DNA of 45,374 nucleotides, from the NCBI GenBank assembly GCA_013138675.1, contig WTCH01000145.1, positions 1 through 45,374 on the forward strand, written 5' to 3'. The notes below the pieces were generated by a model that had not been told where the DNA came from, made no database searches, and saw only the letters and a program-made list of their open reading frames with translations. The DNA comes from Woeseiaceae bacterium. Lineage in GTDB: Bacteria; Pseudomonadota; Gammaproteobacteria; Steroidobacterales; Woeseiaceae. Position 1 is the first letter of the stretch; each line of letters begins with the position of its first letter. Made by a program: the position numbers and the translations under genes. Shown here piece by piece: positions 1-45,374 of this stretch.

Positions 1-1
1 C

Positions 2-409
2 TGGTCAAAAGGCGAAATCGACGTGTCCGACCTGCCAGTGTCCGACTGGAGCCCGCAGGCAACGATTCATTTCATCAACAGCCTCGACGCCGACCTGTCT
101 ACAGACAAGCTCAGTGAAATCGACGCCACATTGGGCCTGAGCGAGACACAGAACGCGGAGATCGGCAGGACCTGGTTTATCCAGGTCGCGGAGCGTCGAC
201 ACCGCCCGGCATATGATGGTCTCGCCAGGCACCTGCAGCGATTTGGCCGTACCCGGCTCGTACGGCCCGTTTATGTCGCGCTCGCGCAAAACGGCGAAGA
301 TGCCGCGTTGGCAAAGCAACTGTTTGGCGAAGCCCGTGGAGGCTATCACCCACTAACCAATGCCAGTATCGAGCGCGCCTTCAGGAGAATGTCCGAGACG
401 GGGGAGTAA
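2..409 (+). CDS. M1-family aminopeptidase, C-terminal leukotriene-A4-hydrolase-type domain (5' end outside window)
   Basis: The reading frame is open from the window edge. The helical C-terminal pattern (NAEIGRTW, GRTRLVRPVYVALA, GGYHPLT) resembles the LTA4H / cold-active aminopeptidase C-terminus. Confidence 0.6.
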   Translation, partial: WSKGEIDVSDLPVSDWSPQATIHFINSLDADLSTDKLSEIDATLGLSETQNAEIGRTWFIQVAERRHRPAYDGLARHLQRFGRTRLVRPVYVALAQNGEDAALAKQLFGEARGGYHPLTNASIERAFRRMSETGE

Positions 410-470
410 TGGCGAAAATGTCGCACTTCATCTATTCTTAAAGCACTCGCACAACAAACAGTGCTCCGGA

Positions 471-842
471 ATGGAAAACAAGCTCATCGTAACGTTTGAG
501 GGCGATCACGTGCTGGTGATTGCTGACGGTGATAAAGACTATCGTTACATGGAAACGCTCTGGCGCGAAGTTGCAGCGACCTGTGATCAAAACGAATGTT
601 ACAACGTACTCGGGATTGCCAATACCACGACGCCGGTCGAGGCCGTTGAAGGGTATGATCTGCCAACGATCTTCAGAGAGCTCCGCATCGGGCAGCACTA
701 TCGAATCGCGTGGGTGGAAAAAGAACAGGACGCCCGGGACATGGTCGAATTCGTAGTGACCGTTCTGAATAATCGTGGAATGCCTGGTCGTTTATTCGAC
801 ACAGAGGCCGAGGCGCGGCAATGGTTACTGGGTTCTGATTGA
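471..842 (+). CDS. hypothetical cytoplasmic protein (~123 aa)
   Basis: ATG at 471 (MENKLIVTFEGDHVLV...) after trimming an implausible upstream extension that overlaps the previous gene. Non-repetitive, balanced composition. I do not recognise a family with any confidence. Confidence 0.5.
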   Translation: MENKLIVTFEGDHVLVIADGDKDYRYMETLWREVAATCDQNECYNVLGIANTTTPVEAVEGYDLPTIFRELRIGQHYRIAWVEKEQDARDMVEFVVTVLNNRGMPGRLFDTEAEARQWLLGSD

Positions 843-853
843 AAGGGAGCGGC

Positions 854-1264
854 ATGGACATTTTCGGCAAAGTGGAGCGTGGAATAGCAATCATGCTATT
901 GGTGCTCATGGGTATCGTCGTCATCTCGGGCACGCTCGAGGTTGCCTACATCGTTCTCACCGACCTGTTCAAGCCGCCGGGCTTTTTTCTTGGCGTAGAA
1001 GACCTGTTCGATGCATTCGGCTTGTTCCTGATGGTTCTGATAGGGCTTGAGCTCATGTCGAGCATCAAAATGTACCTCGATGACAGCGTGATTCATGCTG
1101 AGATGATGTTCCTTGTCGCGCTTACTGCCGTGGCGCGAAAAGTCGTCATTCTCGATGCGAAAGCCATCGATGCGATGACGGTGTTCGCTATAGCTGCACT
1201 AGTGATCGCATTATCTGGCGGCTATTACTTTATTAAGAAGACGAACGCACCTCGCCCAGGCTAA
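854..1264 (+). CDS. PsiE-family (phosphate-starvation-inducible E-like) membrane protein
   Basis: ATG at 854 with GGGAG 5-8 nt upstream. About four hydrophobic helices. The motif LIGLELMSSIKMY...VALTAVARKVVILD is typical of PsiE-like proteins. Confidence 0.6.
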   Translation: MDIFGKVERGIAIMLLVLMGIVVISGTLEVAYIVLTDLFKPPGFFLGVEDLFDAFGLFLMVLIGLELMSSIKMYLDDSVIHAEMMFLVALTAVARKVVILDAKAIDAMTVFAIAALVIALSGGYYFIKKTNAPRPG

Positions 1265-1344
1265 CGCGGCAACAATGCGGGCGACCTAATTGCCCGAGGT
1301 CTTTACGTTCACCTCACAACTTTCACCGTAAAGGAGCCGTTTCC

Positions 1345-1779
1345 GTGCTACGTATCGAGTCCGTCAATCACGTTGGAATTCGCGTCAGCGACAAGCAGCA
1401 GTCCATCGGTTTTTACGAGCGCCTTGGATTTAGCTTGCTCAGCGATGTCGGCTTTGAGAAAGGTCATCCGGTAATCATGAAACATGCAAGCGGGGTCGTC
1501 CTGAATCTGCTCGGCCCTGCGACTGTTGCTGATCAGACCAACATCCTCATGGATGTAGATCAAAAATATACAGGCATTACCCACGTTGCCCTCACGGTCA
1601 CGTCACTCGATGAGACAAGGGATTTTCTCGAGCAAAGCGGAATCAAAATTACCGGATCGTTCAGCTTCGGCAACATGGCGGCCGTGTTCATTCGGGATCC
1701 GGACCGCAACGTCATCGAATTGGACGCCTACGGCGACGACAAGCCCGATGACATGGGCGATTACTCGAATCACCCGTGA
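1345..1779 (+). CDS. VOC-family (glyoxalase/bleomycin-resistance/dioxygenase) protein
   Basis: GTG start. N-terminal VNHVGIRVSD...SIGFYERLGF and C-terminal FIRDPDRNVIEL are classic VOC beta-alpha-beta-beta-beta signatures. Confidence 0.8.
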   Translation: MLRIESVNHVGIRVSDKQQSIGFYERLGFSLLSDVGFEKGHPVIMKHASGVVLNLLGPATVADQTNILMDVDQKYTGITHVALTVTSLDETRDFLEQSGIKITGSFSFGNMAAVFIRDPDRNVIELDAYGDDKPDDMGDYSNHP

Positions 1780-2180
1780 GCGCCGTGAGTTACAAAGGTC
1801 GCTGCTTCTGTGGCAACGTCAAATTCACTGTGACGGGGCCGGACCAATACGCCTGCTTCTGCCATTGCGAGAGCTGCCGGCGCGCCGCAGGCGGCACCAG
1901 CGTGCCCTGGGCGACGTTTGCCAGGGAAGACTTCGTTGTGACTGACGGCGAGATGGCGGCGCACTGCTCGGCACCAGGGGTGACTCGGGGCCTATGCACG
2001 GTATGCGGTACGTCGCTCACCTACGAAAACGAGAATCGTCCCGGCCAGATTGACGTCACTCTGACAAGCTTCGAGGACCCCTCGGCGTTTTCTCCCAGGT
2101 CCCATATCTGGGTCGAGGACAAGCTGCCCTGGGTGACGATTGACGACGGCTTGCCGCAGCACGACAAAAACGCAGGGTAA
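1776..2180 (+). CDS. GFA-family (CENP-V / glutathione-dependent formaldehyde-activating) zinc protein
   Basis: The Cys pattern CFCGNV...CHCESCRRAAG...CTVCGT is characteristic of the GFA domain. GTGA overlap with the upstream VOC gene. Confidence 0.8.
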   Translation: MSAVSYKGRCFCGNVKFTVTGPDQYACFCHCESCRRAAGGTSVPWATFAREDFVVTDGEMAAHCSAPGVTRGLCTVCGTSLTYENENRPGQIDVTLTSFEDPSAFSPRSHIWVEDKLPWVTIDDGLPQHDKNAG

Positions 2181-2206
2181 ACCTCGTTGTTCGCGCCGCG
2201 GGTCTT

Positions 2207-3463
2207 TTAGCGCTTCATTGCCTCGAAGAACTGGGAATTGGTCTTCGTGTCCTGCATTTTGTTAAGTAAGAACTCAACGGCAGCAAGCTCGTCCATCGGG
2301 TGCAGGACCTTGCGCAGAACCCACATCTTCTGCAGTTCTTCAGGAACGGTCAGCAGTTCTTCTTTACGCGTTCCGGAACGATTGATGTTGATCGCCGGGA
2401 ACACGCGCTTCTCGGCAATACGGCGATCCAAGTGGATTTCCATGTTGCCCGTGCCTTTGAACTCTTCGTAGATGACTTCGTCCATCTTCGATCCCGTGTC
2501 GACCAGTGCCGTCGCGAGAATTGTCAGGCTTCCGCCCTCTTCAATGTTACGTGCAGCGCCAAAGAACCGTTTCGGCCTGTGCAGAGCATTCGCATCCACA
2601 CCGCCGGTCAGTACTTTGCCTGATGATGGTACAACCGTGTTGTAGGCACGCGCGAGGCGCGTAATCGAATCGAGCAGGATGACGACGTCGCGTTTGTGCT
2701 CGACGAGGCGCTTGGCCTTTTCGATGACCATTTCGGCGACCTGAACGTGGCGACTGGCGGGCTCGTCGAACGTGGATGACACGACTTCACCGCGAACCGT
2801 GCGCTCCATCTCGGTAACCTCTTCCGGGCGCTCGTCAATGAGCAGCACGATGAGATCGACATCGGGAGAGTTAGCGCAGATCGCAGATGCCATGTTCTGC
2901 AACAACATCGTCTTGCCGGCCTTCGGCGGCGAGACGATCAATCCGCGCTGGCCTTTGCCGATCGGCGCAACCATATCAATGATGCGTGCCGTCAGGTCTT
3001 CGGTACTGCCATTACCCTGCTCGAGCGGCAGGCGCTCGGTCGGGAACAGCGGTGTAAGGTTCTCAAAAAGGACCTTGGTGCGTGCGTTCTCAGGCGAGTC
3101 ATGGTTGATCTGCCCGACCTTGAGCAACGCGAAATAGCGCTCACCATCTTTTGGCGGCCGGATGAGACCCGATACCGTGTCACCGGTGCGCAGCGCGAAA
3201 CGCCGAATCTGGCTTGGGCTGACGTAAATGTCGTCAGGGCCGGCCAGGTAGGAGGCGTCCGAAGAGCGCAGAAAGCCGAAGCCATCCTGCAAGATCTCCA
3301 GGACACCATCGCCGTAAATATCTTCACCATTCTGGGCATGCGCCTTGAGGATCGCGAAGATCATGTCTTGCTTGCGCTGGCGCGCGAGACCTTCCAGTCC
3401 GAGCTTTTCACCGAGTGTGACAAGATCGGCTGCTGGCCGGTTCTTGAGCTCGCTCAGGTTCAT
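2207..3463 (-). CDS. rho: transcription termination factor Rho
   Basis: From [25 protein letters not shown]... the protein is collinear with E. coli Rho. It has the Walker A motif PPKAGKT and the C-terminal [18 protein letters not shown]. The ATG at 3463 is the canonical start. The ORF track extends 58 codons further to a GTG at 3637 (see finding). Confidence 0.95.
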
Positions 3464-3633
3464 GCTGTTTTTGCTCGCTTCGAGCTGCTCGGGCGGAATT
3501 ACCTCGACGTTACCGTCATCCTCCGGATACTCAGACTGCTGAGGCCGGCGGCGCCGACGGCGGTTCGTGTTGCCCTTGTTCTTGTTGCCTGACTTATTAG
3601 GTCGGCTGGTTGTTTGATTACCCAAGTACCCTC
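3464..3633 (-). promoter_or_regulatory. rho 5' leader, C-rich/G-poor on the mRNA strand (possible rut-like autoregulatory region), or alternatively an in-frame N-terminal extension
   Basis: 170 nt lie between the trxA stop and the canonical rho ATG. The mRNA sense strand reads caaacaaccagccgacctaataagtcaggcaacaagaacaagggcaacacgaacc, which is C/A rich with few G. Confidence 0.35.
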
Positions 3634-3960
3634 TCACAGATTGGAGTCCAGGAACTCAGTCAGTTGCGATTTGGAAAACGCACCGACCTTTTGTGCCTGG
3701 ACTGCGCCATCTTTAAATAGCATTAATGTAGGAATGCTGCGGATGCCGAATTTGGCCGCTATATTCGGACTTTCGTCGACATTCAGTTTTACGACCGACA
3801 TCTTGTCCGCGTACTCTGTCGCAGCTTCATCAAGGAACGGAGCGATCATTTTGCAGGGTCCGCACCATTCAGCCCAGAAATCGACCAGGGCAGGTTTTTC
3901 AGATTTAATGACGTCAGCATCAAAATTGCTGTCATTGGTGTGCACGAGATTGTCGCTCAC
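3634..3960 (-). CDS. trxA: thioredoxin 1
   Basis: 108 aa with the WAEWCGPCK active site. Full-length similarity to E. coli TrxA, and located directly upstream of rho as in enterics. Confidence 0.95.
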
Positions 3961-4191
3961 CGGCTACTTCCTCCACATGAAAACGGAAATTGAACTCTAT
4001 AAAATGGATGACGCTGCCTTCTCTATCAGGCACTATGTCGCAGCTTTGTTGCCGACGTGTCAGGCTTCTTTGACGAATCGATGAATGCGAAACTGGCAGG
4101 TGCGACGATTGTCGCGTCGAATTAAGACCAATTTGAACGCGTCACGAGCCATTTTGCAAGCATTTAATGCACTTTTTAAGGCCCCCCGATC

Positions 4192-5463
4192 ATGTCAGAT
4201 AACCATCTGAGCGACCTCAGATTTGATGCACTTGCGCTGCAGGACAGCGTGCACGCGGGCATCCGTGATGCAGGCTTCGAGTTCTGTACACCCATCCAGG
4301 CCAGCACTTTGCCTATAGCCCTGGAACCCCGAGACGTTGCGGGCCAGGCACAGACCGGCACAGGCAAGACGGCAGCTTTCCTGGTCGCGACATTCGAGAA
4401 GCTGCTTGCCTCGACCCCGGACCCGGAGCAAAAGAAACAGCCGCGCGCCTTCATGCTCGCGCCTACGCGGGAACTTGCGATGCAGATTGCCAAGGACGCC
4501 GAATTGCTCGGCAAACACACAGGCTTCAAGATTGGACTGGCCTACGGCGGCACAGACTACGAAAAGCAACGACGTATTATAGAGAATGGCATCGATATCC
4601 TTATCGGCACGCCCGGGCGCATCATCGACTACTTCAAGCAGGGCGTTTTCAAGCTGAACAAAGTCGAAGTCGCCGTTCTGGACGAGGCGGATCGCATGTT
4701 CGACCTGGGCTTCATCAAGGATATTCGCTATCTGCTCCGACGGCTTCCCGACCCTGACAAGCGACTCAATATGTTGTTCTCTGCGACGCTGTCGCAGCGT
4801 GTCATGGAACTCGCATTCGAGCACATGAATGAGCCGGAGCTCATTCGCATCGAACCGGACAAGGTCACTGTGGACCGCGTACGCCAGGCCATATTCTTCC
4901 CCTCGAATGAAGACAAGTTGCCGTTGCTGGTCGGCCTGATCCGTGAGATGGGCACCGGCCGCATCATGGTATTCGTCAACATGAAGCGCGACGCCGAACG
5001 TGTCGAAGCTACGCTTGAGGCCAATGGCGTGCAAGCGAAAGCGATTTCGGGCGATGTACCGCAGAAAAAGCGGCAGCGCCTGTTGCTGGAGTTCCAGAGC
5101 GGAGACCTACAGGTTTTGATCGGTACCGATGTTGCCTCCCGCGGCCTGCACATTCCTGATGTTCAATACGTCATAAATTATGACCTACCGCAGGACTCGG
5201 AAGATTACGTGCATCGCATCGGACGCACAGCGCGCGCCGGTGCAGCAGGCAATGCGATCAGTTTTGGCTGCGAATCGTATGCCATGTCTTTGCCGGACAT
5301 CGAAGACTTCATCGGCCATAAAATTCCGGTCGCGAAGTACGACCCGGCGCTAATGCCCGAACTCATCAAACCGAAGCGCAAGCCACGGCAACAATCAGGG
5401 CAGCAGCGCGGTCGGTCCGGCGACAATCGAGGATCCCGGCGGCGACCGCCGAGAAGGTCGTAG
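4192..5463 (+). CDS. rhlB: ATP-dependent DEAD-box RNA helicase RhlB
   Basis: Q-motif FTPIQ, AQTGTGKT, DEAD, SAT, HRIGRTARAG and an Arg-rich C-terminal tail. Divergent from trxA-rho, as in E. coli. Confidence 0.9.
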   Translation: MSDNHLSDLRFDALALQDSVHAGIRDAGFEFCTPIQASTLPIALEPRDVAGQAQTGTGKTAAFLVATFEKLLASTPDPEQKKQPRAFMLAPTRELAMQIAKDAELLGKHTGFKIGLAYGGTDYEKQRRIIENGIDILIGTPGRIIDYFKQGVFKLNKVEVAVLDEADRMFDLGFIKDIRYLLRRLPDPDKRLNMLFSATLSQRVMELAFEHMNEPELIRIEPDKVTVDRVRQAIFFPSNEDKLPLLVGLIREMGTGRIMVFVNMKRDAERVEATLEANGVQAKAISGDVPQKKRQRLLLEFQSGDLQVLIGTDVASRGLHIPDVQYVINYDLPQDSEDYVHRIGRTARAGAAGNAISFGCESYAMSLPDIEDFIGHKIPVAKYDPALMPELIKPKRKPRQQSGQQRGRSGDNRGSRRRPPRRS

Positions 5464-5529
5464 GAGCTGCGCTTGCGCTGCGACTGTCGCGCTGGCCACG
5501 TGCCCTAGGGGTGCAAGCAGCGCTCCTAC
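5460..5529. repeat. inverted pair of GTAGGAG-headed REP-like elements between convergent genes
   Basis: gtaggagctgcgcttgc (5460-5476) faces gcaagcagcgctcctac (5513-5529). 5460-5481 is the exact reverse complement of 42627-42648. Confidence 0.8.
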
Positions 5530-6188
5530 AACAAGTCCCTCACACCATTTACGCCCGGGAACTCCCCATTCTCCCGCGGTGGCTCAGTCGTATCCGGATG
5601 GGTCACGACCACAGGCATGCGAATGCCGTATTCAGCAGCGCTTCGCAGCACCGGCACCGTGTCATCCACGAACACCGTTGTTTCGGGATCGAACCTCTCC
5701 GCTTCCTGCAGCAAGCGCCAGAACTCCTGATCTTCCTTTGCATACCCGTAGGTATGCGAGCTGTGAATATTGTCGAAATACCCGCCAAACCCCAGTGTGT
5801 CTTCTTTAAGCTTTAACGTATCCGGGTGCGAGTTCGTCACGAGAAGAACCCTGATGTCCGCTGCCCGGACTTTCTCAAGAAAGGTCTGCGCACCGGGCAG
5901 GTATTCGATGCGGTCATGCACTTCGTGATGTAGTGCCAGCACGTCGAAGCCCAGGCGCTCACTCCAGTGATCGAGGCAGTACCACTCGAGGTCGCCCTGG
6001 ATTGACAGGTACTTGGCATACAGACGGTCGCGCGCCACCGTGTAGTCCAGCCCGTTGTGACTCGCATAGCGGCCCACCACGAGCTCTTTCCAAACATAGG
6101 TATCGAACGCCAGGTCAAGAATGGTCCCGTCCATATCGAGCATCAACGTTTCGCAGCGCTTCATGGCTGTTTTCGGATCGATTGTCAC
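5526..6188 (-). CDS. yrfG: HAD-family GMP/IMP nucleotidase YrfG-like
   Basis: MLDMDGTILDLAFDTYVWKE...WYCLDHWSERLGFD...FVDD is collinear with E. coli YrfG. Confidence 0.8.
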   Translation of the reverse strand: MTIDPKTAMKRCETLMLDMDGTILDLAFDTYVWKELVVGRYASHNGLDYTVARDRLYAKYLSIQGDLEWYCLDHWSERLGFDVLALHHEVHDRIEYLPGAQTFLEKVRAADIRVLLVTNSHPDTLKLKEDTLGFGGYFDNIHSSHTYGYAKEDQEFWRLLQEAERFDPETTVFVDDTVPVLRSAAEYGIRMPVVVTHPDTTEPPRENGEFPGVNGVRDLL

Positions 6189-6229
6189 TGTTCTATACTG
6201 CGCGCCCCTGTTCGCGTGCGGATATTTGA

Positions 6230-7030
6230 ATGAACCTGAATGAACTTATTAACCCGATCGTCGATCTCGCCGTCGATGCGGGCAAAGCGATCCTCGAAGT
6301 CTACGCCACCGATTTTGACGTTCAAGAGAAAGGTGATAAATCTCCACTGACACAGGCGGATCTTGCGTCGCATCACTGCATCGTAAGAGGCCTCGGCGTG
6401 CTAACGCCCGACATTCCAGTCATCTCCGAGGAAGAAGGATTGCCGAGCTTCGCTGAGCGTGGCCAGTGGCAGCGCTACTGGCTGATCGACCCGCTCGATG
6501 GCACCAAGGAATTTGTTAATCGTAATGGCGAATTCACGGTCAACATCGCGCTAATCGACTCAAATCGACCCATATTCGGTGTGGTGCATGTACCGGTACA
6601 GGATAAGACTTACATCGGCTGTGAAGGACACGGCTCCGAGCTCCGCGAGGGTGGTTCGATCACGTCAATCAGCGTGGCTGCGATAAGCGGCGATCCTGTG
6701 CGCATTGTCGGCAGTCGCTCGCACCGCGGCTCCAGCCTCGACGCATTTCTCGCGAAGGTGGGCGAATCCGACATGCTGCCCATGGGCAGCTCGCTTAAGT
6801 TCTGCGTCGTGGCCGAGGGTCGGGCGGACATCTACCCACGTCTTGGCCCGACCTCCGAATGGGATACGGCGGCCGCCCAGGCTGTCGTCGAGCAGGCGGG
6901 CGGCAAGGTCCTCGAGCTTGACGGTAAGCCCTTGTCCTATAACGCAAAAGAAGACATCCTGAACCCGTGGTTTGTTGTCATCGGAGGCACGGACCGGGAC
7001 TGGCTGGCGCTGCTTGCAAGCGACGAGTAG
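6230..7030 (+). CDS. cysQ: 3'(2'),5'-bisphosphate nucleotidase CysQ
   Basis: KGDKSPLTQADL, VISEE, WLIDPLDGTKEF, GEFTVNIALI, GSSLKFCVVAEG and WDTAAAQAVV match the CysQ / inositol monophosphatase family. Confidence 0.85.
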   Translation: MNLNELINPIVDLAVDAGKAILEVYATDFDVQEKGDKSPLTQADLASHHCIVRGLGVLTPDIPVISEEEGLPSFAERGQWQRYWLIDPLDGTKEFVNRNGEFTVNIALIDSNRPIFGVVHVPVQDKTYIGCEGHGSELREGGSITSISVAAISGDPVRIVGSRSHRGSSLDAFLAKVGESDMLPMGSSLKFCVVAEGRADIYPRLGPTSEWDTAAAQAVVEQAGGKVLELDGKPLSYNAKEDILNPWFVVIGGTDRDWLALLASDE

Positions 7031-7041
7031 CATGAGCGGAA

Positions 7042-7257
7042 ATGACCGATAAAGTCGATACTGAATCATTCAAAAATCTCGAGAGGCTACGCGAACTGCG
7101 AGTAAGCCACCGCGATCTTGACTACCTGATAGATCGGCTGCAACACGACCCAATGGTCGACCAGTTGCGCATTCGGCGCCTCAAGAAACGCAAGTTGCTG
7201 ATCAAAGACATGATCGCGTCACTCGAGAGCGAGCTGATTCCCGACCTCGACGCCTAG
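7042..7257 (+). CDS. DUF465 (YdcH-like) small coiled-coil protein
   Basis: 71 aa. The pattern LRELRVSHRDLDYLIDRL...QLRIRRLKKRKLLIKD is typical of DUF465. Confidence 0.7.
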   Translation: MTDKVDTESFKNLERLRELRVSHRDLDYLIDRLQHDPMVDQLRIRRLKKRKLLIKDMIASLESELIPDLDA

Positions 7258-8162
7258 GGCTTCGGCCCGATGTGAATGTCGCCTCGTTCCCGGGCGAGTT
7301 CGATCTGTCTTTGGCGTTCGCGCAGGCCCGCTGCCCTTTCCTCGTCAAGGTCGTTGATACATTTGGGACAGGACACGCCCTCCTGGTAGTCCGGTGACGC
7401 CATTTCCTCGGTACTTAATGGTCGCCGGCAAGCGTGACACTGAACATAGCCACCCTCGGCGAGATCACGGTCCACCGCGACGCGCGTATCGAACACAAAG
7501 CATTCGCCGTCCCACTGGTTTTCTTGTGCCGGCATTTCCTCAAGGTATTTGAGAATACCGCCCTGCAGGTGATAGACCTCTTCAAATCCGAGTTCCAGCA
7601 TCAGCGCAGTCGCCTTTTCACAGCGAATCCCGCCCGTGCAGAACATGGCAAGTGGCCGATCTTTCGAGGTCTCGGCGAGCTTCTGTGCGAACTCGGGAAA
7701 TTCCCGGAAGCTGTCCGTCTTGGGATCAATCGCGTGCGGGAAAGTGCCGACTTCGAATTCGTAGCTGTTGCGCGTATCAATAACAACCACATCCGGGTTT
7801 GAAATAAGTTCGTTCCATTTTTCGCCGGAGACGTAGGTGCCCGTCTGCTTATGCGGCAGTATGTCGGGACGCCCGAGCGTGACAATCTCCTTTTTCAGCT
7901 TGACGCGCATGCGCCGAAACGGCGGCTCCGATACAGCGTTCCAGCGTGCTTCGACAGGACTATCGAGCTCCAGGGTCTCTTCGATCCACGCAAATACGTG
8001 GCTGATCGCACTTTCCTCCCCGGTTATGGAGCCGTTAAAACCTTCATTCGCGACAAGAATTGTGCCGAGCAGGCCCTGCTCATCACAGACGCCCTGCAAC
8101 GCGCTCTTGAAGCCTTCCGGATCTGACAAATCCAGGAAACGGTAAAACGATGCAACTTTCAT
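7254..8162 (-). CDS. trhO: rhodanese-domain tRNA U34 hydroxylase TrhO (YceA/UPF0176)
   Basis: FYRF N-terminus, the rhodanese active-site loop FCTGGIRCEKA, and a C-terminal Cys cluster CHACRRP...CPKC. Confidence 0.85.
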   Translation of the reverse strand: MKVASFYRFLDLSDPEGFKSALQGVCDEQGLLGTILVANEGFNGSITGEESAISHVFAWIEETLELDSPVEARWNAVSEPPFRRMRVKLKKEIVTLGRPDILPHKQTGTYVSGEKWNELISNPDVVVIDTRNSYEFEVGTFPHAIDPKTDSFREFPEFAQKLAETSKDRPLAMFCTGGIRCEKATALMLELGFEEVYHLQGGILKYLEEMPAQENQWDGECFVFDTRVAVDRDLAEGGYVQCHACRRPLSTEEMASPDYQEGVSCPKCINDLDEERAAGLRERQRQIELARERGDIHIGPKP

Positions 8163-10648
8163 TCTTCGACTTGATCCTCAGGCACTGTTAGCAACAGGAT
8201 GCTGTGGCGGATTTCCTCACCGAGCACGAGGCGCGCATCCGCACCAATGCCGACGATATCGTCGTCGTATTCGAGCAATCCATCACCGTTTCGCCGTAAC
8301 ACGTCCTGATCCTGTAGTTTCCTGATGAAATCGTGAAACAGCGTTTTATTAAAGAAATCGGGCGAATGCAATCCGTAGATCATCGAAAGGCGCTCAGCAC
8401 TGAGCTGACACATTCGCTCAAGTCGCACGCGCGACAGGGTGCCCGAACCGTGCTGCACGAGAATGGCTACGACCAGGTAGAATCTCTGCAACATCGGCAC
8501 CATCGCCTGTCCCAGCATCATAAGCTGGTAGGCCTCAGCAGAGCCGGCAGGCGGTCGCTCAAGTGCTGACTTGCGCTTGCGGCGAATCAGGAGTCCCTGG
8601 TCGACGAGCGCATCGACTGCCTGCGTTGTCACCTGATCAACTTCATCGTCACCCCATTGCAGGCACAACTCCTTGCGCATGAACGGGTAGATCAGGTTCA
8701 CAAGCCGCTGAATTTCAGCAAGCGGCAGCTCCCGTCCCTGGATGAAGCAACACGCGACCGACGCCGGCACCGCGAGCAGGTGCAGTATGTTATTGCGGAA
8801 AAAGGTCAGCAGCACCGCCGTACTTTCGGTCATGTGAATCACATCACCCATCGGATGTGATGTCCGGCTTATGGCATTGAGCTTCTCACCGTGTGCAATA
8901 ATTTCATCGGGGTCCATATCCGGTATGGTCACCGAATCGGAATAATGGAAGCGCTTCAATAAATCGAGGCTCAATTGAAGCTGTGAGCGCAGCTCCTGGG
9001 CACCGATCGTCTGCTTTGGGGTCGCAAGCAAGACGTAGGCCAGCAGGCTGATTGGAGTGACTGCCGCCGCGGCATTTATACCGCTCATAATGCTTTGACC
9101 AAGTTTATCGACAACCTCGTTTAGCCAGGCTGGTCGTTCGCCGTTACCTATCGGCATATTGCGCCAGTCCGACTGCATGCCGTCGAGCATGTTGTCCAAA
9201 TCGATGGGCTCGCCAATGTTGACGTACACGTGACCGAAATTTTCACGCAGACCCTTGATTGATCGAATCAGGCCCAGCAGCGACTCCGTTTGTTTCGCGC
9301 CACCGCCGAGCTCATTGATAAAGGAATCCCCCTCAATCAGTTTTTCGTAACCGAAGTAAATCGGTACGAATACGACCGGGCGTTTGGGATCCTGGATGTA
9401 GGAGTTCACGGTCATCGCCAGCATGCCGCCCTTTGGCGACAGCAGTCGTCCCGTGCGGCTACGCCCGCCTTCAACGAAGTACTCGATCGAATAACCGCGC
9501 AGCAAGATCTGGTACAGGTAGGCATCGAATACAGCAGCATACAGGCGATTTCCTTTAAAGCTGCGGCGCAGGAAAAACGCCCCGCCACGCCGCAAAATCG
9601 GGCCGACGACTGGTAAATTGAGGTTGATGCCCGCTGCGATATGCGGCAGCTGCAATCCCTTCTCATAGCAGATGTAGCTCAACAACATGTAGTCGAAATG
9701 ACTCCGGTGGCATGGTACGTAGACCACGACTTTTTCTTTTGCGAGGTCGCGTAACCGCTCCGTATTGCCAAGCTCGATACCGTCATAGATCCGGTTCCAC
9801 AACCAGCGCAGTATGCCCACCAGGAATCGGATAGTCGGGTAAGAAATATCGGCAGCGATCTCCTGCACGTACTTGTGGACCTTGTGCTCTGCCTGTTCCA
9901 GTTTCTTTGCGTCATCGCTAGCTTCCGCCGCAATCGCACGCTTCACATTGGGTGCAAGCAGCACCTGCCTCGCAAGTGTGCGGCGGTGCGACAGGTCGGG
10001 CCCCACGGTCACGGTACGCCGTTTGCGAAAATGCACTCGGAGAATCCGCGACACTTTGCGAAATGCAATATTGGGCTCGACACCGTCCTGCACGATTGAG
10101 CTCAACGCCAGCGCATGGCTAAACCGCATCAGGGTATTGCGACCATGCAAAAGCGTCGCAAAGAATTTTCGCGTTCGCCCTGCAACATCCCAGTTCTCGG
10201 CGAACAGCAACTTGAACAGTGAATGTTCCTTGTCCGGCGAGCGACCCCAGTAGATTGCGACGGGGATTAATAGCAGGTCGTCGCTGATGTTCTTCCCTGC
10301 ATCCACAAGGGTGCGCAGGCGACGCGAGCCCGATGCCGACGGTCGCCGGAAAAAGATGCCGCTGAGCGGCCGAAGTACGACAAAACGTCTCGAGAACCGC
10401 TGGCCGCCGAAATAGAACGATTCACTCGGTGGCGGCAGGCCATTCTTCGCGCAGGCGCGCTCCAGCGCAAGCACGTCGGCGAGCCCACCGGTCTCCAGCA
10501 CGTAGCAAATGGCCGCATCGCCGTCGGTGATCAGTTCGGCCGGTGCTTCCGGCTGCACGCTCGGGCGCGCCCATACGGCGAACAGCTTGCCGGCCAGCCA
10601 GTAAAGTGGCCGGAAAATAAGAAACGCAAAGTCTAAAAGGTGACGCAC
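8159..10648 (-). CDS. plsB: glycerol-3-phosphate 1-O-acyltransferase PlsB
   Basis: 829 aa. Acyltransferase motif VPCHRSHFDYMLLSY, then FFLRRSF, then IEYFVEGGRSRTGRLL. ATGA junction with trhO. Confidence 0.95.
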   Translation of the reverse strand: MRHLLDFAFLIFRPLYWLAGKLFAVWARPSVQPEAPAELITDGDAAICYVLETGGLADVLALERACAKNGLPPPSESFYFGGQRFSRRFVVLRPLSGIFFRRPSASGSRRLRTLVDAGKNISDDLLLIPVAIYWGRSPDKEHSLFKLLFAENWDVAGRTRKFFATLLHGRNTLMRFSHALALSSIVQDGVEPNIAFRKVSRILRVHFRKRRTVTVGPDLSHRRTLARQVLLAPNVKRAIAAEASDDAKKLEQAEHKVHKYVQEIAADISYPTIRFLVGILRWLWNRIYDGIELGNTERLRDLAKEKVVVYVPCHRSHFDYMLLSYICYEKGLQLPHIAAGINLNLPVVGPILRRGGAFFLRRSFKGNRLYAAVFDAYLYQILLRGYSIEYFVEGGRSRTGRLLSPKGGMLAMTVNSYIQDPKRPVVFVPIYFGYEKLIEGDSFINELGGGAKQTESLLGLIRSIKGLRENFGHVYVNIGEPIDLDNMLDGMQSDWRNMPIGNGERPAWLNEVVDKLGQSIMSGINAAAAVTPISLLAYVLLATPKQTIGAQELRSQLQLSLDLLKRFHYSDSVTIPDMDPDEIIAHGEKLNAISRTSHPMGDVIHMTESTAVLLTFFRNNILHLLAVPASVACCFIQGRELPLAEIQRLVNLIYPFMRKELCLQWGDDEVDQVTTQAVDALVDQGLLIRRKRKSALERPPAGSAEAYQLMMLGQAMVPMLQRFYLVVAILVQHGSGTLSRVRLERMCQLSAERLSMIYGLHSPDFFNKTLFHDFIRKLQDQDVLRRNGDGLLEYDDDIVGIGADARLVLGEEIRHSILLLTVPEDQVEE

Positions 10649-10675
10649 TGGCGAACAGCGCTCCTGCCGGGCCGT

Positions 10676-10951
10676 CTAGTCGTTGACGGCCTCTTCGATT
10701 TCTTTCTCGATGTCTTCGGCGTGTTTCTCCATGACCTCGCCGACGCCCTCTGCCTTGTCAAGCGCGTCGTGATAGGCATCACCGAGCTTCTCAGTCCCGT
10801 CTTCGACGGCATCGCCGACAGCGTCGGCAACATCTTCCAATTCCTCGGCGACGTCTTTCATCTCGTCAGCAATGCGATCCATATTCGAATCGTCAGATGA
10901 TTCGCCGCAACCTGCGAATACGAAGGCGATCAGTACGAGCAGAATTTTCAT
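10676..10951 (-). CDS. small acidic lipoprotein with 11-residue helical repeats
   Basis: Signal peptide MKILLVLIAFVFAGC. The mature part is about 40% Asp/Glu with recurring GDA/EDx spacing of 11 residues. Confidence 0.6.
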   Translation of the reverse strand: MKILLVLIAFVFAGCGESSDDSNMDRIADEMKDVAEELEDVADAVGDAVEDGTEKLGDAYHDALDKAEGVGEVMEKHAEDIEKEIEEAVND

Positions 10952-10973
10952 GGCATTCCTCTCATCATTATTC

Positions 10974-10993
10974 GGCCCTGAAGGGCCTCCTAC
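10974..10993 (-). repeat. REP-like hairpin (GTAGGAGGCCCTTCAGGGCC on the minus strand)
   Basis: Variant of the 42576 / 42600 / 44599 element. Its CTA (10990-10992) is the stop codon of the upstream hydrolase gene. Confidence 0.7.
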
Positions 10994-11493
10994 GCTTGAT
11001 CAATTTTTTCAATAAATCGACCTAAATAATAGTTGATCTCGTCGATATTTTCGGTAAGTCGATGATCGCCGTCGATCACGTGCAGCTCAGCGTGGCACTG
11101 GCCCGCAAAGCGTATGCTGTTCTCGACTGGTATAACGTCGTCTCGCCAGCCATGCACGATCGCTATCGGCAGGTTCGGTGGCACCGGCGTCAATTCCTCA
11201 TAGCCGGTCATATAGTAAGCAGGCGCCAGTACAAATAGTCCCGCCGCGCCTAGCTCTGCGGCCGCGGCTGTGGCCACGTGTCCGCCCATACTCGAGCCGA
11301 CCAAGAGCAAGGGTCCATCAATATCCCGGCACTCCAGTATGAGCTTACGCACCCGCTCATTCGGGTCGGCAATTCCCTGGTAGTCGACGCTGCCTACCCC
11401 ACAACCCATATCTTCCGCTTGCTCAGCCATCGCGCGGATTTTTGTTCCCCAGGGCCCGCTTTCCTGCCCGTGCGAGAAAATTACGGTTGTCAT
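10990..11493 (-). CDS. small alpha/beta hydrolase (esterase-like)
   Basis: Start trimmed to MTTVIFSHGQESGP. Nucleophile elbow GSSMGG, plus a late GDHRL His motif. ATGA overlap with the upstream gene. Confidence 0.7.
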   Translation of the reverse strand: MTTVIFSHGQESGPWGTKIRAMAEQAEDMGCGVGSVDYQGIADPNERVRKLILECRDIDGPLLLVGSSMGGHVATAAAAELGAAGLFVLAPAYYMTGYEELTPVPPNLPIAIVHGWRDDVIPVENSIRFAGQCHAELHVIDGDHRLTENIDEINYYLGRFIEKIDQA

Positions 11494-12830
11494 ATCAGTA
11501 TTCCCTCTCCTGTATCGCAAAGTTCCTCGATGTGGCGGGCCAGCAACCAGTCCCTGTCCTGCCCCCAGACAACGTAGTCACCCAGCCGAATCGTCGGCAC
11601 ACCCCACGAGCCAGAATCAAACATCGATTCGCGATTTTCCTCGACTTCTTGTCGCCATGACTCGTCTTCCATGGCGGCCAGGACATCAGGCCAGAACAAA
11701 CCGCAGCGGCCGGTCACCTTGCGCATGCCCTTGTCTGTCGCTACATCGATAGCCCGTGACCAGATCGCTTCACCGGCGTGCAACAGGAAATCCCGCTCCC
11801 GCCTTTCACCCTGCGCATAAAAGAAAACGGCCAGGCAACGTTCAACTCCGATACCGACCGGGTCAGCGAAATGACCGTAAGGAATGTCCAGGCGGCGCGC
11901 CTCCCGACTGGTGTCTTTGGCGATGTAGGCGAGTTTCCGCTGCGGAACCTGCATGCCTCGCATGACCATCGGCAGCACCGGTCGCACGACGAGCTTCAGT
12001 TTAAATGCATCAGCGATCGCAAAGGCTCGCTGCAGGCATAGATAGGAATACGGGCTGCGGAACGAATAGAAGAGCTCCAGGGGCGGCAGGTCCCGCGCAG
12101 CGCCAGGTGGCGCAACAGGCAACGTCGTCTGCATGACCTGCCGAATCGAGGCGAGCCTGGCAATGGACGCTGATTCGTGGCGCGCGCCAAGCACATCCAG
12201 CCGTTCGAGCAGGTAGTGCAGGCGATCGACACCCCAATACCATTCGCCGGCGTAGTGCAGCGTAGCCGAATTGTAGTGCCCGAACTCCTGCAAGCGCTTC
12301 TGGTTCGCCGCCAGCATCGCATCGCCTTCGCCAGTTATCCCGGCGCCGGCCAGGCGCCTGGCAACACCCTCTGAGTCACCACGCCAATAGGATGTAATCG
12401 CCGCGAGCAATTCACTCCCGAAATCCGGCGTGCCGCTGCTTGCCGCCAGGCTGTCAATCAGTGCGCGCCGATGCTCGACCGCGGGAGCAGCCCCTTTGTC
12501 GAGAAACGGCACGCCAAGTTCGGCAGCGAGCCGGGCACAATCCTGGCCAGCGTATACAGCCAGCATCTCAGGCTCCGGACGGTGGGCCGGGTCAGTGCAT
12601 GACTCGGTCAGGTAGTAGCGCAGTTCAATGTCATAGGCGGACGCCAGGTCCGGCAGGTAATGGGCCAGCAGATAAGAGTAAGGATCGTCGAGTTCGAGAA
12701 AGACAGATACAACATGCGCACGTCGACCAAGCTTGCGGCCGGATTCGGCCAGTGAGCGCTTCAGCGTTTGCGTCTTCTCGCTGACCAGCAGGTTGATCAG
12801 CTTCGAGCGCAACTTGTTGCGAATGCTCAT
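11490..12830 (-). CDS. tandem DsbA-like / 2-hydroxychromene-2-carboxylate isomerase family protein (two thioredoxin-fold domains)
   Basis: Two copies of the family N-terminal signature are present (VFLELDDPYSYLLAHYL and ELFYSFRSPYSYLCLQRA). The C-terminal WGVPTIRLGDYVVWGQDR matches HCCA-isomerase-like proteins. Confidence 0.65.
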   Translation of the reverse strand: MSIRNKLRSKLINLLVSEKTQTLKRSLAESGRKLGRRAHVVSVFLELDDPYSYLLAHYLPDLASAYDIELRYYLTESCTDPAHRPEPEMLAVYAGQDCARLAAELGVPFLDKGAAPAVEHRRALIDSLAASSGTPDFGSELLAAITSYWRGDSEGVARRLAGAGITGEGDAMLAANQKRLQEFGHYNSATLHYAGEWYWGVDRLHYLLERLDVLGARHESASIARLASIRQVMQTTLPVAPPGAARDLPPLELFYSFRSPYSYLCLQRAFAIADAFKLKLVVRPVLPMVMRGMQVPQRKLAYIAKDTSREARRLDIPYGHFADPVGIGVERCLAVFFYAQGERRERDFLLHAGEAIWSRAIDVATDKGMRKVTGRCGLFWPDVLAAMEDESWRQEVEENRESMFDSGSWGVPTIRLGDYVVWGQDRDWLLARHIEELCDTGEGILI

Positions 12831-13186
12831 TCGTCGTCCCAGGCCGACGTCGGCTTCCACAACAACTCGTCGAGGTCTGGCTGCCAGCGATACTTTTTCA
12901 TGTCGACCTTGCCTGCCATGACGGCAACGTCTTCCATCATAAGGCGTTTGCTCTGCTCTTTGTATGCGCGACTGCCTTTCTCAAGCGCGATCTTTCCCGA
13001 TGCCTGCAGGACGCGATGCCAGGGTACACCGTGACCATCGGGCAAATGCCGCAGCGCGTAACCGACCTGGCGAGCGCCACGCGGGATACCGGCGATATCA
13101 GCAATCTGACCGTAACTCGCAACACAGCCTTTCGGAATCTCGGCGATCGTCTCCCAGATACGGTGCATGCGGGCAATACGATCCAT
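12827..13186 (-). CDS. ybaZ: alkyltransferase-like protein (ATL / YbaZ; MGMT DNA-binding domain without the catalytic Cys)
   Basis: IPKGCVASYGQIADIAGIPRGARQVG...VPWHRV is collinear with E. coli YbaZ. PWHRV replaces the PCHRV motif of active methyltransferases. Confidence 0.8.
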   Translation of the reverse strand: MDRIARMHRIWETIAEIPKGCVASYGQIADIAGIPRGARQVGYALRHLPDGHGVPWHRVLQASGKIALEKGSRAYKEQSKRLMMEDVAVMAGKVDMKKYRWQPDLDELLWKPTSAWDDE

Positions 13187-13187
13187 A

Positions 13188-14579
13188 TCAGCTTAGCCCG
13201 AGACGCGCCTGGATCTCGCGCCTGGCATCGGAGAGCACGGTATCGCGATCGAGACTGTTGAGAATCTGTTTGACGACATGTTTTGGTCCGCCCTCGCCCC
13301 AGGACTTGCCCTGTCCGAGATACTTCGATGCGACCTGCCCGACGACATAGGTGCTGTAGTACGCGATCGCACCCTGCGCCCCCGCGGTAACGATCGTGGA
13401 CAACCCTGCCGTCCCCACCTTGAGCGCACTCGAAACGAAATGCAGCGCCCAGACCGTGCCCATCAGCGCGGCTGACTCCGCGACAATCACCTTAACGAGT
13501 GAGCCGGCCTCTTTCTGGCTCAGCGGCAGGTCGTAGACGCGCGACAGGTGCACGACCATACCGACGTCAATGAAGGCTGCGGCAAACAGGTCTGCGACGG
13601 GCACCGGGTTGAAGGCGACGGCAATGCCTTTGCCTACGCAGTAGGTGCGTACGAGCTTCTCCCCAATTTCACGTCGTGCGGCGAGTATGCGCCGTCCCAC
13701 CTGGTCGCTGAGGTCTGCGGCGAACAGGCTGGCATTCAGTGCAGCAAGTGTTTTGCCCTCGGCATCCAGTATGTCCCACAGCCGCAGCCGCAGTTTTTCG
13801 ACATCGGGCTCTCTTTGTCGCTCACACTCAGTTTCATTTCCGTTTTCGTCAACCTCGACAACAATTTGCGGCCGCGGCTGCGCAGCGACAGCAAGGATAT
13901 GAGCAGGCTCAACCATGCCATCCGTTTTGTCGCGTATCGATTGCAACAGCGCCGCTTTCTCATCACTGGTGAACAAGTCGCTCTTGTTGAGTGCCAGTAG
14001 CACCGGGCGGCCCTGCGCCAGGAGAGTGCGCAAAGCGTGCAGCTCGGTATCGGTGATATCGCTGTCGAGTACGAAGATGACCAGGTCCGAGCGGCCGGCA
14101 ACCTCGCGCGCCATCGCCTCACGATCTTCGCCACCGGCTTCGTCCAGGCCGGGCGTATCAATCAGAAACACCCCGCCTGCCTCGACCTCGCTCCATGGCT
14201 GCATCGACGAGTGCCGCGTCTCCCCGTGCAGGGGGCTCACCGAAAAGGCCTCCTCACCGATCAACGCGTTCAACAAAGACGACTTGCCCGTGCTGACCCG
14301 ACCAAAAACGGCAAGATGCAGATATCCGTGTTCGAGCTTGTCGAACATGCCCTCAACGGCTTCGTAATCGTGTGCCAGAGATTCGCGCACACCATCGGGA
14401 AGGCGTGCGTCGTTGATTAATTCGCGCAGGCTTTCGCGCGCGAGTTCGAGATGATCTGAACCGTCGTTCGTTCCGGCTTCAGCTGTCGCCCGGTTTTTCT
14501 TCCAGGGCCATTTTGGCAACGTGGCGAACGCCCGCTTCAATATGTTCACTGATGCCTTCCTCGAATTCTTTCGCGGCAA
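13188..14579 (-). CDS. GTPase fused to DUF697/YcjF-like membrane-associated domain (paralogue 2)
   Basis: G1 GRVSTGKSS, G3 DTPG, G4 NKSD. The C-terminus is Gly/Ala-rich and hydrophobic. The start is uncertain: TTG 14579 overlaps the upstream gene by 101 nt, and the alternatives are GTG 14549 or GTG 14390. Confidence 0.7.
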   Translation of the reverse strand: MPRKNSRKASVNILKRAFATLPKWPWKKNRATAEAGTNDGSDHLELARESLRELINDARLPDGVRESLAHDYEAVEGMFDKLEHGYLHLAVFGRVSTGKSSLLNALIGEEAFSVSPLHGETRHSSMQPWSEVEAGGVFLIDTPGLDEAGGEDREAMAREVAGRSDLVIFVLDSDITDTELHALRTLLAQGRPVLLALNKSDLFTSDEKAALLQSIRDKTDGMVEPAHILAVAAQPRPQIVVEVDENGNETECERQREPDVEKLRLRLWDILDAEGKTLAALNASLFAADLSDQVGRRILAARREIGEKLVRTYCVGKGIAVAFNPVPVADLFAAAFIDVGMVVHLSRVYDLPLSQKEAGSLVKVIVAESAALMGTVWALHFVSSALKVGTAGLSTIVTAGAQGAIAYYSTYVVGQVASKYLGQGKSWGEGGPKHVVKQILNSLDRDTVLSDARREIQARLGLS

Positions 14580-15972
14580 CCTCAGGCACGAGCTCCCCGT
14601 GCTTTGACAACGTCATGACCAGACTTCGGCCCAGTGCATCGAAAATCAGTCCATAGGCCACGGCGTGAACCAGGCCGCCTGCTACCGTGCCAATGCCCGG
14701 AAATGCTTTCAGGCCGTTGCCGGCAACGGCCAGCGACAACGGCAGCGCACGCCCTACACGACTCTGGCTGAGGTTCAGAAATTCTTCGATGTCGAGATCA
14801 CGCGGCGTTGCGTCGTACAGCTTACAGAGTTCCTGGGTCATTGCGGTGCCTATGTAGCCCTGTATGAGCACATCGGTACCTGGACTTACAGCTGCAAGTG
14901 CTCCAACAACCGCCTTTCGCGTGCCATTGCGAATGATCTGCTCTGAACGCTGCACACGATACTGCGCTTCGGCCTCAGCCAGCTTGTCTGCCGCGAGCCT
15001 GAATACGGCGCGGTCGCGTCGCTCATCGATCTCCGCGGGATCTTCAAGCAGGCGATTGATAGCGACTACGAGAACGCCGATGTCAGCGGGGCGCTGGCGC
15101 TTCGTGGTCGATTCCAACCCGTTACTGGTCCGCTCGATAACGTCGGCCGCTCCTCCCGCTGTAACGGCGACGACGCGGTCCCTTTCGATTTCACCGCCCG
15201 CACGATCAAGATGTTCGAGCAAGCGTTGCATTAACGCAGCCTGCTCCTCGACTCCGAAACGATCGGATTTATTCATGACCATGACGAGTGGTTTGCCGAG
15301 AGACAACAGTTGCTCAACAGCTCCGGCTTCGGGGCGTGTCAGATCGCCATCACAAACAAACAACACAACATGTGAGCGTTGTGCTTCCTGCATCGCCACG
15401 TCGCCCAGACCTTCTTCATGGCCACCCATCCCCGGTACGTCGGTAAGCAGGATTTCATTGCCGGCGTCATTGCGCCATCGATAGTGCTGTACATCCGTTG
15501 TCGACCCGCCGAGCACATCGACAGAGACATCGGCCGTAGGAACGAGCGCCCTGATCAGCGAACTTTTGCCGGTGCTGATCTCACCAAAGAAGCACAAATG
15601 GATCGCCCCGCTTGCCTGGCGCGTTGCGAGTTCCTGCAGTTCCGACTGTGCCGCGCCAACATCGACACCGGCTGCTTCGGCCTCTTCAAGCCGGGCGCGA
15701 ATGTCAGACTGCGTGAGTTTTCGGGCCGCCTTCGTCCTGACATCGGGGATCTTTCGGCGCACGACCAGTCGCCAGATAAGCCAAAGCGCGGCAACAACCA
15801 GCACGACCATGATGGCCATATAACCGTACAGCAGAACCTTCGGGCCCTCGACGAGGCGGTCCCACACGTTGAGCGCCGACTCCGTGATGAACAGCAGTGC
15901 GCCGATCGCCACGACGAATAACAGCCCGATGACTGCTGCAATGCCGATCCTGATGAAACGGTCGAGTTTCAT
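14479..15972 (-). CDS. membrane-anchored GTPase fused to DUF697/YcjF-like domain (paralogue 1)
   Basis: ATG at 15972 (MKLDRFIRIG). Two N-terminal TM helices. G1 GEISTGKSS, G3 DVPG, G4 NKSD. Hydrophobic C-terminal module GNGLKAFPGIGTVAGGLVHAVAYG. Confidence 0.75.
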   Translation of the reverse strand: MKLDRFIRIGIAAVIGLLFVVAIGALLFITESALNVWDRLVEGPKVLLYGYMAIMVVLVVAALWLIWRLVVRRKIPDVRTKAARKLTQSDIRARLEEAEAAGVDVGAAQSELQELATRQASGAIHLCFFGEISTGKSSLIRALVPTADVSVDVLGGSTTDVQHYRWRNDAGNEILLTDVPGMGGHEEGLGDVAMQEAQRSHVVLFVCDGDLTRPEAGAVEQLLSLGKPLVMVMNKSDRFGVEEQAALMQRLLEHLDRAGGEIERDRVVAVTAGGAADVIERTSNGLESTTKRQRPADIGVLVVAINRLLEDPAEIDERRDRAVFRLAADKLAEAEAQYRVQRSEQIIRNGTRKAVVGALAAVSPGTDVLIQGYIGTAMTQELCKLYDATPRDLDIEEFLNLSQSRVGRALPLSLAVAGNGLKAFPGIGTVAGGLVHAVAYGLIFDALGRSLVMTLSKHGELVPEVAAKEFEEGISEHIEAGVRHVAKMALEEKPGDS

Positions 15973-16082
15973 AGTGATGCAGCTTGCCACACATCACCCG
16001 CAGGCGGCATATTCCTCACCTGCATGGCTCGGTTGACCGGCAACATCCTGTCGCCGGCCCTTCGGGCGCACTTCGTGCGTCC

Positions 16083-16103
16083 AAAACCGCTCCAAGCGGT
16101 TTT
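16083..16103 (-). terminator. possible bidirectional intrinsic terminator downstream of the DUF885 gene
   Basis: AAAACCGCT-cca-AGCGGTTTT forms a 9-bp stem with A/T tracts on both sides. The GC core is short, so the call is weak. Confidence 0.4.
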
Positions 16104-16153
16104 GTCACTGCGCTTTACTTCCGGTGACGAACATCCTGCCCGCGGGCGATCTC

Positions 16154-17947
16154 TTACAACTGTGCAGCCACCCAATCATTGATTTTGGCTTCGAGCATCG
16201 ACAGCGGCATCGGACCGTCCATCAATACCTGCGTATGGAAGTCCTTCACGTCGAACGCGTCACCGAGTTGATTTTCGGCGTAAGTGCGAAGTTCGCGAAT
16301 CTTGAGCTGCCCGATCTTGTAAGCCAGCGCCTGCCCGGGTATCGCCATGAAGCGTTCCGCTTCAGAGACTGCACGGGATTCCTTGACGGCAGAATTGGCG
16401 TACATGAAATCGAGGACGTCCTGGCGAGTCCACTCCTTGGCGTGCAAACCCGTGTCAACGACAAGACGGATTGCCCGCCAGAGTTCGGCATTGAGTGCAC
16501 CAAAGTACTGGTAAGGATCCGTATAGACGCCGATTTCCCTGCCGAGCGATTCGGCGTAAAGGCCCCAACCCTCGGTGAAGGCCGTGTAGCCTCCAAAGCG
16601 CCGGAACCCTGGCAACTCTTCGTTCTCGACCTGCAGCGAGCGCTGAAAGTGATGGCCAGGAATAGCTTCGTGCAGGAACAGGGATTCCATGGCCCAGATA
16701 GGACGTGACTTGATGTCATAGGCATTCGCGTAGAAGACACCAGGACGGCTGCCGTCCGGTGTGCCCGTTCGATAGGAACCGCCGGAAGACGATGCCTCGC
16801 GGAACGGCTCTACACGCCGAACTTCGAAACCGGTCTTCGGGAAAACATCGAACAACGACTTCGACAAGTCGGACACGTGATCCGACATGTCGCGATAACC
16901 CTGGATCAGGTCTTCGGGCTCATCGAAGTAGAACTGGTCGTCGCTGTTCAGATATTCGAAGAAGTCCTTGAGATCACCCTCAAAGCCAACCTCTTCCATG
17001 ACACCGAGCATCTCGCCGTGAATGCGCGCGACCTCATTGAGACCGATTTGATGAATCTCCTCGGACGTCAGGTTGGTCGTCGTGATTTGCTTGACCTTGT
17101 ACGCGTACCACTCAGATCCGTCTGGCAATGCATACAGGCCGACTGTCTCACGCGTAGCGCCCATGTACTCGTCGCCCATGAAGTTCGCCGTCCGCTTGTA
17201 AACCGGAAGAACTTTGGTCTCGATCGCGTCTTTAAATGCACCGGTCAGACGCTCGCGATCAGCCGTGCTGAACTCCTCAGGCATGTTCTCTATCGGCGCC
17301 CAGAATCCACTCTCTTCGGCCGTGTCGACAATTTGCGATTCGATCTGGGGCAACGATTTTTCCATGAGGATACGTGGCTGCACAACGCCCTGGCGCATAC
17401 CCTCTTTCATGTTCTCGACGGCCTGATCGGCATACACGACGAAGCCGTCGATACGTGCCAGCCAGTCGTCATAGTGCTTGACTGTTTTGAACGGGTGCAC
17501 ACTCGTGCCGCTGCCAAGTTGCACGAACGAATTCAGCGTCGAATAAAACTGATTAATTGGCTGCAGGTGCCCAGGGAAGCGATCGCCTTCCAGTGATTGC
17601 TCTCGATTCAACCTGAACATGTCGTAGCTCAGCTGATCCTGTCGCGACAGTTGTTCGCGATCGACCTCGAGCAATCTCGTAAGAAACTCCTCATCCATAA
17701 TGCGGTTGGCCTCGCGATGCTCCGGCCCGATTGAGTTGGCGAATTTGTCGTTGAAACGATAGTCGCCGATTGATGTTGCCCGCATGGGGTTAAGCTCGAG
17801 GCCGCGCTCAAAGAACTCGTCAAAAAGAGCGTGCAGCGTTACGGTGGGATCGGCAACCTCGGCTTGAGATTCCGTAGCGGGCTGTTCGTTACTGCAAGCG
17901 GCGATGAATAGCACCGCGGCCAATACGGCCGCAGATAGTTTTTTCAT
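16154..17947 (-). CDS. DUF885-family lipoprotein
   Basis: Start trimmed to the ATG at 17947 (MKKLSAAVLAAVLFIAAC lipobox), preceded by GAGAGGAG. HEAIPGHH and the overall length are typical of DUF885. Confidence 0.8.
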   Translation of the reverse strand: MKKLSAAVLAAVLFIAACSNEQPATESQAEVADPTVTLHALFDEFFERGLELNPMRATSIGDYRFNDKFANSIGPEHREANRIMDEEFLTRLLEVDREQLSRQDQLSYDMFRLNREQSLEGDRFPGHLQPINQFYSTLNSFVQLGSGTSVHPFKTVKHYDDWLARIDGFVVYADQAVENMKEGMRQGVVQPRILMEKSLPQIESQIVDTAEESGFWAPIENMPEEFSTADRERLTGAFKDAIETKVLPVYKRTANFMGDEYMGATRETVGLYALPDGSEWYAYKVKQITTTNLTSEEIHQIGLNEVARIHGEMLGVMEEVGFEGDLKDFFEYLNSDDQFYFDEPEDLIQGYRDMSDHVSDLSKSLFDVFPKTGFEVRRVEPFREASSSGGSYRTGTPDGSRPGVFYANAYDIKSRPIWAMESLFLHEAIPGHHFQRSLQVENEELPGFRRFGGYTAFTEGWGLYAESLGREIGVYTDPYQYFGALNAELWRAIRLVVDTGLHAKEWTRQDVLDFMYANSAVKESRAVSEAERFMAIPGQALAYKIGQLKIRELRTYAENQLGDAFDVKDFHTQVLMDGPMPLSMLEAKINDWVAAQL

Positions 17948-18029
17948 GGGAGCTCCTCTCGTTCGTAAGATTGGTGGCATAAGGTGGATGCTCATATGAC
18001 AGGCTACGGATGCATTTATTGTCGATGCG

Positions 18030-19577
18030 TCAGGCGCAGTTTTCCATAACCGGTGCAAACGCCGAAGACGCCATGCGGCATCCGGCAACAGTCTGGTGCA
18101 AAGTGAACGAGACGGGCTCCTTGCACCCCAGGGGGTGAAAGCCGATCAGTATCGTCACTCCGTGTTCTTGCCTGGTGTCGCGACGACAAAGGTCATCATC
18201 GCATTCAACAACGAAACGATCGGATTCGAACGCACCCATGCCCTCCAGTGCCGACAGGTAGGCCGTAACCAGGGAGCGAATGCGTTCAGCGACAGGTGTT
18301 TCGTCCGGTTCATACACGGCCCAACGTGTCGCCTGGTCGATCGAGTTGACGATCTGCAGGCACAGACGTCGTACCGGCAAGCTGGCGAATTTACGATGCG
18401 ATTCGCTGCCGCGGCCCATCGTCACCGAGCCGCGCAAACGTGCACGTCCGGCGGGGCCCGTCACGATCAGGTTAAGACCTTCGCGTGACAACACCTGCGT
18501 GTCTTCCTCATCGATATCGAAGGCCGCAATCAGCTCGCGAGAGAATCCCATACCCTGCTGATCGAGCGCCTGCCATGGACCATATATTCTATCGAGTTTG
18601 CACAGGAGGCCGGCCAATGCACCGCCCACCGCCCGCGGCGCACTATTTTCGTCAGTGCGACGAAACATGCGCGGGAAATAACTGATCGCGTTGGGGCTTG
18701 CCAGTCCGAGCTCACGCACTCCGGTCACCGCTTTTGCCGGCGTAACCCAGTCTGCAGGTGGATCAACGATGAGCATGGCGCCGCGCTCACGACAAAATAA
18801 TTCTGCTGCGAGCAAGGATGCCGGCCCAAGATCGCGACACTTACCTGGCGGCGGCAGGTACAAGAGATCCAATCCCTCGAGTTGCTGCAAAGCGAAAAGC
18901 CCGGTTTCCTCGCGGCGCGAACCAATCAGGTCATAGTCCGACAGCTCTTGCCCATCAGCACCTTCCTGCGCATGTTCGACGTACGCGTCATCAAAGCGCG
19001 TGTTTGGGCCTTGCGTCGGCTCTGGCCGATGGCTCGGATACGGGTGCTCTGCATCCGCCAGCTTCGATGTCAGCAGCAAATCTGCAATGAAGTTGTCGGC
19101 ATCCTCGCGGTAGTCGGCGCGACGGAACAGTTCCTGGTCCATGACGTGGCCAGTAGCCGGGTCGATGCGCTGCAGAGTCAGGTTAAAAAGTTCGTCATCA
19201 TCAATGCCATCAAAATCGACCGCCGCGCGGATTCGCTCGGTTGTGCCGGGGTCGACAGTCCGCAACACCAGGGCAGATCCGCTGGCGGGCAGACACAACA
19301 TTGCCCCCCGGGCGTTATTGGCAACCCGGACGATGTAGAGACGGCGTCCGCCGTGCTGGAAAAACTGCCGTACAGCCGGTCCGAGGCTCGAACGCGACCA
19401 GATGTCGCCGAAACGCCGGCGAAACTCGCCGAAGTCACGAACCAGGACCGGTTTATTCAGGGGGCCGCGAAGCGCACGGCCGACAAAGGCGGCCGTGGTA
19501 TCGGGCGACACGTCGATGGCTTGTTCCATCGGTGCCAATTCGGTGACCGTGATGCCACGGTCAACTGCATCCGACAA
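18030..19577 (-). CDS. phage-tail / contractile-injection-system sheath family protein, orphan and divergent
   Basis: TTG start with GGAGA 5 nt upstream. The N-terminal block GITVTEL...TTAAFVGRALRGPLNKPVLVRDFGEFRRRFG and the C-terminal blocks AISYFPRM, LPVRRLCLQIVNSIDQATRWAVYEPDETPVAERIRSLVTAYL and FVVECD follow sheath (PF04984-type) order and spacing. Confidence 0.75.
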   Translation of the reverse strand: MSDAVDRGITVTELAPMEQAIDVSPDTTAAFVGRALRGPLNKPVLVRDFGEFRRRFGDIWSRSSLGPAVRQFFQHGGRRLYIVRVANNARGAMLCLPASGSALVLRTVDPGTTERIRAAVDFDGIDDDELFNLTLQRIDPATGHVMDQELFRRADYREDADNFIADLLLTSKLADAEHPYPSHRPEPTQGPNTRFDDAYVEHAQEGADGQELSDYDLIGSRREETGLFALQQLEGLDLLYLPPPGKCRDLGPASLLAAELFCRERGAMLIVDPPADWVTPAKAVTGVRELGLASPNAISYFPRMFRRTDENSAPRAVGGALAGLLCKLDRIYGPWQALDQQGMGFSRELIAAFDIDEEDTQVLSREGLNLIVTGPAGRARLRGSVTMGRGSESHRKFASLPVRRLCLQIVNSIDQATRWAVYEPDETPVAERIRSLVTAYLSALEGMGAFESDRFVVECDDDLCRRDTRQEHGVTILIGFHPLGCKEPVSFTLHQTVAGCRMASSAFAPVMENCA

Positions 19578-19666
19578 GCTTGTCTCCGATACAGTTGGTC
19601 AGAAGTAGCACCGATTCTAATCAGTGGCCGCACCTTATGCTATTGAATTTCGATACTATTCAAGCG

Positions 19667-20725
19667 ATGAGTGATTTCCTGGCAAGCGCCTATCCCCGAC
19701 TTGCGAGCCGGATACCCAGGCTGCGGCTCGCCGAGCTGCCCACACCGATCGACACGGTGACACTGCGCACTGCCAGCGGTGAGCACGACATTTCGATCAA
19801 GCGCGACGACCTCACCGGCAGACTTTATGGCGGCAACAAGGTTCGCAAACTCGAATACCTGCTCCACAAAGCGCAGCGGAGAGACTCCCGCCACATAGCA
19901 ACGTTCGGTACGGTCGCGTCCAACCACGCGCTCGCGACGACACTGTACGCACGATCTCTCGGCTGTGAATGTACCTGCTTCCTTTCGCACCAAACCAAAA
20001 CAGCCAGCGCAACAAAGGCGCTGAACCTGCACTTGAAAATGAACACACACATCGTTCCTTATGGTGGCGACCGCAAAAATCGGGTCGCGACGCTGCGTGA
20101 ACATCTCACAGGCCAGCGCGTGTTCTTGATTCCACCCGGCGGATCCAACTGGCTCGGTGCGGTGGGCTTCGTAAACGCCGGCCTCGAACTCGCTGCACAG
20201 ATAGATGCAGGTGATATCGGAATACCCGATCGCCTTTACGTCGCCAATGGAACGATGGCAACGGCTGTTGGCATTGCGTTGGGGCTCGCGCTGGCGAGAT
20301 TGCCTACACAGGTACAGGCAGTCCAGGTCACGGAGAGCTTTGTCTCCAGCCCCCAGTCAATGCAGCGATTGCTGGCCAAGACGGCGTTTGCGCTACACCA
20401 GCTCGATGCGTCCGTGCCCATCGATCTCGCGGATCGCGCGAACTACCAGTTTCGAACGGGTTTTCTTGGCGAGGGCTATGCGAAAACCAACGATGCGACG
20501 GAGCGGGCGATTGCTGTTGCGCGCGATAAGCTCGGCGTTAACCTGGAAGCCACGTACACCGGCAAGGCCATGGCCGCCTTGCTCCAGGACCTGGACGAGA
20601 ATCGCGACGAGCGCGAAAATGTCCTGTTCTGGAATACCTACAATTCGAGGCCATTGGCTGCCGACATCGGGCGGCCGGCGAATACAGACAAACTACCGGA
20701 GGCTTTCCTGCGCTACTTCGACTAA
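19667..20725 (+). CDS. PLP-dependent 1-aminocyclopropane-1-carboxylate deaminase / D-cysteine desulfhydrase family protein
   Basis: The PLP-lysine motif GGNKVRKLEYLL, then GTVASNHA, then IPPGGSN. ATG 19667 is chosen, with 19637 as an alternative. Confidence 0.75.
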   Translation: MSDFLASAYPRLASRIPRLRLAELPTPIDTVTLRTASGEHDISIKRDDLTGRLYGGNKVRKLEYLLHKAQRRDSRHIATFGTVASNHALATTLYARSLGCECTCFLSHQTKTASATKALNLHLKMNTHIVPYGGDRKNRVATLREHLTGQRVFLIPPGGSNWLGAVGFVNAGLELAAQIDAGDIGIPDRLYVANGTMATAVGIALGLALARLPTQVQAVQVTESFVSSPQSMQRLLAKTAFALHQLDASVPIDLADRANYQFRTGFLGEGYAKTNDATERAIAVARDKLGVNLEATYTGKAMAALLQDLDENRDERENVLFWNTYNSRPLAADIGRPANTDKLPEAFLRYFD

Positions 20726-21853
20726 GCCAGTCGACTCCTGCAATTCCTCGTCGCCCTCACGAACTGCCTCGTCGATCATTTCACGCACTTCGGCGAGCGT
20801 CGGCGCCTCGGGATCGATCTCCACCGTGTTCCTGACGACGCGGGCACGTGTCATGACATCAGAATCATCGACAGCACCCAGGCGCGAGGGAACACCGTTC
20901 GCGACGGCAGCGACGCTGTGCGCATGCTGCAGCTCCTGTTCACTGAAGCCGGATTCCGTCTCCCCGTTCCACTTTTCCAGCAATAACTCGAGTCGCTCGT
21001 CCGCACCGACAGTGTCATCTTCCAACGGCGTATGACTCTCGAAGTAGATTTCACCATTCAGCTGCCCCATTAAGAATGGCTCATTGATGATGATCACGGT
21101 TTCACCGATATCGACGAGTTCGTAGAGGTACTCGATGTTCTCCGGATACAGCCGCACACAACCGTGGCTCACGCGCATGCCGACTCCGAACGGCTGGTTG
21201 GTGCCATGAATCAGGTATCCCGGCATATCCAGTTTCAGTACACGGTGTCCGAGTGGGTTCTCGGGACCGGGCGGAATAACCGAGGGCAGCGGATCACCGA
21301 GTTCGGCATGCTCCTGGCGCACGGACAGCGGCACATACCAGTGCGGGTCCTTCGCTTTAGCCGTAACCGTCGTCATGCCGAGTGGCGTTTCCCAGCCAAC
21401 ACGGCCGACACCGATCGGAAATGTCATCACAATTGCAGGCTGCCCTTTTGCGACCTCGGGAAAATAGAACAGGCGTTTGCTCGCAAGATTGAGAATGATG
21501 CCCTCGCGCGGCACATCGGGCAGAACGAACTGCGTCGGCAATAGCACCGGCGTGTTCTCGCCCGGCAGCCAGGGATCGATATCGGGATTCGCGGCAATCA
21601 GCTCGTCATAACCGAGACCATACGCCCGAGCGAAACCGGACAGCGTGTCATCGCTGCTTGTGAACACGACCTGTGGAATACCGACGACTGACTGCTCAGG
21701 TGATTCGAGCACGAAGTGATTCGCCAATATCGGATCTTCAACGGGCCGCTCTTCGAGCGACACAACGACCTCGGGCTCGCGCTTGTTAGGTGCAGTTCCG
21801 AAAAAGTCCTGTAGCGACGAACAGCCACCGGCCAACAGAAGTGACGGCAGCAA
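20693..21853 (-). CDS. L,D-transpeptidase (LysM + YkuD domain)
   Basis: LysM-like DTLSGFARAYGLGYDELIAANP. YkuD catalytic motif IHGTNQPFGVGMRVSHGCVRL. The only available start is a TTG, which gives a very short signal-like segment (MLPSLLLAGGC), so the N-terminus is uncertain. Confidence 0.75.
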   Translation of the reverse strand: MLPSLLLAGGCSSLQDFFGTAPNKREPEVVVSLEERPVEDPILANHFVLESPEQSVVGIPQVVFTSSDDTLSGFARAYGLGYDELIAANPDIDPWLPGENTPVLLPTQFVLPDVPREGIILNLASKRLFYFPEVAKGQPAIVMTFPIGVGRVGWETPLGMTTVTAKAKDPHWYVPLSVRQEHAELGDPLPSVIPPGPENPLGHRVLKLDMPGYLIHGTNQPFGVGMRVSHGCVRLYPENIEYLYELVDIGETVIIINEPFLMGQLNGEIYFESHTPLEDDTVGADERLELLLEKWNGETESGFSEQELQHAHSVAAVANGVPSRLGAVDDSDVMTRARVVRNTVEIDPEAPTLAEVREMIDEAVREGDEELQESTGLVEVAQESLR

Positions 21854-21880
21854 GAGGATCAGGCGAGAGGCTATGTTTGT

Positions 21881-22735
21881 TTACTCCTTCCCCTCATTGG
21901 TGCGCTGTTGCTCGTAATACTGTTCGAGCTTCTGTGGCAGCACGCAATCGGGAATGCGACCTTCTTCGTGCGCCTGATTATACAGGGGCAAAACATCGGT
22001 CCACTGGGAGATCAACGATTCGATACGATTCTCGCTCGATGGGTGGGTAGAAACGAATTCCGCGGGCCTTTCGCCACCGGCTTCTTCGGCCATGTTCTGC
22101 CATAACGGAACAGCAGCACGCGGGTCAAAGCCGGCTTTCGCCATATACTCGAGCCCAACGACGTCAGCCTCCGTCTCCTGGCCACGTTTGTAGGGCAGCA
22201 TGATTCCGTACATCGCGCCCTGGTTCAGCATTTCCTGGGCCGTGTACGTTGCGCCGTAGTTCCCTCCACCGAGCAGCACAGCAGCAACCTGGATACCGAT
22301 TTGCATGCCTTTACCGCCCTGCAAAAGCTTGCTCTTGGTGTGCTCTGATGTGACGTGCGCGATTTCGTGACCGATAACGGCGGCCAGCTGGTGCTGGTCA
22401 CGTGCGGCCCTGAGGATGCCTTCAAAAATGACAATCTTGCCGCCAGGCATGACGAAGGCATTGAGTTCATTGGTCTCAAGAATGGCCATTTCCCAGTTCA
22501 TGTCGCTGTCCGGCGGCTCCAACGACATCACGACAGCGTTGGCAACGCAGGATATGTAGTCAATCGTTTCGCGATCGGTCGTCAGAGGTGCCGAGGCCTT
22601 GAGTCGCGCGAATTCTTTCGCCGCCTCGGCCTCCATTTCGGCGTCAGACACCGCATTTGCCGCAGTTGATGCGACAAACCCTGTCAGCGTGACGAGCGAA
22701 ACTATCAGGATTGATCTGGAACGCTTCATAGTCAT
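21881..22735 (-). CDS. M48-family zinc metalloprotease (LoiP/YggG-like), secreted
   Basis: Signal peptide, HEIAHV zinc motif and downstream ETEAD...GFDP. Confidence 0.8.
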   Translation of the reverse strand: MTMKRSRSILIVSLVTLTGFVASTAANAVSDAEMEAEAAKEFARLKASAPLTTDRETIDYISCVANAVVMSLEPPDSDMNWEMAILETNELNAFVMPGGKIVIFEGILRAARDQHQLAAVIGHEIAHVTSEHTKSKLLQGGKGMQIGIQVAAVLLGGGNYGATYTAQEMLNQGAMYGIMLPYKRGQETEADVVGLEYMAKAGFDPRAAVPLWQNMAEEAGGERPAEFVSTHPSSENRIESLISQWTDVLPLYNQAHEEGRIPDCVLPQKLEQYYEQQRTNEGKE

Positions 22736-22810
22736 GGGATTTCCTCGAGCCGGGACCCTTCAGACCCACCTACAGTTTACGACAATTTTTGGGCCCACCG
22801 GTTCCAGTAT

Positions 22811-23830
22811 CTAGCGAGGCAGGCGCGACTCGAATTTGCGCCGCCAACCCGTCGCATCGAATTTCTCGAGTGCGCTGTCGAAATTTGCCATAAGGCGCTT
22901 CTGCAGGGGCTGCTTGATATGGTAGCTCAGCGCATAGAGATCCCGGTCCGCGGCACGCTCACTCAAGAGCTCATCGCTGGTCTTGATCTCGTCCGCGAGG
23001 CCCATCTCCAGCGCCCTGGGGCCGTACCAGTGTTCGCCCGTCGCGACCTTGTCGAGGTCGAGATCGGGCCGATACTCGCTGACGGCCGCCTTAAAAAGTG
23101 CGTGCACGTCTTCAAGCTCTTCTTTGAGCTTGGCACGATCTTCGTCGGTATTCTCGCCGAACATCGTGACAGTGCGCTTGTATTTGCCCGCCGTAACTTG
23201 CTCGAAATCAACGCCGTGACTGTCGAGGAAGCGATTGAAGTTGGGCAGCTGGGCCAATACGCCAATTGACCCGAGAATCGCAAATGGTGCCGCATAAATT
23301 CTCGTGGCGACGCAGGCCATCAGGTAGCCGCCGCTTGCCGCAACCTTGTCCACACAAACAACTAACGGAATTCCCTTGTCGCGGATGCGAGCAAGCTGCG
23401 ATGCCGCGAGACCGTGTTCGTGAACAACGCCGCCGTGATTCTCGAGACAAACGATAATCTCGTCCATCCCGGTCGCCACTTCGAGAACCGCACTGACCTC
23501 CTCGCGCAATGCGGGCAGCGCACTCGCCTTGAGGTCGCCTTTGAAGTTGATGACGAAGCTACGTGGCCGGTCGGACGATTCCTTGGCCGCCGCCTTCTCG
23601 CGCTTTTTCTCTGCCTTCGCTTCCTTTTTCTGCTCGTCTTTCTTCAGCACCGCTTTTCGCAGCGCGCTCGCAAGGGCTTTGTATTTCTTGTTCAGGTCCT
23701 CGACCTCGAGGCCTTCCTGGTGCGCCTTACGGCCGGCCGATGCAGCAACACCAATGATGATGACGATGGCAACGACGATCGTCAGGACCTTCACCAGAAA
23801 TAGTCCGTAGTTAAAGAAGAAATCGCTCAT
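22811..23830 (-). CDS. sohB: S49-family inner-membrane peptidase SohB
   Basis: N-terminal TM helix, Lys/Glu-rich linker and a ClpP/SppA-like core ([15 protein letters not shown]). ATGA junction with lipA. Confidence 0.85.
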
Positions 23831-24834
23831 ATAGCCAGTCCAACGTTGTTTTTCTGAAGTACCTGTTCGGCACGGTAGCTCGATCGGACCATGGGTCCCG
23901 CGACCACCTCGAGGAAGCCCTTGTCCAGGCCCTCACGCCGGTACAGATCGAATTCGTCCGGTGTCACGTAGCGTTCAACGGCAAGATGATTCGGCGTCGG
24001 ACGCAGATACTGGCCCAGCGTCAGGATGTCCACACCAGCTTCGCGGAGGTCATTCATCGTGCGCATGATCTCATTATCGCGTTCGCCCAGCCCCAGCATC
24101 AGGCTGGTCTTTACCAACACGTCGGCGCGGTGTTGCTTGGCGTGACGCAGCACGGCAATTGTCTGGTCGTAGCCGGCGCGCGGATCACGCACCGGGTGGG
24201 TCAGGCGCCGGACCGTCTCGATATTCTGTGCAAACACTTCGAGCCCCGAGTCCACGACGATCTCGACGTGGTCCATGGCGCCGTTGAAATCCGGTGTCAG
24301 TGCCTCTACAGCCGTGCCCGGATTTTGCTTTTTGATCTCGCGGACACACTTGGCGTAATGCGATGCCCCGCCGTCCTCGAGATCGTCACGATCGACCGAG
24401 GTAATAACGACGTACTCGAGACCCATGAGTTTGACCGCCCGGCCCGTATTGGCCGGTTCCTCCGCATCGAGCCAGCCCTTGGGGTTGCCTGTATCCACCG
24501 CACAGAAACGACAGGCGCGCGTGCAGACTGACCCCATAACCATGATAGTCGCAGTGCCTGCATTCCAGCACTCACCGATATTCGGGCACATGCTCTCTTC
24601 GCAGACAGTACTCAGGCGATGCTCATTGACGATCTGGTTGACCGACGAGTAACCCTTGCCCGAAGGCATCTTGGCACGCAGCCACTTCGGTTTTTGTCCT
24701 TTTACCAGCGGCTCGGCATCACGATGCGACTTGACGCCGTTCTTGATGGCCGAAAAACCTTCATCGGTCTTGTACTTGCGGCCACTCTGGACGATGGGAA
24801 TACCGCGAAACTGCTTTTCGCTGTCGTTGCTCAT
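23827..24834 (-). CDS. lipA: lipoyl synthase
   Basis: [12 protein letters not shown] auxiliary cluster and CTRACRFC radical-SAM cluster. Start trimmed to the ATG at 24834. Confidence 0.95.
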
Positions 24835-24872
24835 GCCGATTGCGATGCGTGAAAAATGGGCACGCATTGTAA

Positions 24873-24901
24873 CCCAAAAAAAAATCCCGGCCGAGGCCGG
24901 G
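24873..24901 (-). terminator. rho-independent terminator
   Basis: The minus strand reads CCCGGCC-TC-GGCCGGG followed by A and nine T. It lies 36 nt downstream of the small ORF stop. Confidence 0.75.
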
Positions 24902-24936
24902 AGAGTCAGGGGGAATCGGTGTCGCGCCAGAAGTGT

Positions 24937-25134
24937 TCAGTGCAGTCGAGACCAGCTAACCAGTTTTACGGCATTCTTCTGCAGGTCGAAATTGCTGGCC
25001 AGTACGGCCTCGATGTCACGCGCATCACTGTCCATATCCATCGGTTGACTCAATTCGATCACACCGCTGAATTCATTGCCGCCGCGGTACTGTGCGTCGG
25101 TCAAAATGAACTGTGTGTAGTATTTCGCGGACAT
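24937..25134 (-). CDS. hypothetical small protein (65 aa)
   Basis: Non-repetitive sequence with its own strong terminator. No obvious Shine-Dalgarno sequence, and I do not recognise the family. Confidence 0.35.
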   Translation of the reverse strand: MSAKYYTQFILTDAQYRGGNEFSGVIELSQPMDMDSDARDIEAVLASNFDLQKNAVKLVSWSRLH

Positions 25135-25384
25135 GGTCTAAGACTACGCCTGGCCCACATTTCCATCTGTGAAACAGAGCACAAAATGCCAGATTAGACA
25201 TAACTTGTTTCGAACTTGTTGCGGTGCAACAATTGAGCGCGCGCGCAAAACCAGCCCTGGACGTAAAATCCGCGCATTTCGGCGACGCGGCGCACAGATT
25301 TTGCGCCACAGCATATGTAATATTGAGTCGTAACTGCCTATCGCTTGGGCGGTTTTTGACTGAACCAACGCAGGAAACGATCAC

Positions 25385-26851
25385 ATGGCCGTACAGCAAC
25401 GAATCGTACGTTGCGTCCTGATTGCCACATTATTGCTGAGTCTCGGCAATGCTTACGCGCAGGACGAACTAAGAAAGACGTTTTTCAAGGAAGCAGACGC
25501 CGCCAAGGCGGCGGCTGACAACGCCAACGCCCAGCTCCTGGCCCCACGCAACTATTCGCGCGGCATGGACGAGTACAAGGATGCTGAGATTGCGCTCGAG
25601 CGTGGCCGCAATATTGAGACTGTCCGCTCCAATGCGGCTGATGCCACGCGTTACTTCAAGACCGCAACGACGGCCGCAGATTTGGCTGATACGGCGTTGG
25701 CCCAGGTGATGAAAAGTCGCCAGGACGCAGCTAATGCGCGCGCACCCGAGCTGTCCAGGGAAATCTGGGAACAGGCGCAACGCAGATTTGGCGAAGCGAT
25801 ACGCCTGCTCGAACGCGGCGACCTGAAAGGGTCCAAGCGACGCGACATCGAGGCCACGAGCCTGTATCGGGACGCCGAGCTCGTCGCTATCAAGGCGCAG
25901 TACCTCACCGAGACACGCCAGCTGCTGGCCCAGGCCGACCGTGCCAGGGTTGGACGTTATGCGCCGATTACGCTCGGCCAAGCCAAGCAACTACTTGCGA
26001 ATGCCGAACGCGAATTGAACGAGAACCGCTACGATACCGACCTGCCTCGCAGTCTCGCGCGGCAAGCAAACTACGAAGCCAAGCACGCCATTTACCTGTC
26101 CGAGGTTGTGCGCAAGGTCCGCGACCGCGACCTGACCGTCGAGCAACTCGTGCTGCAGTGGGAAAAGCCACTACGTGACGTATCCGGTGCCGCTGATGTC
26201 GTACCTGATATGGAAGACGGTCCGGACCGCCTGGCCGCTGAGCTTGTTGCCTACATCGAATTGAAGAACAACGAGAACCAGGCACTGGGGCAGGAGAATT
26301 CTGAAAACGAAATGCGGCTCTCGGAAATGGAAGAGGAAATGACTGCACTCGACAAACGCCTCGGCGGTGCGACGGCGGAACGTGCGGCCCTTGTTCAACG
26401 ACTTGAGGCCCAGGCCCGTGTCAAACAGCAGTTCGCACAGGTCGAGAAGATGTTCTCAGCGGCCGAGGCACGCGTGTTTCGCGAGGGCAACAACATCATC
26501 CTGCGTCTTACTGGCCTGACATTCGACAGCGGCCAATCACAAATCAAGCCAGCTAGTTTCGACTTGCTGGGCAAGGTTGAGAAAGCGATCGACGTTTTCC
26601 CGCGCAGTGAACTCATCATTGAGGGTCACACCGACTCCTTTGGCGGTGACGACTCTAATCAGAAGCTATCGCAGGAACGCGCTGAATCTGTACAGCAGTA
26701 CATGATCAACGCCATGCGTATTCCGACCTACCGGCTGATCGCCACAGGCTACGGCGAAACGCGGCCGGTCGCGAGCAACGAGACCGAATCAGGGCGTACG
26801 CGTAACCGGCGAATCGACATTGTCATTCGGCCGAATATTGAGGCGCCCTGA
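25385..26851 (+). CDS. OmpA-family protein with long N-terminal helical/coiled-coil region
   Basis: Signal peptide ending NAYAQ. About 330 aa of Ala/Glu/Arg-rich helix. The C-terminal OmpA-like peptidoglycan-binding domain has EGHTDSFG...NQKLSQERAESV...NRRIDIV. Confidence 0.85.
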   Translation: MAVQQRIVRCVLIATLLLSLGNAYAQDELRKTFFKEADAAKAAADNANAQLLAPRNYSRGMDEYKDAEIALERGRNIETVRSNAADATRYFKTATTAADLADTALAQVMKSRQDAANARAPELSREIWEQAQRRFGEAIRLLERGDLKGSKRRDIEATSLYRDAELVAIKAQYLTETRQLLAQADRARVGRYAPITLGQAKQLLANAERELNENRYDTDLPRSLARQANYEAKHAIYLSEVVRKVRDRDLTVEQLVLQWEKPLRDVSGAADVVPDMEDGPDRLAAELVAYIELKNNENQALGQENSENEMRLSEMEEEMTALDKRLGGATAERAALVQRLEAQARVKQQFAQVEKMFSAAEARVFREGNNIILRLTGLTFDSGQSQIKPASFDLLGKVEKAIDVFPRSELIIEGHTDSFGGDDSNQKLSQERAESVQQYMINAMRIPTYRLIATGYGETRPVASNETESGRTRNRRIDIVIRPNIEAP

Positions 26852-27746
26852 CCGACGTCCACCAGTCTGCGACGATCCCGGCCGTTACCGAGTTTGCGAG
26901 GTAGCCGTACTCGGCGTGGACATTAAGGACACCGTCGAGGCGGAAGAAATTGTGTAATTCCCTGTCGTCGATAGTGCTGACAAGGCCACGCTCGACCATT
27001 GCGCCGAAATCAACCGCCAATTCGGAGTCGACTGCTGTCAGATCCCCGACCGCGGCCAGGTTGACCCAGCGATCGATCCCCAGCGGGTAACGCTCGCCCC
27101 CCTCATCGCGAAACCCTTGCAGGCGTCGTTGCACGAAGCGTTGTCCAAGCGGGCTGCCCATTGTCAGTAACGTATTGATGTGGACATGATCGCGCTCGTT
27201 GTAGGCCATCTGCCAGAGGCTATCCCAGGCGATCACCGACCCCATGCTGTGGGCGATCAGCAATACCGGCCGGCCGGATTCGGCAGCAGAGCGAAGTGGC
27301 ATTTTCAGCATCTGCCTCGTGTGTTCAGCTATTTCGTTCTGGTTGCGCTGGTAGCGGCGCAGGTCGCGCAGATGTAATTCGAGGCGGTCATTCGTGATGT
27401 GCGGAATCAGGAATGGCATGACGTCGGCGGCGAAGAACACCCAGCGCGCGAGCCGCCGCTTCCAGGAGCTCGCTTCGGCCTTGTCCCTCGCTGTCGCTTC
27501 GGATTGCGTGATGACCGCGTCTATCGCCTCAAGGTCCAGATCGATATCCCGGTGTTCACGGTAGAAATCGTAGGTCCACGACACGATGTCGAAACAGTGC
27601 AGGTTGGCGGCGATATCCAGCGCTACCTTTTCATCGTGACGCCTGAGACCGGCCAGCAGGCAACGAAACAACGCGTCTCGATGAGCCTTGGGCTCGGGCT
27701 TGGGTAATAGCCCGGGAACATAAAGTATGAGAGGTCGACCATTCAC
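26823..27746 (-). CDS. alpha/beta hydrolase (lipase-like)
   Basis: LILYVPG near the N-terminus and the nucleophile elbow AHSMGS. The 3' end overlaps the convergent OmpA-family gene by 29 nt. Confidence 0.6.
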   Translation of the reverse strand: MNGRPLILYVPGLLPKPEPKAHRDALFRCLLAGLRRHDEKVALDIAANLHCFDIVSWTYDFYREHRDIDLDLEAIDAVITQSEATARDKAEASSWKRRLARWVFFAADVMPFLIPHITNDRLELHLRDLRRYQRNQNEIAEHTRQMLKMPLRSAAESGRPVLLIAHSMGSVIAWDSLWQMAYNERDHVHINTLLTMGSPLGQRFVQRRLQGFRDEGGERYPLGIDRWVNLAAVGDLTAVDSELAVDFGAMVERGLVSTIDDRELHNFFRLDGVLNVHAEYGYLANSVTAGIVADWWTSVRAPQYSAE

Positions 27747-27748
27747 GA

Positions 27749-28435
27749 TTAAATGCCAAGCAAAGCTAACAGCTCGCCGATGTCCTTGACGATGCCGTCA
27801 GGGCGTTGCAGGTGGTCCGGCCAGTCGTCACCATGGCGATTGACCCAGACCGACTTAAGCCCCGCGTTACTCGCACCGACGACGTCCACCTCGGGATGAT
27901 CACCAACGTGCAGTGTTTCGTGATTTGCCGCGCCGCCTGCTTTGGCGGCGACGTCGAAGATTTCACGCGCCGGTTTCGCCACGCCGGCCGATGATGCGGA
28001 AACGACGTCATCGAACAAATCGCGAATGCCGATCGTGTCGAGATTTGCATTGCCGTTTGTCACGGCGATGACACTGAACTTTTCGCCAAGAACGCTGAGT
28101 GCGGGTCGCACCTCTGGAAATAGCTCGACATCATTGCGGTAGGCGCTGAACAATGCCATTGCGCCATCGACAGGTGCCTCTCCGTAGCCGGCGGCAGCGC
28201 CGACCTGGCCAAGTACCTTGCGGCGCAGGAACGTAAAGTCGTGACCCTTATCCCTGTACTCCGTCACGACATCTTCGCGCATCTGCATCAAATCCTGCGG
28301 CGAAAAGCGTTCGGTGATACGCGGGTAGTTCTCCTGTAACCACGCATAAAGCGCCTTTTCTGCGCGCATGATCACAGGATGAATGGCCCAAAGCGTGTCA
28401 TCGAGATCGAGCGTTATTGTGCGAATGTCCTGCAT
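27749..28435 (-). CDS. HAD-IA family hydrolase
   Basis: Motif I LDLDDTLW, motif II VTNG and motif IV VGDHPEVDV. Start trimmed to the ATG at 28435. Confidence 0.75.
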   Translation of the reverse strand: MQDIRTITLDLDDTLWAIHPVIMRAEKALYAWLQENYPRITERFSPQDLMQMREDVVTEYRDKGHDFTFLRRKVLGQVGAAAGYGEAPVDGAMALFSAYRNDVELFPEVRPALSVLGEKFSVIAVTNGNANLDTIGIRDLFDDVVSASSAGVAKPAREIFDVAAKAGGAANHETLHVGDHPEVDVVGASNAGLKSVWVNRHGDDWPDHLQRPDGIVKDIGELLALLGI

Positions 28436-28451
28436 AGGCGAATATTGTGGC

Positions 28452-28871
28452 ATGAAATACTTGCATACGATGGTACGCGTCAAAGATGTTGACGATTCGC
28501 TCGCTTTCTACTGCGATTTACTGGGGCTCGTAGAACTGCGTCGCTATGACAGCGAACAGGGTCGCTTCACGCTGGTCTTCCTCGCCGCCCCCGGCGATGA
28601 AGAGGCACAGGTCGAACTGACCTGGAACTGGGATCCGGAAGACTACGACGAAGGTCGAAATTTCGGGCACCTGGCCTACGAGGTTGACGACATCTATGGG
28701 CTTTGCCAGCGCCTGATGGACGGTGGTGTCACGATCGGTCGACCACCGCGAGACGGGCACATGGCCTTCGTCCGCTCACCGGACAATATCTCTATCGAAC
28801 TACTGCAAAAGGGCGACGCCCTGCCTGCACAGGAACCGTGGGCATCGATGGAAAACAGCGGCCACTGGTAG
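28452..28871 (+). CDS. gloA: lactoylglutathione lyase (glyoxalase I) family
   Basis: MKYLHTMVRVKDVDDSLAFY...ELTWNW...GHLAY...SIELLQ is collinear with GloA. Confidence 0.75.
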   Translation: MKYLHTMVRVKDVDDSLAFYCDLLGLVELRRYDSEQGRFTLVFLAAPGDEEAQVELTWNWDPEDYDEGRNFGHLAYEVDDIYGLCQRLMDGGVTIGRPPRDGHMAFVRSPDNISIELLQKGDALPAQEPWASMENSGHW

Positions 28872-30554
28872 TTAGCCGGCGGGCATCAGCGGCGGTAGTT
28901 GTTCGTTGTTTTCCGTCGTTTCGTCTTTGAGGACGGAGAATGAGCGGATCGCGGCAGCGAGCGCTTCACCATCGAACTCACCGCGTCTTGGCCCGTAGCT
29001 CAGACTCGAAAATCTGTCGAGTTCACTGGCAAGGTCCGGTGATACGCGACTTGCCAGGCTACCGATACTCCGTGGTGTATTTTCCGGCCATTCAAGTGCC
29101 GCCCAATCAAGCAACGATTGTTTAACACTTGCAGCATCTCCGGCACGCGCTGCTTTGCGCGCGGACTTCAGCAGTCGTGACTGCCGTTTGTGCAAGGGCA
29201 CAGGCGCCGGCTCACGCGGCTCTCGTTTAACCGGTCGCGACGTCCACCACCACGCCAGCAGCGTTACGAGCCATACCGCAGCCAGCAGTTCGCTGACACG
29301 CCGCCAGAATCCGCCCGACATCAGGGTCGGCGCGGCGTCGCTATTCGTTTCTGCGTCTGCGCCGTCCACGGCTGCAGTTTCCGCCTCCGGCTCGGGCAGA
29401 GGCGCTTCACCGGACGGCTGTATCGTGATGCTCCTTTCAGGCAGTCGGGCAACTTGCCATTCGGACGTTGTCGTATTCCACCAAGGTACTTCAAGCGCTG
29501 GCAGCGTAACGACGCCCGCCGTAACGCCGATCATTGCGTACTGGTCTTTGCGAATGCCTCGAATGCCACCGGACTCGATGCGTCGGCTGAGTTCTGGTTT
29601 GTCGGGATACACGTTTATGCCGTCAGCCGACGGCGTCTCCAGCGCCGGAATCTGGGTCTCGAGTTGCCCCAGCGCACTGATCGTGACGTGCCGCGTCAGC
29701 GGCTCGCCGGCTTTGACCTCACCCGGTTCTCGTGACCATTCTTCGCTGAGCTGCAAGTCGCGCGCTGGCAGCCAGACCGCATCCGGAAATTCATCAGGGC
29801 GCGGCGGAATCGACTGCACCGTGATGACCTGGGGCTCGGACTCAAAGACCTTGCGACCGGTTATTCGGCCATTTCTCAATACACGCGCCTCGAAGCGCGC
29901 CGGCGAGATTTCGATGCTGCCGCTTTCCTGCGGATATAACGCGTAAACCCGCTCAACGACGTTGTACGCCGTGCCATCGATGACCGCCTCATAGCTGCGA
30001 TCGTCTCCTGCCATTTCGCTGAGCACCTCGACGCCGCTGATCGTCGGGTCCCGCAAGGCCGGCTGGCGGGTCGCTACGGACCGGTAGATCTTGATCGTCA
30101 GGAGGACCTGGGCCTGTACATAGGTTTCATTGAAATCGACTTCGCTCGTCAGAAACACTTCGGCGACACCCGGCGGCGCGTAGCTGGGCTCACTCACTGT
30201 AATAATCAGTGGGTCGCTTTGCTCAGTCCCGACTGAGACCGGCGGAATCGTCATCTGGCCTGCGCGCTTCGGCATCAGCACGTACGTCCACGTCTTGCTG
30301 CGGCGAATCTGGCCGTTAACGATCGTCGTATTACTGAGCTGACTGCCCTGCCCGATATAAAAGTCCTGCTCGAGGACCGAGATGTCCGGCTGCAGATCAA
30401 TGTTTGCGTCCGTGATGACCTCGAGAGTGAACGACTCATTCAGCTCAATGTCCGCGCGATCAACGCGCGTCGTCACGGCGGCAAACGACTGCACGGAAAG
30501 CAGCAGTACCGATAATGTAATCCACGCTGTCTGTCGCAGCTTGATCCCTACCAC
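28872..30554 (-). CDS. batD: BatD-family (oxygen tolerance) protein
   Basis: GTG start and a signal peptide. A large beta-rich ectodomain, a late TM helix (LLAAVWLVTLLAWWW) and a cytoplasmic tail. Last gene of the MoxR/VWA operon. Confidence 0.7.
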   Translation of the reverse strand: MVGIKLRQTAWITLSVLLLSVQSFAAVTTRVDRADIELNESFTLEVITDANIDLQPDISVLEQDFYIGQGSQLSNTTIVNGQIRRSKTWTYVLMPKRAGQMTIPPVSVGTEQSDPLIITVSEPSYAPPGVAEVFLTSEVDFNETYVQAQVLLTIKIYRSVATRQPALRDPTISGVEVLSEMAGDDRSYEAVIDGTAYNVVERVYALYPQESGSIEISPARFEARVLRNGRITGRKVFESEPQVITVQSIPPRPDEFPDAVWLPARDLQLSEEWSREPGEVKAGEPLTRHVTISALGQLETQIPALETPSADGINVYPDKPELSRRIESGGIRGIRKDQYAMIGVTAGVVTLPALEVPWWNTTTSEWQVARLPERSITIQPSGEAPLPEPEAETAAVDGADAETNSDAAPTLMSGGFWRRVSELLAAVWLVTLLAWWWTSRPVKREPREPAPVPLHKRQSRLLKSARKAARAGDAASVKQSLLDWAALEWPENTPRSIGSLASRVSPDLASELDRFSSLSYGPRRGEFDGEALAAAIRSFSVLKDETTENNEQLPPLMPAG

Positions 30555-32350
30555 GGTTGCACCTCGTCGTCCGGCCAGGTGTTATTGCCATCCTGGTCCT
30601 TGCCGGTTTTTTGATATTGATAGCGGAATTTGCGCCGCAGCAGGCCACCCGGATCATTCGGGATGCGCCGCAGCCATTGCTCCATTGCCTGTTCCTGTTC
30701 CTGCTCACGCCGCAGCGCTTCAAGCTCTTCGGGCGTCAGCTGTTGTTGTGCCATTTGCTGTTCGTTTTGCGCAGCTTCCTCGGCGGCGCGCTGCAGTTCT
30801 TCCTGCATAGCCTGAAGGTCTTCCTCGCTGGCCTCCTGATCATCGCGCTGCGAGGCGTCACCCTCCTCCGACTGACTGTCCGACTGCGAGTTGCTGTCCT
30901 CACTTTGCTGCTCTGACTCACTCTCACTGTCGGACTGCTCGCCTTCGCCCTGCTGCTCGGATGACTCCTGCTCGTCGCCTTCGTTCTGTTGCTGCTGTTG
31001 TTCCTGAACCTGCTTCAAGAGGTCGCGATTGTACTCCGCGTCTTCATTGTCCGGCTCGAGCTCCAACACTTGTTCGTAGGCGTCAATCGCGGATTCGAAT
31101 TCCCCCTGGCGCGCCATCGCGTTGCCGAGGTTATAGAGGTTTCGAGTATCTTCCTGCTCAGCGAATGCCGCAGCACTTGTCTCATAATCTGCAGCGCGAT
31201 AATTCGCGACGGCCTGCCAGCCCGGATTCTCGAACAGTTCGGCCGCATCAGCCGCAGCGCCCTCGTCGAGCAGCTGTTGCGCTTGCTGGTCCTTCGTCTG
31301 CCAGAGGTCGTTCCAAACTGATGCTTGTGCTTGGTTTCCAAATGGCAGGATGAATAAAAAAATGACCGCAATATAACCACGCCGAAACGCCATGGCGGCA
31401 ATTGGCAATAGCAACAGCACGAGCCAGGGGCCCTCTTCGCGCCAATGGTCTGTCGCGAGATTCTCATCGCCTGCCTGTCGGCTGCCCGCCTCTCCGCTCA
31501 ACAGGTAGTCCAGATCGCGATCATCGGTCGAGAGTACTGAGAACCGTCCGTCGCCCGCCGCTGCGAGCCCTCGCAGCGAATGTTCCTCGAGGCGCGGCAC
31601 CGCGATATTGCCGGACTGATCCGTAACAAAACCGCCGCTGACCCGTGGGATGGGCGCACCTTCTGCTGTGCCGACCGCGAGTATTGACAGCGTAAACCCG
31701 GAGCCCTTGAGGTCGCGGGCAATGCGTTCGGCTGCCGGGGACGAACTGCCGTCAGTAATCAGCAGAATCTCACCAACGCCGGCACCCGCCTGCTCCAGTA
31801 GTTGCCGGCCCTTGTTGATGGCGGCAATCGGATAACTGCCACGACTCGGCATGATGTCGGTACTCAGGCTGTTGACGAGTGCGGCGATGGTGTCGTTGTC
31901 CGTCGTCAGCGGGGTGACTGTGAACGCGTTAGCCGAGTACACAACGAGTGCGGTCTGACCGCTGCCACGTCGCTCGAGCATGTCGAGTATCTTCAGGCGT
32001 GCCCGAATCAGACGGCTCGGCGCAATGTCCTGCGCATCCATCGAGCGCGACAGGTCAAGAGCAATGACGAGCGCCTGGTCGGAACGAAACACGGGTTGTT
32101 CGACGCGCTGCCAGGCCGGACCCGCTATTGCAACTGCCGCGATTACCCCGCCGAGGCCAAGCAACCACCAGCGATAATCGGCGCGGCGGGTGGCGCTGCG
32201 TGACAGGACGTGCGGTGCGAGTGCGGCATCCACTACGTGCTGCCAGCTACCCGGACCGAGCTGGCGCCGCGCGAGCAAAATCGTACAGGCGATCACGGCC
32301 GGGACAGCCCAGAGCCATTCGGGGCGCAGGAAGTGAAACTCAGCCAGCAT
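30548..32350 (-). CDS. batB: VWA-domain membrane protein fused to TPR region and poly-acidic tail (BatB/BatC-like)
   Basis: Start trimmed to MLAEFHFLRPEWLW. MIDAS motif ALDLSRSMD. TPR-like YNLGNAMARQGEFESAIDAYEQVLELEPDN. About 90 aa of Gln/Glu/Asp/Ser low complexity. Confidence 0.8.
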   Translation of the reverse strand: MLAEFHFLRPEWLWAVPAVIACTILLARRQLGPGSWQHVVDAALAPHVLSRSATRRADYRWWLLGLGGVIAAVAIAGPAWQRVEQPVFRSDQALVIALDLSRSMDAQDIAPSRLIRARLKILDMLERRGSGQTALVVYSANAFTVTPLTTDNDTIAALVNSLSTDIMPSRGSYPIAAINKGRQLLEQAGAGVGEILLITDGSSSPAAERIARDLKGSGFTLSILAVGTAEGAPIPRVSGGFVTDQSGNIAVPRLEEHSLRGLAAAGDGRFSVLSTDDRDLDYLLSGEAGSRQAGDENLATDHWREEGPWLVLLLLPIAAMAFRRGYIAVIFLFILPFGNQAQASVWNDLWQTKDQQAQQLLDEGAAADAAELFENPGWQAVANYRAADYETSAAAFAEQEDTRNLYNLGNAMARQGEFESAIDAYEQVLELEPDNEDAEYNRDLLKQVQEQQQQQNEGDEQESSEQQGEGEQSDSESESEQQSEDSNSQSDSQSEEGDASQRDDQEASEEDLQAMQEELQRAAEEAAQNEQQMAQQQLTPEELEALRREQEQEQAMEQWLRRIPNDPGGLLRRKFRYQYQKTGKDQDGNNTWPDDEVQPW

Positions 32351-33374
32351 CGGCTTCTGCTCCGTCCAGGCGCCGCAGTGCGAGGCTCTGCAACAGGCTG
32401 ACAACACATAGGAGACCGGCCAGCGCGAACGCTCCACCGAGCGGCCAGAAATAGTGCGACTTGACCGGACGAAAGCCCGCCTCAGGTTCGTCGACGGGCT
32501 CAAGCTCATCGACAAGCCGGTATATGTCCTGCAGCCCGGCCGTATCCTTGGCGCGGAAATAGCGGCCGCCCGTCATCTCGGCGATTCCGGTCAACGTCTC
32601 TTCATCAAGATCTGCTGACGGGTTGATATTGCGGCTACCGCCGATCAGCGACGAAACCTGCATCTGTTCGGCGCCGATACCGATAGTGTAAATGCGCAGG
32701 CCGACCTGCTGCGCAAGTTGCGCGGCTTTCATCGGCTCAATCTCGCCGGCCGTATTGGCGCCATCGGTTAACAGCACAAGGACCTGTTCGCTGGCATCGA
32801 CCTGCTGGTCATGGATGCGCTTGACCGCGAGTGTTATGGCGTCGCCGATGGCTGTCTTCTCGCCTGCCAGACCGATAAATGCCTCGAGCAGTAGCACCTT
32901 GACCGTTTCCCGATCCAGCGTCAGGGGCACTTGCAGGTAGGCGCGCTCGCCAAACAGGATGAGTCCGATACGATCGCCTTCGCGACGGCTGATGAAATCA
33001 CTCGCCACCGCCTTGGTCGCGGTCAGCCGGTCAACGCGACGGCTACCGAGTTCAAAATCTTTCTGGTCCATGCTGCCCGACAGATCGACGGCGAGCATGA
33101 GATTGCGACCGGACACCGGCACATCGAGTTCATCACCGATGCGCTCGGGCCGTGCGGCTGCCACGACCAGCAAGATCCACGCCGTTGCTGCCAGCCAGAA
33201 GCGCCAATTCAAAAATTGCTCTAAATCAGGTCGTTGAGAGAGCGTCGAGAAAAATGACAGCGATGGCACCTTGAGGCCCGCATCCTGCAGTGTCGGCGAC
33301 TCCGACATCAGCTTGCGAGCGATGAACGGTAGCGGCAACGCCAGCATTGCCCACGGCCAGGCGAACGACCACAT
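32340..33374 (-). CDS. batA: VWA-domain membrane protein BatA-like
   Basis: Start trimmed to MWSFAWPWAMLALPLPF. MIDAS motif AVDLSGSMD. C-terminal TM helix. Confidence 0.8.
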   Translation of the reverse strand: MWSFAWPWAMLALPLPFIARKLMSESPTLQDAGLKVPSLSFFSTLSQRPDLEQFLNWRFWLAATAWILLVVAAARPERIGDELDVPVSGRNLMLAVDLSGSMDQKDFELGSRRVDRLTATKAVASDFISRREGDRIGLILFGERAYLQVPLTLDRETVKVLLLEAFIGLAGEKTAIGDAITLAVKRIHDQQVDASEQVLVLLTDGANTAGEIEPMKAAQLAQQVGLRIYTIGIGAEQMQVSSLIGGSRNINPSADLDEETLTGIAEMTGGRYFRAKDTAGLQDIYRLVDELEPVDEPEAGFRPVKSHYFWPLGGAFALAGLLCVVSLLQSLALRRLDGAEADAG

Positions 33375-33865
33375 CAGCGACGTCCTCCGACCGGCGTTGC
33401 CAGGCGCTGGCGCACGGCCGCCACGACATCGACCAGTTCGAATGCCGACAGGTCGTCGTCGGGCTTGCGATACGGCAACTCGAGCAGCTTGCGACCGGCG
33501 TCGCTCGTGAATCGGGGTTGATCGAGGTCGCGATCCAGCCATTTCAGCCAGGCATCACCTGTCAGGCCCGCAACCTCCTGTCGAGGTGCGTACGCGAGCA
33601 TCGTACGTCGCAGCAATTCTGAGACATCGCTGCTAAACGCCACGGTATCGCGGTGTTGCTCGAACGCCACGGTCAGTTCATTGAGTTGTCGCAGCGCATG
33701 GCGGCGCGCCGCACCGCGGGCTCGCGTATTGAGATACAGCCGGAACAGGTAGATCAGTGCGCCAGCGACGAGCGCAATAACGACCCACCATCCGGGCGCG
33801 AGAGGCCACCAGCTGATCGCCTCGGGCAGGTGCAGGTCGCGCAGCGGAATCTGCTCAGGATCCAT
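33374..33865 (-). CDS. DUF4381 domain protein
   Basis: LRDLHLPEAISWWPLAPGWW followed by a TM helix is the DUF4381 signature. 1-nt stop/start overlaps on both sides. Confidence 0.75.
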   Translation of the reverse strand: MDPEQIPLRDLHLPEAISWWPLAPGWWVVIALVAGALIYLFRLYLNTRARGAARRHALRQLNELTVAFEQHRDTVAFSSDVSELLRRTMLAYAPRQEVAGLTGDAWLKWLDRDLDQPRFTSDAGRKLLELPYRKPDDDLSAFELVDVVAAVRQRLATPVGGRR

Positions 33866-34806
33866 CAGTGCCTCCTTTTGCCAAGTGCCGTCTGCAACGC
33901 AGTCACAGGATCGTCCTCGGTGGACAGTGGCATCAGGTGAACGCCGTAACGCTTGCAGAAGGCCTCGAGCTCCTGGGTACGCGCCTGGAACGCCTCGCGA
34001 TAGTCTTTGCGCGCAGCTTTGGCAACCGTATCAATAGCCAGCTCGTTGTCATTCGAGACGAGACGATAGCGACCTGGCGGCGGCAACTGTCTTTCCAGGG
34101 GGTCATTGAGGAATACCGCGAGCACTTCGTTGTGCCGCGCCACGTTCGACAGGTACGACTGCGCACCGCGCGAGAAACCAACGAAGTCGCTCAAAACAAC
34201 AACCAGGCTGCCGGGACGCGCAACCCTGCGCAGTGATGACATCGCCTGGGTCAGTGGTTCCGTGTCATCGCTGGCGAGATAGCGATTGCCCCAGTCGGGG
34301 TGCTCGGCAAGCTGGTGAACGAAACGCAGCGCAGCCTGCCGGCCGAGACGCGGCTTGAGTTCGCGATGCGTGGTATCACCAAAAATCAGGCCACCCAGCC
34401 GATCACCGCGATGGTGGGCCGCCCATGACAAGAGTGCCGCTGCGCGGCTGGCGTTGACCGACTTGAAACACCCGCGTGTCGCGAAATGCATGTTCGCGCG
34501 CAGGTCGACCACAACGAGCACCGGGCGTTCACGCTCTTCGCGAAACAGTTTGGTATACGCCGTTGTGCTGCGCGCGGTGACGCGCCAGTCGATGCTGCGC
34601 GGATCGTCTCCGGGCTGGTAGGGCCGGGACTCGTCGAACTCCATGCCACGACCACGGAAATGCGACACGTAGGCGCCGGTCTGCAGTGAGTTGACGCGCA
34701 CCACATTCAGGGCAATCGCACGCGCAGGCGCGTTGAGCCGGATCAGACCGGACTGGCTCACGCTGACGGGCGATGCGTCTTCGGGTAAATGATCGAGCAG
34801 TGCCAT
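33865..34806 (-). CDS. DUF58 domain protein (VWA-like, MoxR partner)
   Basis: GRGMEFDESRPYQPGDDPRSIDWRVTAR is the DUF58 signature. Located directly downstream of moxR. Confidence 0.85.
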   Translation of the reverse strand: MALLDHLPEDASPVSVSQSGLIRLNAPARAIALNVVRVNSLQTGAYVSHFRGRGMEFDESRPYQPGDDPRSIDWRVTARSTTAYTKLFREERERPVLVVVDLRANMHFATRGCFKSVNASRAAALLSWAAHHRGDRLGGLIFGDTTHRELKPRLGRQAALRFVHQLAEHPDWGNRYLASDDTEPLTQAMSSLRRVARPGSLVVVLSDFVGFSRGAQSYLSNVARHNEVLAVFLNDPLERQLPPPGRYRLVSNDNELAIDTVAKAARKDYREAFQARTQELEAFCKRYGVHLMPLSTEDDPVTALQTALGKRRH

Positions 34807-34817
34807 TGGCGTTCCGC

Positions 34818-35786
34818 TTACGGTACTCCGACGCCGTCGAGCAGTCGCTCAATGATGGAGTTCTCGCTGACACCGTCTGCCTCGGCCTCGAAGCTCAGCA
34901 CGATGCGGTGGCGCAGCACATCCGCCGCGACGTCCTGGATATCTTCAGGGCCAACGAAATCACGACCGGCCAGCCAGGCGCGCGCACGCGCTGCCCGGTC
35001 GATACCCATGCTGGCACGCGGGCTTGCGCCGTACATGACCTGACCGTCGAGAGACTCATCGACACGGCCCGGATCGCGTGTTGAGACGACCAGGTTAACA
35101 ATGTATTCCTCGAGTTCGTCGGCGAGATGCAGGCCCAGGATGTCCTGGCGCGCCTGCATGATCGATCCCATCGCCAGCAGTTCGGGTGGCCGGAAGGCGT
35201 CCCGTTCCCCGGCTTTTGCCTCGTCCCGGTTCAATACCAGGATCCGGCGCTCGTCGGCGATGGTCGGGTAACCGACTTCGACGTGCAGCAGAAATCGATC
35301 AAGCTGCGCCTCGGGCAGTGGATACGTGCCTTCCTGCTCAATGGGGTTCTGGGTTGCCATTACCATGAACAGGTCTTCGAGCCCGTAACTCCGGTCGCCG
35401 ACCGTGATCTGGCGCTCCTCCATCGCCTCCAGCAGCGCAGACTGTACTTTGGCCGGTGCTCGGTTGATCTCATCGGCAAGAATCAGGTTGTGAAACAACG
35501 GGCCCTTGCGGAACTCGAAGGTGCCCTCCTGCGGGCGGTAAATATCGGTACCCGTCAGATCCGCCGGCAACAGGTCGGGCGTGAACTGCAGGCGATGAAA
35601 ATCTCCCTCGATACTCTCGGCGAGAACCTTGATGGCCCGGGTCTTGGCCAGTCCCGGCGCGCCTTCTACCAACAGGTGGCCATCACACAGCAAGGCGATC
35701 AGCATGCGATTAATAAGGTGTGACTGCCCGATGATCAGGCTGCTCGCATGCTCCTCAAGCTGTTGGAATTGTTCTACAACGCTCAT
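34818..35786 (-). CDS. moxR: MoxR-family AAA+ ATPase
   Basis: Walker A EGAPGLAKT, Walker B LADEINRA, then ATQNPIEQEGTYPLPEAQLDRF. ATG at 35786, one codon inside the TTG of the ORF track. Confidence 0.9.
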   Translation of the reverse strand: MSVVEQFQQLEEHASSLIIGQSHLINRMLIALLCDGHLLVEGAPGLAKTRAIKVLAESIEGDFHRLQFTPDLLPADLTGTDIYRPQEGTFEFRKGPLFHNLILADEINRAPAKVQSALLEAMEERQITVGDRSYGLEDLFMVMATQNPIEQEGTYPLPEAQLDRFLLHVEVGYPTIADERRILVLNRDEAKAGERDAFRPPELLAMGSIMQARQDILGLHLADELEEYIVNLVVSTRDPGRVDESLDGQVMYGASPRASMGIDRAARARAWLAGRDFVGPEDIQDVAADVLRHRIVLSFEAEADGVSENSIIERLLDGVGVP

Positions 35787-35924
35787 CAATTACTCCGGTC
35801 AAAAATCGGCGTGCCATTTTAGAGAGGATGCGCGGGAGAACCAACCAGTCGCTGCATTTTTTGCGAATGTTGGGCCCACTTCGGTAATAATGCTCCCTCT
35901 TTGGACTTGAACCGACCCTAACCA

Positions 35925-36530
35925 TTGCAGGAAATTCAGAATAAATGCGCTCTTGCGCGCGCTTTTGCTTTATTCCGAGGCTTATTCCTGACCGTTCTGA
36001 CGGTCCTTACGGCGTGCGGATCGGCCACGGAACCCGAATCGATTGCTGACGTCGCGCCCGAGGAGGAACCCGTCCTCCTGTGCGGCAACGAGGGTCGCCT
36101 CTGGACCGAACTGTACGGTGCGATTGCCATCGAAGTGGACTGGAACAAAAACGATCTGGAATGCGCGGGCATGCCAAGGCCTGACGGCCGGGGTGCCCGA
36201 CTGCGATTCACCGGTAAAACCGCCGACGGCGATCTGCAACTCGCTATCATCATCGCTATTCCGGACCTGGAGCGCGATGCACAGAATGGGGAGTTCAGCG
36301 TCAACGTCACGCTCATAGAAGAGGGTAACGGGCGTTTCTTCAGCACACCGGATAACAACAATTGCCTGGTTGATATTACGTCCGCGACCGCGCTCGACGA
36401 CTCGGGTGGCCGCTACTCGATTGCCGGAGAGCTTTTCTGCGTTACGCCATTGCCCGAGATCAATGGCGACTCGAGCGTGTCGGTCCCGAAAATGCTGTTT
36501 TCCGGCTTGCTCGACTGGGGCTCTTTGTGA
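35925..36530 (+). CDS. hypothetical lipoprotein
   Basis: Lipobox LTAC after a hydrophobic stretch. The only in-frame start is the TTG at 35925. I do not recognise the family. Confidence 0.5.
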   Translation: MQEIQNKCALARAFALFRGLFLTVLTVLTACGSATEPESIADVAPEEEPVLLCGNEGRLWTELYGAIAIEVDWNKNDLECAGMPRPDGRGARLRFTGKTADGDLQLAIIIAIPDLERDAQNGEFSVNVTLIEEGNGRFFSTPDNNNCLVDITSATALDDSGGRYSIAGELFCVTPLPEINGDSSVSVPKMLFSGLLDWGSL

Positions 36531-36994
36531 AGCGCTGGATTGTGGCTGCCGCGATCGGCGCTCTTGCGTGCACGGCAGTCGCCGACGAGGAACTCGACAG
36601 GCGCTTCGGCAAGGACGTCCTCATCATTGAGGCAAGCGCGCACGGCTGCCATCGCTTCGACATCTATGTCGCAGCAGACAACACGCAAAAAAGCCGTGGT
36701 CTGATGTTCGTTCGTGACCTTCCGGTGACCACGGGAATGCTTTTCATCTACAACAACGAGCCCGCCTCGATGTGGATGAAGAACACTTTCATTCCGCTGG
36801 ACATACTCTTCATCCGCAGGGATGGCACAGTGTCGTCGATCGCCCACGATACCGAACCACAGTCCTTGCGATCCATTCGTTCGATCGAGCCGATCTCGTT
36901 CGTGCTCGAACTCAATGCCGGGACGGCCGAACGCCTCGTCATTGACGATAACAGCCGCATTTACTGGGAGCCCGCTCATGGCGATGTCGAATAA
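36527..36994 (+). CDS. DUF192 domain protein (secreted)
   Basis: GTG start and a signal peptide. GMLFIY...MWMKNTFIPLDILFI...VLELNAG is the DUF192 signature. Confidence 0.75.
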   Translation: MKRWIVAAAIGALACTAVADEELDRRFGKDVLIIEASAHGCHRFDIYVAADNTQKSRGLMFVRDLPVTTGMLFIYNNEPASMWMKNTFIPLDILFIRRDGTVSSIAHDTEPQSLRSIRSIEPISFVLELNAGTAERLVIDDNSRIYWEPAHGDVE

Positions 36995-37580
36995 CCAGCG
37001 AACGGCCGCCGTATTCATCGGCGCCACTGCCCTCACCGGCATTGCTGCCGCGGCGTACCTGGCAATTGCCGGCATGGGCGACGAGAGTGTCCGACTCGTG
37101 CTACGCGTGAGTGGGCGCGTCGCGTTCGTCGTACTGCTTGTCGTGTTTGCGGCGAGGCCATTACAGCAATTGCTCAAGGCGCCGTGGACGGCCAGGTTAC
37201 TGCGCAATCGGAAGTTGCTCGGTGTCGCCTTTGCAGGCATTCACACCGCGCACCTCGGCCTTATCTTGATTCGGATGAATCAGTTGCCCGATTTTGGGGT
37301 CAGCTTTGATAAAAATCTGCCCGGGATGTTCGTCTACGCCTTCATTTTCGCGATGTTGATTACGTCGTTCGACGGCCCCGCCCGTGCCCTCGGTAAGAAA
37401 CCGTGGAAGGCGCTGCACAAGGTAGGGCTGTTTTTCCTGGTTTACGCGTTCACCCAGTCTCAGATGCCGCAATCATTTGACCAACTTGAGTTGGTAAACG
37501 GGCTACTGATCGCACTGGCGGCGGTCGCGCTCGTAATCCGAATCGCCGCGTTCCTCGCCAACCGCAAGAAACAGCTGTAG
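36978..37580 (+). CDS. polytopic membrane protein, ferric-reductase-like transmembrane domain (putative)
   Basis: Start trimmed to the ATG at 36978. About five or six TM helices with conserved-looking His residues (GIHTAH, LHKVG). The family assignment is tentative. Confidence 0.5.
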   Translation: MAMSNNQRTAAVFIGATALTGIAAAAYLAIAGMGDESVRLVLRVSGRVAFVVLLVVFAARPLQQLLKAPWTARLLRNRKLLGVAFAGIHTAHLGLILIRMNQLPDFGVSFDKNLPGMFVYAFIFAMLITSFDGPARALGKKPWKALHKVGLFFLVYAFTQSQMPQSFDQLELVNGLLIALAAVALVIRIAAFLANRKKQL

Positions 37581-37913
37581 GAGCCCGCCCCGGCGGGCGA
37601 CCAGGCTTGCCGCACAGGCCCGACACCGGGTGCGCACCCTCGCTTAACCTCGCTCGCCATCCATGGCTCGCTCAGATCGTACTCCGCTTGCTTTGGCTTC
37701 CTGCGTCGCGGCGCTACACACGACGCTCGCGCGCGCACCCGCTGCCCGGACCTCTACGATCTCCGGGGAGGCCGAGGGCGGGATCTTTGTTGCCGGTAGT
37801 AAAGCGGACCGCAGGGAGCCATACCGGCAACAAAGATCCCGGCTTCGGTCCTGTGTAGTGAAGTTGGTCGCCCGCTGGCCAGGTCCCCCTTGAGGGGAGG
37901 CGGGCTCCTACAG
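37575..37913. repeat. 339-bp element bounded by 15-bp perfect inverted repeats with GTAGGAG heads (REP doublet / MITE-like)
   Basis: ctgtaggagcccgcc (37575-37589) is the reverse complement of ggcgggctcctacag (37899-37913). An additional shared ggtcgcccgc lies just inside both ends. Confidence 0.7.
37780..37840. other. perfect 19-bp stem / 23-nt loop hairpin inside the element
   Basis: gggatctttgttgccggta (37780-37798) pairs with taccggcaacaaagatccc (37822-37840). There is no flanking T-run on either strand. Confidence 0.6.
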
Positions 37914-37924
37914 ACTAATAGATG

Positions 37925-38692
37925 TTACTTCGGTTGCATTCGGATGGCGCCATCCACGCGGATGGTTTCGCCATTGACCATTGTCGTACCGTAGATGTAC
38001 TCGACCGTAGCGGCGTATTCCTCTGGCCTGCCGAGTCGCGGCGGAAACGGCACCTGCTTGCCGAGTGATTCCTGCACTTCCTCCGGCATGCCGGCGACCA
38101 TTGGGGTCAGGAAAACGCCTGGTGCAATCGTGTTGACTCGAATACCAAAGGCGGCGAACTCTCTCGCAATGGGTAGCATCATGCCAACCACGCCGCCCTT
38201 TGATGCCGAGTAGGCAGCCTGGCCGATTTGTCCCTCGAAGGCCGCAATCGACGCCGTGCTTATGATCACACCCCGTTCACCGTCGCTGTTGGGTTCGTTG
38301 TGTTGCATGAAGGCCGCGGCTTCCTTGGTGACGTTAAAGCTGCCGATCAGGTTGACCTGGATTACCTGGTTGAAGAGTGCCGATGGCCACGGTCCGTCAC
38401 GACCCAGTGTACGACCGGCAGTTGCTATGCCCGCGCAGTTCACCGCCAGGGTAATCCCACCCATCGTTTCATTGGCCGAACTGATCGCAGCTTTGACCGA
38501 TTCCTCGCTGGACACGTCGGTATTGACGAACGCTGCCCGGTCGCCAAGTGTCGCCGCGCTGCGTTCTCCCTGCTCGTCGTTGATGTCGAGCAGGGCGACC
38601 TGGCCGCCGGCGTCGATGACGCGTTGGGCCGTTGCGAATCCGAGTCCTGATGCGCCGCCAGTGATGACGGCTTTTGCTGTAGCAAGATCCAT
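37925..38692 (-). CDS. short-chain dehydrogenase, type-2 3-hydroxyacyl-CoA dehydrogenase-like
   Basis: TGGASGLG cofactor motif and YSASKGG catalytic motif. About 255 aa, directly downstream of a thiolase gene. Confidence 0.8.
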
Positions 38693-38701
38693 AATCTTTC
38701 C

Positions 38702-39883
38702 TTAAACGAGTTCGACGCCGACAGCGACTGCTTCGCCGCCACCGATACAAAGAGAGGCAACACCGCGTTTCAGGCCGCGTGCTTTGAGTGCGTAAAGCAG
38801 CGTTGTCGTAATTCTTGCGCCGGACGCACCTATCGGATGCCCGAGAGCACAGGCGCCGCCATTCACGTTGATCTTGTCGTGATCAATGCCCACATCGCGC
38901 ATCGCCACCATCGTGACAACGGCAAACGCCTCGTTGACTTCATACAGGTCGACATTGTCGGGGCTCCAACCAAGCTTGTCATGCAGGCTCCTGATCGCCG
39001 AAACGGGGGACGTCGTGAACCAGGCCGGCTCCTGAGCAAAACTGGAGTGGCCAACAAGGACTGCAATGGGTTCGGCACCTCTTTTCTCGGCCTCCGATGC
39101 CGTCATCAAAATCAGTGCCGACGCGCCGTCGGATATCGACGACGACGTTGCCGCAGTCACGGTGCCGTCTTTGGCAAAGGCCGGGCGCAGAGTCGGAATC
39201 TTGTCGATGCTGACTGTTCCCGGCGTCTCGTCTGAATCCACCGTCACATCACCCTTGCGCGTGCTCATCGTAACCGGGGAAATTTCGTCGGCGAACGTGC
39301 CATCGGCAACAGCGGCTTGGGCGCGGCTTACTGACGCGATGGCGAACGCGTCCTGTTCCTCGCGCGTGAAGTTATATTTTTTCGCGGTCTCTTCGGCGTA
39401 GTGGCCCATCATGTGGCCTTCCCAGGGATCCTGCAGGCCGTCGTAGAACATGTGATCGAGGACCTCCTGGTGACCCATTCGATAGCCGCGCCGCGACTTG
39501 GGCAGCAGGTAAGGCGCGTTGGTCATCGACTCCAGTCCACCGGCAACGACAACAGCTGCGCTGCCTGCCTTGATCAGGTCATGGCCGAGCATGATCGTTT
39601 CCATGCCGGAGCCACACATCTTGTTCACGGTGGTGCACGCGGCGCCGACCGGGATACCCGCGTTAAGAGCAGCCTGCCTTGCCGGGGCCTGACCGAGGCC
39701 GGCCGGCAGGACACAGCCCATGAGCACCTGGTCGACATCGCTCGCGTCAACGCCGCAGTCGGTGATTGCGCCTGCAATCGCGGCGGCGCCAAGGTCCGGC
39801 GCGGTGGCTGGAGAAAGTACGCCCTGGAAGGCTCCGATCGGTGTTCGTTGTGCCGCAACGATGACAACTGGATCTGAACTCAT
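38702..39883 (-). CDS. acetyl-CoA C-acyltransferase (thiolase)
   Basis: Active-site NKMCGSG, then NVNGGACALGHPIGASG and CIGGGEA. Confidence 0.9.
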   Translation of the reverse strand: MSSDPVVIVAAQRTPIGAFQGVLSPATAPDLGAAAIAGAITDCGVDASDVDQVLMGCVLPAGLGQAPARQAALNAGIPVGAACTTVNKMCGSGMETIMLGHDLIKAGSAAVVVAGGLESMTNAPYLLPKSRRGYRMGHQEVLDHMFYDGLQDPWEGHMMGHYAEETAKKYNFTREEQDAFAIASVSRAQAAVADGTFADEISPVTMSTRKGDVTVDSDETPGTVSIDKIPTLRPAFAKDGTVTAATSSSISDGASALILMTASEAEKRGAEPIAVLVGHSSFAQEPAWFTTSPVSAIRSLHDKLGWSPDNVDLYEVNEAFAVVTMVAMRDVGIDHDKINVNGGACALGHPIGASGARITTTLLYALKARGLKRGVASLCIGGGEAVAVGVELV

Positions 39884-39886
39884 TTT

Positions 39887-40681
39887 CTAATCTCCATTAG
39901 AATTTTCGCCCGTTACTTTACACAGGTCAGGCTCATCGATCACGGCCAGGATGTGCTGCCTGGCGGTCTCCGCGAGCAACTTGTGATTATCGAATGCCGG
40001 ATCCTCGGGAAGAATAGGGGGTAATACCAAGACCCGGGGTCGCACCGGCCATGGCCAAAATCGTCCGGCCGGCATCATTTTGCGGGTTCCCAGGATGGCG
40101 ATCGGCACAACGGGCACGCTGCCGCGTATGGCGGACACGAAAGCACCGGCGCGAAAGCGCCCGATGCCGGGCTCTTTGGTAAACGTCCCTTCCGGGAAAA
40201 AGGCCAGCGAATCGCCATCTTGCGCCGCCTTGACGATCTGGCGCGCGTCCCTGGTGCTGCCGGATTGCTCATGGCGTTCCACGAATTTCGATCCGGAACG
40301 GCGCAGGAGGAAGTGCGCTACCGGTACCTTGCGCATTTCTCCCTTGATCACAAAGGAGAATCGGTAGGGCAGATAGCCCTTCAGTAGAAAGCCGTCCACG
40401 AAGCTGGCGTGGTTGGCGACGACGACGGCGTTGCCTGGGGGCAGATTTTCCAGACCCTCGATTCTGGCTGGCACGCCGCCGAGAATGAATATGGCGCGTG
40501 TCGCCAATGCTGCCAGCCGGTGTCGCAGCGGCGCATACGGCACAATTATCGTTGCAAGCAGCGCGATCGCGGCACACAGAATGAAGACCAGCCAGCCATA
40601 AAAGCCGTACAGGGTCCGCCAAATGACTGTGACGTAGGTCACTTTATGTAAATGTCCTCTGGAATATGTGACAGCGGTCAC
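39887..40681 (-). CDS. lysophospholipid (1-acyl-sn-glycerol-3-phosphate) acyltransferase family protein
   Basis: N-terminal TM helix, NHASFVD (HX4D) and FPEGT motifs. GTG start at 40681, so the exact start is uncertain. Confidence 0.75.
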   Translation of the reverse strand: MTAVTYSRGHLHKVTYVTVIWRTLYGFYGWLVFILCAAIALLATIIVPYAPLRHRLAALATRAIFILGGVPARIEGLENLPPGNAVVVANHASFVDGFLLKGYLPYRFSFVIKGEMRKVPVAHFLLRRSGSKFVERHEQSGSTRDARQIVKAAQDGDSLAFFPEGTFTKEPGIGRFRAGAFVSAIRGSVPVVPIAILGTRKMMPAGRFWPWPVRPRVLVLPPILPEDPAFDNHKLLAETARQHILAVIDEPDLCKVTGENSNGD

Positions 40682-40796
40682 GCCGGTTGCAAGATGTCCT
40701 CATCATACTCAAACCCTTGAAAAATCCGTCGCTTGGCGATTCCGGGAGGGTTGAAATCCGGCGTATGCTACCGCAAAGGATTGCGCGACTGAACAG

Positions 40797-41738
40797 ATGG
40801 GATCTATGGCCAGTAAAGAGAAAAACAAACCGCAGTCGAAGTCGTTGACCAGTTCGGAAGAGTTGGTTGACCGTTTTCTTGATGCTATTTGGATGGAACG
40901 CGGCCTTTCGCCGAATACGCTTGGCGCGTATCGAGCTGATCTGATGACACTGGCCCGGGGACTTGCAGAAAAGGACAAGTCCATCGAGACGGCCGACAAA
41001 GCGGACCTTCTTGCATTTATAGCAGGGCGTGTCGAAGGCGGCGCGAAACCGCGGTCGACGGCCAGGCAATTGTCGAGTTTCCGTCGCTTCTTCCGCTACA
41101 TCATGCGTGAAGGAATGCGAGACACCGACCCGACAGCTGATATTGAAATGCCGCGTATCGGTCGCTCTCTACCAAAGACACTGACCGAGGAAGAAGTTGA
41201 TTCCCTGCTCAATGCACCCAATACAGATGAGCCGCTCGGTCACCGCGACCGTGCAATGCTCGAGTTGTTGTACGCGACCGGATTACGTGTTTCGGAGCTG
41301 ATTAACCTCAAGCAGTCGCAGATCAACTTCAACCAGGGCGTGCTGCGCATTGTCGGCAAAGGCGATCGCGAGCGCCTGATTCCGCTGGGCGACGAATCAC
41401 AACGCTGGCTCAGGGACTTCATAGACGGCCCGCGCATGGAGATTCTGCTCGAGCGCCAGACCGACTACCTTTTCCCAACCCGACGCGGTGATCGCATGAC
41501 GCGCCAGGCGTTCTGGCACATCATCAAGCGTTACTCTGACAAAGCAGGTGTGCGCAAGAAACTGTCACCGCACAGCCTGCGTCACGCGTTTGCGACGCAC
41601 TTGCTCAATCGCGGCGCAGATCTTCGCGTTGTACAGCTACTCCTGGGGCACAGCGACCTCTCCACGACGCAAATCTATACACACGTTGCGCGTGAGCGGC
41701 TCAAAGACCTGCACGGCGAACACCACCCGCGCGGTTAG
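40797..41738 (+). CDS. xerD: site-specific tyrosine recombinase XerD
   Basis: The N-terminal FLDAIWMERGLSPNTLGAYRADL, and the catalytic residues within ATGLRVSEL, HSLRHAFATHLL and LLGHSDLSTTQIYTHV. Followed by dsbC as in enterics. An alternative ATG lies at 40806. Confidence 0.9.
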   Translation: MGSMASKEKNKPQSKSLTSSEELVDRFLDAIWMERGLSPNTLGAYRADLMTLARGLAEKDKSIETADKADLLAFIAGRVEGGAKPRSTARQLSSFRRFFRYIMREGMRDTDPTADIEMPRIGRSLPKTLTEEEVDSLLNAPNTDEPLGHRDRAMLELLYATGLRVSELINLKQSQINFNQGVLRIVGKGDRERLIPLGDESQRWLRDFIDGPRMEILLERQTDYLFPTRRGDRMTRQAFWHIIKRYSDKAGVRKKLSPHSLRHAFATHLLNRGADLRVVQLLLGHSDLSTTQIYTHVARERLKDLHGEHHPRG

Positions 41739-41826
41739 CTTTGTTACACTCTCCGCGCCGGGGAACTGGTGTGGGCTGTAACGGTCCGAGTTAGCAGGGC
41801 ACAATTGGCCTTACAGAGAAACGAAG

Positions 41827-42579
41827 ATGAGCCGCATGACCTCCAAAACCAACATTCTATTAGGCGCATTCGTTGCGACCTTCCCCATGCTTTCGTTCGC
41901 TCAGGCAGACGAGAGCAGCGCTGAGCTCGACGCAGTTCGGCAGAAGATCGGCGAGACGTTCGACATGATCGCGCCCGAGGACGTCAGTGCCAGCCCGGTC
42001 GATGGCTGGTACACGATTCACACAGGGTCGATCGTTGCCTACATCTCCGCTGACGGCCGTTACCTGTTGCAGGGCGACCTTATCGACCTCGATACCTCGG
42101 TAAACCTCAGCGAGAATGTCCGCACGGATGCGCGCCGCGAGCTGATGGCCACTGTCACCGATGACCAGACAATCCTGTTCACGCCCGAAGAGGTCAAGTA
42201 CTCGGTGTCTATTTTCACCGATGTCGACTGCACCTATTGCAGGCGCTTGCACAGCCAGATTGACCAATACCTGGAACATGGCATCCAGGTGCGTTACCTG
42301 TTGTACCCGCGCAACGGGCCCGCTTCGAGTACGTGGACTACGGCCGAGGAAGTCTGGTGTGCATCAGATCGTCAAAGTGCCCTGACCATGGCCAAACTCG
42401 ACCGCGACTTCCCAACAGCTAAGTGCGATGCATCAGCCATTCAGGATCACTACGTAATGGGACGTGATGTCGGTCTGAATGGAACGCCCGCGATCATCCT
42501 TGAGGACGGCACGCTGATTGGCGGATACCTCGCACCGGATCAGCTCATCGCTACCCTCGAGCAAAAAGCCGCCGAGTAG
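41827..42579 (+). CDS. dsbC: thiol:disulfide interchange protein DsbC
   Basis: Signal peptide, N-terminal dimerisation region, CTYC active site and GTPAI cis-Pro loop. Confidence 0.85.
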   Translation: MSRMTSKTNILLGAFVATFPMLSFAQADESSAELDAVRQKIGETFDMIAPEDVSASPVDGWYTIHTGSIVAYISADGRYLLQGDLIDLDTSVNLSENVRTDARRELMATVTDDQTILFTPEEVKYSVSIFTDVDCTYCRRLHSQIDQYLEHGIQVRYLLYPRNGPASSTWTTAEEVWCASDRQSALTMAKLDRDFPTAKCDASAIQDHYVMGRDVGLNGTPAIILEDGTLIGGYLAPDQLIATLEQKAAE

Positions 42580-42648
42580 GAGGGCCTTCAGGCCCAAATG
42601 TAGGAGGGCCTTCAGGCCCGAATGTAGCAGCGCAAGCGCAGCTCCTAC
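42576..42648. repeat. three REP-like units in 24-nt phase between convergent genes
   Basis: gtaggagggccttcaggccc occurs at 42576 and 42600. gtagcagcgcaagcgcagctcctac occupies 42624-42648. Confidence 0.85.
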
Positions 42649-43178
42649 GATTGTGCGCGCCTGAGCTCGTGTACATGCACGCCGTTGTTCCTGCCCTTGT
42701 CTTCGAAATACCTCTTTAACGCATAGTGGCCGCTGTGGAACGCGATGTCGTCCCACGGTATTTCGTCTTCGCTGAACATGGCCACTTCGAGGCTCTCTGC
42801 GCCCGGGCTGAAATCACCTTTGAGTTTTGCGGTATAGAAGAAGTGGACCTGCCCGGCGTCTATGACGTCGACGACGGCGAACAGGTGGCCGATCTCGACC
42901 TCAGCACAGGCTTCCTCGAGCGTCTCACGCATCGCGCCGCCCGCCGTTGACTCATCAAGTTCCATGAAACCTGCCGGTACCGTCCAGTAGCCGTGACGCG
43001 GCTCTATCGCTCGCTTGCACATCAGGATTTTGCCATCGCGCTCCGGAACACAACCCACGACAACAAGCGGATTCTGGTAGTGGATCTTGCCACAGGCGTC
43101 ACATACCCAGCGCTCGTGAGTATCACTATCCGGCATTTTCCGGGAGACGGTCTGTCCGCAGTCAGAGCAATAATTCAT
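42645..43178 (-). CDS. NUDIX hydrolase with N-terminal zinc ribbon
   Basis: CSDCG...CDACG ribbon. The Nudix box is GFMELDESTAGGAMRETLEEACAEV. Confidence 0.85.
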   Translation of the reverse strand: MNYCSDCGQTVSRKMPDSDTHERWVCDACGKIHYQNPLVVVGCVPERDGKILMCKRAIEPRHGYWTVPAGFMELDESTAGGAMRETLEEACAEVEIGHLFAVVDVIDAGQVHFFYTAKLKGDFSPGAESLEVAMFSEDEIPWDDIAFHSGHYALKRYFEDKGRNNGVHVHELRRAQS

Positions 43179-43198
43179 ATTGATTTCAATTCAGGAAA

Positions 43199-43285
43199 TG
43201 GTGCCGGAGGGGGGAATCGAACCCCCACTTCCTTTCGGAAACCGGATTTTGAATCCGGCGCGTCTACCAGTTCCGCCACCCCGGC
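43199..43285 (-). tRNA. tRNA-Leu (anticodon CAA), CCA encoded
   Basis: The minus strand reads GCCGGGGTGGCGGAACTGGTAGACGCGCCGGATTCAAAATCCGG-TTTCCGAAAGGAAGT-GGGGGTTCGATTCCCCCCTCCGGCACCA. 7-bp acceptor stem (one G-U pair), anticodon loop TTCAAAA, long variable arm and a T-loop TTCGATT. Confidence 0.93.
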
Positions 43286-43387
43286 ACGCGGGCAAGTATA
43301 TGCGGGGCAAGGACTTCCCGCCAGAGCGGAAAATGTTTTTCACGAATGCGACCCTTTTAGCGCAAAGGGCATCTAATATTCCGAGAT

Positions 43388-43987
43388 ATGAGCAAGTTTG
43401 CTGACATCCAGATAGACCCGGCAATTGTCAAACGGGCAGCCCGCGGAGACCCGCGTGCCCACGAGATCATTTACCGCGCGTTTTCGGCACCCGTGTATTC
43501 GATCTGCCTGCGATTTACAAAAGTGCCAGCACAGGCCGAAGACCTCGTGCAGGAGACGTTCATAGAGATCATGCGGTCGATCGCAAAATTCCGCGGTGAG
43601 GCCGCACTGGGTAGCTGGATACGTCGCATCGCGGTGTCAAAAGCGCTGATGTATTTGCGCTCGGCATGGACCGCACGCGGTCAGTCGCTCGGCGATGACT
43701 GGCATGAGGTTACGCCCGGCGATGTCGGCAGCCACGGTGTCCCGAGCCGACCGGATGATGCGCTGGACCTGGATGCTGCCCTGGCGAATTTGCCAGCGAC
43801 GAGTCGCGCGGTCGTTTGGCTGCACGACGTGGAAGGATTTACGCACAAGGAGATCGCTGTGCTGATGGGAAGAACGGAGAGTTTCTCAAAGTCGCAGCTA
43901 TCGAGGGCTTATCAAAGGCTGCGGCCAATGCTCTCGCTCCCCGAAGATGATGTTCGCAGCGAAAGCGCAGCGCTAAGAGGTTGCTGA
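43388..43987 (+). CDS. ECF-type sigma-70 family RNA polymerase sigma factor
   Basis: Region 2 (AEDLVQETFIEIMRSIAKFRGEAALGSWIRRIAVSKAL) and region 4 (WLHDVEGFTHKEIAVLMGRTESFSKSQLSRA). Confidence 0.85.
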   Translation: MSKFADIQIDPAIVKRAARGDPRAHEIIYRAFSAPVYSICLRFTKVPAQAEDLVQETFIEIMRSIAKFRGEAALGSWIRRIAVSKALMYLRSAWTARGQSLGDDWHEVTPGDVGSHGVPSRPDDALDLDAALANLPATSRAVVWLHDVEGFTHKEIAVLMGRTESFSKSQLSRAYQRLRPMLSLPEDDVRSESAALRGC

Positions 43988-43989
43988 AG

Positions 43990-44574
43990 ATGTCGAAAGA
44001 CAAGAAGGATAAAGAGATGATTTGTGGATTGACCGCGGATGAACGCGACCTGTTGCAGCAGGGACTCATGGGGCTGCCGGATGTGGCGCCGCCACGAGCC
44101 GTCTGGCAGCGCATTCGTGAGCAGGCGGAGGCAGAAGGTTTGATCAACACGGGTGTGATGCGCCGCCCGATGACGTGGACTGGCGGCCTTGGGCTGGCTG
44201 CCGCGGTGGCTCTGGTGGCCATACTGGTGCCAGCCATGATGAACTCACCTGAGCCGGGCGGAATTACCGAGCCGCCAGTCAGTCAGGCAACGAACGACAT
44301 CCCGTTAAGTGCCCTGCAATCCCTGATGGTCGAATCACGACAACTCGAGAGTGACCTGCGCTCGTTGCCCGAGGAGCCACGGGTTAGCCAGGCAGGCACG
44401 GTTGCGACGATCTCCGAGATTGAAGATCGCATTGCAGCCATTGATTACCAGCTCAATGACACGACCGTCACGATGACGGACGAGGACAAACACATCTTCT
44501 GGCGCGAACGCGTCAGGCTAATGAAATTGCTTGTCGGATTGCGCTATGCGCAGGCGCAGCGGGCAAGCTATTAA
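43990..44574 (+). CDS. putative single-pass anti-sigma factor
   Basis: Starts 2 nt after the sigma stop. Short cytoplasmic N-terminus, one TM helix (GGLGLAAAVALVAILVPAMM) and a periplasmic helical C-terminus. It has no HxxxCxxC zinc motif. Confidence 0.55.
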   Translation: MSKDKKDKEMICGLTADERDLLQQGLMGLPDVAPPRAVWQRIREQAEAEGLINTGVMRRPMTWTGGLGLAAAVALVAILVPAMMNSPEPGGITEPPVSQATNDIPLSALQSLMVESRQLESDLRSLPEEPRVSQAGTVATISEIEDRIAAIDYQLNDTTVTMTDEDKHIFWRERVRLMKLLVGLRYAQAQRASY

Positions 44575-44598
44575 CTGTACGAAGGCCTGTGGGCCTCT

Positions 44599-44618
44599 GT
44601 AGGAGGGCCTTCAGGCCC
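44599..44618 (+). repeat. REP-like hairpin gtaggagggccttcaggccc
   Basis: Identical to the units at 42576 and 42600. Preceded by a second small hairpin, aggcc-tgtg-ggcct (44583-44596). Confidence 0.8.
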
Positions 44619-44635
44619 GAAAGGAGATACACCTG

Positions 44636-45374
44636 ATGAAAACCTTGAAAATACTTGTACCGGTGGCAGCATTGTTGCTGCTGGCAGGACAGGCCGCTGC
44701 GCAGAGTCAGGAAGAGGTGGAGCGAGCTGAAGCCGCTGCAGCAGCCCAGGCGAAAACGCGCGAAGTCGAAGTTGCGAGAAAGCTCGAGGATGCTGAACGT
44801 CGTATGGCCGAGGCCGCTCGCCAGATTGCCGAGCTGAGCTCTGAACGCTTGCCACAAATGCGCGAAATGGAACGCCGCTTTGAGTTCATGAGCGACGATC
44901 GTCCACGGTTGGGCGTCAATATCGGTGAAGAACGGAGTGACGGACCGGTCGAAGGCGTAAAAATTGTTGGCGTCACGCCGGGTAGTGCAGCGGAAGATGC
45001 TGGCTTGCGCGCCGGTGACATTATTACCGGCATAAACGACGAGTCGATGAGTGCCGATGTTGCAGGCGAAGCATCACGGAAAGTTCTCGACTTCATGGAA
45101 GGCGTCGAAGCCGGTGACATTCTCGCAGTCGAGTACATCCGCGATGGCAAGGTCGGCACGGTCGAAGTTGAGCCGCGAGCTGTCGAGATGCGTGCTTATG
45201 CATTTCGCGGTGTGCCCAGGGATTTCAGCATGCCGGCGATTCCGGACATCCACGCCGCGCCAGAAATGGTCGAGAAGTTCCGCCAGAGTTTTTCATTCTC
45301 CTGGCCAGGTAATGTCTGGGCCGATATGGAGCTGGTTGAGCTGAATGAAGGACTGGGCAAGTACTTCGGCGCTG
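44636..45374 (+). CDS. secreted PDZ-domain protein (3' end outside window)
   Basis: Absent from the ORF track because no stop is reached. ATG at 44636 with AAGGAG 9 nt upstream. My translation gives MKTLKILVPVAALLLLAGQAAAQ, then a coiled segment, then a PDZ core GVKIVGVTPGSAAEDAGLRAGDIITGIN. Confidence 0.75.
   Translation, partial: MKTLKILVPVAALLLLAGQAAAQSQEEVERAEAAAAAQAKTREVEVARKLEDAERRMAEAARQIAELSSERLPQMREMERRFEFMSDDRPRLGVNIGEERSDGPVEGVKIVGVTPGSAAEDAGLRAGDIITGINDESMSADVAGEASRKVLDFMEGVEAGDILAVEYIRDGKVGTVEVEPRAVEMRAYAFRGVPRDFSMPAIPDIHAAPEMVEKFRQSFSFSWPGNVWADMELVELNEGLGKYFGA

Follow-up and report, generated by a model that had tools for sequence, protein, structure and literature searches.

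Gene, product and start signals

The window analysed here, a stretch of 45,374 nucleotides from a Woeseiaceae bacterium, contains on the minus strand a stand-alone gene for a sheath-fold protein (18030..19577), recognised from an open reading frame of 515 aa, from its sheath homology and modelled fold, and from its evolution under purifying selection. Translation from a TTG codon yields a product of 56.7 kDa with a pI of 5.1, which has neither a signal peptide nor a transmembrane segment (maximum 19-aa hydropathy of 1.1). A preliminary description of this DNA had placed a GGAGA sequence 5 nt upstream of the TTG start and had quoted a series of peptide blocks typical of sheaths; both the start and the GGAGA (19587-19583) were confirmed, and all the quoted blocks were found in the translation of 18030-19577. 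As also described, the base composition of the gene resembles that of its surroundings, with GC contents of 0.59-0.60 and 0.55-0.60, respectively. Members of this family are currently annotated either as 'hypothetical protein' or as 'phage tail sheath protein FI'.

The sheath-like gene is separated from a divergent neighbour by an intergenic region of 89 bp (19578..19666), and alignment of 82 Woeseiaceae upstream regions revealed a minus-strand leader that is kept throughout the group. This leader comprises a -10-like TAGAAT box (19619-19614), the sequence TCTGAC (19603-19598), the GGAGA and the TTG, which is conserved as the start codon among the 82 aligned regions. Judging from the sequence, the conserved TTG start suggests modest levels of expression, rather than those of a structural protein. 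A generic sigma-70 scan did not identify any promoter upstream of the gene, and terminator and sigma-70 scans around it were uninformative. A candidate regulatory hairpin around the Shine-Dalgarno and start codon, formed by TCTGAC and GTCAGA, was discarded after RNAalifold failed to return a convincing consensus structure.

Neighbouring genes and synteny

The divergent neighbour, on the plus strand, encodes a PLP-dependent enzyme of the D-cysteine desulfhydrase / ACC deaminase / CuyA-like family (19667..20725; Pfam PF00291, 1.6e-30), whose real start is at 19667 and whose NCBIfam matches, to TIGR01275 (7.6e-48) and CuyA (4.5e-50), are all below the equivalog cut-offs. Downstream of the sheath-like gene, and also on the minus strand, there is a gene for a DUF885 lipoprotein (16154..17947; Pfam PF05960, 1.4e-168), with a start at about 17947 and a lipoprotein-type signal (MKKLSAAVLAAVLFIAAC). 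Upstream, and sharing its orientation with the sheath-like gene, Pfam searches identified a YkuD-type L,D-transpeptidase gene (20693..21853, minus strand). The DUF885 lipoprotein and the divergent PLP enzyme had already been proposed as neighbours, and Pfam matches and coordinates agree with this proposal.

The 80 best loci, all of them from Woeseiaceae, contain the same housekeeping block with the sheath-like gene facing the PLP enzyme gene, and this arrangement is present in every Woeseiaceae locus of sufficient length. These 80 loci were mapped by tblastn with the window proteins only, and the genes of inserted cassettes were annotated only in locus L001. Synteny of the three genes singled out in the preliminary description is thus maintained in Woeseiaceae with respect to the PLP enzyme, but not to DUF885, which in relatives can be directly adjacent, separated by a cassette of ca. 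4.5 kb, or missing; a GTPase pair found near the sheath-like gene is similarly variable. The PLP enzyme is also adjacent in some distant clades, together with EamA, and is missing in contexts L087, L091 and L092. The YkuD gene is the most widely kept upstream neighbour across the orphan family (contexts L085, L087, L088, L091 and L092), and in L088 it overlaps the start of the sheath-like gene. This persistence is explained by general backbone synteny, and the backbone Rho...PlsB...sheath...YkuD-M48-S49-LipA-OmpA recurs across clades in the longer contexts. We did not find a universal operon partner among the Woeseiaceae and the distant contexts, with the PLP enzyme, DUF885 and the GTPase pair all being inconstant.

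Sheath homology and predicted fold

The product of 18030-19577 is a true homologue of contractile sheaths. The 515-aa protein is matched by PHROG_23 'tail sheath' (1.5e-30) and, in phmmer searches of the PDB, it retrieves chains 9ezm_A (6.8e-23) and 8bky_A (4.2e-19), the latter being also the best sheath found with the family profile (1.5e-30). Comparison by hhalign of the orphan family with 20 canonical sheaths gave a probability of 100% and an E-value of 9.5e-82 over 490 aligned columns, in an alignment that is co-linear along residues 1-498 of the window protein. The protein had been described as a sheath of the PF04984 type, and the sheath homology is sustained by PHROG, PDB and hhalign comparisons and by the fold; however, the window protein did not match the Pfam sheath models PF04984 and PF17482 themselves, even at E<=1. 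Among 27 orthologues, matches to PF17482 at E<=0.01 were obtained for 23 (the best value being 2.3e-8), and a match to PF04984 for a single one.

An AlphaFold2 model of the 515-aa protein reached a pLDDT of 89.8 and a pTM of 0.89 once distant orphans and canonical sheaths were added to the input, as compared to a pLDDT of 53 with a Woeseiaceae-only alignment. The predicted model displays the full three-domain sheath fold, in which the N- and C-terminal parts constitute the core and the outer domains are inserted. Foldseek comparison of the model with the PDB gave 92 matches at E<=1e-3, and the 50 matches listed are all sheaths, with TM values up to 0.77.

Altered motifs and shifted constraint

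Two motif blocks reported as altered in the preliminary description are indeed so in the alignment with canonical sheaths, where GVWKAPAG and VWGARTL are replaced in the window protein by GPWQALDQ and LRGSVTM, respectively. Both motifs are missing in about 60 representative orphan clusters and both are present in the clearly canonical representatives; in a neighbour-joining tree, the canonical sheaths group together in a single clade, to which none of the proteins lacking the motifs belongs. Motif alignment and entropy values also delimit the C-terminal part of the conserved core (codons 331-488; 18114..18587, minus strand), with an entropy of 2.59 in orphans versus 1.28 in canonical sheaths. 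This core is the best conserved region in canonical sheaths and the least conserved in the orphan family. The N- and C-terminal core is the part of the sheath that contacts the tube and that is responsible for assembly (PMC9230969).

The opposite trend is apparent in the beta-rich insertion (outer) domain, delimited by predicted secondary structure and column analysis (codons 91-200; 18978..19307, minus strand). It contains a set of conserved residues that are specific to the orphans (E114, D123, Q136, R137, Q148, T188 and Y199), and the entropy of residues 121-140 is 1.56 in distant orphans versus 2.24 in canonical sheaths. As read from these alignments, the pattern of constraint is inverted with respect to working sheaths, with a relaxed C-terminal core and with tight N-terminal core and insertion domain. 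Among the cysteines, only C262 and C459 are family-wide and both are shared by canonical sheaths; because of this, and as there is no family-wide set of cysteines, we abandoned the idea of a metal or Fe-S site.

The N-terminal arm (codons 1-27, MSDAVDRGITVTEL...; 19497..19577, minus strand) aligns with the canonical arm, its GITVTE corresponding to PGVYVEE, and the last strand also aligns with its canonical counterpart, although both arm strands are disordered in the monomer model (pLDDT of 38-73 for residues 1-20). Within Woeseiaceae, this arm shows an entropy of 0.50, versus 0.85-1.06 for the middle and C-terminal domains, and residues S2, T10, V11, T12, E13, M17 and I21 are invariant. Positions G8 and I21 are conserved in at least 75% of both orphans and canonical sheaths. 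Across the distant orphan clades, the entropy is 2.71 for the N-terminal arm and 2.91 for the C-terminal strand, versus 1.73 and 1.62 in canonical sheaths, and the GIxVxE motif is apparently missing from several of these clades. The last residues covered by the canonical profile in hhalign correspond to residue 498 of the window protein and, beyond this canonical end, there is a C-terminal extension of 16 aa that is conserved in Woeseiaceae (codons 500-515, CRMASSAFAPVMENCA; 18033..18080, minus strand).

These patterns are relevant to the possibility, which we consider rather doubtful, that the sheath fold was exapted and no longer polymerises, in which case the protein, as a soluble monomer or small oligomer, would have taken on a new role in binding, regulation or catalysis. 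Such a role would be carried by the insertion and middle domains (E114, D123, Q136, R137, Q148, Y199, D214, Y215 and S220), and the orphan-specific conserved residues do cluster in the outer domains; constraint on the two arms and on the C-terminal core is relaxed when distant clades are compared. Since the relaxed C-terminal core holds assembly surfaces, polymerisation may itself have been lost. In the monomer model, moreover, the extension adds a further strand (residues 499-504) next to the last canonical one, and this added strand could self-complement the site that in real sheaths is filled by the arm of a neighbouring subunit; the conserved TTG start is also in line with this alternative. 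However, the N-terminal arm is disordered in the model and yet is among the best conserved parts of the protein in Woeseiaceae, a combination that is difficult to account for unless the arm has an intermolecular partner, and searches with the protein revealed neither a catalytic motif nor a match to a known ligand-binding family.

Distribution, inheritance and selection

Relatives of the sheath-like gene are present in at least 429 species genomes. Orthologues with 34-39% identity occur in other Gammaproteobacteria, where they are also orphans and are associated to the same gene backbone; for comparison, the neighbouring genes are 41-69% identical where the sheath-like protein is 34-39% identical, and PlsB descends to 42-45% identity over the divergence spanned by the orphan family. 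No member of the family was found among the viral contigs of IMG/VR. The gene is also carried by cultured Lentisalinibacter spp. (e.g. WP_405232290.1).

The 82 Woeseiaceae copies examined are all intact. In comparison with the closest relative (L003), dN/dS was 0.075 for the sheath-like gene, 0.151 for the PLP enzyme gene (PALP) and 0.134 for YkuD, and the family median of 0.19 is within the range of neighbouring housekeeping genes. Frameshifts or neutral evolution in close relatives would be at odds with a retained gene, and instead these values and the intact copies indicate purifying selection. The gene stands alone as a single one of phage type and without partners, as would a decaying, functionless remnant of a prophage or tailocin, but this idea is refuted by the selection and synteny data, and we give it practically no credence: the intact copies and dN/dS values of 0.075-0.19, the conservation of the gene within one chromosomal backbone even at 34% identity, native composition, and the lack of a flanking integrase, att site or other phage gene all run against it. 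The fold, selection, synteny, distant orphans and composition support instead the view, already advanced from the sequence, of a sheath that is old, has been retained and may have been exapted, and not that of a scar left by a recent prophage. Together, our results suggest that this is an ordinary chromosomal gene, vertically inherited across Woeseiaceae and related marine-sediment bacteria, representing a hitherto undescribed cellular use of the sheath fold. Woeseiales and their relatives are, according to the literature, very abundant in marine sediments.

Search for other tail genes

We searched for other tail genes in the window by scanning open reading frames of at least 150 aa. Pfam searches of the main ones did not reveal any tail gene, finding only housekeeping functions or no match, and neither did a PHROG scan of ten that were located at the ends of the window or had no Pfam match; the earlier claim that the 45 kb contain no tail or other phage gene hence holds among the ORFs scanned. 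A match to 'phage integrase' at 40797-41738 corresponds to a XerD-like protein whose gene adjoins DsbC. Neither the scanned window ORFs nor the Pfam-annotated contexts L001, L002 and L083-L093 included any tube-like gene. Likewise, we found no genes for baseplate (gp25-like or gpJ-like), spike (VgrG/gp27-gp5), tape measure, cap or AAA+ proteins within 10 kb at either side in the annotated contexts, nor baseplate, spike, tape-measure, cap or AAA+ genes among the scanned window ORFs. The ORFs of unknown function found beside distant orthologues did not show any match to tube, baseplate or other tail proteins in PHROGs or Pfam.

The protein could still be a displaced component, that is, the working sheath of a contractile injection system (CIS) whose tube, baseplate and spike genes are elsewhere in the chromosome, and the full-length sheath architecture with both arms retained is what such a component would have. 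We deem this improbable, because it is precisely from the core that contacts the tube and mediates assembly that the canonical motifs and the constraint have disappeared, and because no tail gene occurs within 10 kb in annotated contexts or among the scanned window ORFs. Besides, CIS clusters are, as far as we know, patchy in distribution and horizontally mobile, and keep the sheath and tube genes adjacent, whereas in no fewer than 429 species the gene studied here behaves as part of a syntenic core genome.

Even less credible is an anti-phage decoy, in which a host mimic would co-assemble with the sheath of a myovirus and poison tail assembly or contraction. The retention of a sheath-like fold and arms with an altered core could be accommodated in this scenario, by speculative analogy with other assembly-interference systems. 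However, neither the sheath-like protein nor the PLP enzyme matched any PADLOC defence model, and the gene is not in a defence island; its constant location among housekeeping genes, its core distribution and its slow evolution under purifying selection are unlike what is seen in typical defence genes, and its closest relatives are CIS sheaths and not the sheaths of phages of these hosts.

A domesticated sheath as tentative explanation

The explanation that we favour, although tentatively, is that the gene descends from a CIS sheath that was domesticated as a stand-alone, tube-independent and probably self-associating protein, after a single early capture followed by vertical inheritance. The ancestor would have been a CIS sheath of the ca. 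510-aa class, as found in the Streptomyces and haloarchaeal systems, captured once in the gammaproteobacterial lineage that includes Woeseiales and maintained since then as a vertical, single-copy core gene. The protein would work without a tube and would not inject anything. The N-terminal arm (GIxVxE) and the C-terminal strand would most likely drive self-association into rings or into a polysheath-like, non-contractile cytoplasmic assembly, whose conserved outer domain may be the working surface for a partner or ligand. Self-association appears the most likely outcome because the arms are retained and strongly conserved in spite of being disordered in the monomer; on the other hand, the variability of the N-terminal arm and C-terminal strand across distant orphan clades, and the losses of GIxVxE, weaken the case for a universal polymerisation by strand exchange. 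There is no conserved operon partner pointing to a process, which counts against this explanation.

In a bolder formulation, which we put forward as possible but on the unlikely side, the family would inaugurate a class of cellular proteins that arise by 'sheath-only' domestication, forming in this case a native, tube-less cytoplasmic ring, nanotube or filament in Woeseiales and relatives. By analogy, it might be the counterpart of the capsid-derived encapsulins, with a single capture, more than an order-level divergence ago, that was stripped of tube and baseplate.

To our knowledge, every sheath protein described so far acts within a multi-gene contractile machine, be it a phage tail, a tailocin, an eCIS or a T6SS. 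Our literature searches retrieved neither an account of a sheath gene that stands alone nor any mention of CIS or T6SS in Woeseiaceae. A single-gene, core-genome family under purifying selection would, if true, represent a second, non-injection life for the sheath fold, and the existence of cultured Lentisalinibacter carriers makes the question directly testable. There is also a practical side, since a gene that has the appearance of a viral hallmark ('tail sheath') but belongs to the core genome of a dominant sediment clade could lead the prediction of prophages and viruses astray.

Comparison with known systems

The best sequence and structure matches of the window protein are the CIS sheath of Streptomyces coelicolor (8bky, 8bl4, 9gtp and 9gts) and the sheath of Halogeometricum borinquense (9ezm; PMC11566945), with family-profile E-values of 1.5e-30 and 3.5e-29, respectively, and Foldseek values of 1.2e-26 (TM 0.66/0.70) for 9ezm and a TMt of 0.77 for 9gts. 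They have in common with the window protein a co-linear, multi-domain architecture and the N-terminal arm motif. Those sheaths come from complete CIS gene clusters and surround a tube. The window protein differs in that it lacks GVWKAPAG and VWGARTL and ends with the 16-aa extension, and in the genomes sampled no gene for a tube, baseplate, spike or cap protein is close to the sheath-like gene. Canonical proteins of ca. 500-530 aa from metagenomes, annotated as 'phage tail sheath family' (e.g. P0203 and P0213), show 30-38% identity over the full length but, differently from the orphan family, they form a separate clade and keep both motifs.

Sheaths of Afp2/Pvc2-type eCIS and of R-type pyocins (6rao, 6j0b and 3j9q) share the core fold (Foldseek E-values of 1e-11 to 1e-12), and their C-terminal domain is similar to that of the window protein (phmmer, 2e-8). 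Unlike the window protein, they are only ca. 350-390 aa long and do not have the insertion domain; as far as we know, the tube gene is always adjacent to them.

Encapsulins (PMC8987985) are a conceptual parallel, as stand-alone cellular genes with the HK97 capsid fold that are virus-derived, self-assembling and under purifying selection. They differ in fold and geometry, and their cargo and shells are known. A mechanistic precedent for assembly without a tube is given by the polysheaths of T4 gp18 and phage FV3 gp053 (PMC6357053), sheath proteins being able to polymerise in this form when produced on their own (PMC6357053, PMC9230969). These polysheaths are stable tubes that form without tube or baseplate, but they are by-products of overexpression without a physiological role, whereas for the window protein the absence of a tube would be the natural condition.

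A divergent sheath homologue among housekeeping genes

The preliminary description placed an orphan, divergent contractile-tail sheath at window positions 18030..19577, and the 515-aa ORF was indeed found there, on the minus strand, with its TTG start, a GGAGA 5 nt upstream and all the quoted peptide blocks in its translation. The product (56.7 kDa, pI 5.1) showed neither a signal peptide nor a membrane segment. Sheath homology was significant with PHROG_23 ("tail sheath", 1.5e-30), in phmmer searches of PDB sequences, with the Woeseiaceae family profile against PDB (down to 1.5e-30) and in a profile-profile comparison with 20 canonical sheaths, the ~510-aa proteins that carry both the GVWKAPAG and VWGARTL motifs (probability 100%, E 9.5e-82, 490 co-linear columns). 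With phmmer, the sheaths of Halogeometricum borinquense (9ezm, 6.8e-23) and of the Streptomyces coelicolor CIS (8bky, 4.2e-19) ranked before Afp2 and Pvc2 (~1e-8). The window protein itself did not pass the Pfam sheath models; 23 of 27 orthologues matched PF17482 at E ≤ 0.01. Judged by its sequence, the protein is unambiguously a sheath homologue.

AlphaFold2 gave a poor model with close relatives only (pLDDT 53), and a pLDDT of 89.8 and pTM of 0.89 with a 95-sequence alignment including distant relatives. The predicted fold is that of a sheath: all 50 listed of the 92 Foldseek PDB matches (E ≤ 1e-3) were sheath proteins, the best being 9ezm (1.2e-26), and those listed also included T4 gp18, phiCD508, Lin1278, P1, S. 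coelicolor CIS, PVC, AFP and R-pyocin. Residues 1-10 had a pLDDT <50, and residues 1-27 and 509-515 lacked secondary structure in the model, as would be expected of sheath "arms" in a monomer. By sequence and predicted fold, the protein is a member of the sheath superfamily.

As claimed earlier, no tail gene was found among the scanned main ORFs of at least 150 aa, and the gene has the base composition of its surroundings (GC 0.59-0.60). The same scans indicate that the window is housekeeping DNA, encoding Rho, a DEAD helicase, HAD, IMPase, rhodanese, PlsB, DsbA, two dynamin-like/DUF697 GTPases, DUF885, the sheath homologue, a PLP enzyme, YkuD, M48 and S49 peptidases, LipA, OmpA, a Bat/MoxR operon, SDR, thiolase, XerD-DsbC, a Nudix hydrolase and an ECF sigma factor. 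The tandem GTPases (13188-15990, minus strand; the second with a DUF697 domain) match PADLOC LeoA/LeoBC models (8e-15 to 5e-21) and NCBIfam slr1306, and belong to the conserved housekeeping backbone, not to a defence island. The Bat/MoxR-type operon (28872-35789, minus strand) is complete, with MoxR AAA+, DUF58, VWA, VWA-TPR and BatD. A candidate prophage integrase in the segment 40797-42579 was rejected: the ORF, a tyrosine recombinase with Phage_integrase and SAM_1 domains, is followed directly by DsbC, the usual xerD-dsbC arrangement. Neither Pfam nor PHROG matched several ORFs (201, 275 and 160 aa) in 35925-37240 and 360-842; given a ferric-reductase-like membrane ORF (36822-37580) on the other strand, some of them appear to be spurious overlapping frames.

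Distribution and synteny

In the protein database we found more than 120 clusters of relatives (515-520 aa long throughout, at 64-98% identity) from Woeseiaceae and gammaproteobacterial MAGs, and the gene also occurs in cultured Lentisalinibacter species (Woeseiaceae). With every GTDB species represented by one genome, scanning located relatives in at least 429 stretches, the best 80 of which were all of the Woeseiaceae type (60-95% identity). Exhaustive representative searches revealed a continuum down to 30% identity, with both canonical motifs missing in ~60 representative clusters of ~520 aa, hereafter orphans; representatives with both motifs formed one separate clade in a crude NJ tree. 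No family member was found in the 2.9 million viral contigs of IMG/VR.

The 80 Woeseiaceae loci were mapped by tblastn with the window proteins only, and the proposed synteny held on one side: the divergent PLP-enzyme/sheath pair occurred in every locus long enough to show it. The downstream side varies, with DUF885 directly, DUF885 past a ~4.5-kb cassette, or the GTPase pair. This cassette, annotated only in locus L001 (11629-16015), contains an ECF sigma factor, two small ORFs, DUF1800 and DUF1501; it occurs in about half of loci L003-L082 and is missing from the window (17948-18029). For the PLP enzyme (19667-20725, plus strand), matches to the CuyA, D-cysteine desulfhydrase and ACC deaminase families all stayed below the curated cut-offs. 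Three MAGs each contain two sheath-like copies (L013/L023, L042/L043, L004/L027), both in the same PLP-sheath-DUF885 synteny, and are probably mixed-strain bins rather than carriers of true paralogues.

More distant contexts were sampled from nine clusters, corresponding to 11 places (L083-L093; 34-39% identity). No tail gene was called in any of them, nor did the adjacent ORFs without assigned function yield tail matches; all were orphans. The longer contexts keep the backbone, with YkuD, M48, S49, LipA and OmpA on one side and an MGMT-like gene, abhydrolase, PlsB, IMPase, DEAD and Rho on the other. Since neighbouring genes are themselves only 41-69% identical at these distances (PlsB 42-45%, PALP, the PLP enzyme, 41-43%, LipA 67-69%), the sheath homologue has simply diverged along with the genome. 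In L083 and L090 the PLP enzyme is paired with an EamA-type exporter, still divergent to the sheath-like gene. Outside Woeseiaceae, a GGACT/AIG2-like gene follows the sheath-like gene (L090 6947-7486; L092 11541-12143, with a 26-nt overlap; also downstream in L083, L085, L088-L091 and L093), which is convergent to a fused hydantoinase/oxoprolinase gene and an SSF transporter, a gamma-glutamyl-cycle-like neighbourhood.

Selection and the conserved leader

None of the 82 Woeseiaceae copies is truncated, and dN/dS lies in the purifying range, supporting the idea of a retained gene. Against the closest relative, L003, it was 0.075 (dS 0.35), while PALP (0.151) and YkuD (0.134) had higher values between the same two genomes; the median was 0.19 (533 pairs, dS <1.5), with 0.12-0.23 for neighbouring housekeeping genes. 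The dead-remnant reading is refuted. That the protein is an anti-phage decoy is very improbable, because it has no PADLOC match and its evolutionary behaviour is not defence-like.

An 89-bp gap separates the gene from the real start of the PLP gene (19667). The leader (19578-19622, minus strand) is conserved across Woeseiaceae: it comprises a TAGAAT box, TCTGAC and a Shine-Dalgarno sequence (GGAGA) ahead of a TTG start that does not vary. This conservation speaks for a promoter and start that are dedicated to the gene and maintained. Neither RNAalifold nor generic scans for promoters and terminators revealed anything further in the leader. Codons 1-3 contain GTCAGA/GTCGGA, to which TCTGAC is complementary, and some distant clades (L091, L092) share the weak TTG start.

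Inverted constraint and a possible role without a tube

The altered blocks noted previously, which correspond to canonical GVWKAPAG (332-347) and VWGARTL (372-389), are among the canonical positions lost in orphans. Such losses, at positions conserved in ≥80% of canonical sheaths, cluster in the C-terminal core (332-347, 372-389, 397-406, 423-430 and 445-488). No other part of canonical sheaths is conserved as well as this core (mean entropy 1.28), whereas in orphans it ranks among the least conserved regions (2.59). The pattern is reversed in the insertion domain (residues 121-140, 1.56 in orphans versus 2.24 in canonical sheaths), and the orphan-specific conserved residues (E114, D123, Q136, R137, Q148, T188, Y199, D214, Y215, S220 and G251) are all in outer domains. 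Since the conserved N- plus C-terminal core contacts the tube and drives assembly in sheaths (PMC9230969), inverted constraint would be expected if the tube were gone and the former outer surface had acquired a job. That the gene instead supplies, as a displaced component, the sheath of a CIS whose other genes lie elsewhere is improbable, with the tube-contact core relaxed and the gene behaving as a core gene.

The N-terminal arm motif is kept (GITVTE aligns with PGVYVEE), orphans and canonical sheaths alike conserve G8 and I21 at ≥75%, and this arm is nearly invariant inside Woeseiaceae. The last canonical strand is likewise retained, followed by an orphan-specific 16-aa tail. Both arms vary more across distant orphan clades than in canonical sheaths. 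Many distant clades (P0151, P0158, P0167, P0173 and other clusters) end in a conserved WQPGLALAG, Woeseiaceae instead in AFAPVMENCA (window codons 500-515, ~16 aa beyond the canonical end); the tail might serve as a tag for recognition or degradation.

We are thus highly confident that the gene stands alone, is inherited vertically and under selection, and encodes a sheath-fold protein whose constraint pattern is inverted. The protein probably acts without a tube. By analogy with sheath proteins expressed alone, which self-associate into polysheaths (PMC9230969; PMC6357053), the retained arms might allow self-association into rings or a polysheath-like, non-contractile assembly that would present the conserved outer domain as its working surface. 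This full reading, a selected, stand-alone, tube-less and self-assembling protein, is tentative, falling somewhat short of probable; an exapted protein that does not polymerise is a rather unlikely alternative to it.

Comparison with known systems

The nearest relatives of the window protein are the ~510-540-aa CIS sheaths of Streptomyces and haloarchaea. Among the features of contractile machines, an adjacent tube gene, baseplate genes (in the annotated surroundings) and the core motifs are absent. We found no description of a stand-alone sheath gene in the literature. The closest conceptual parallel to this protein is the encapsulins, which are likewise stand-alone genes but have the HK97 fold (PMC8987985). 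Should a native tube-less assembly be demonstrated, the sheath fold would have a use of a categorically new kind.
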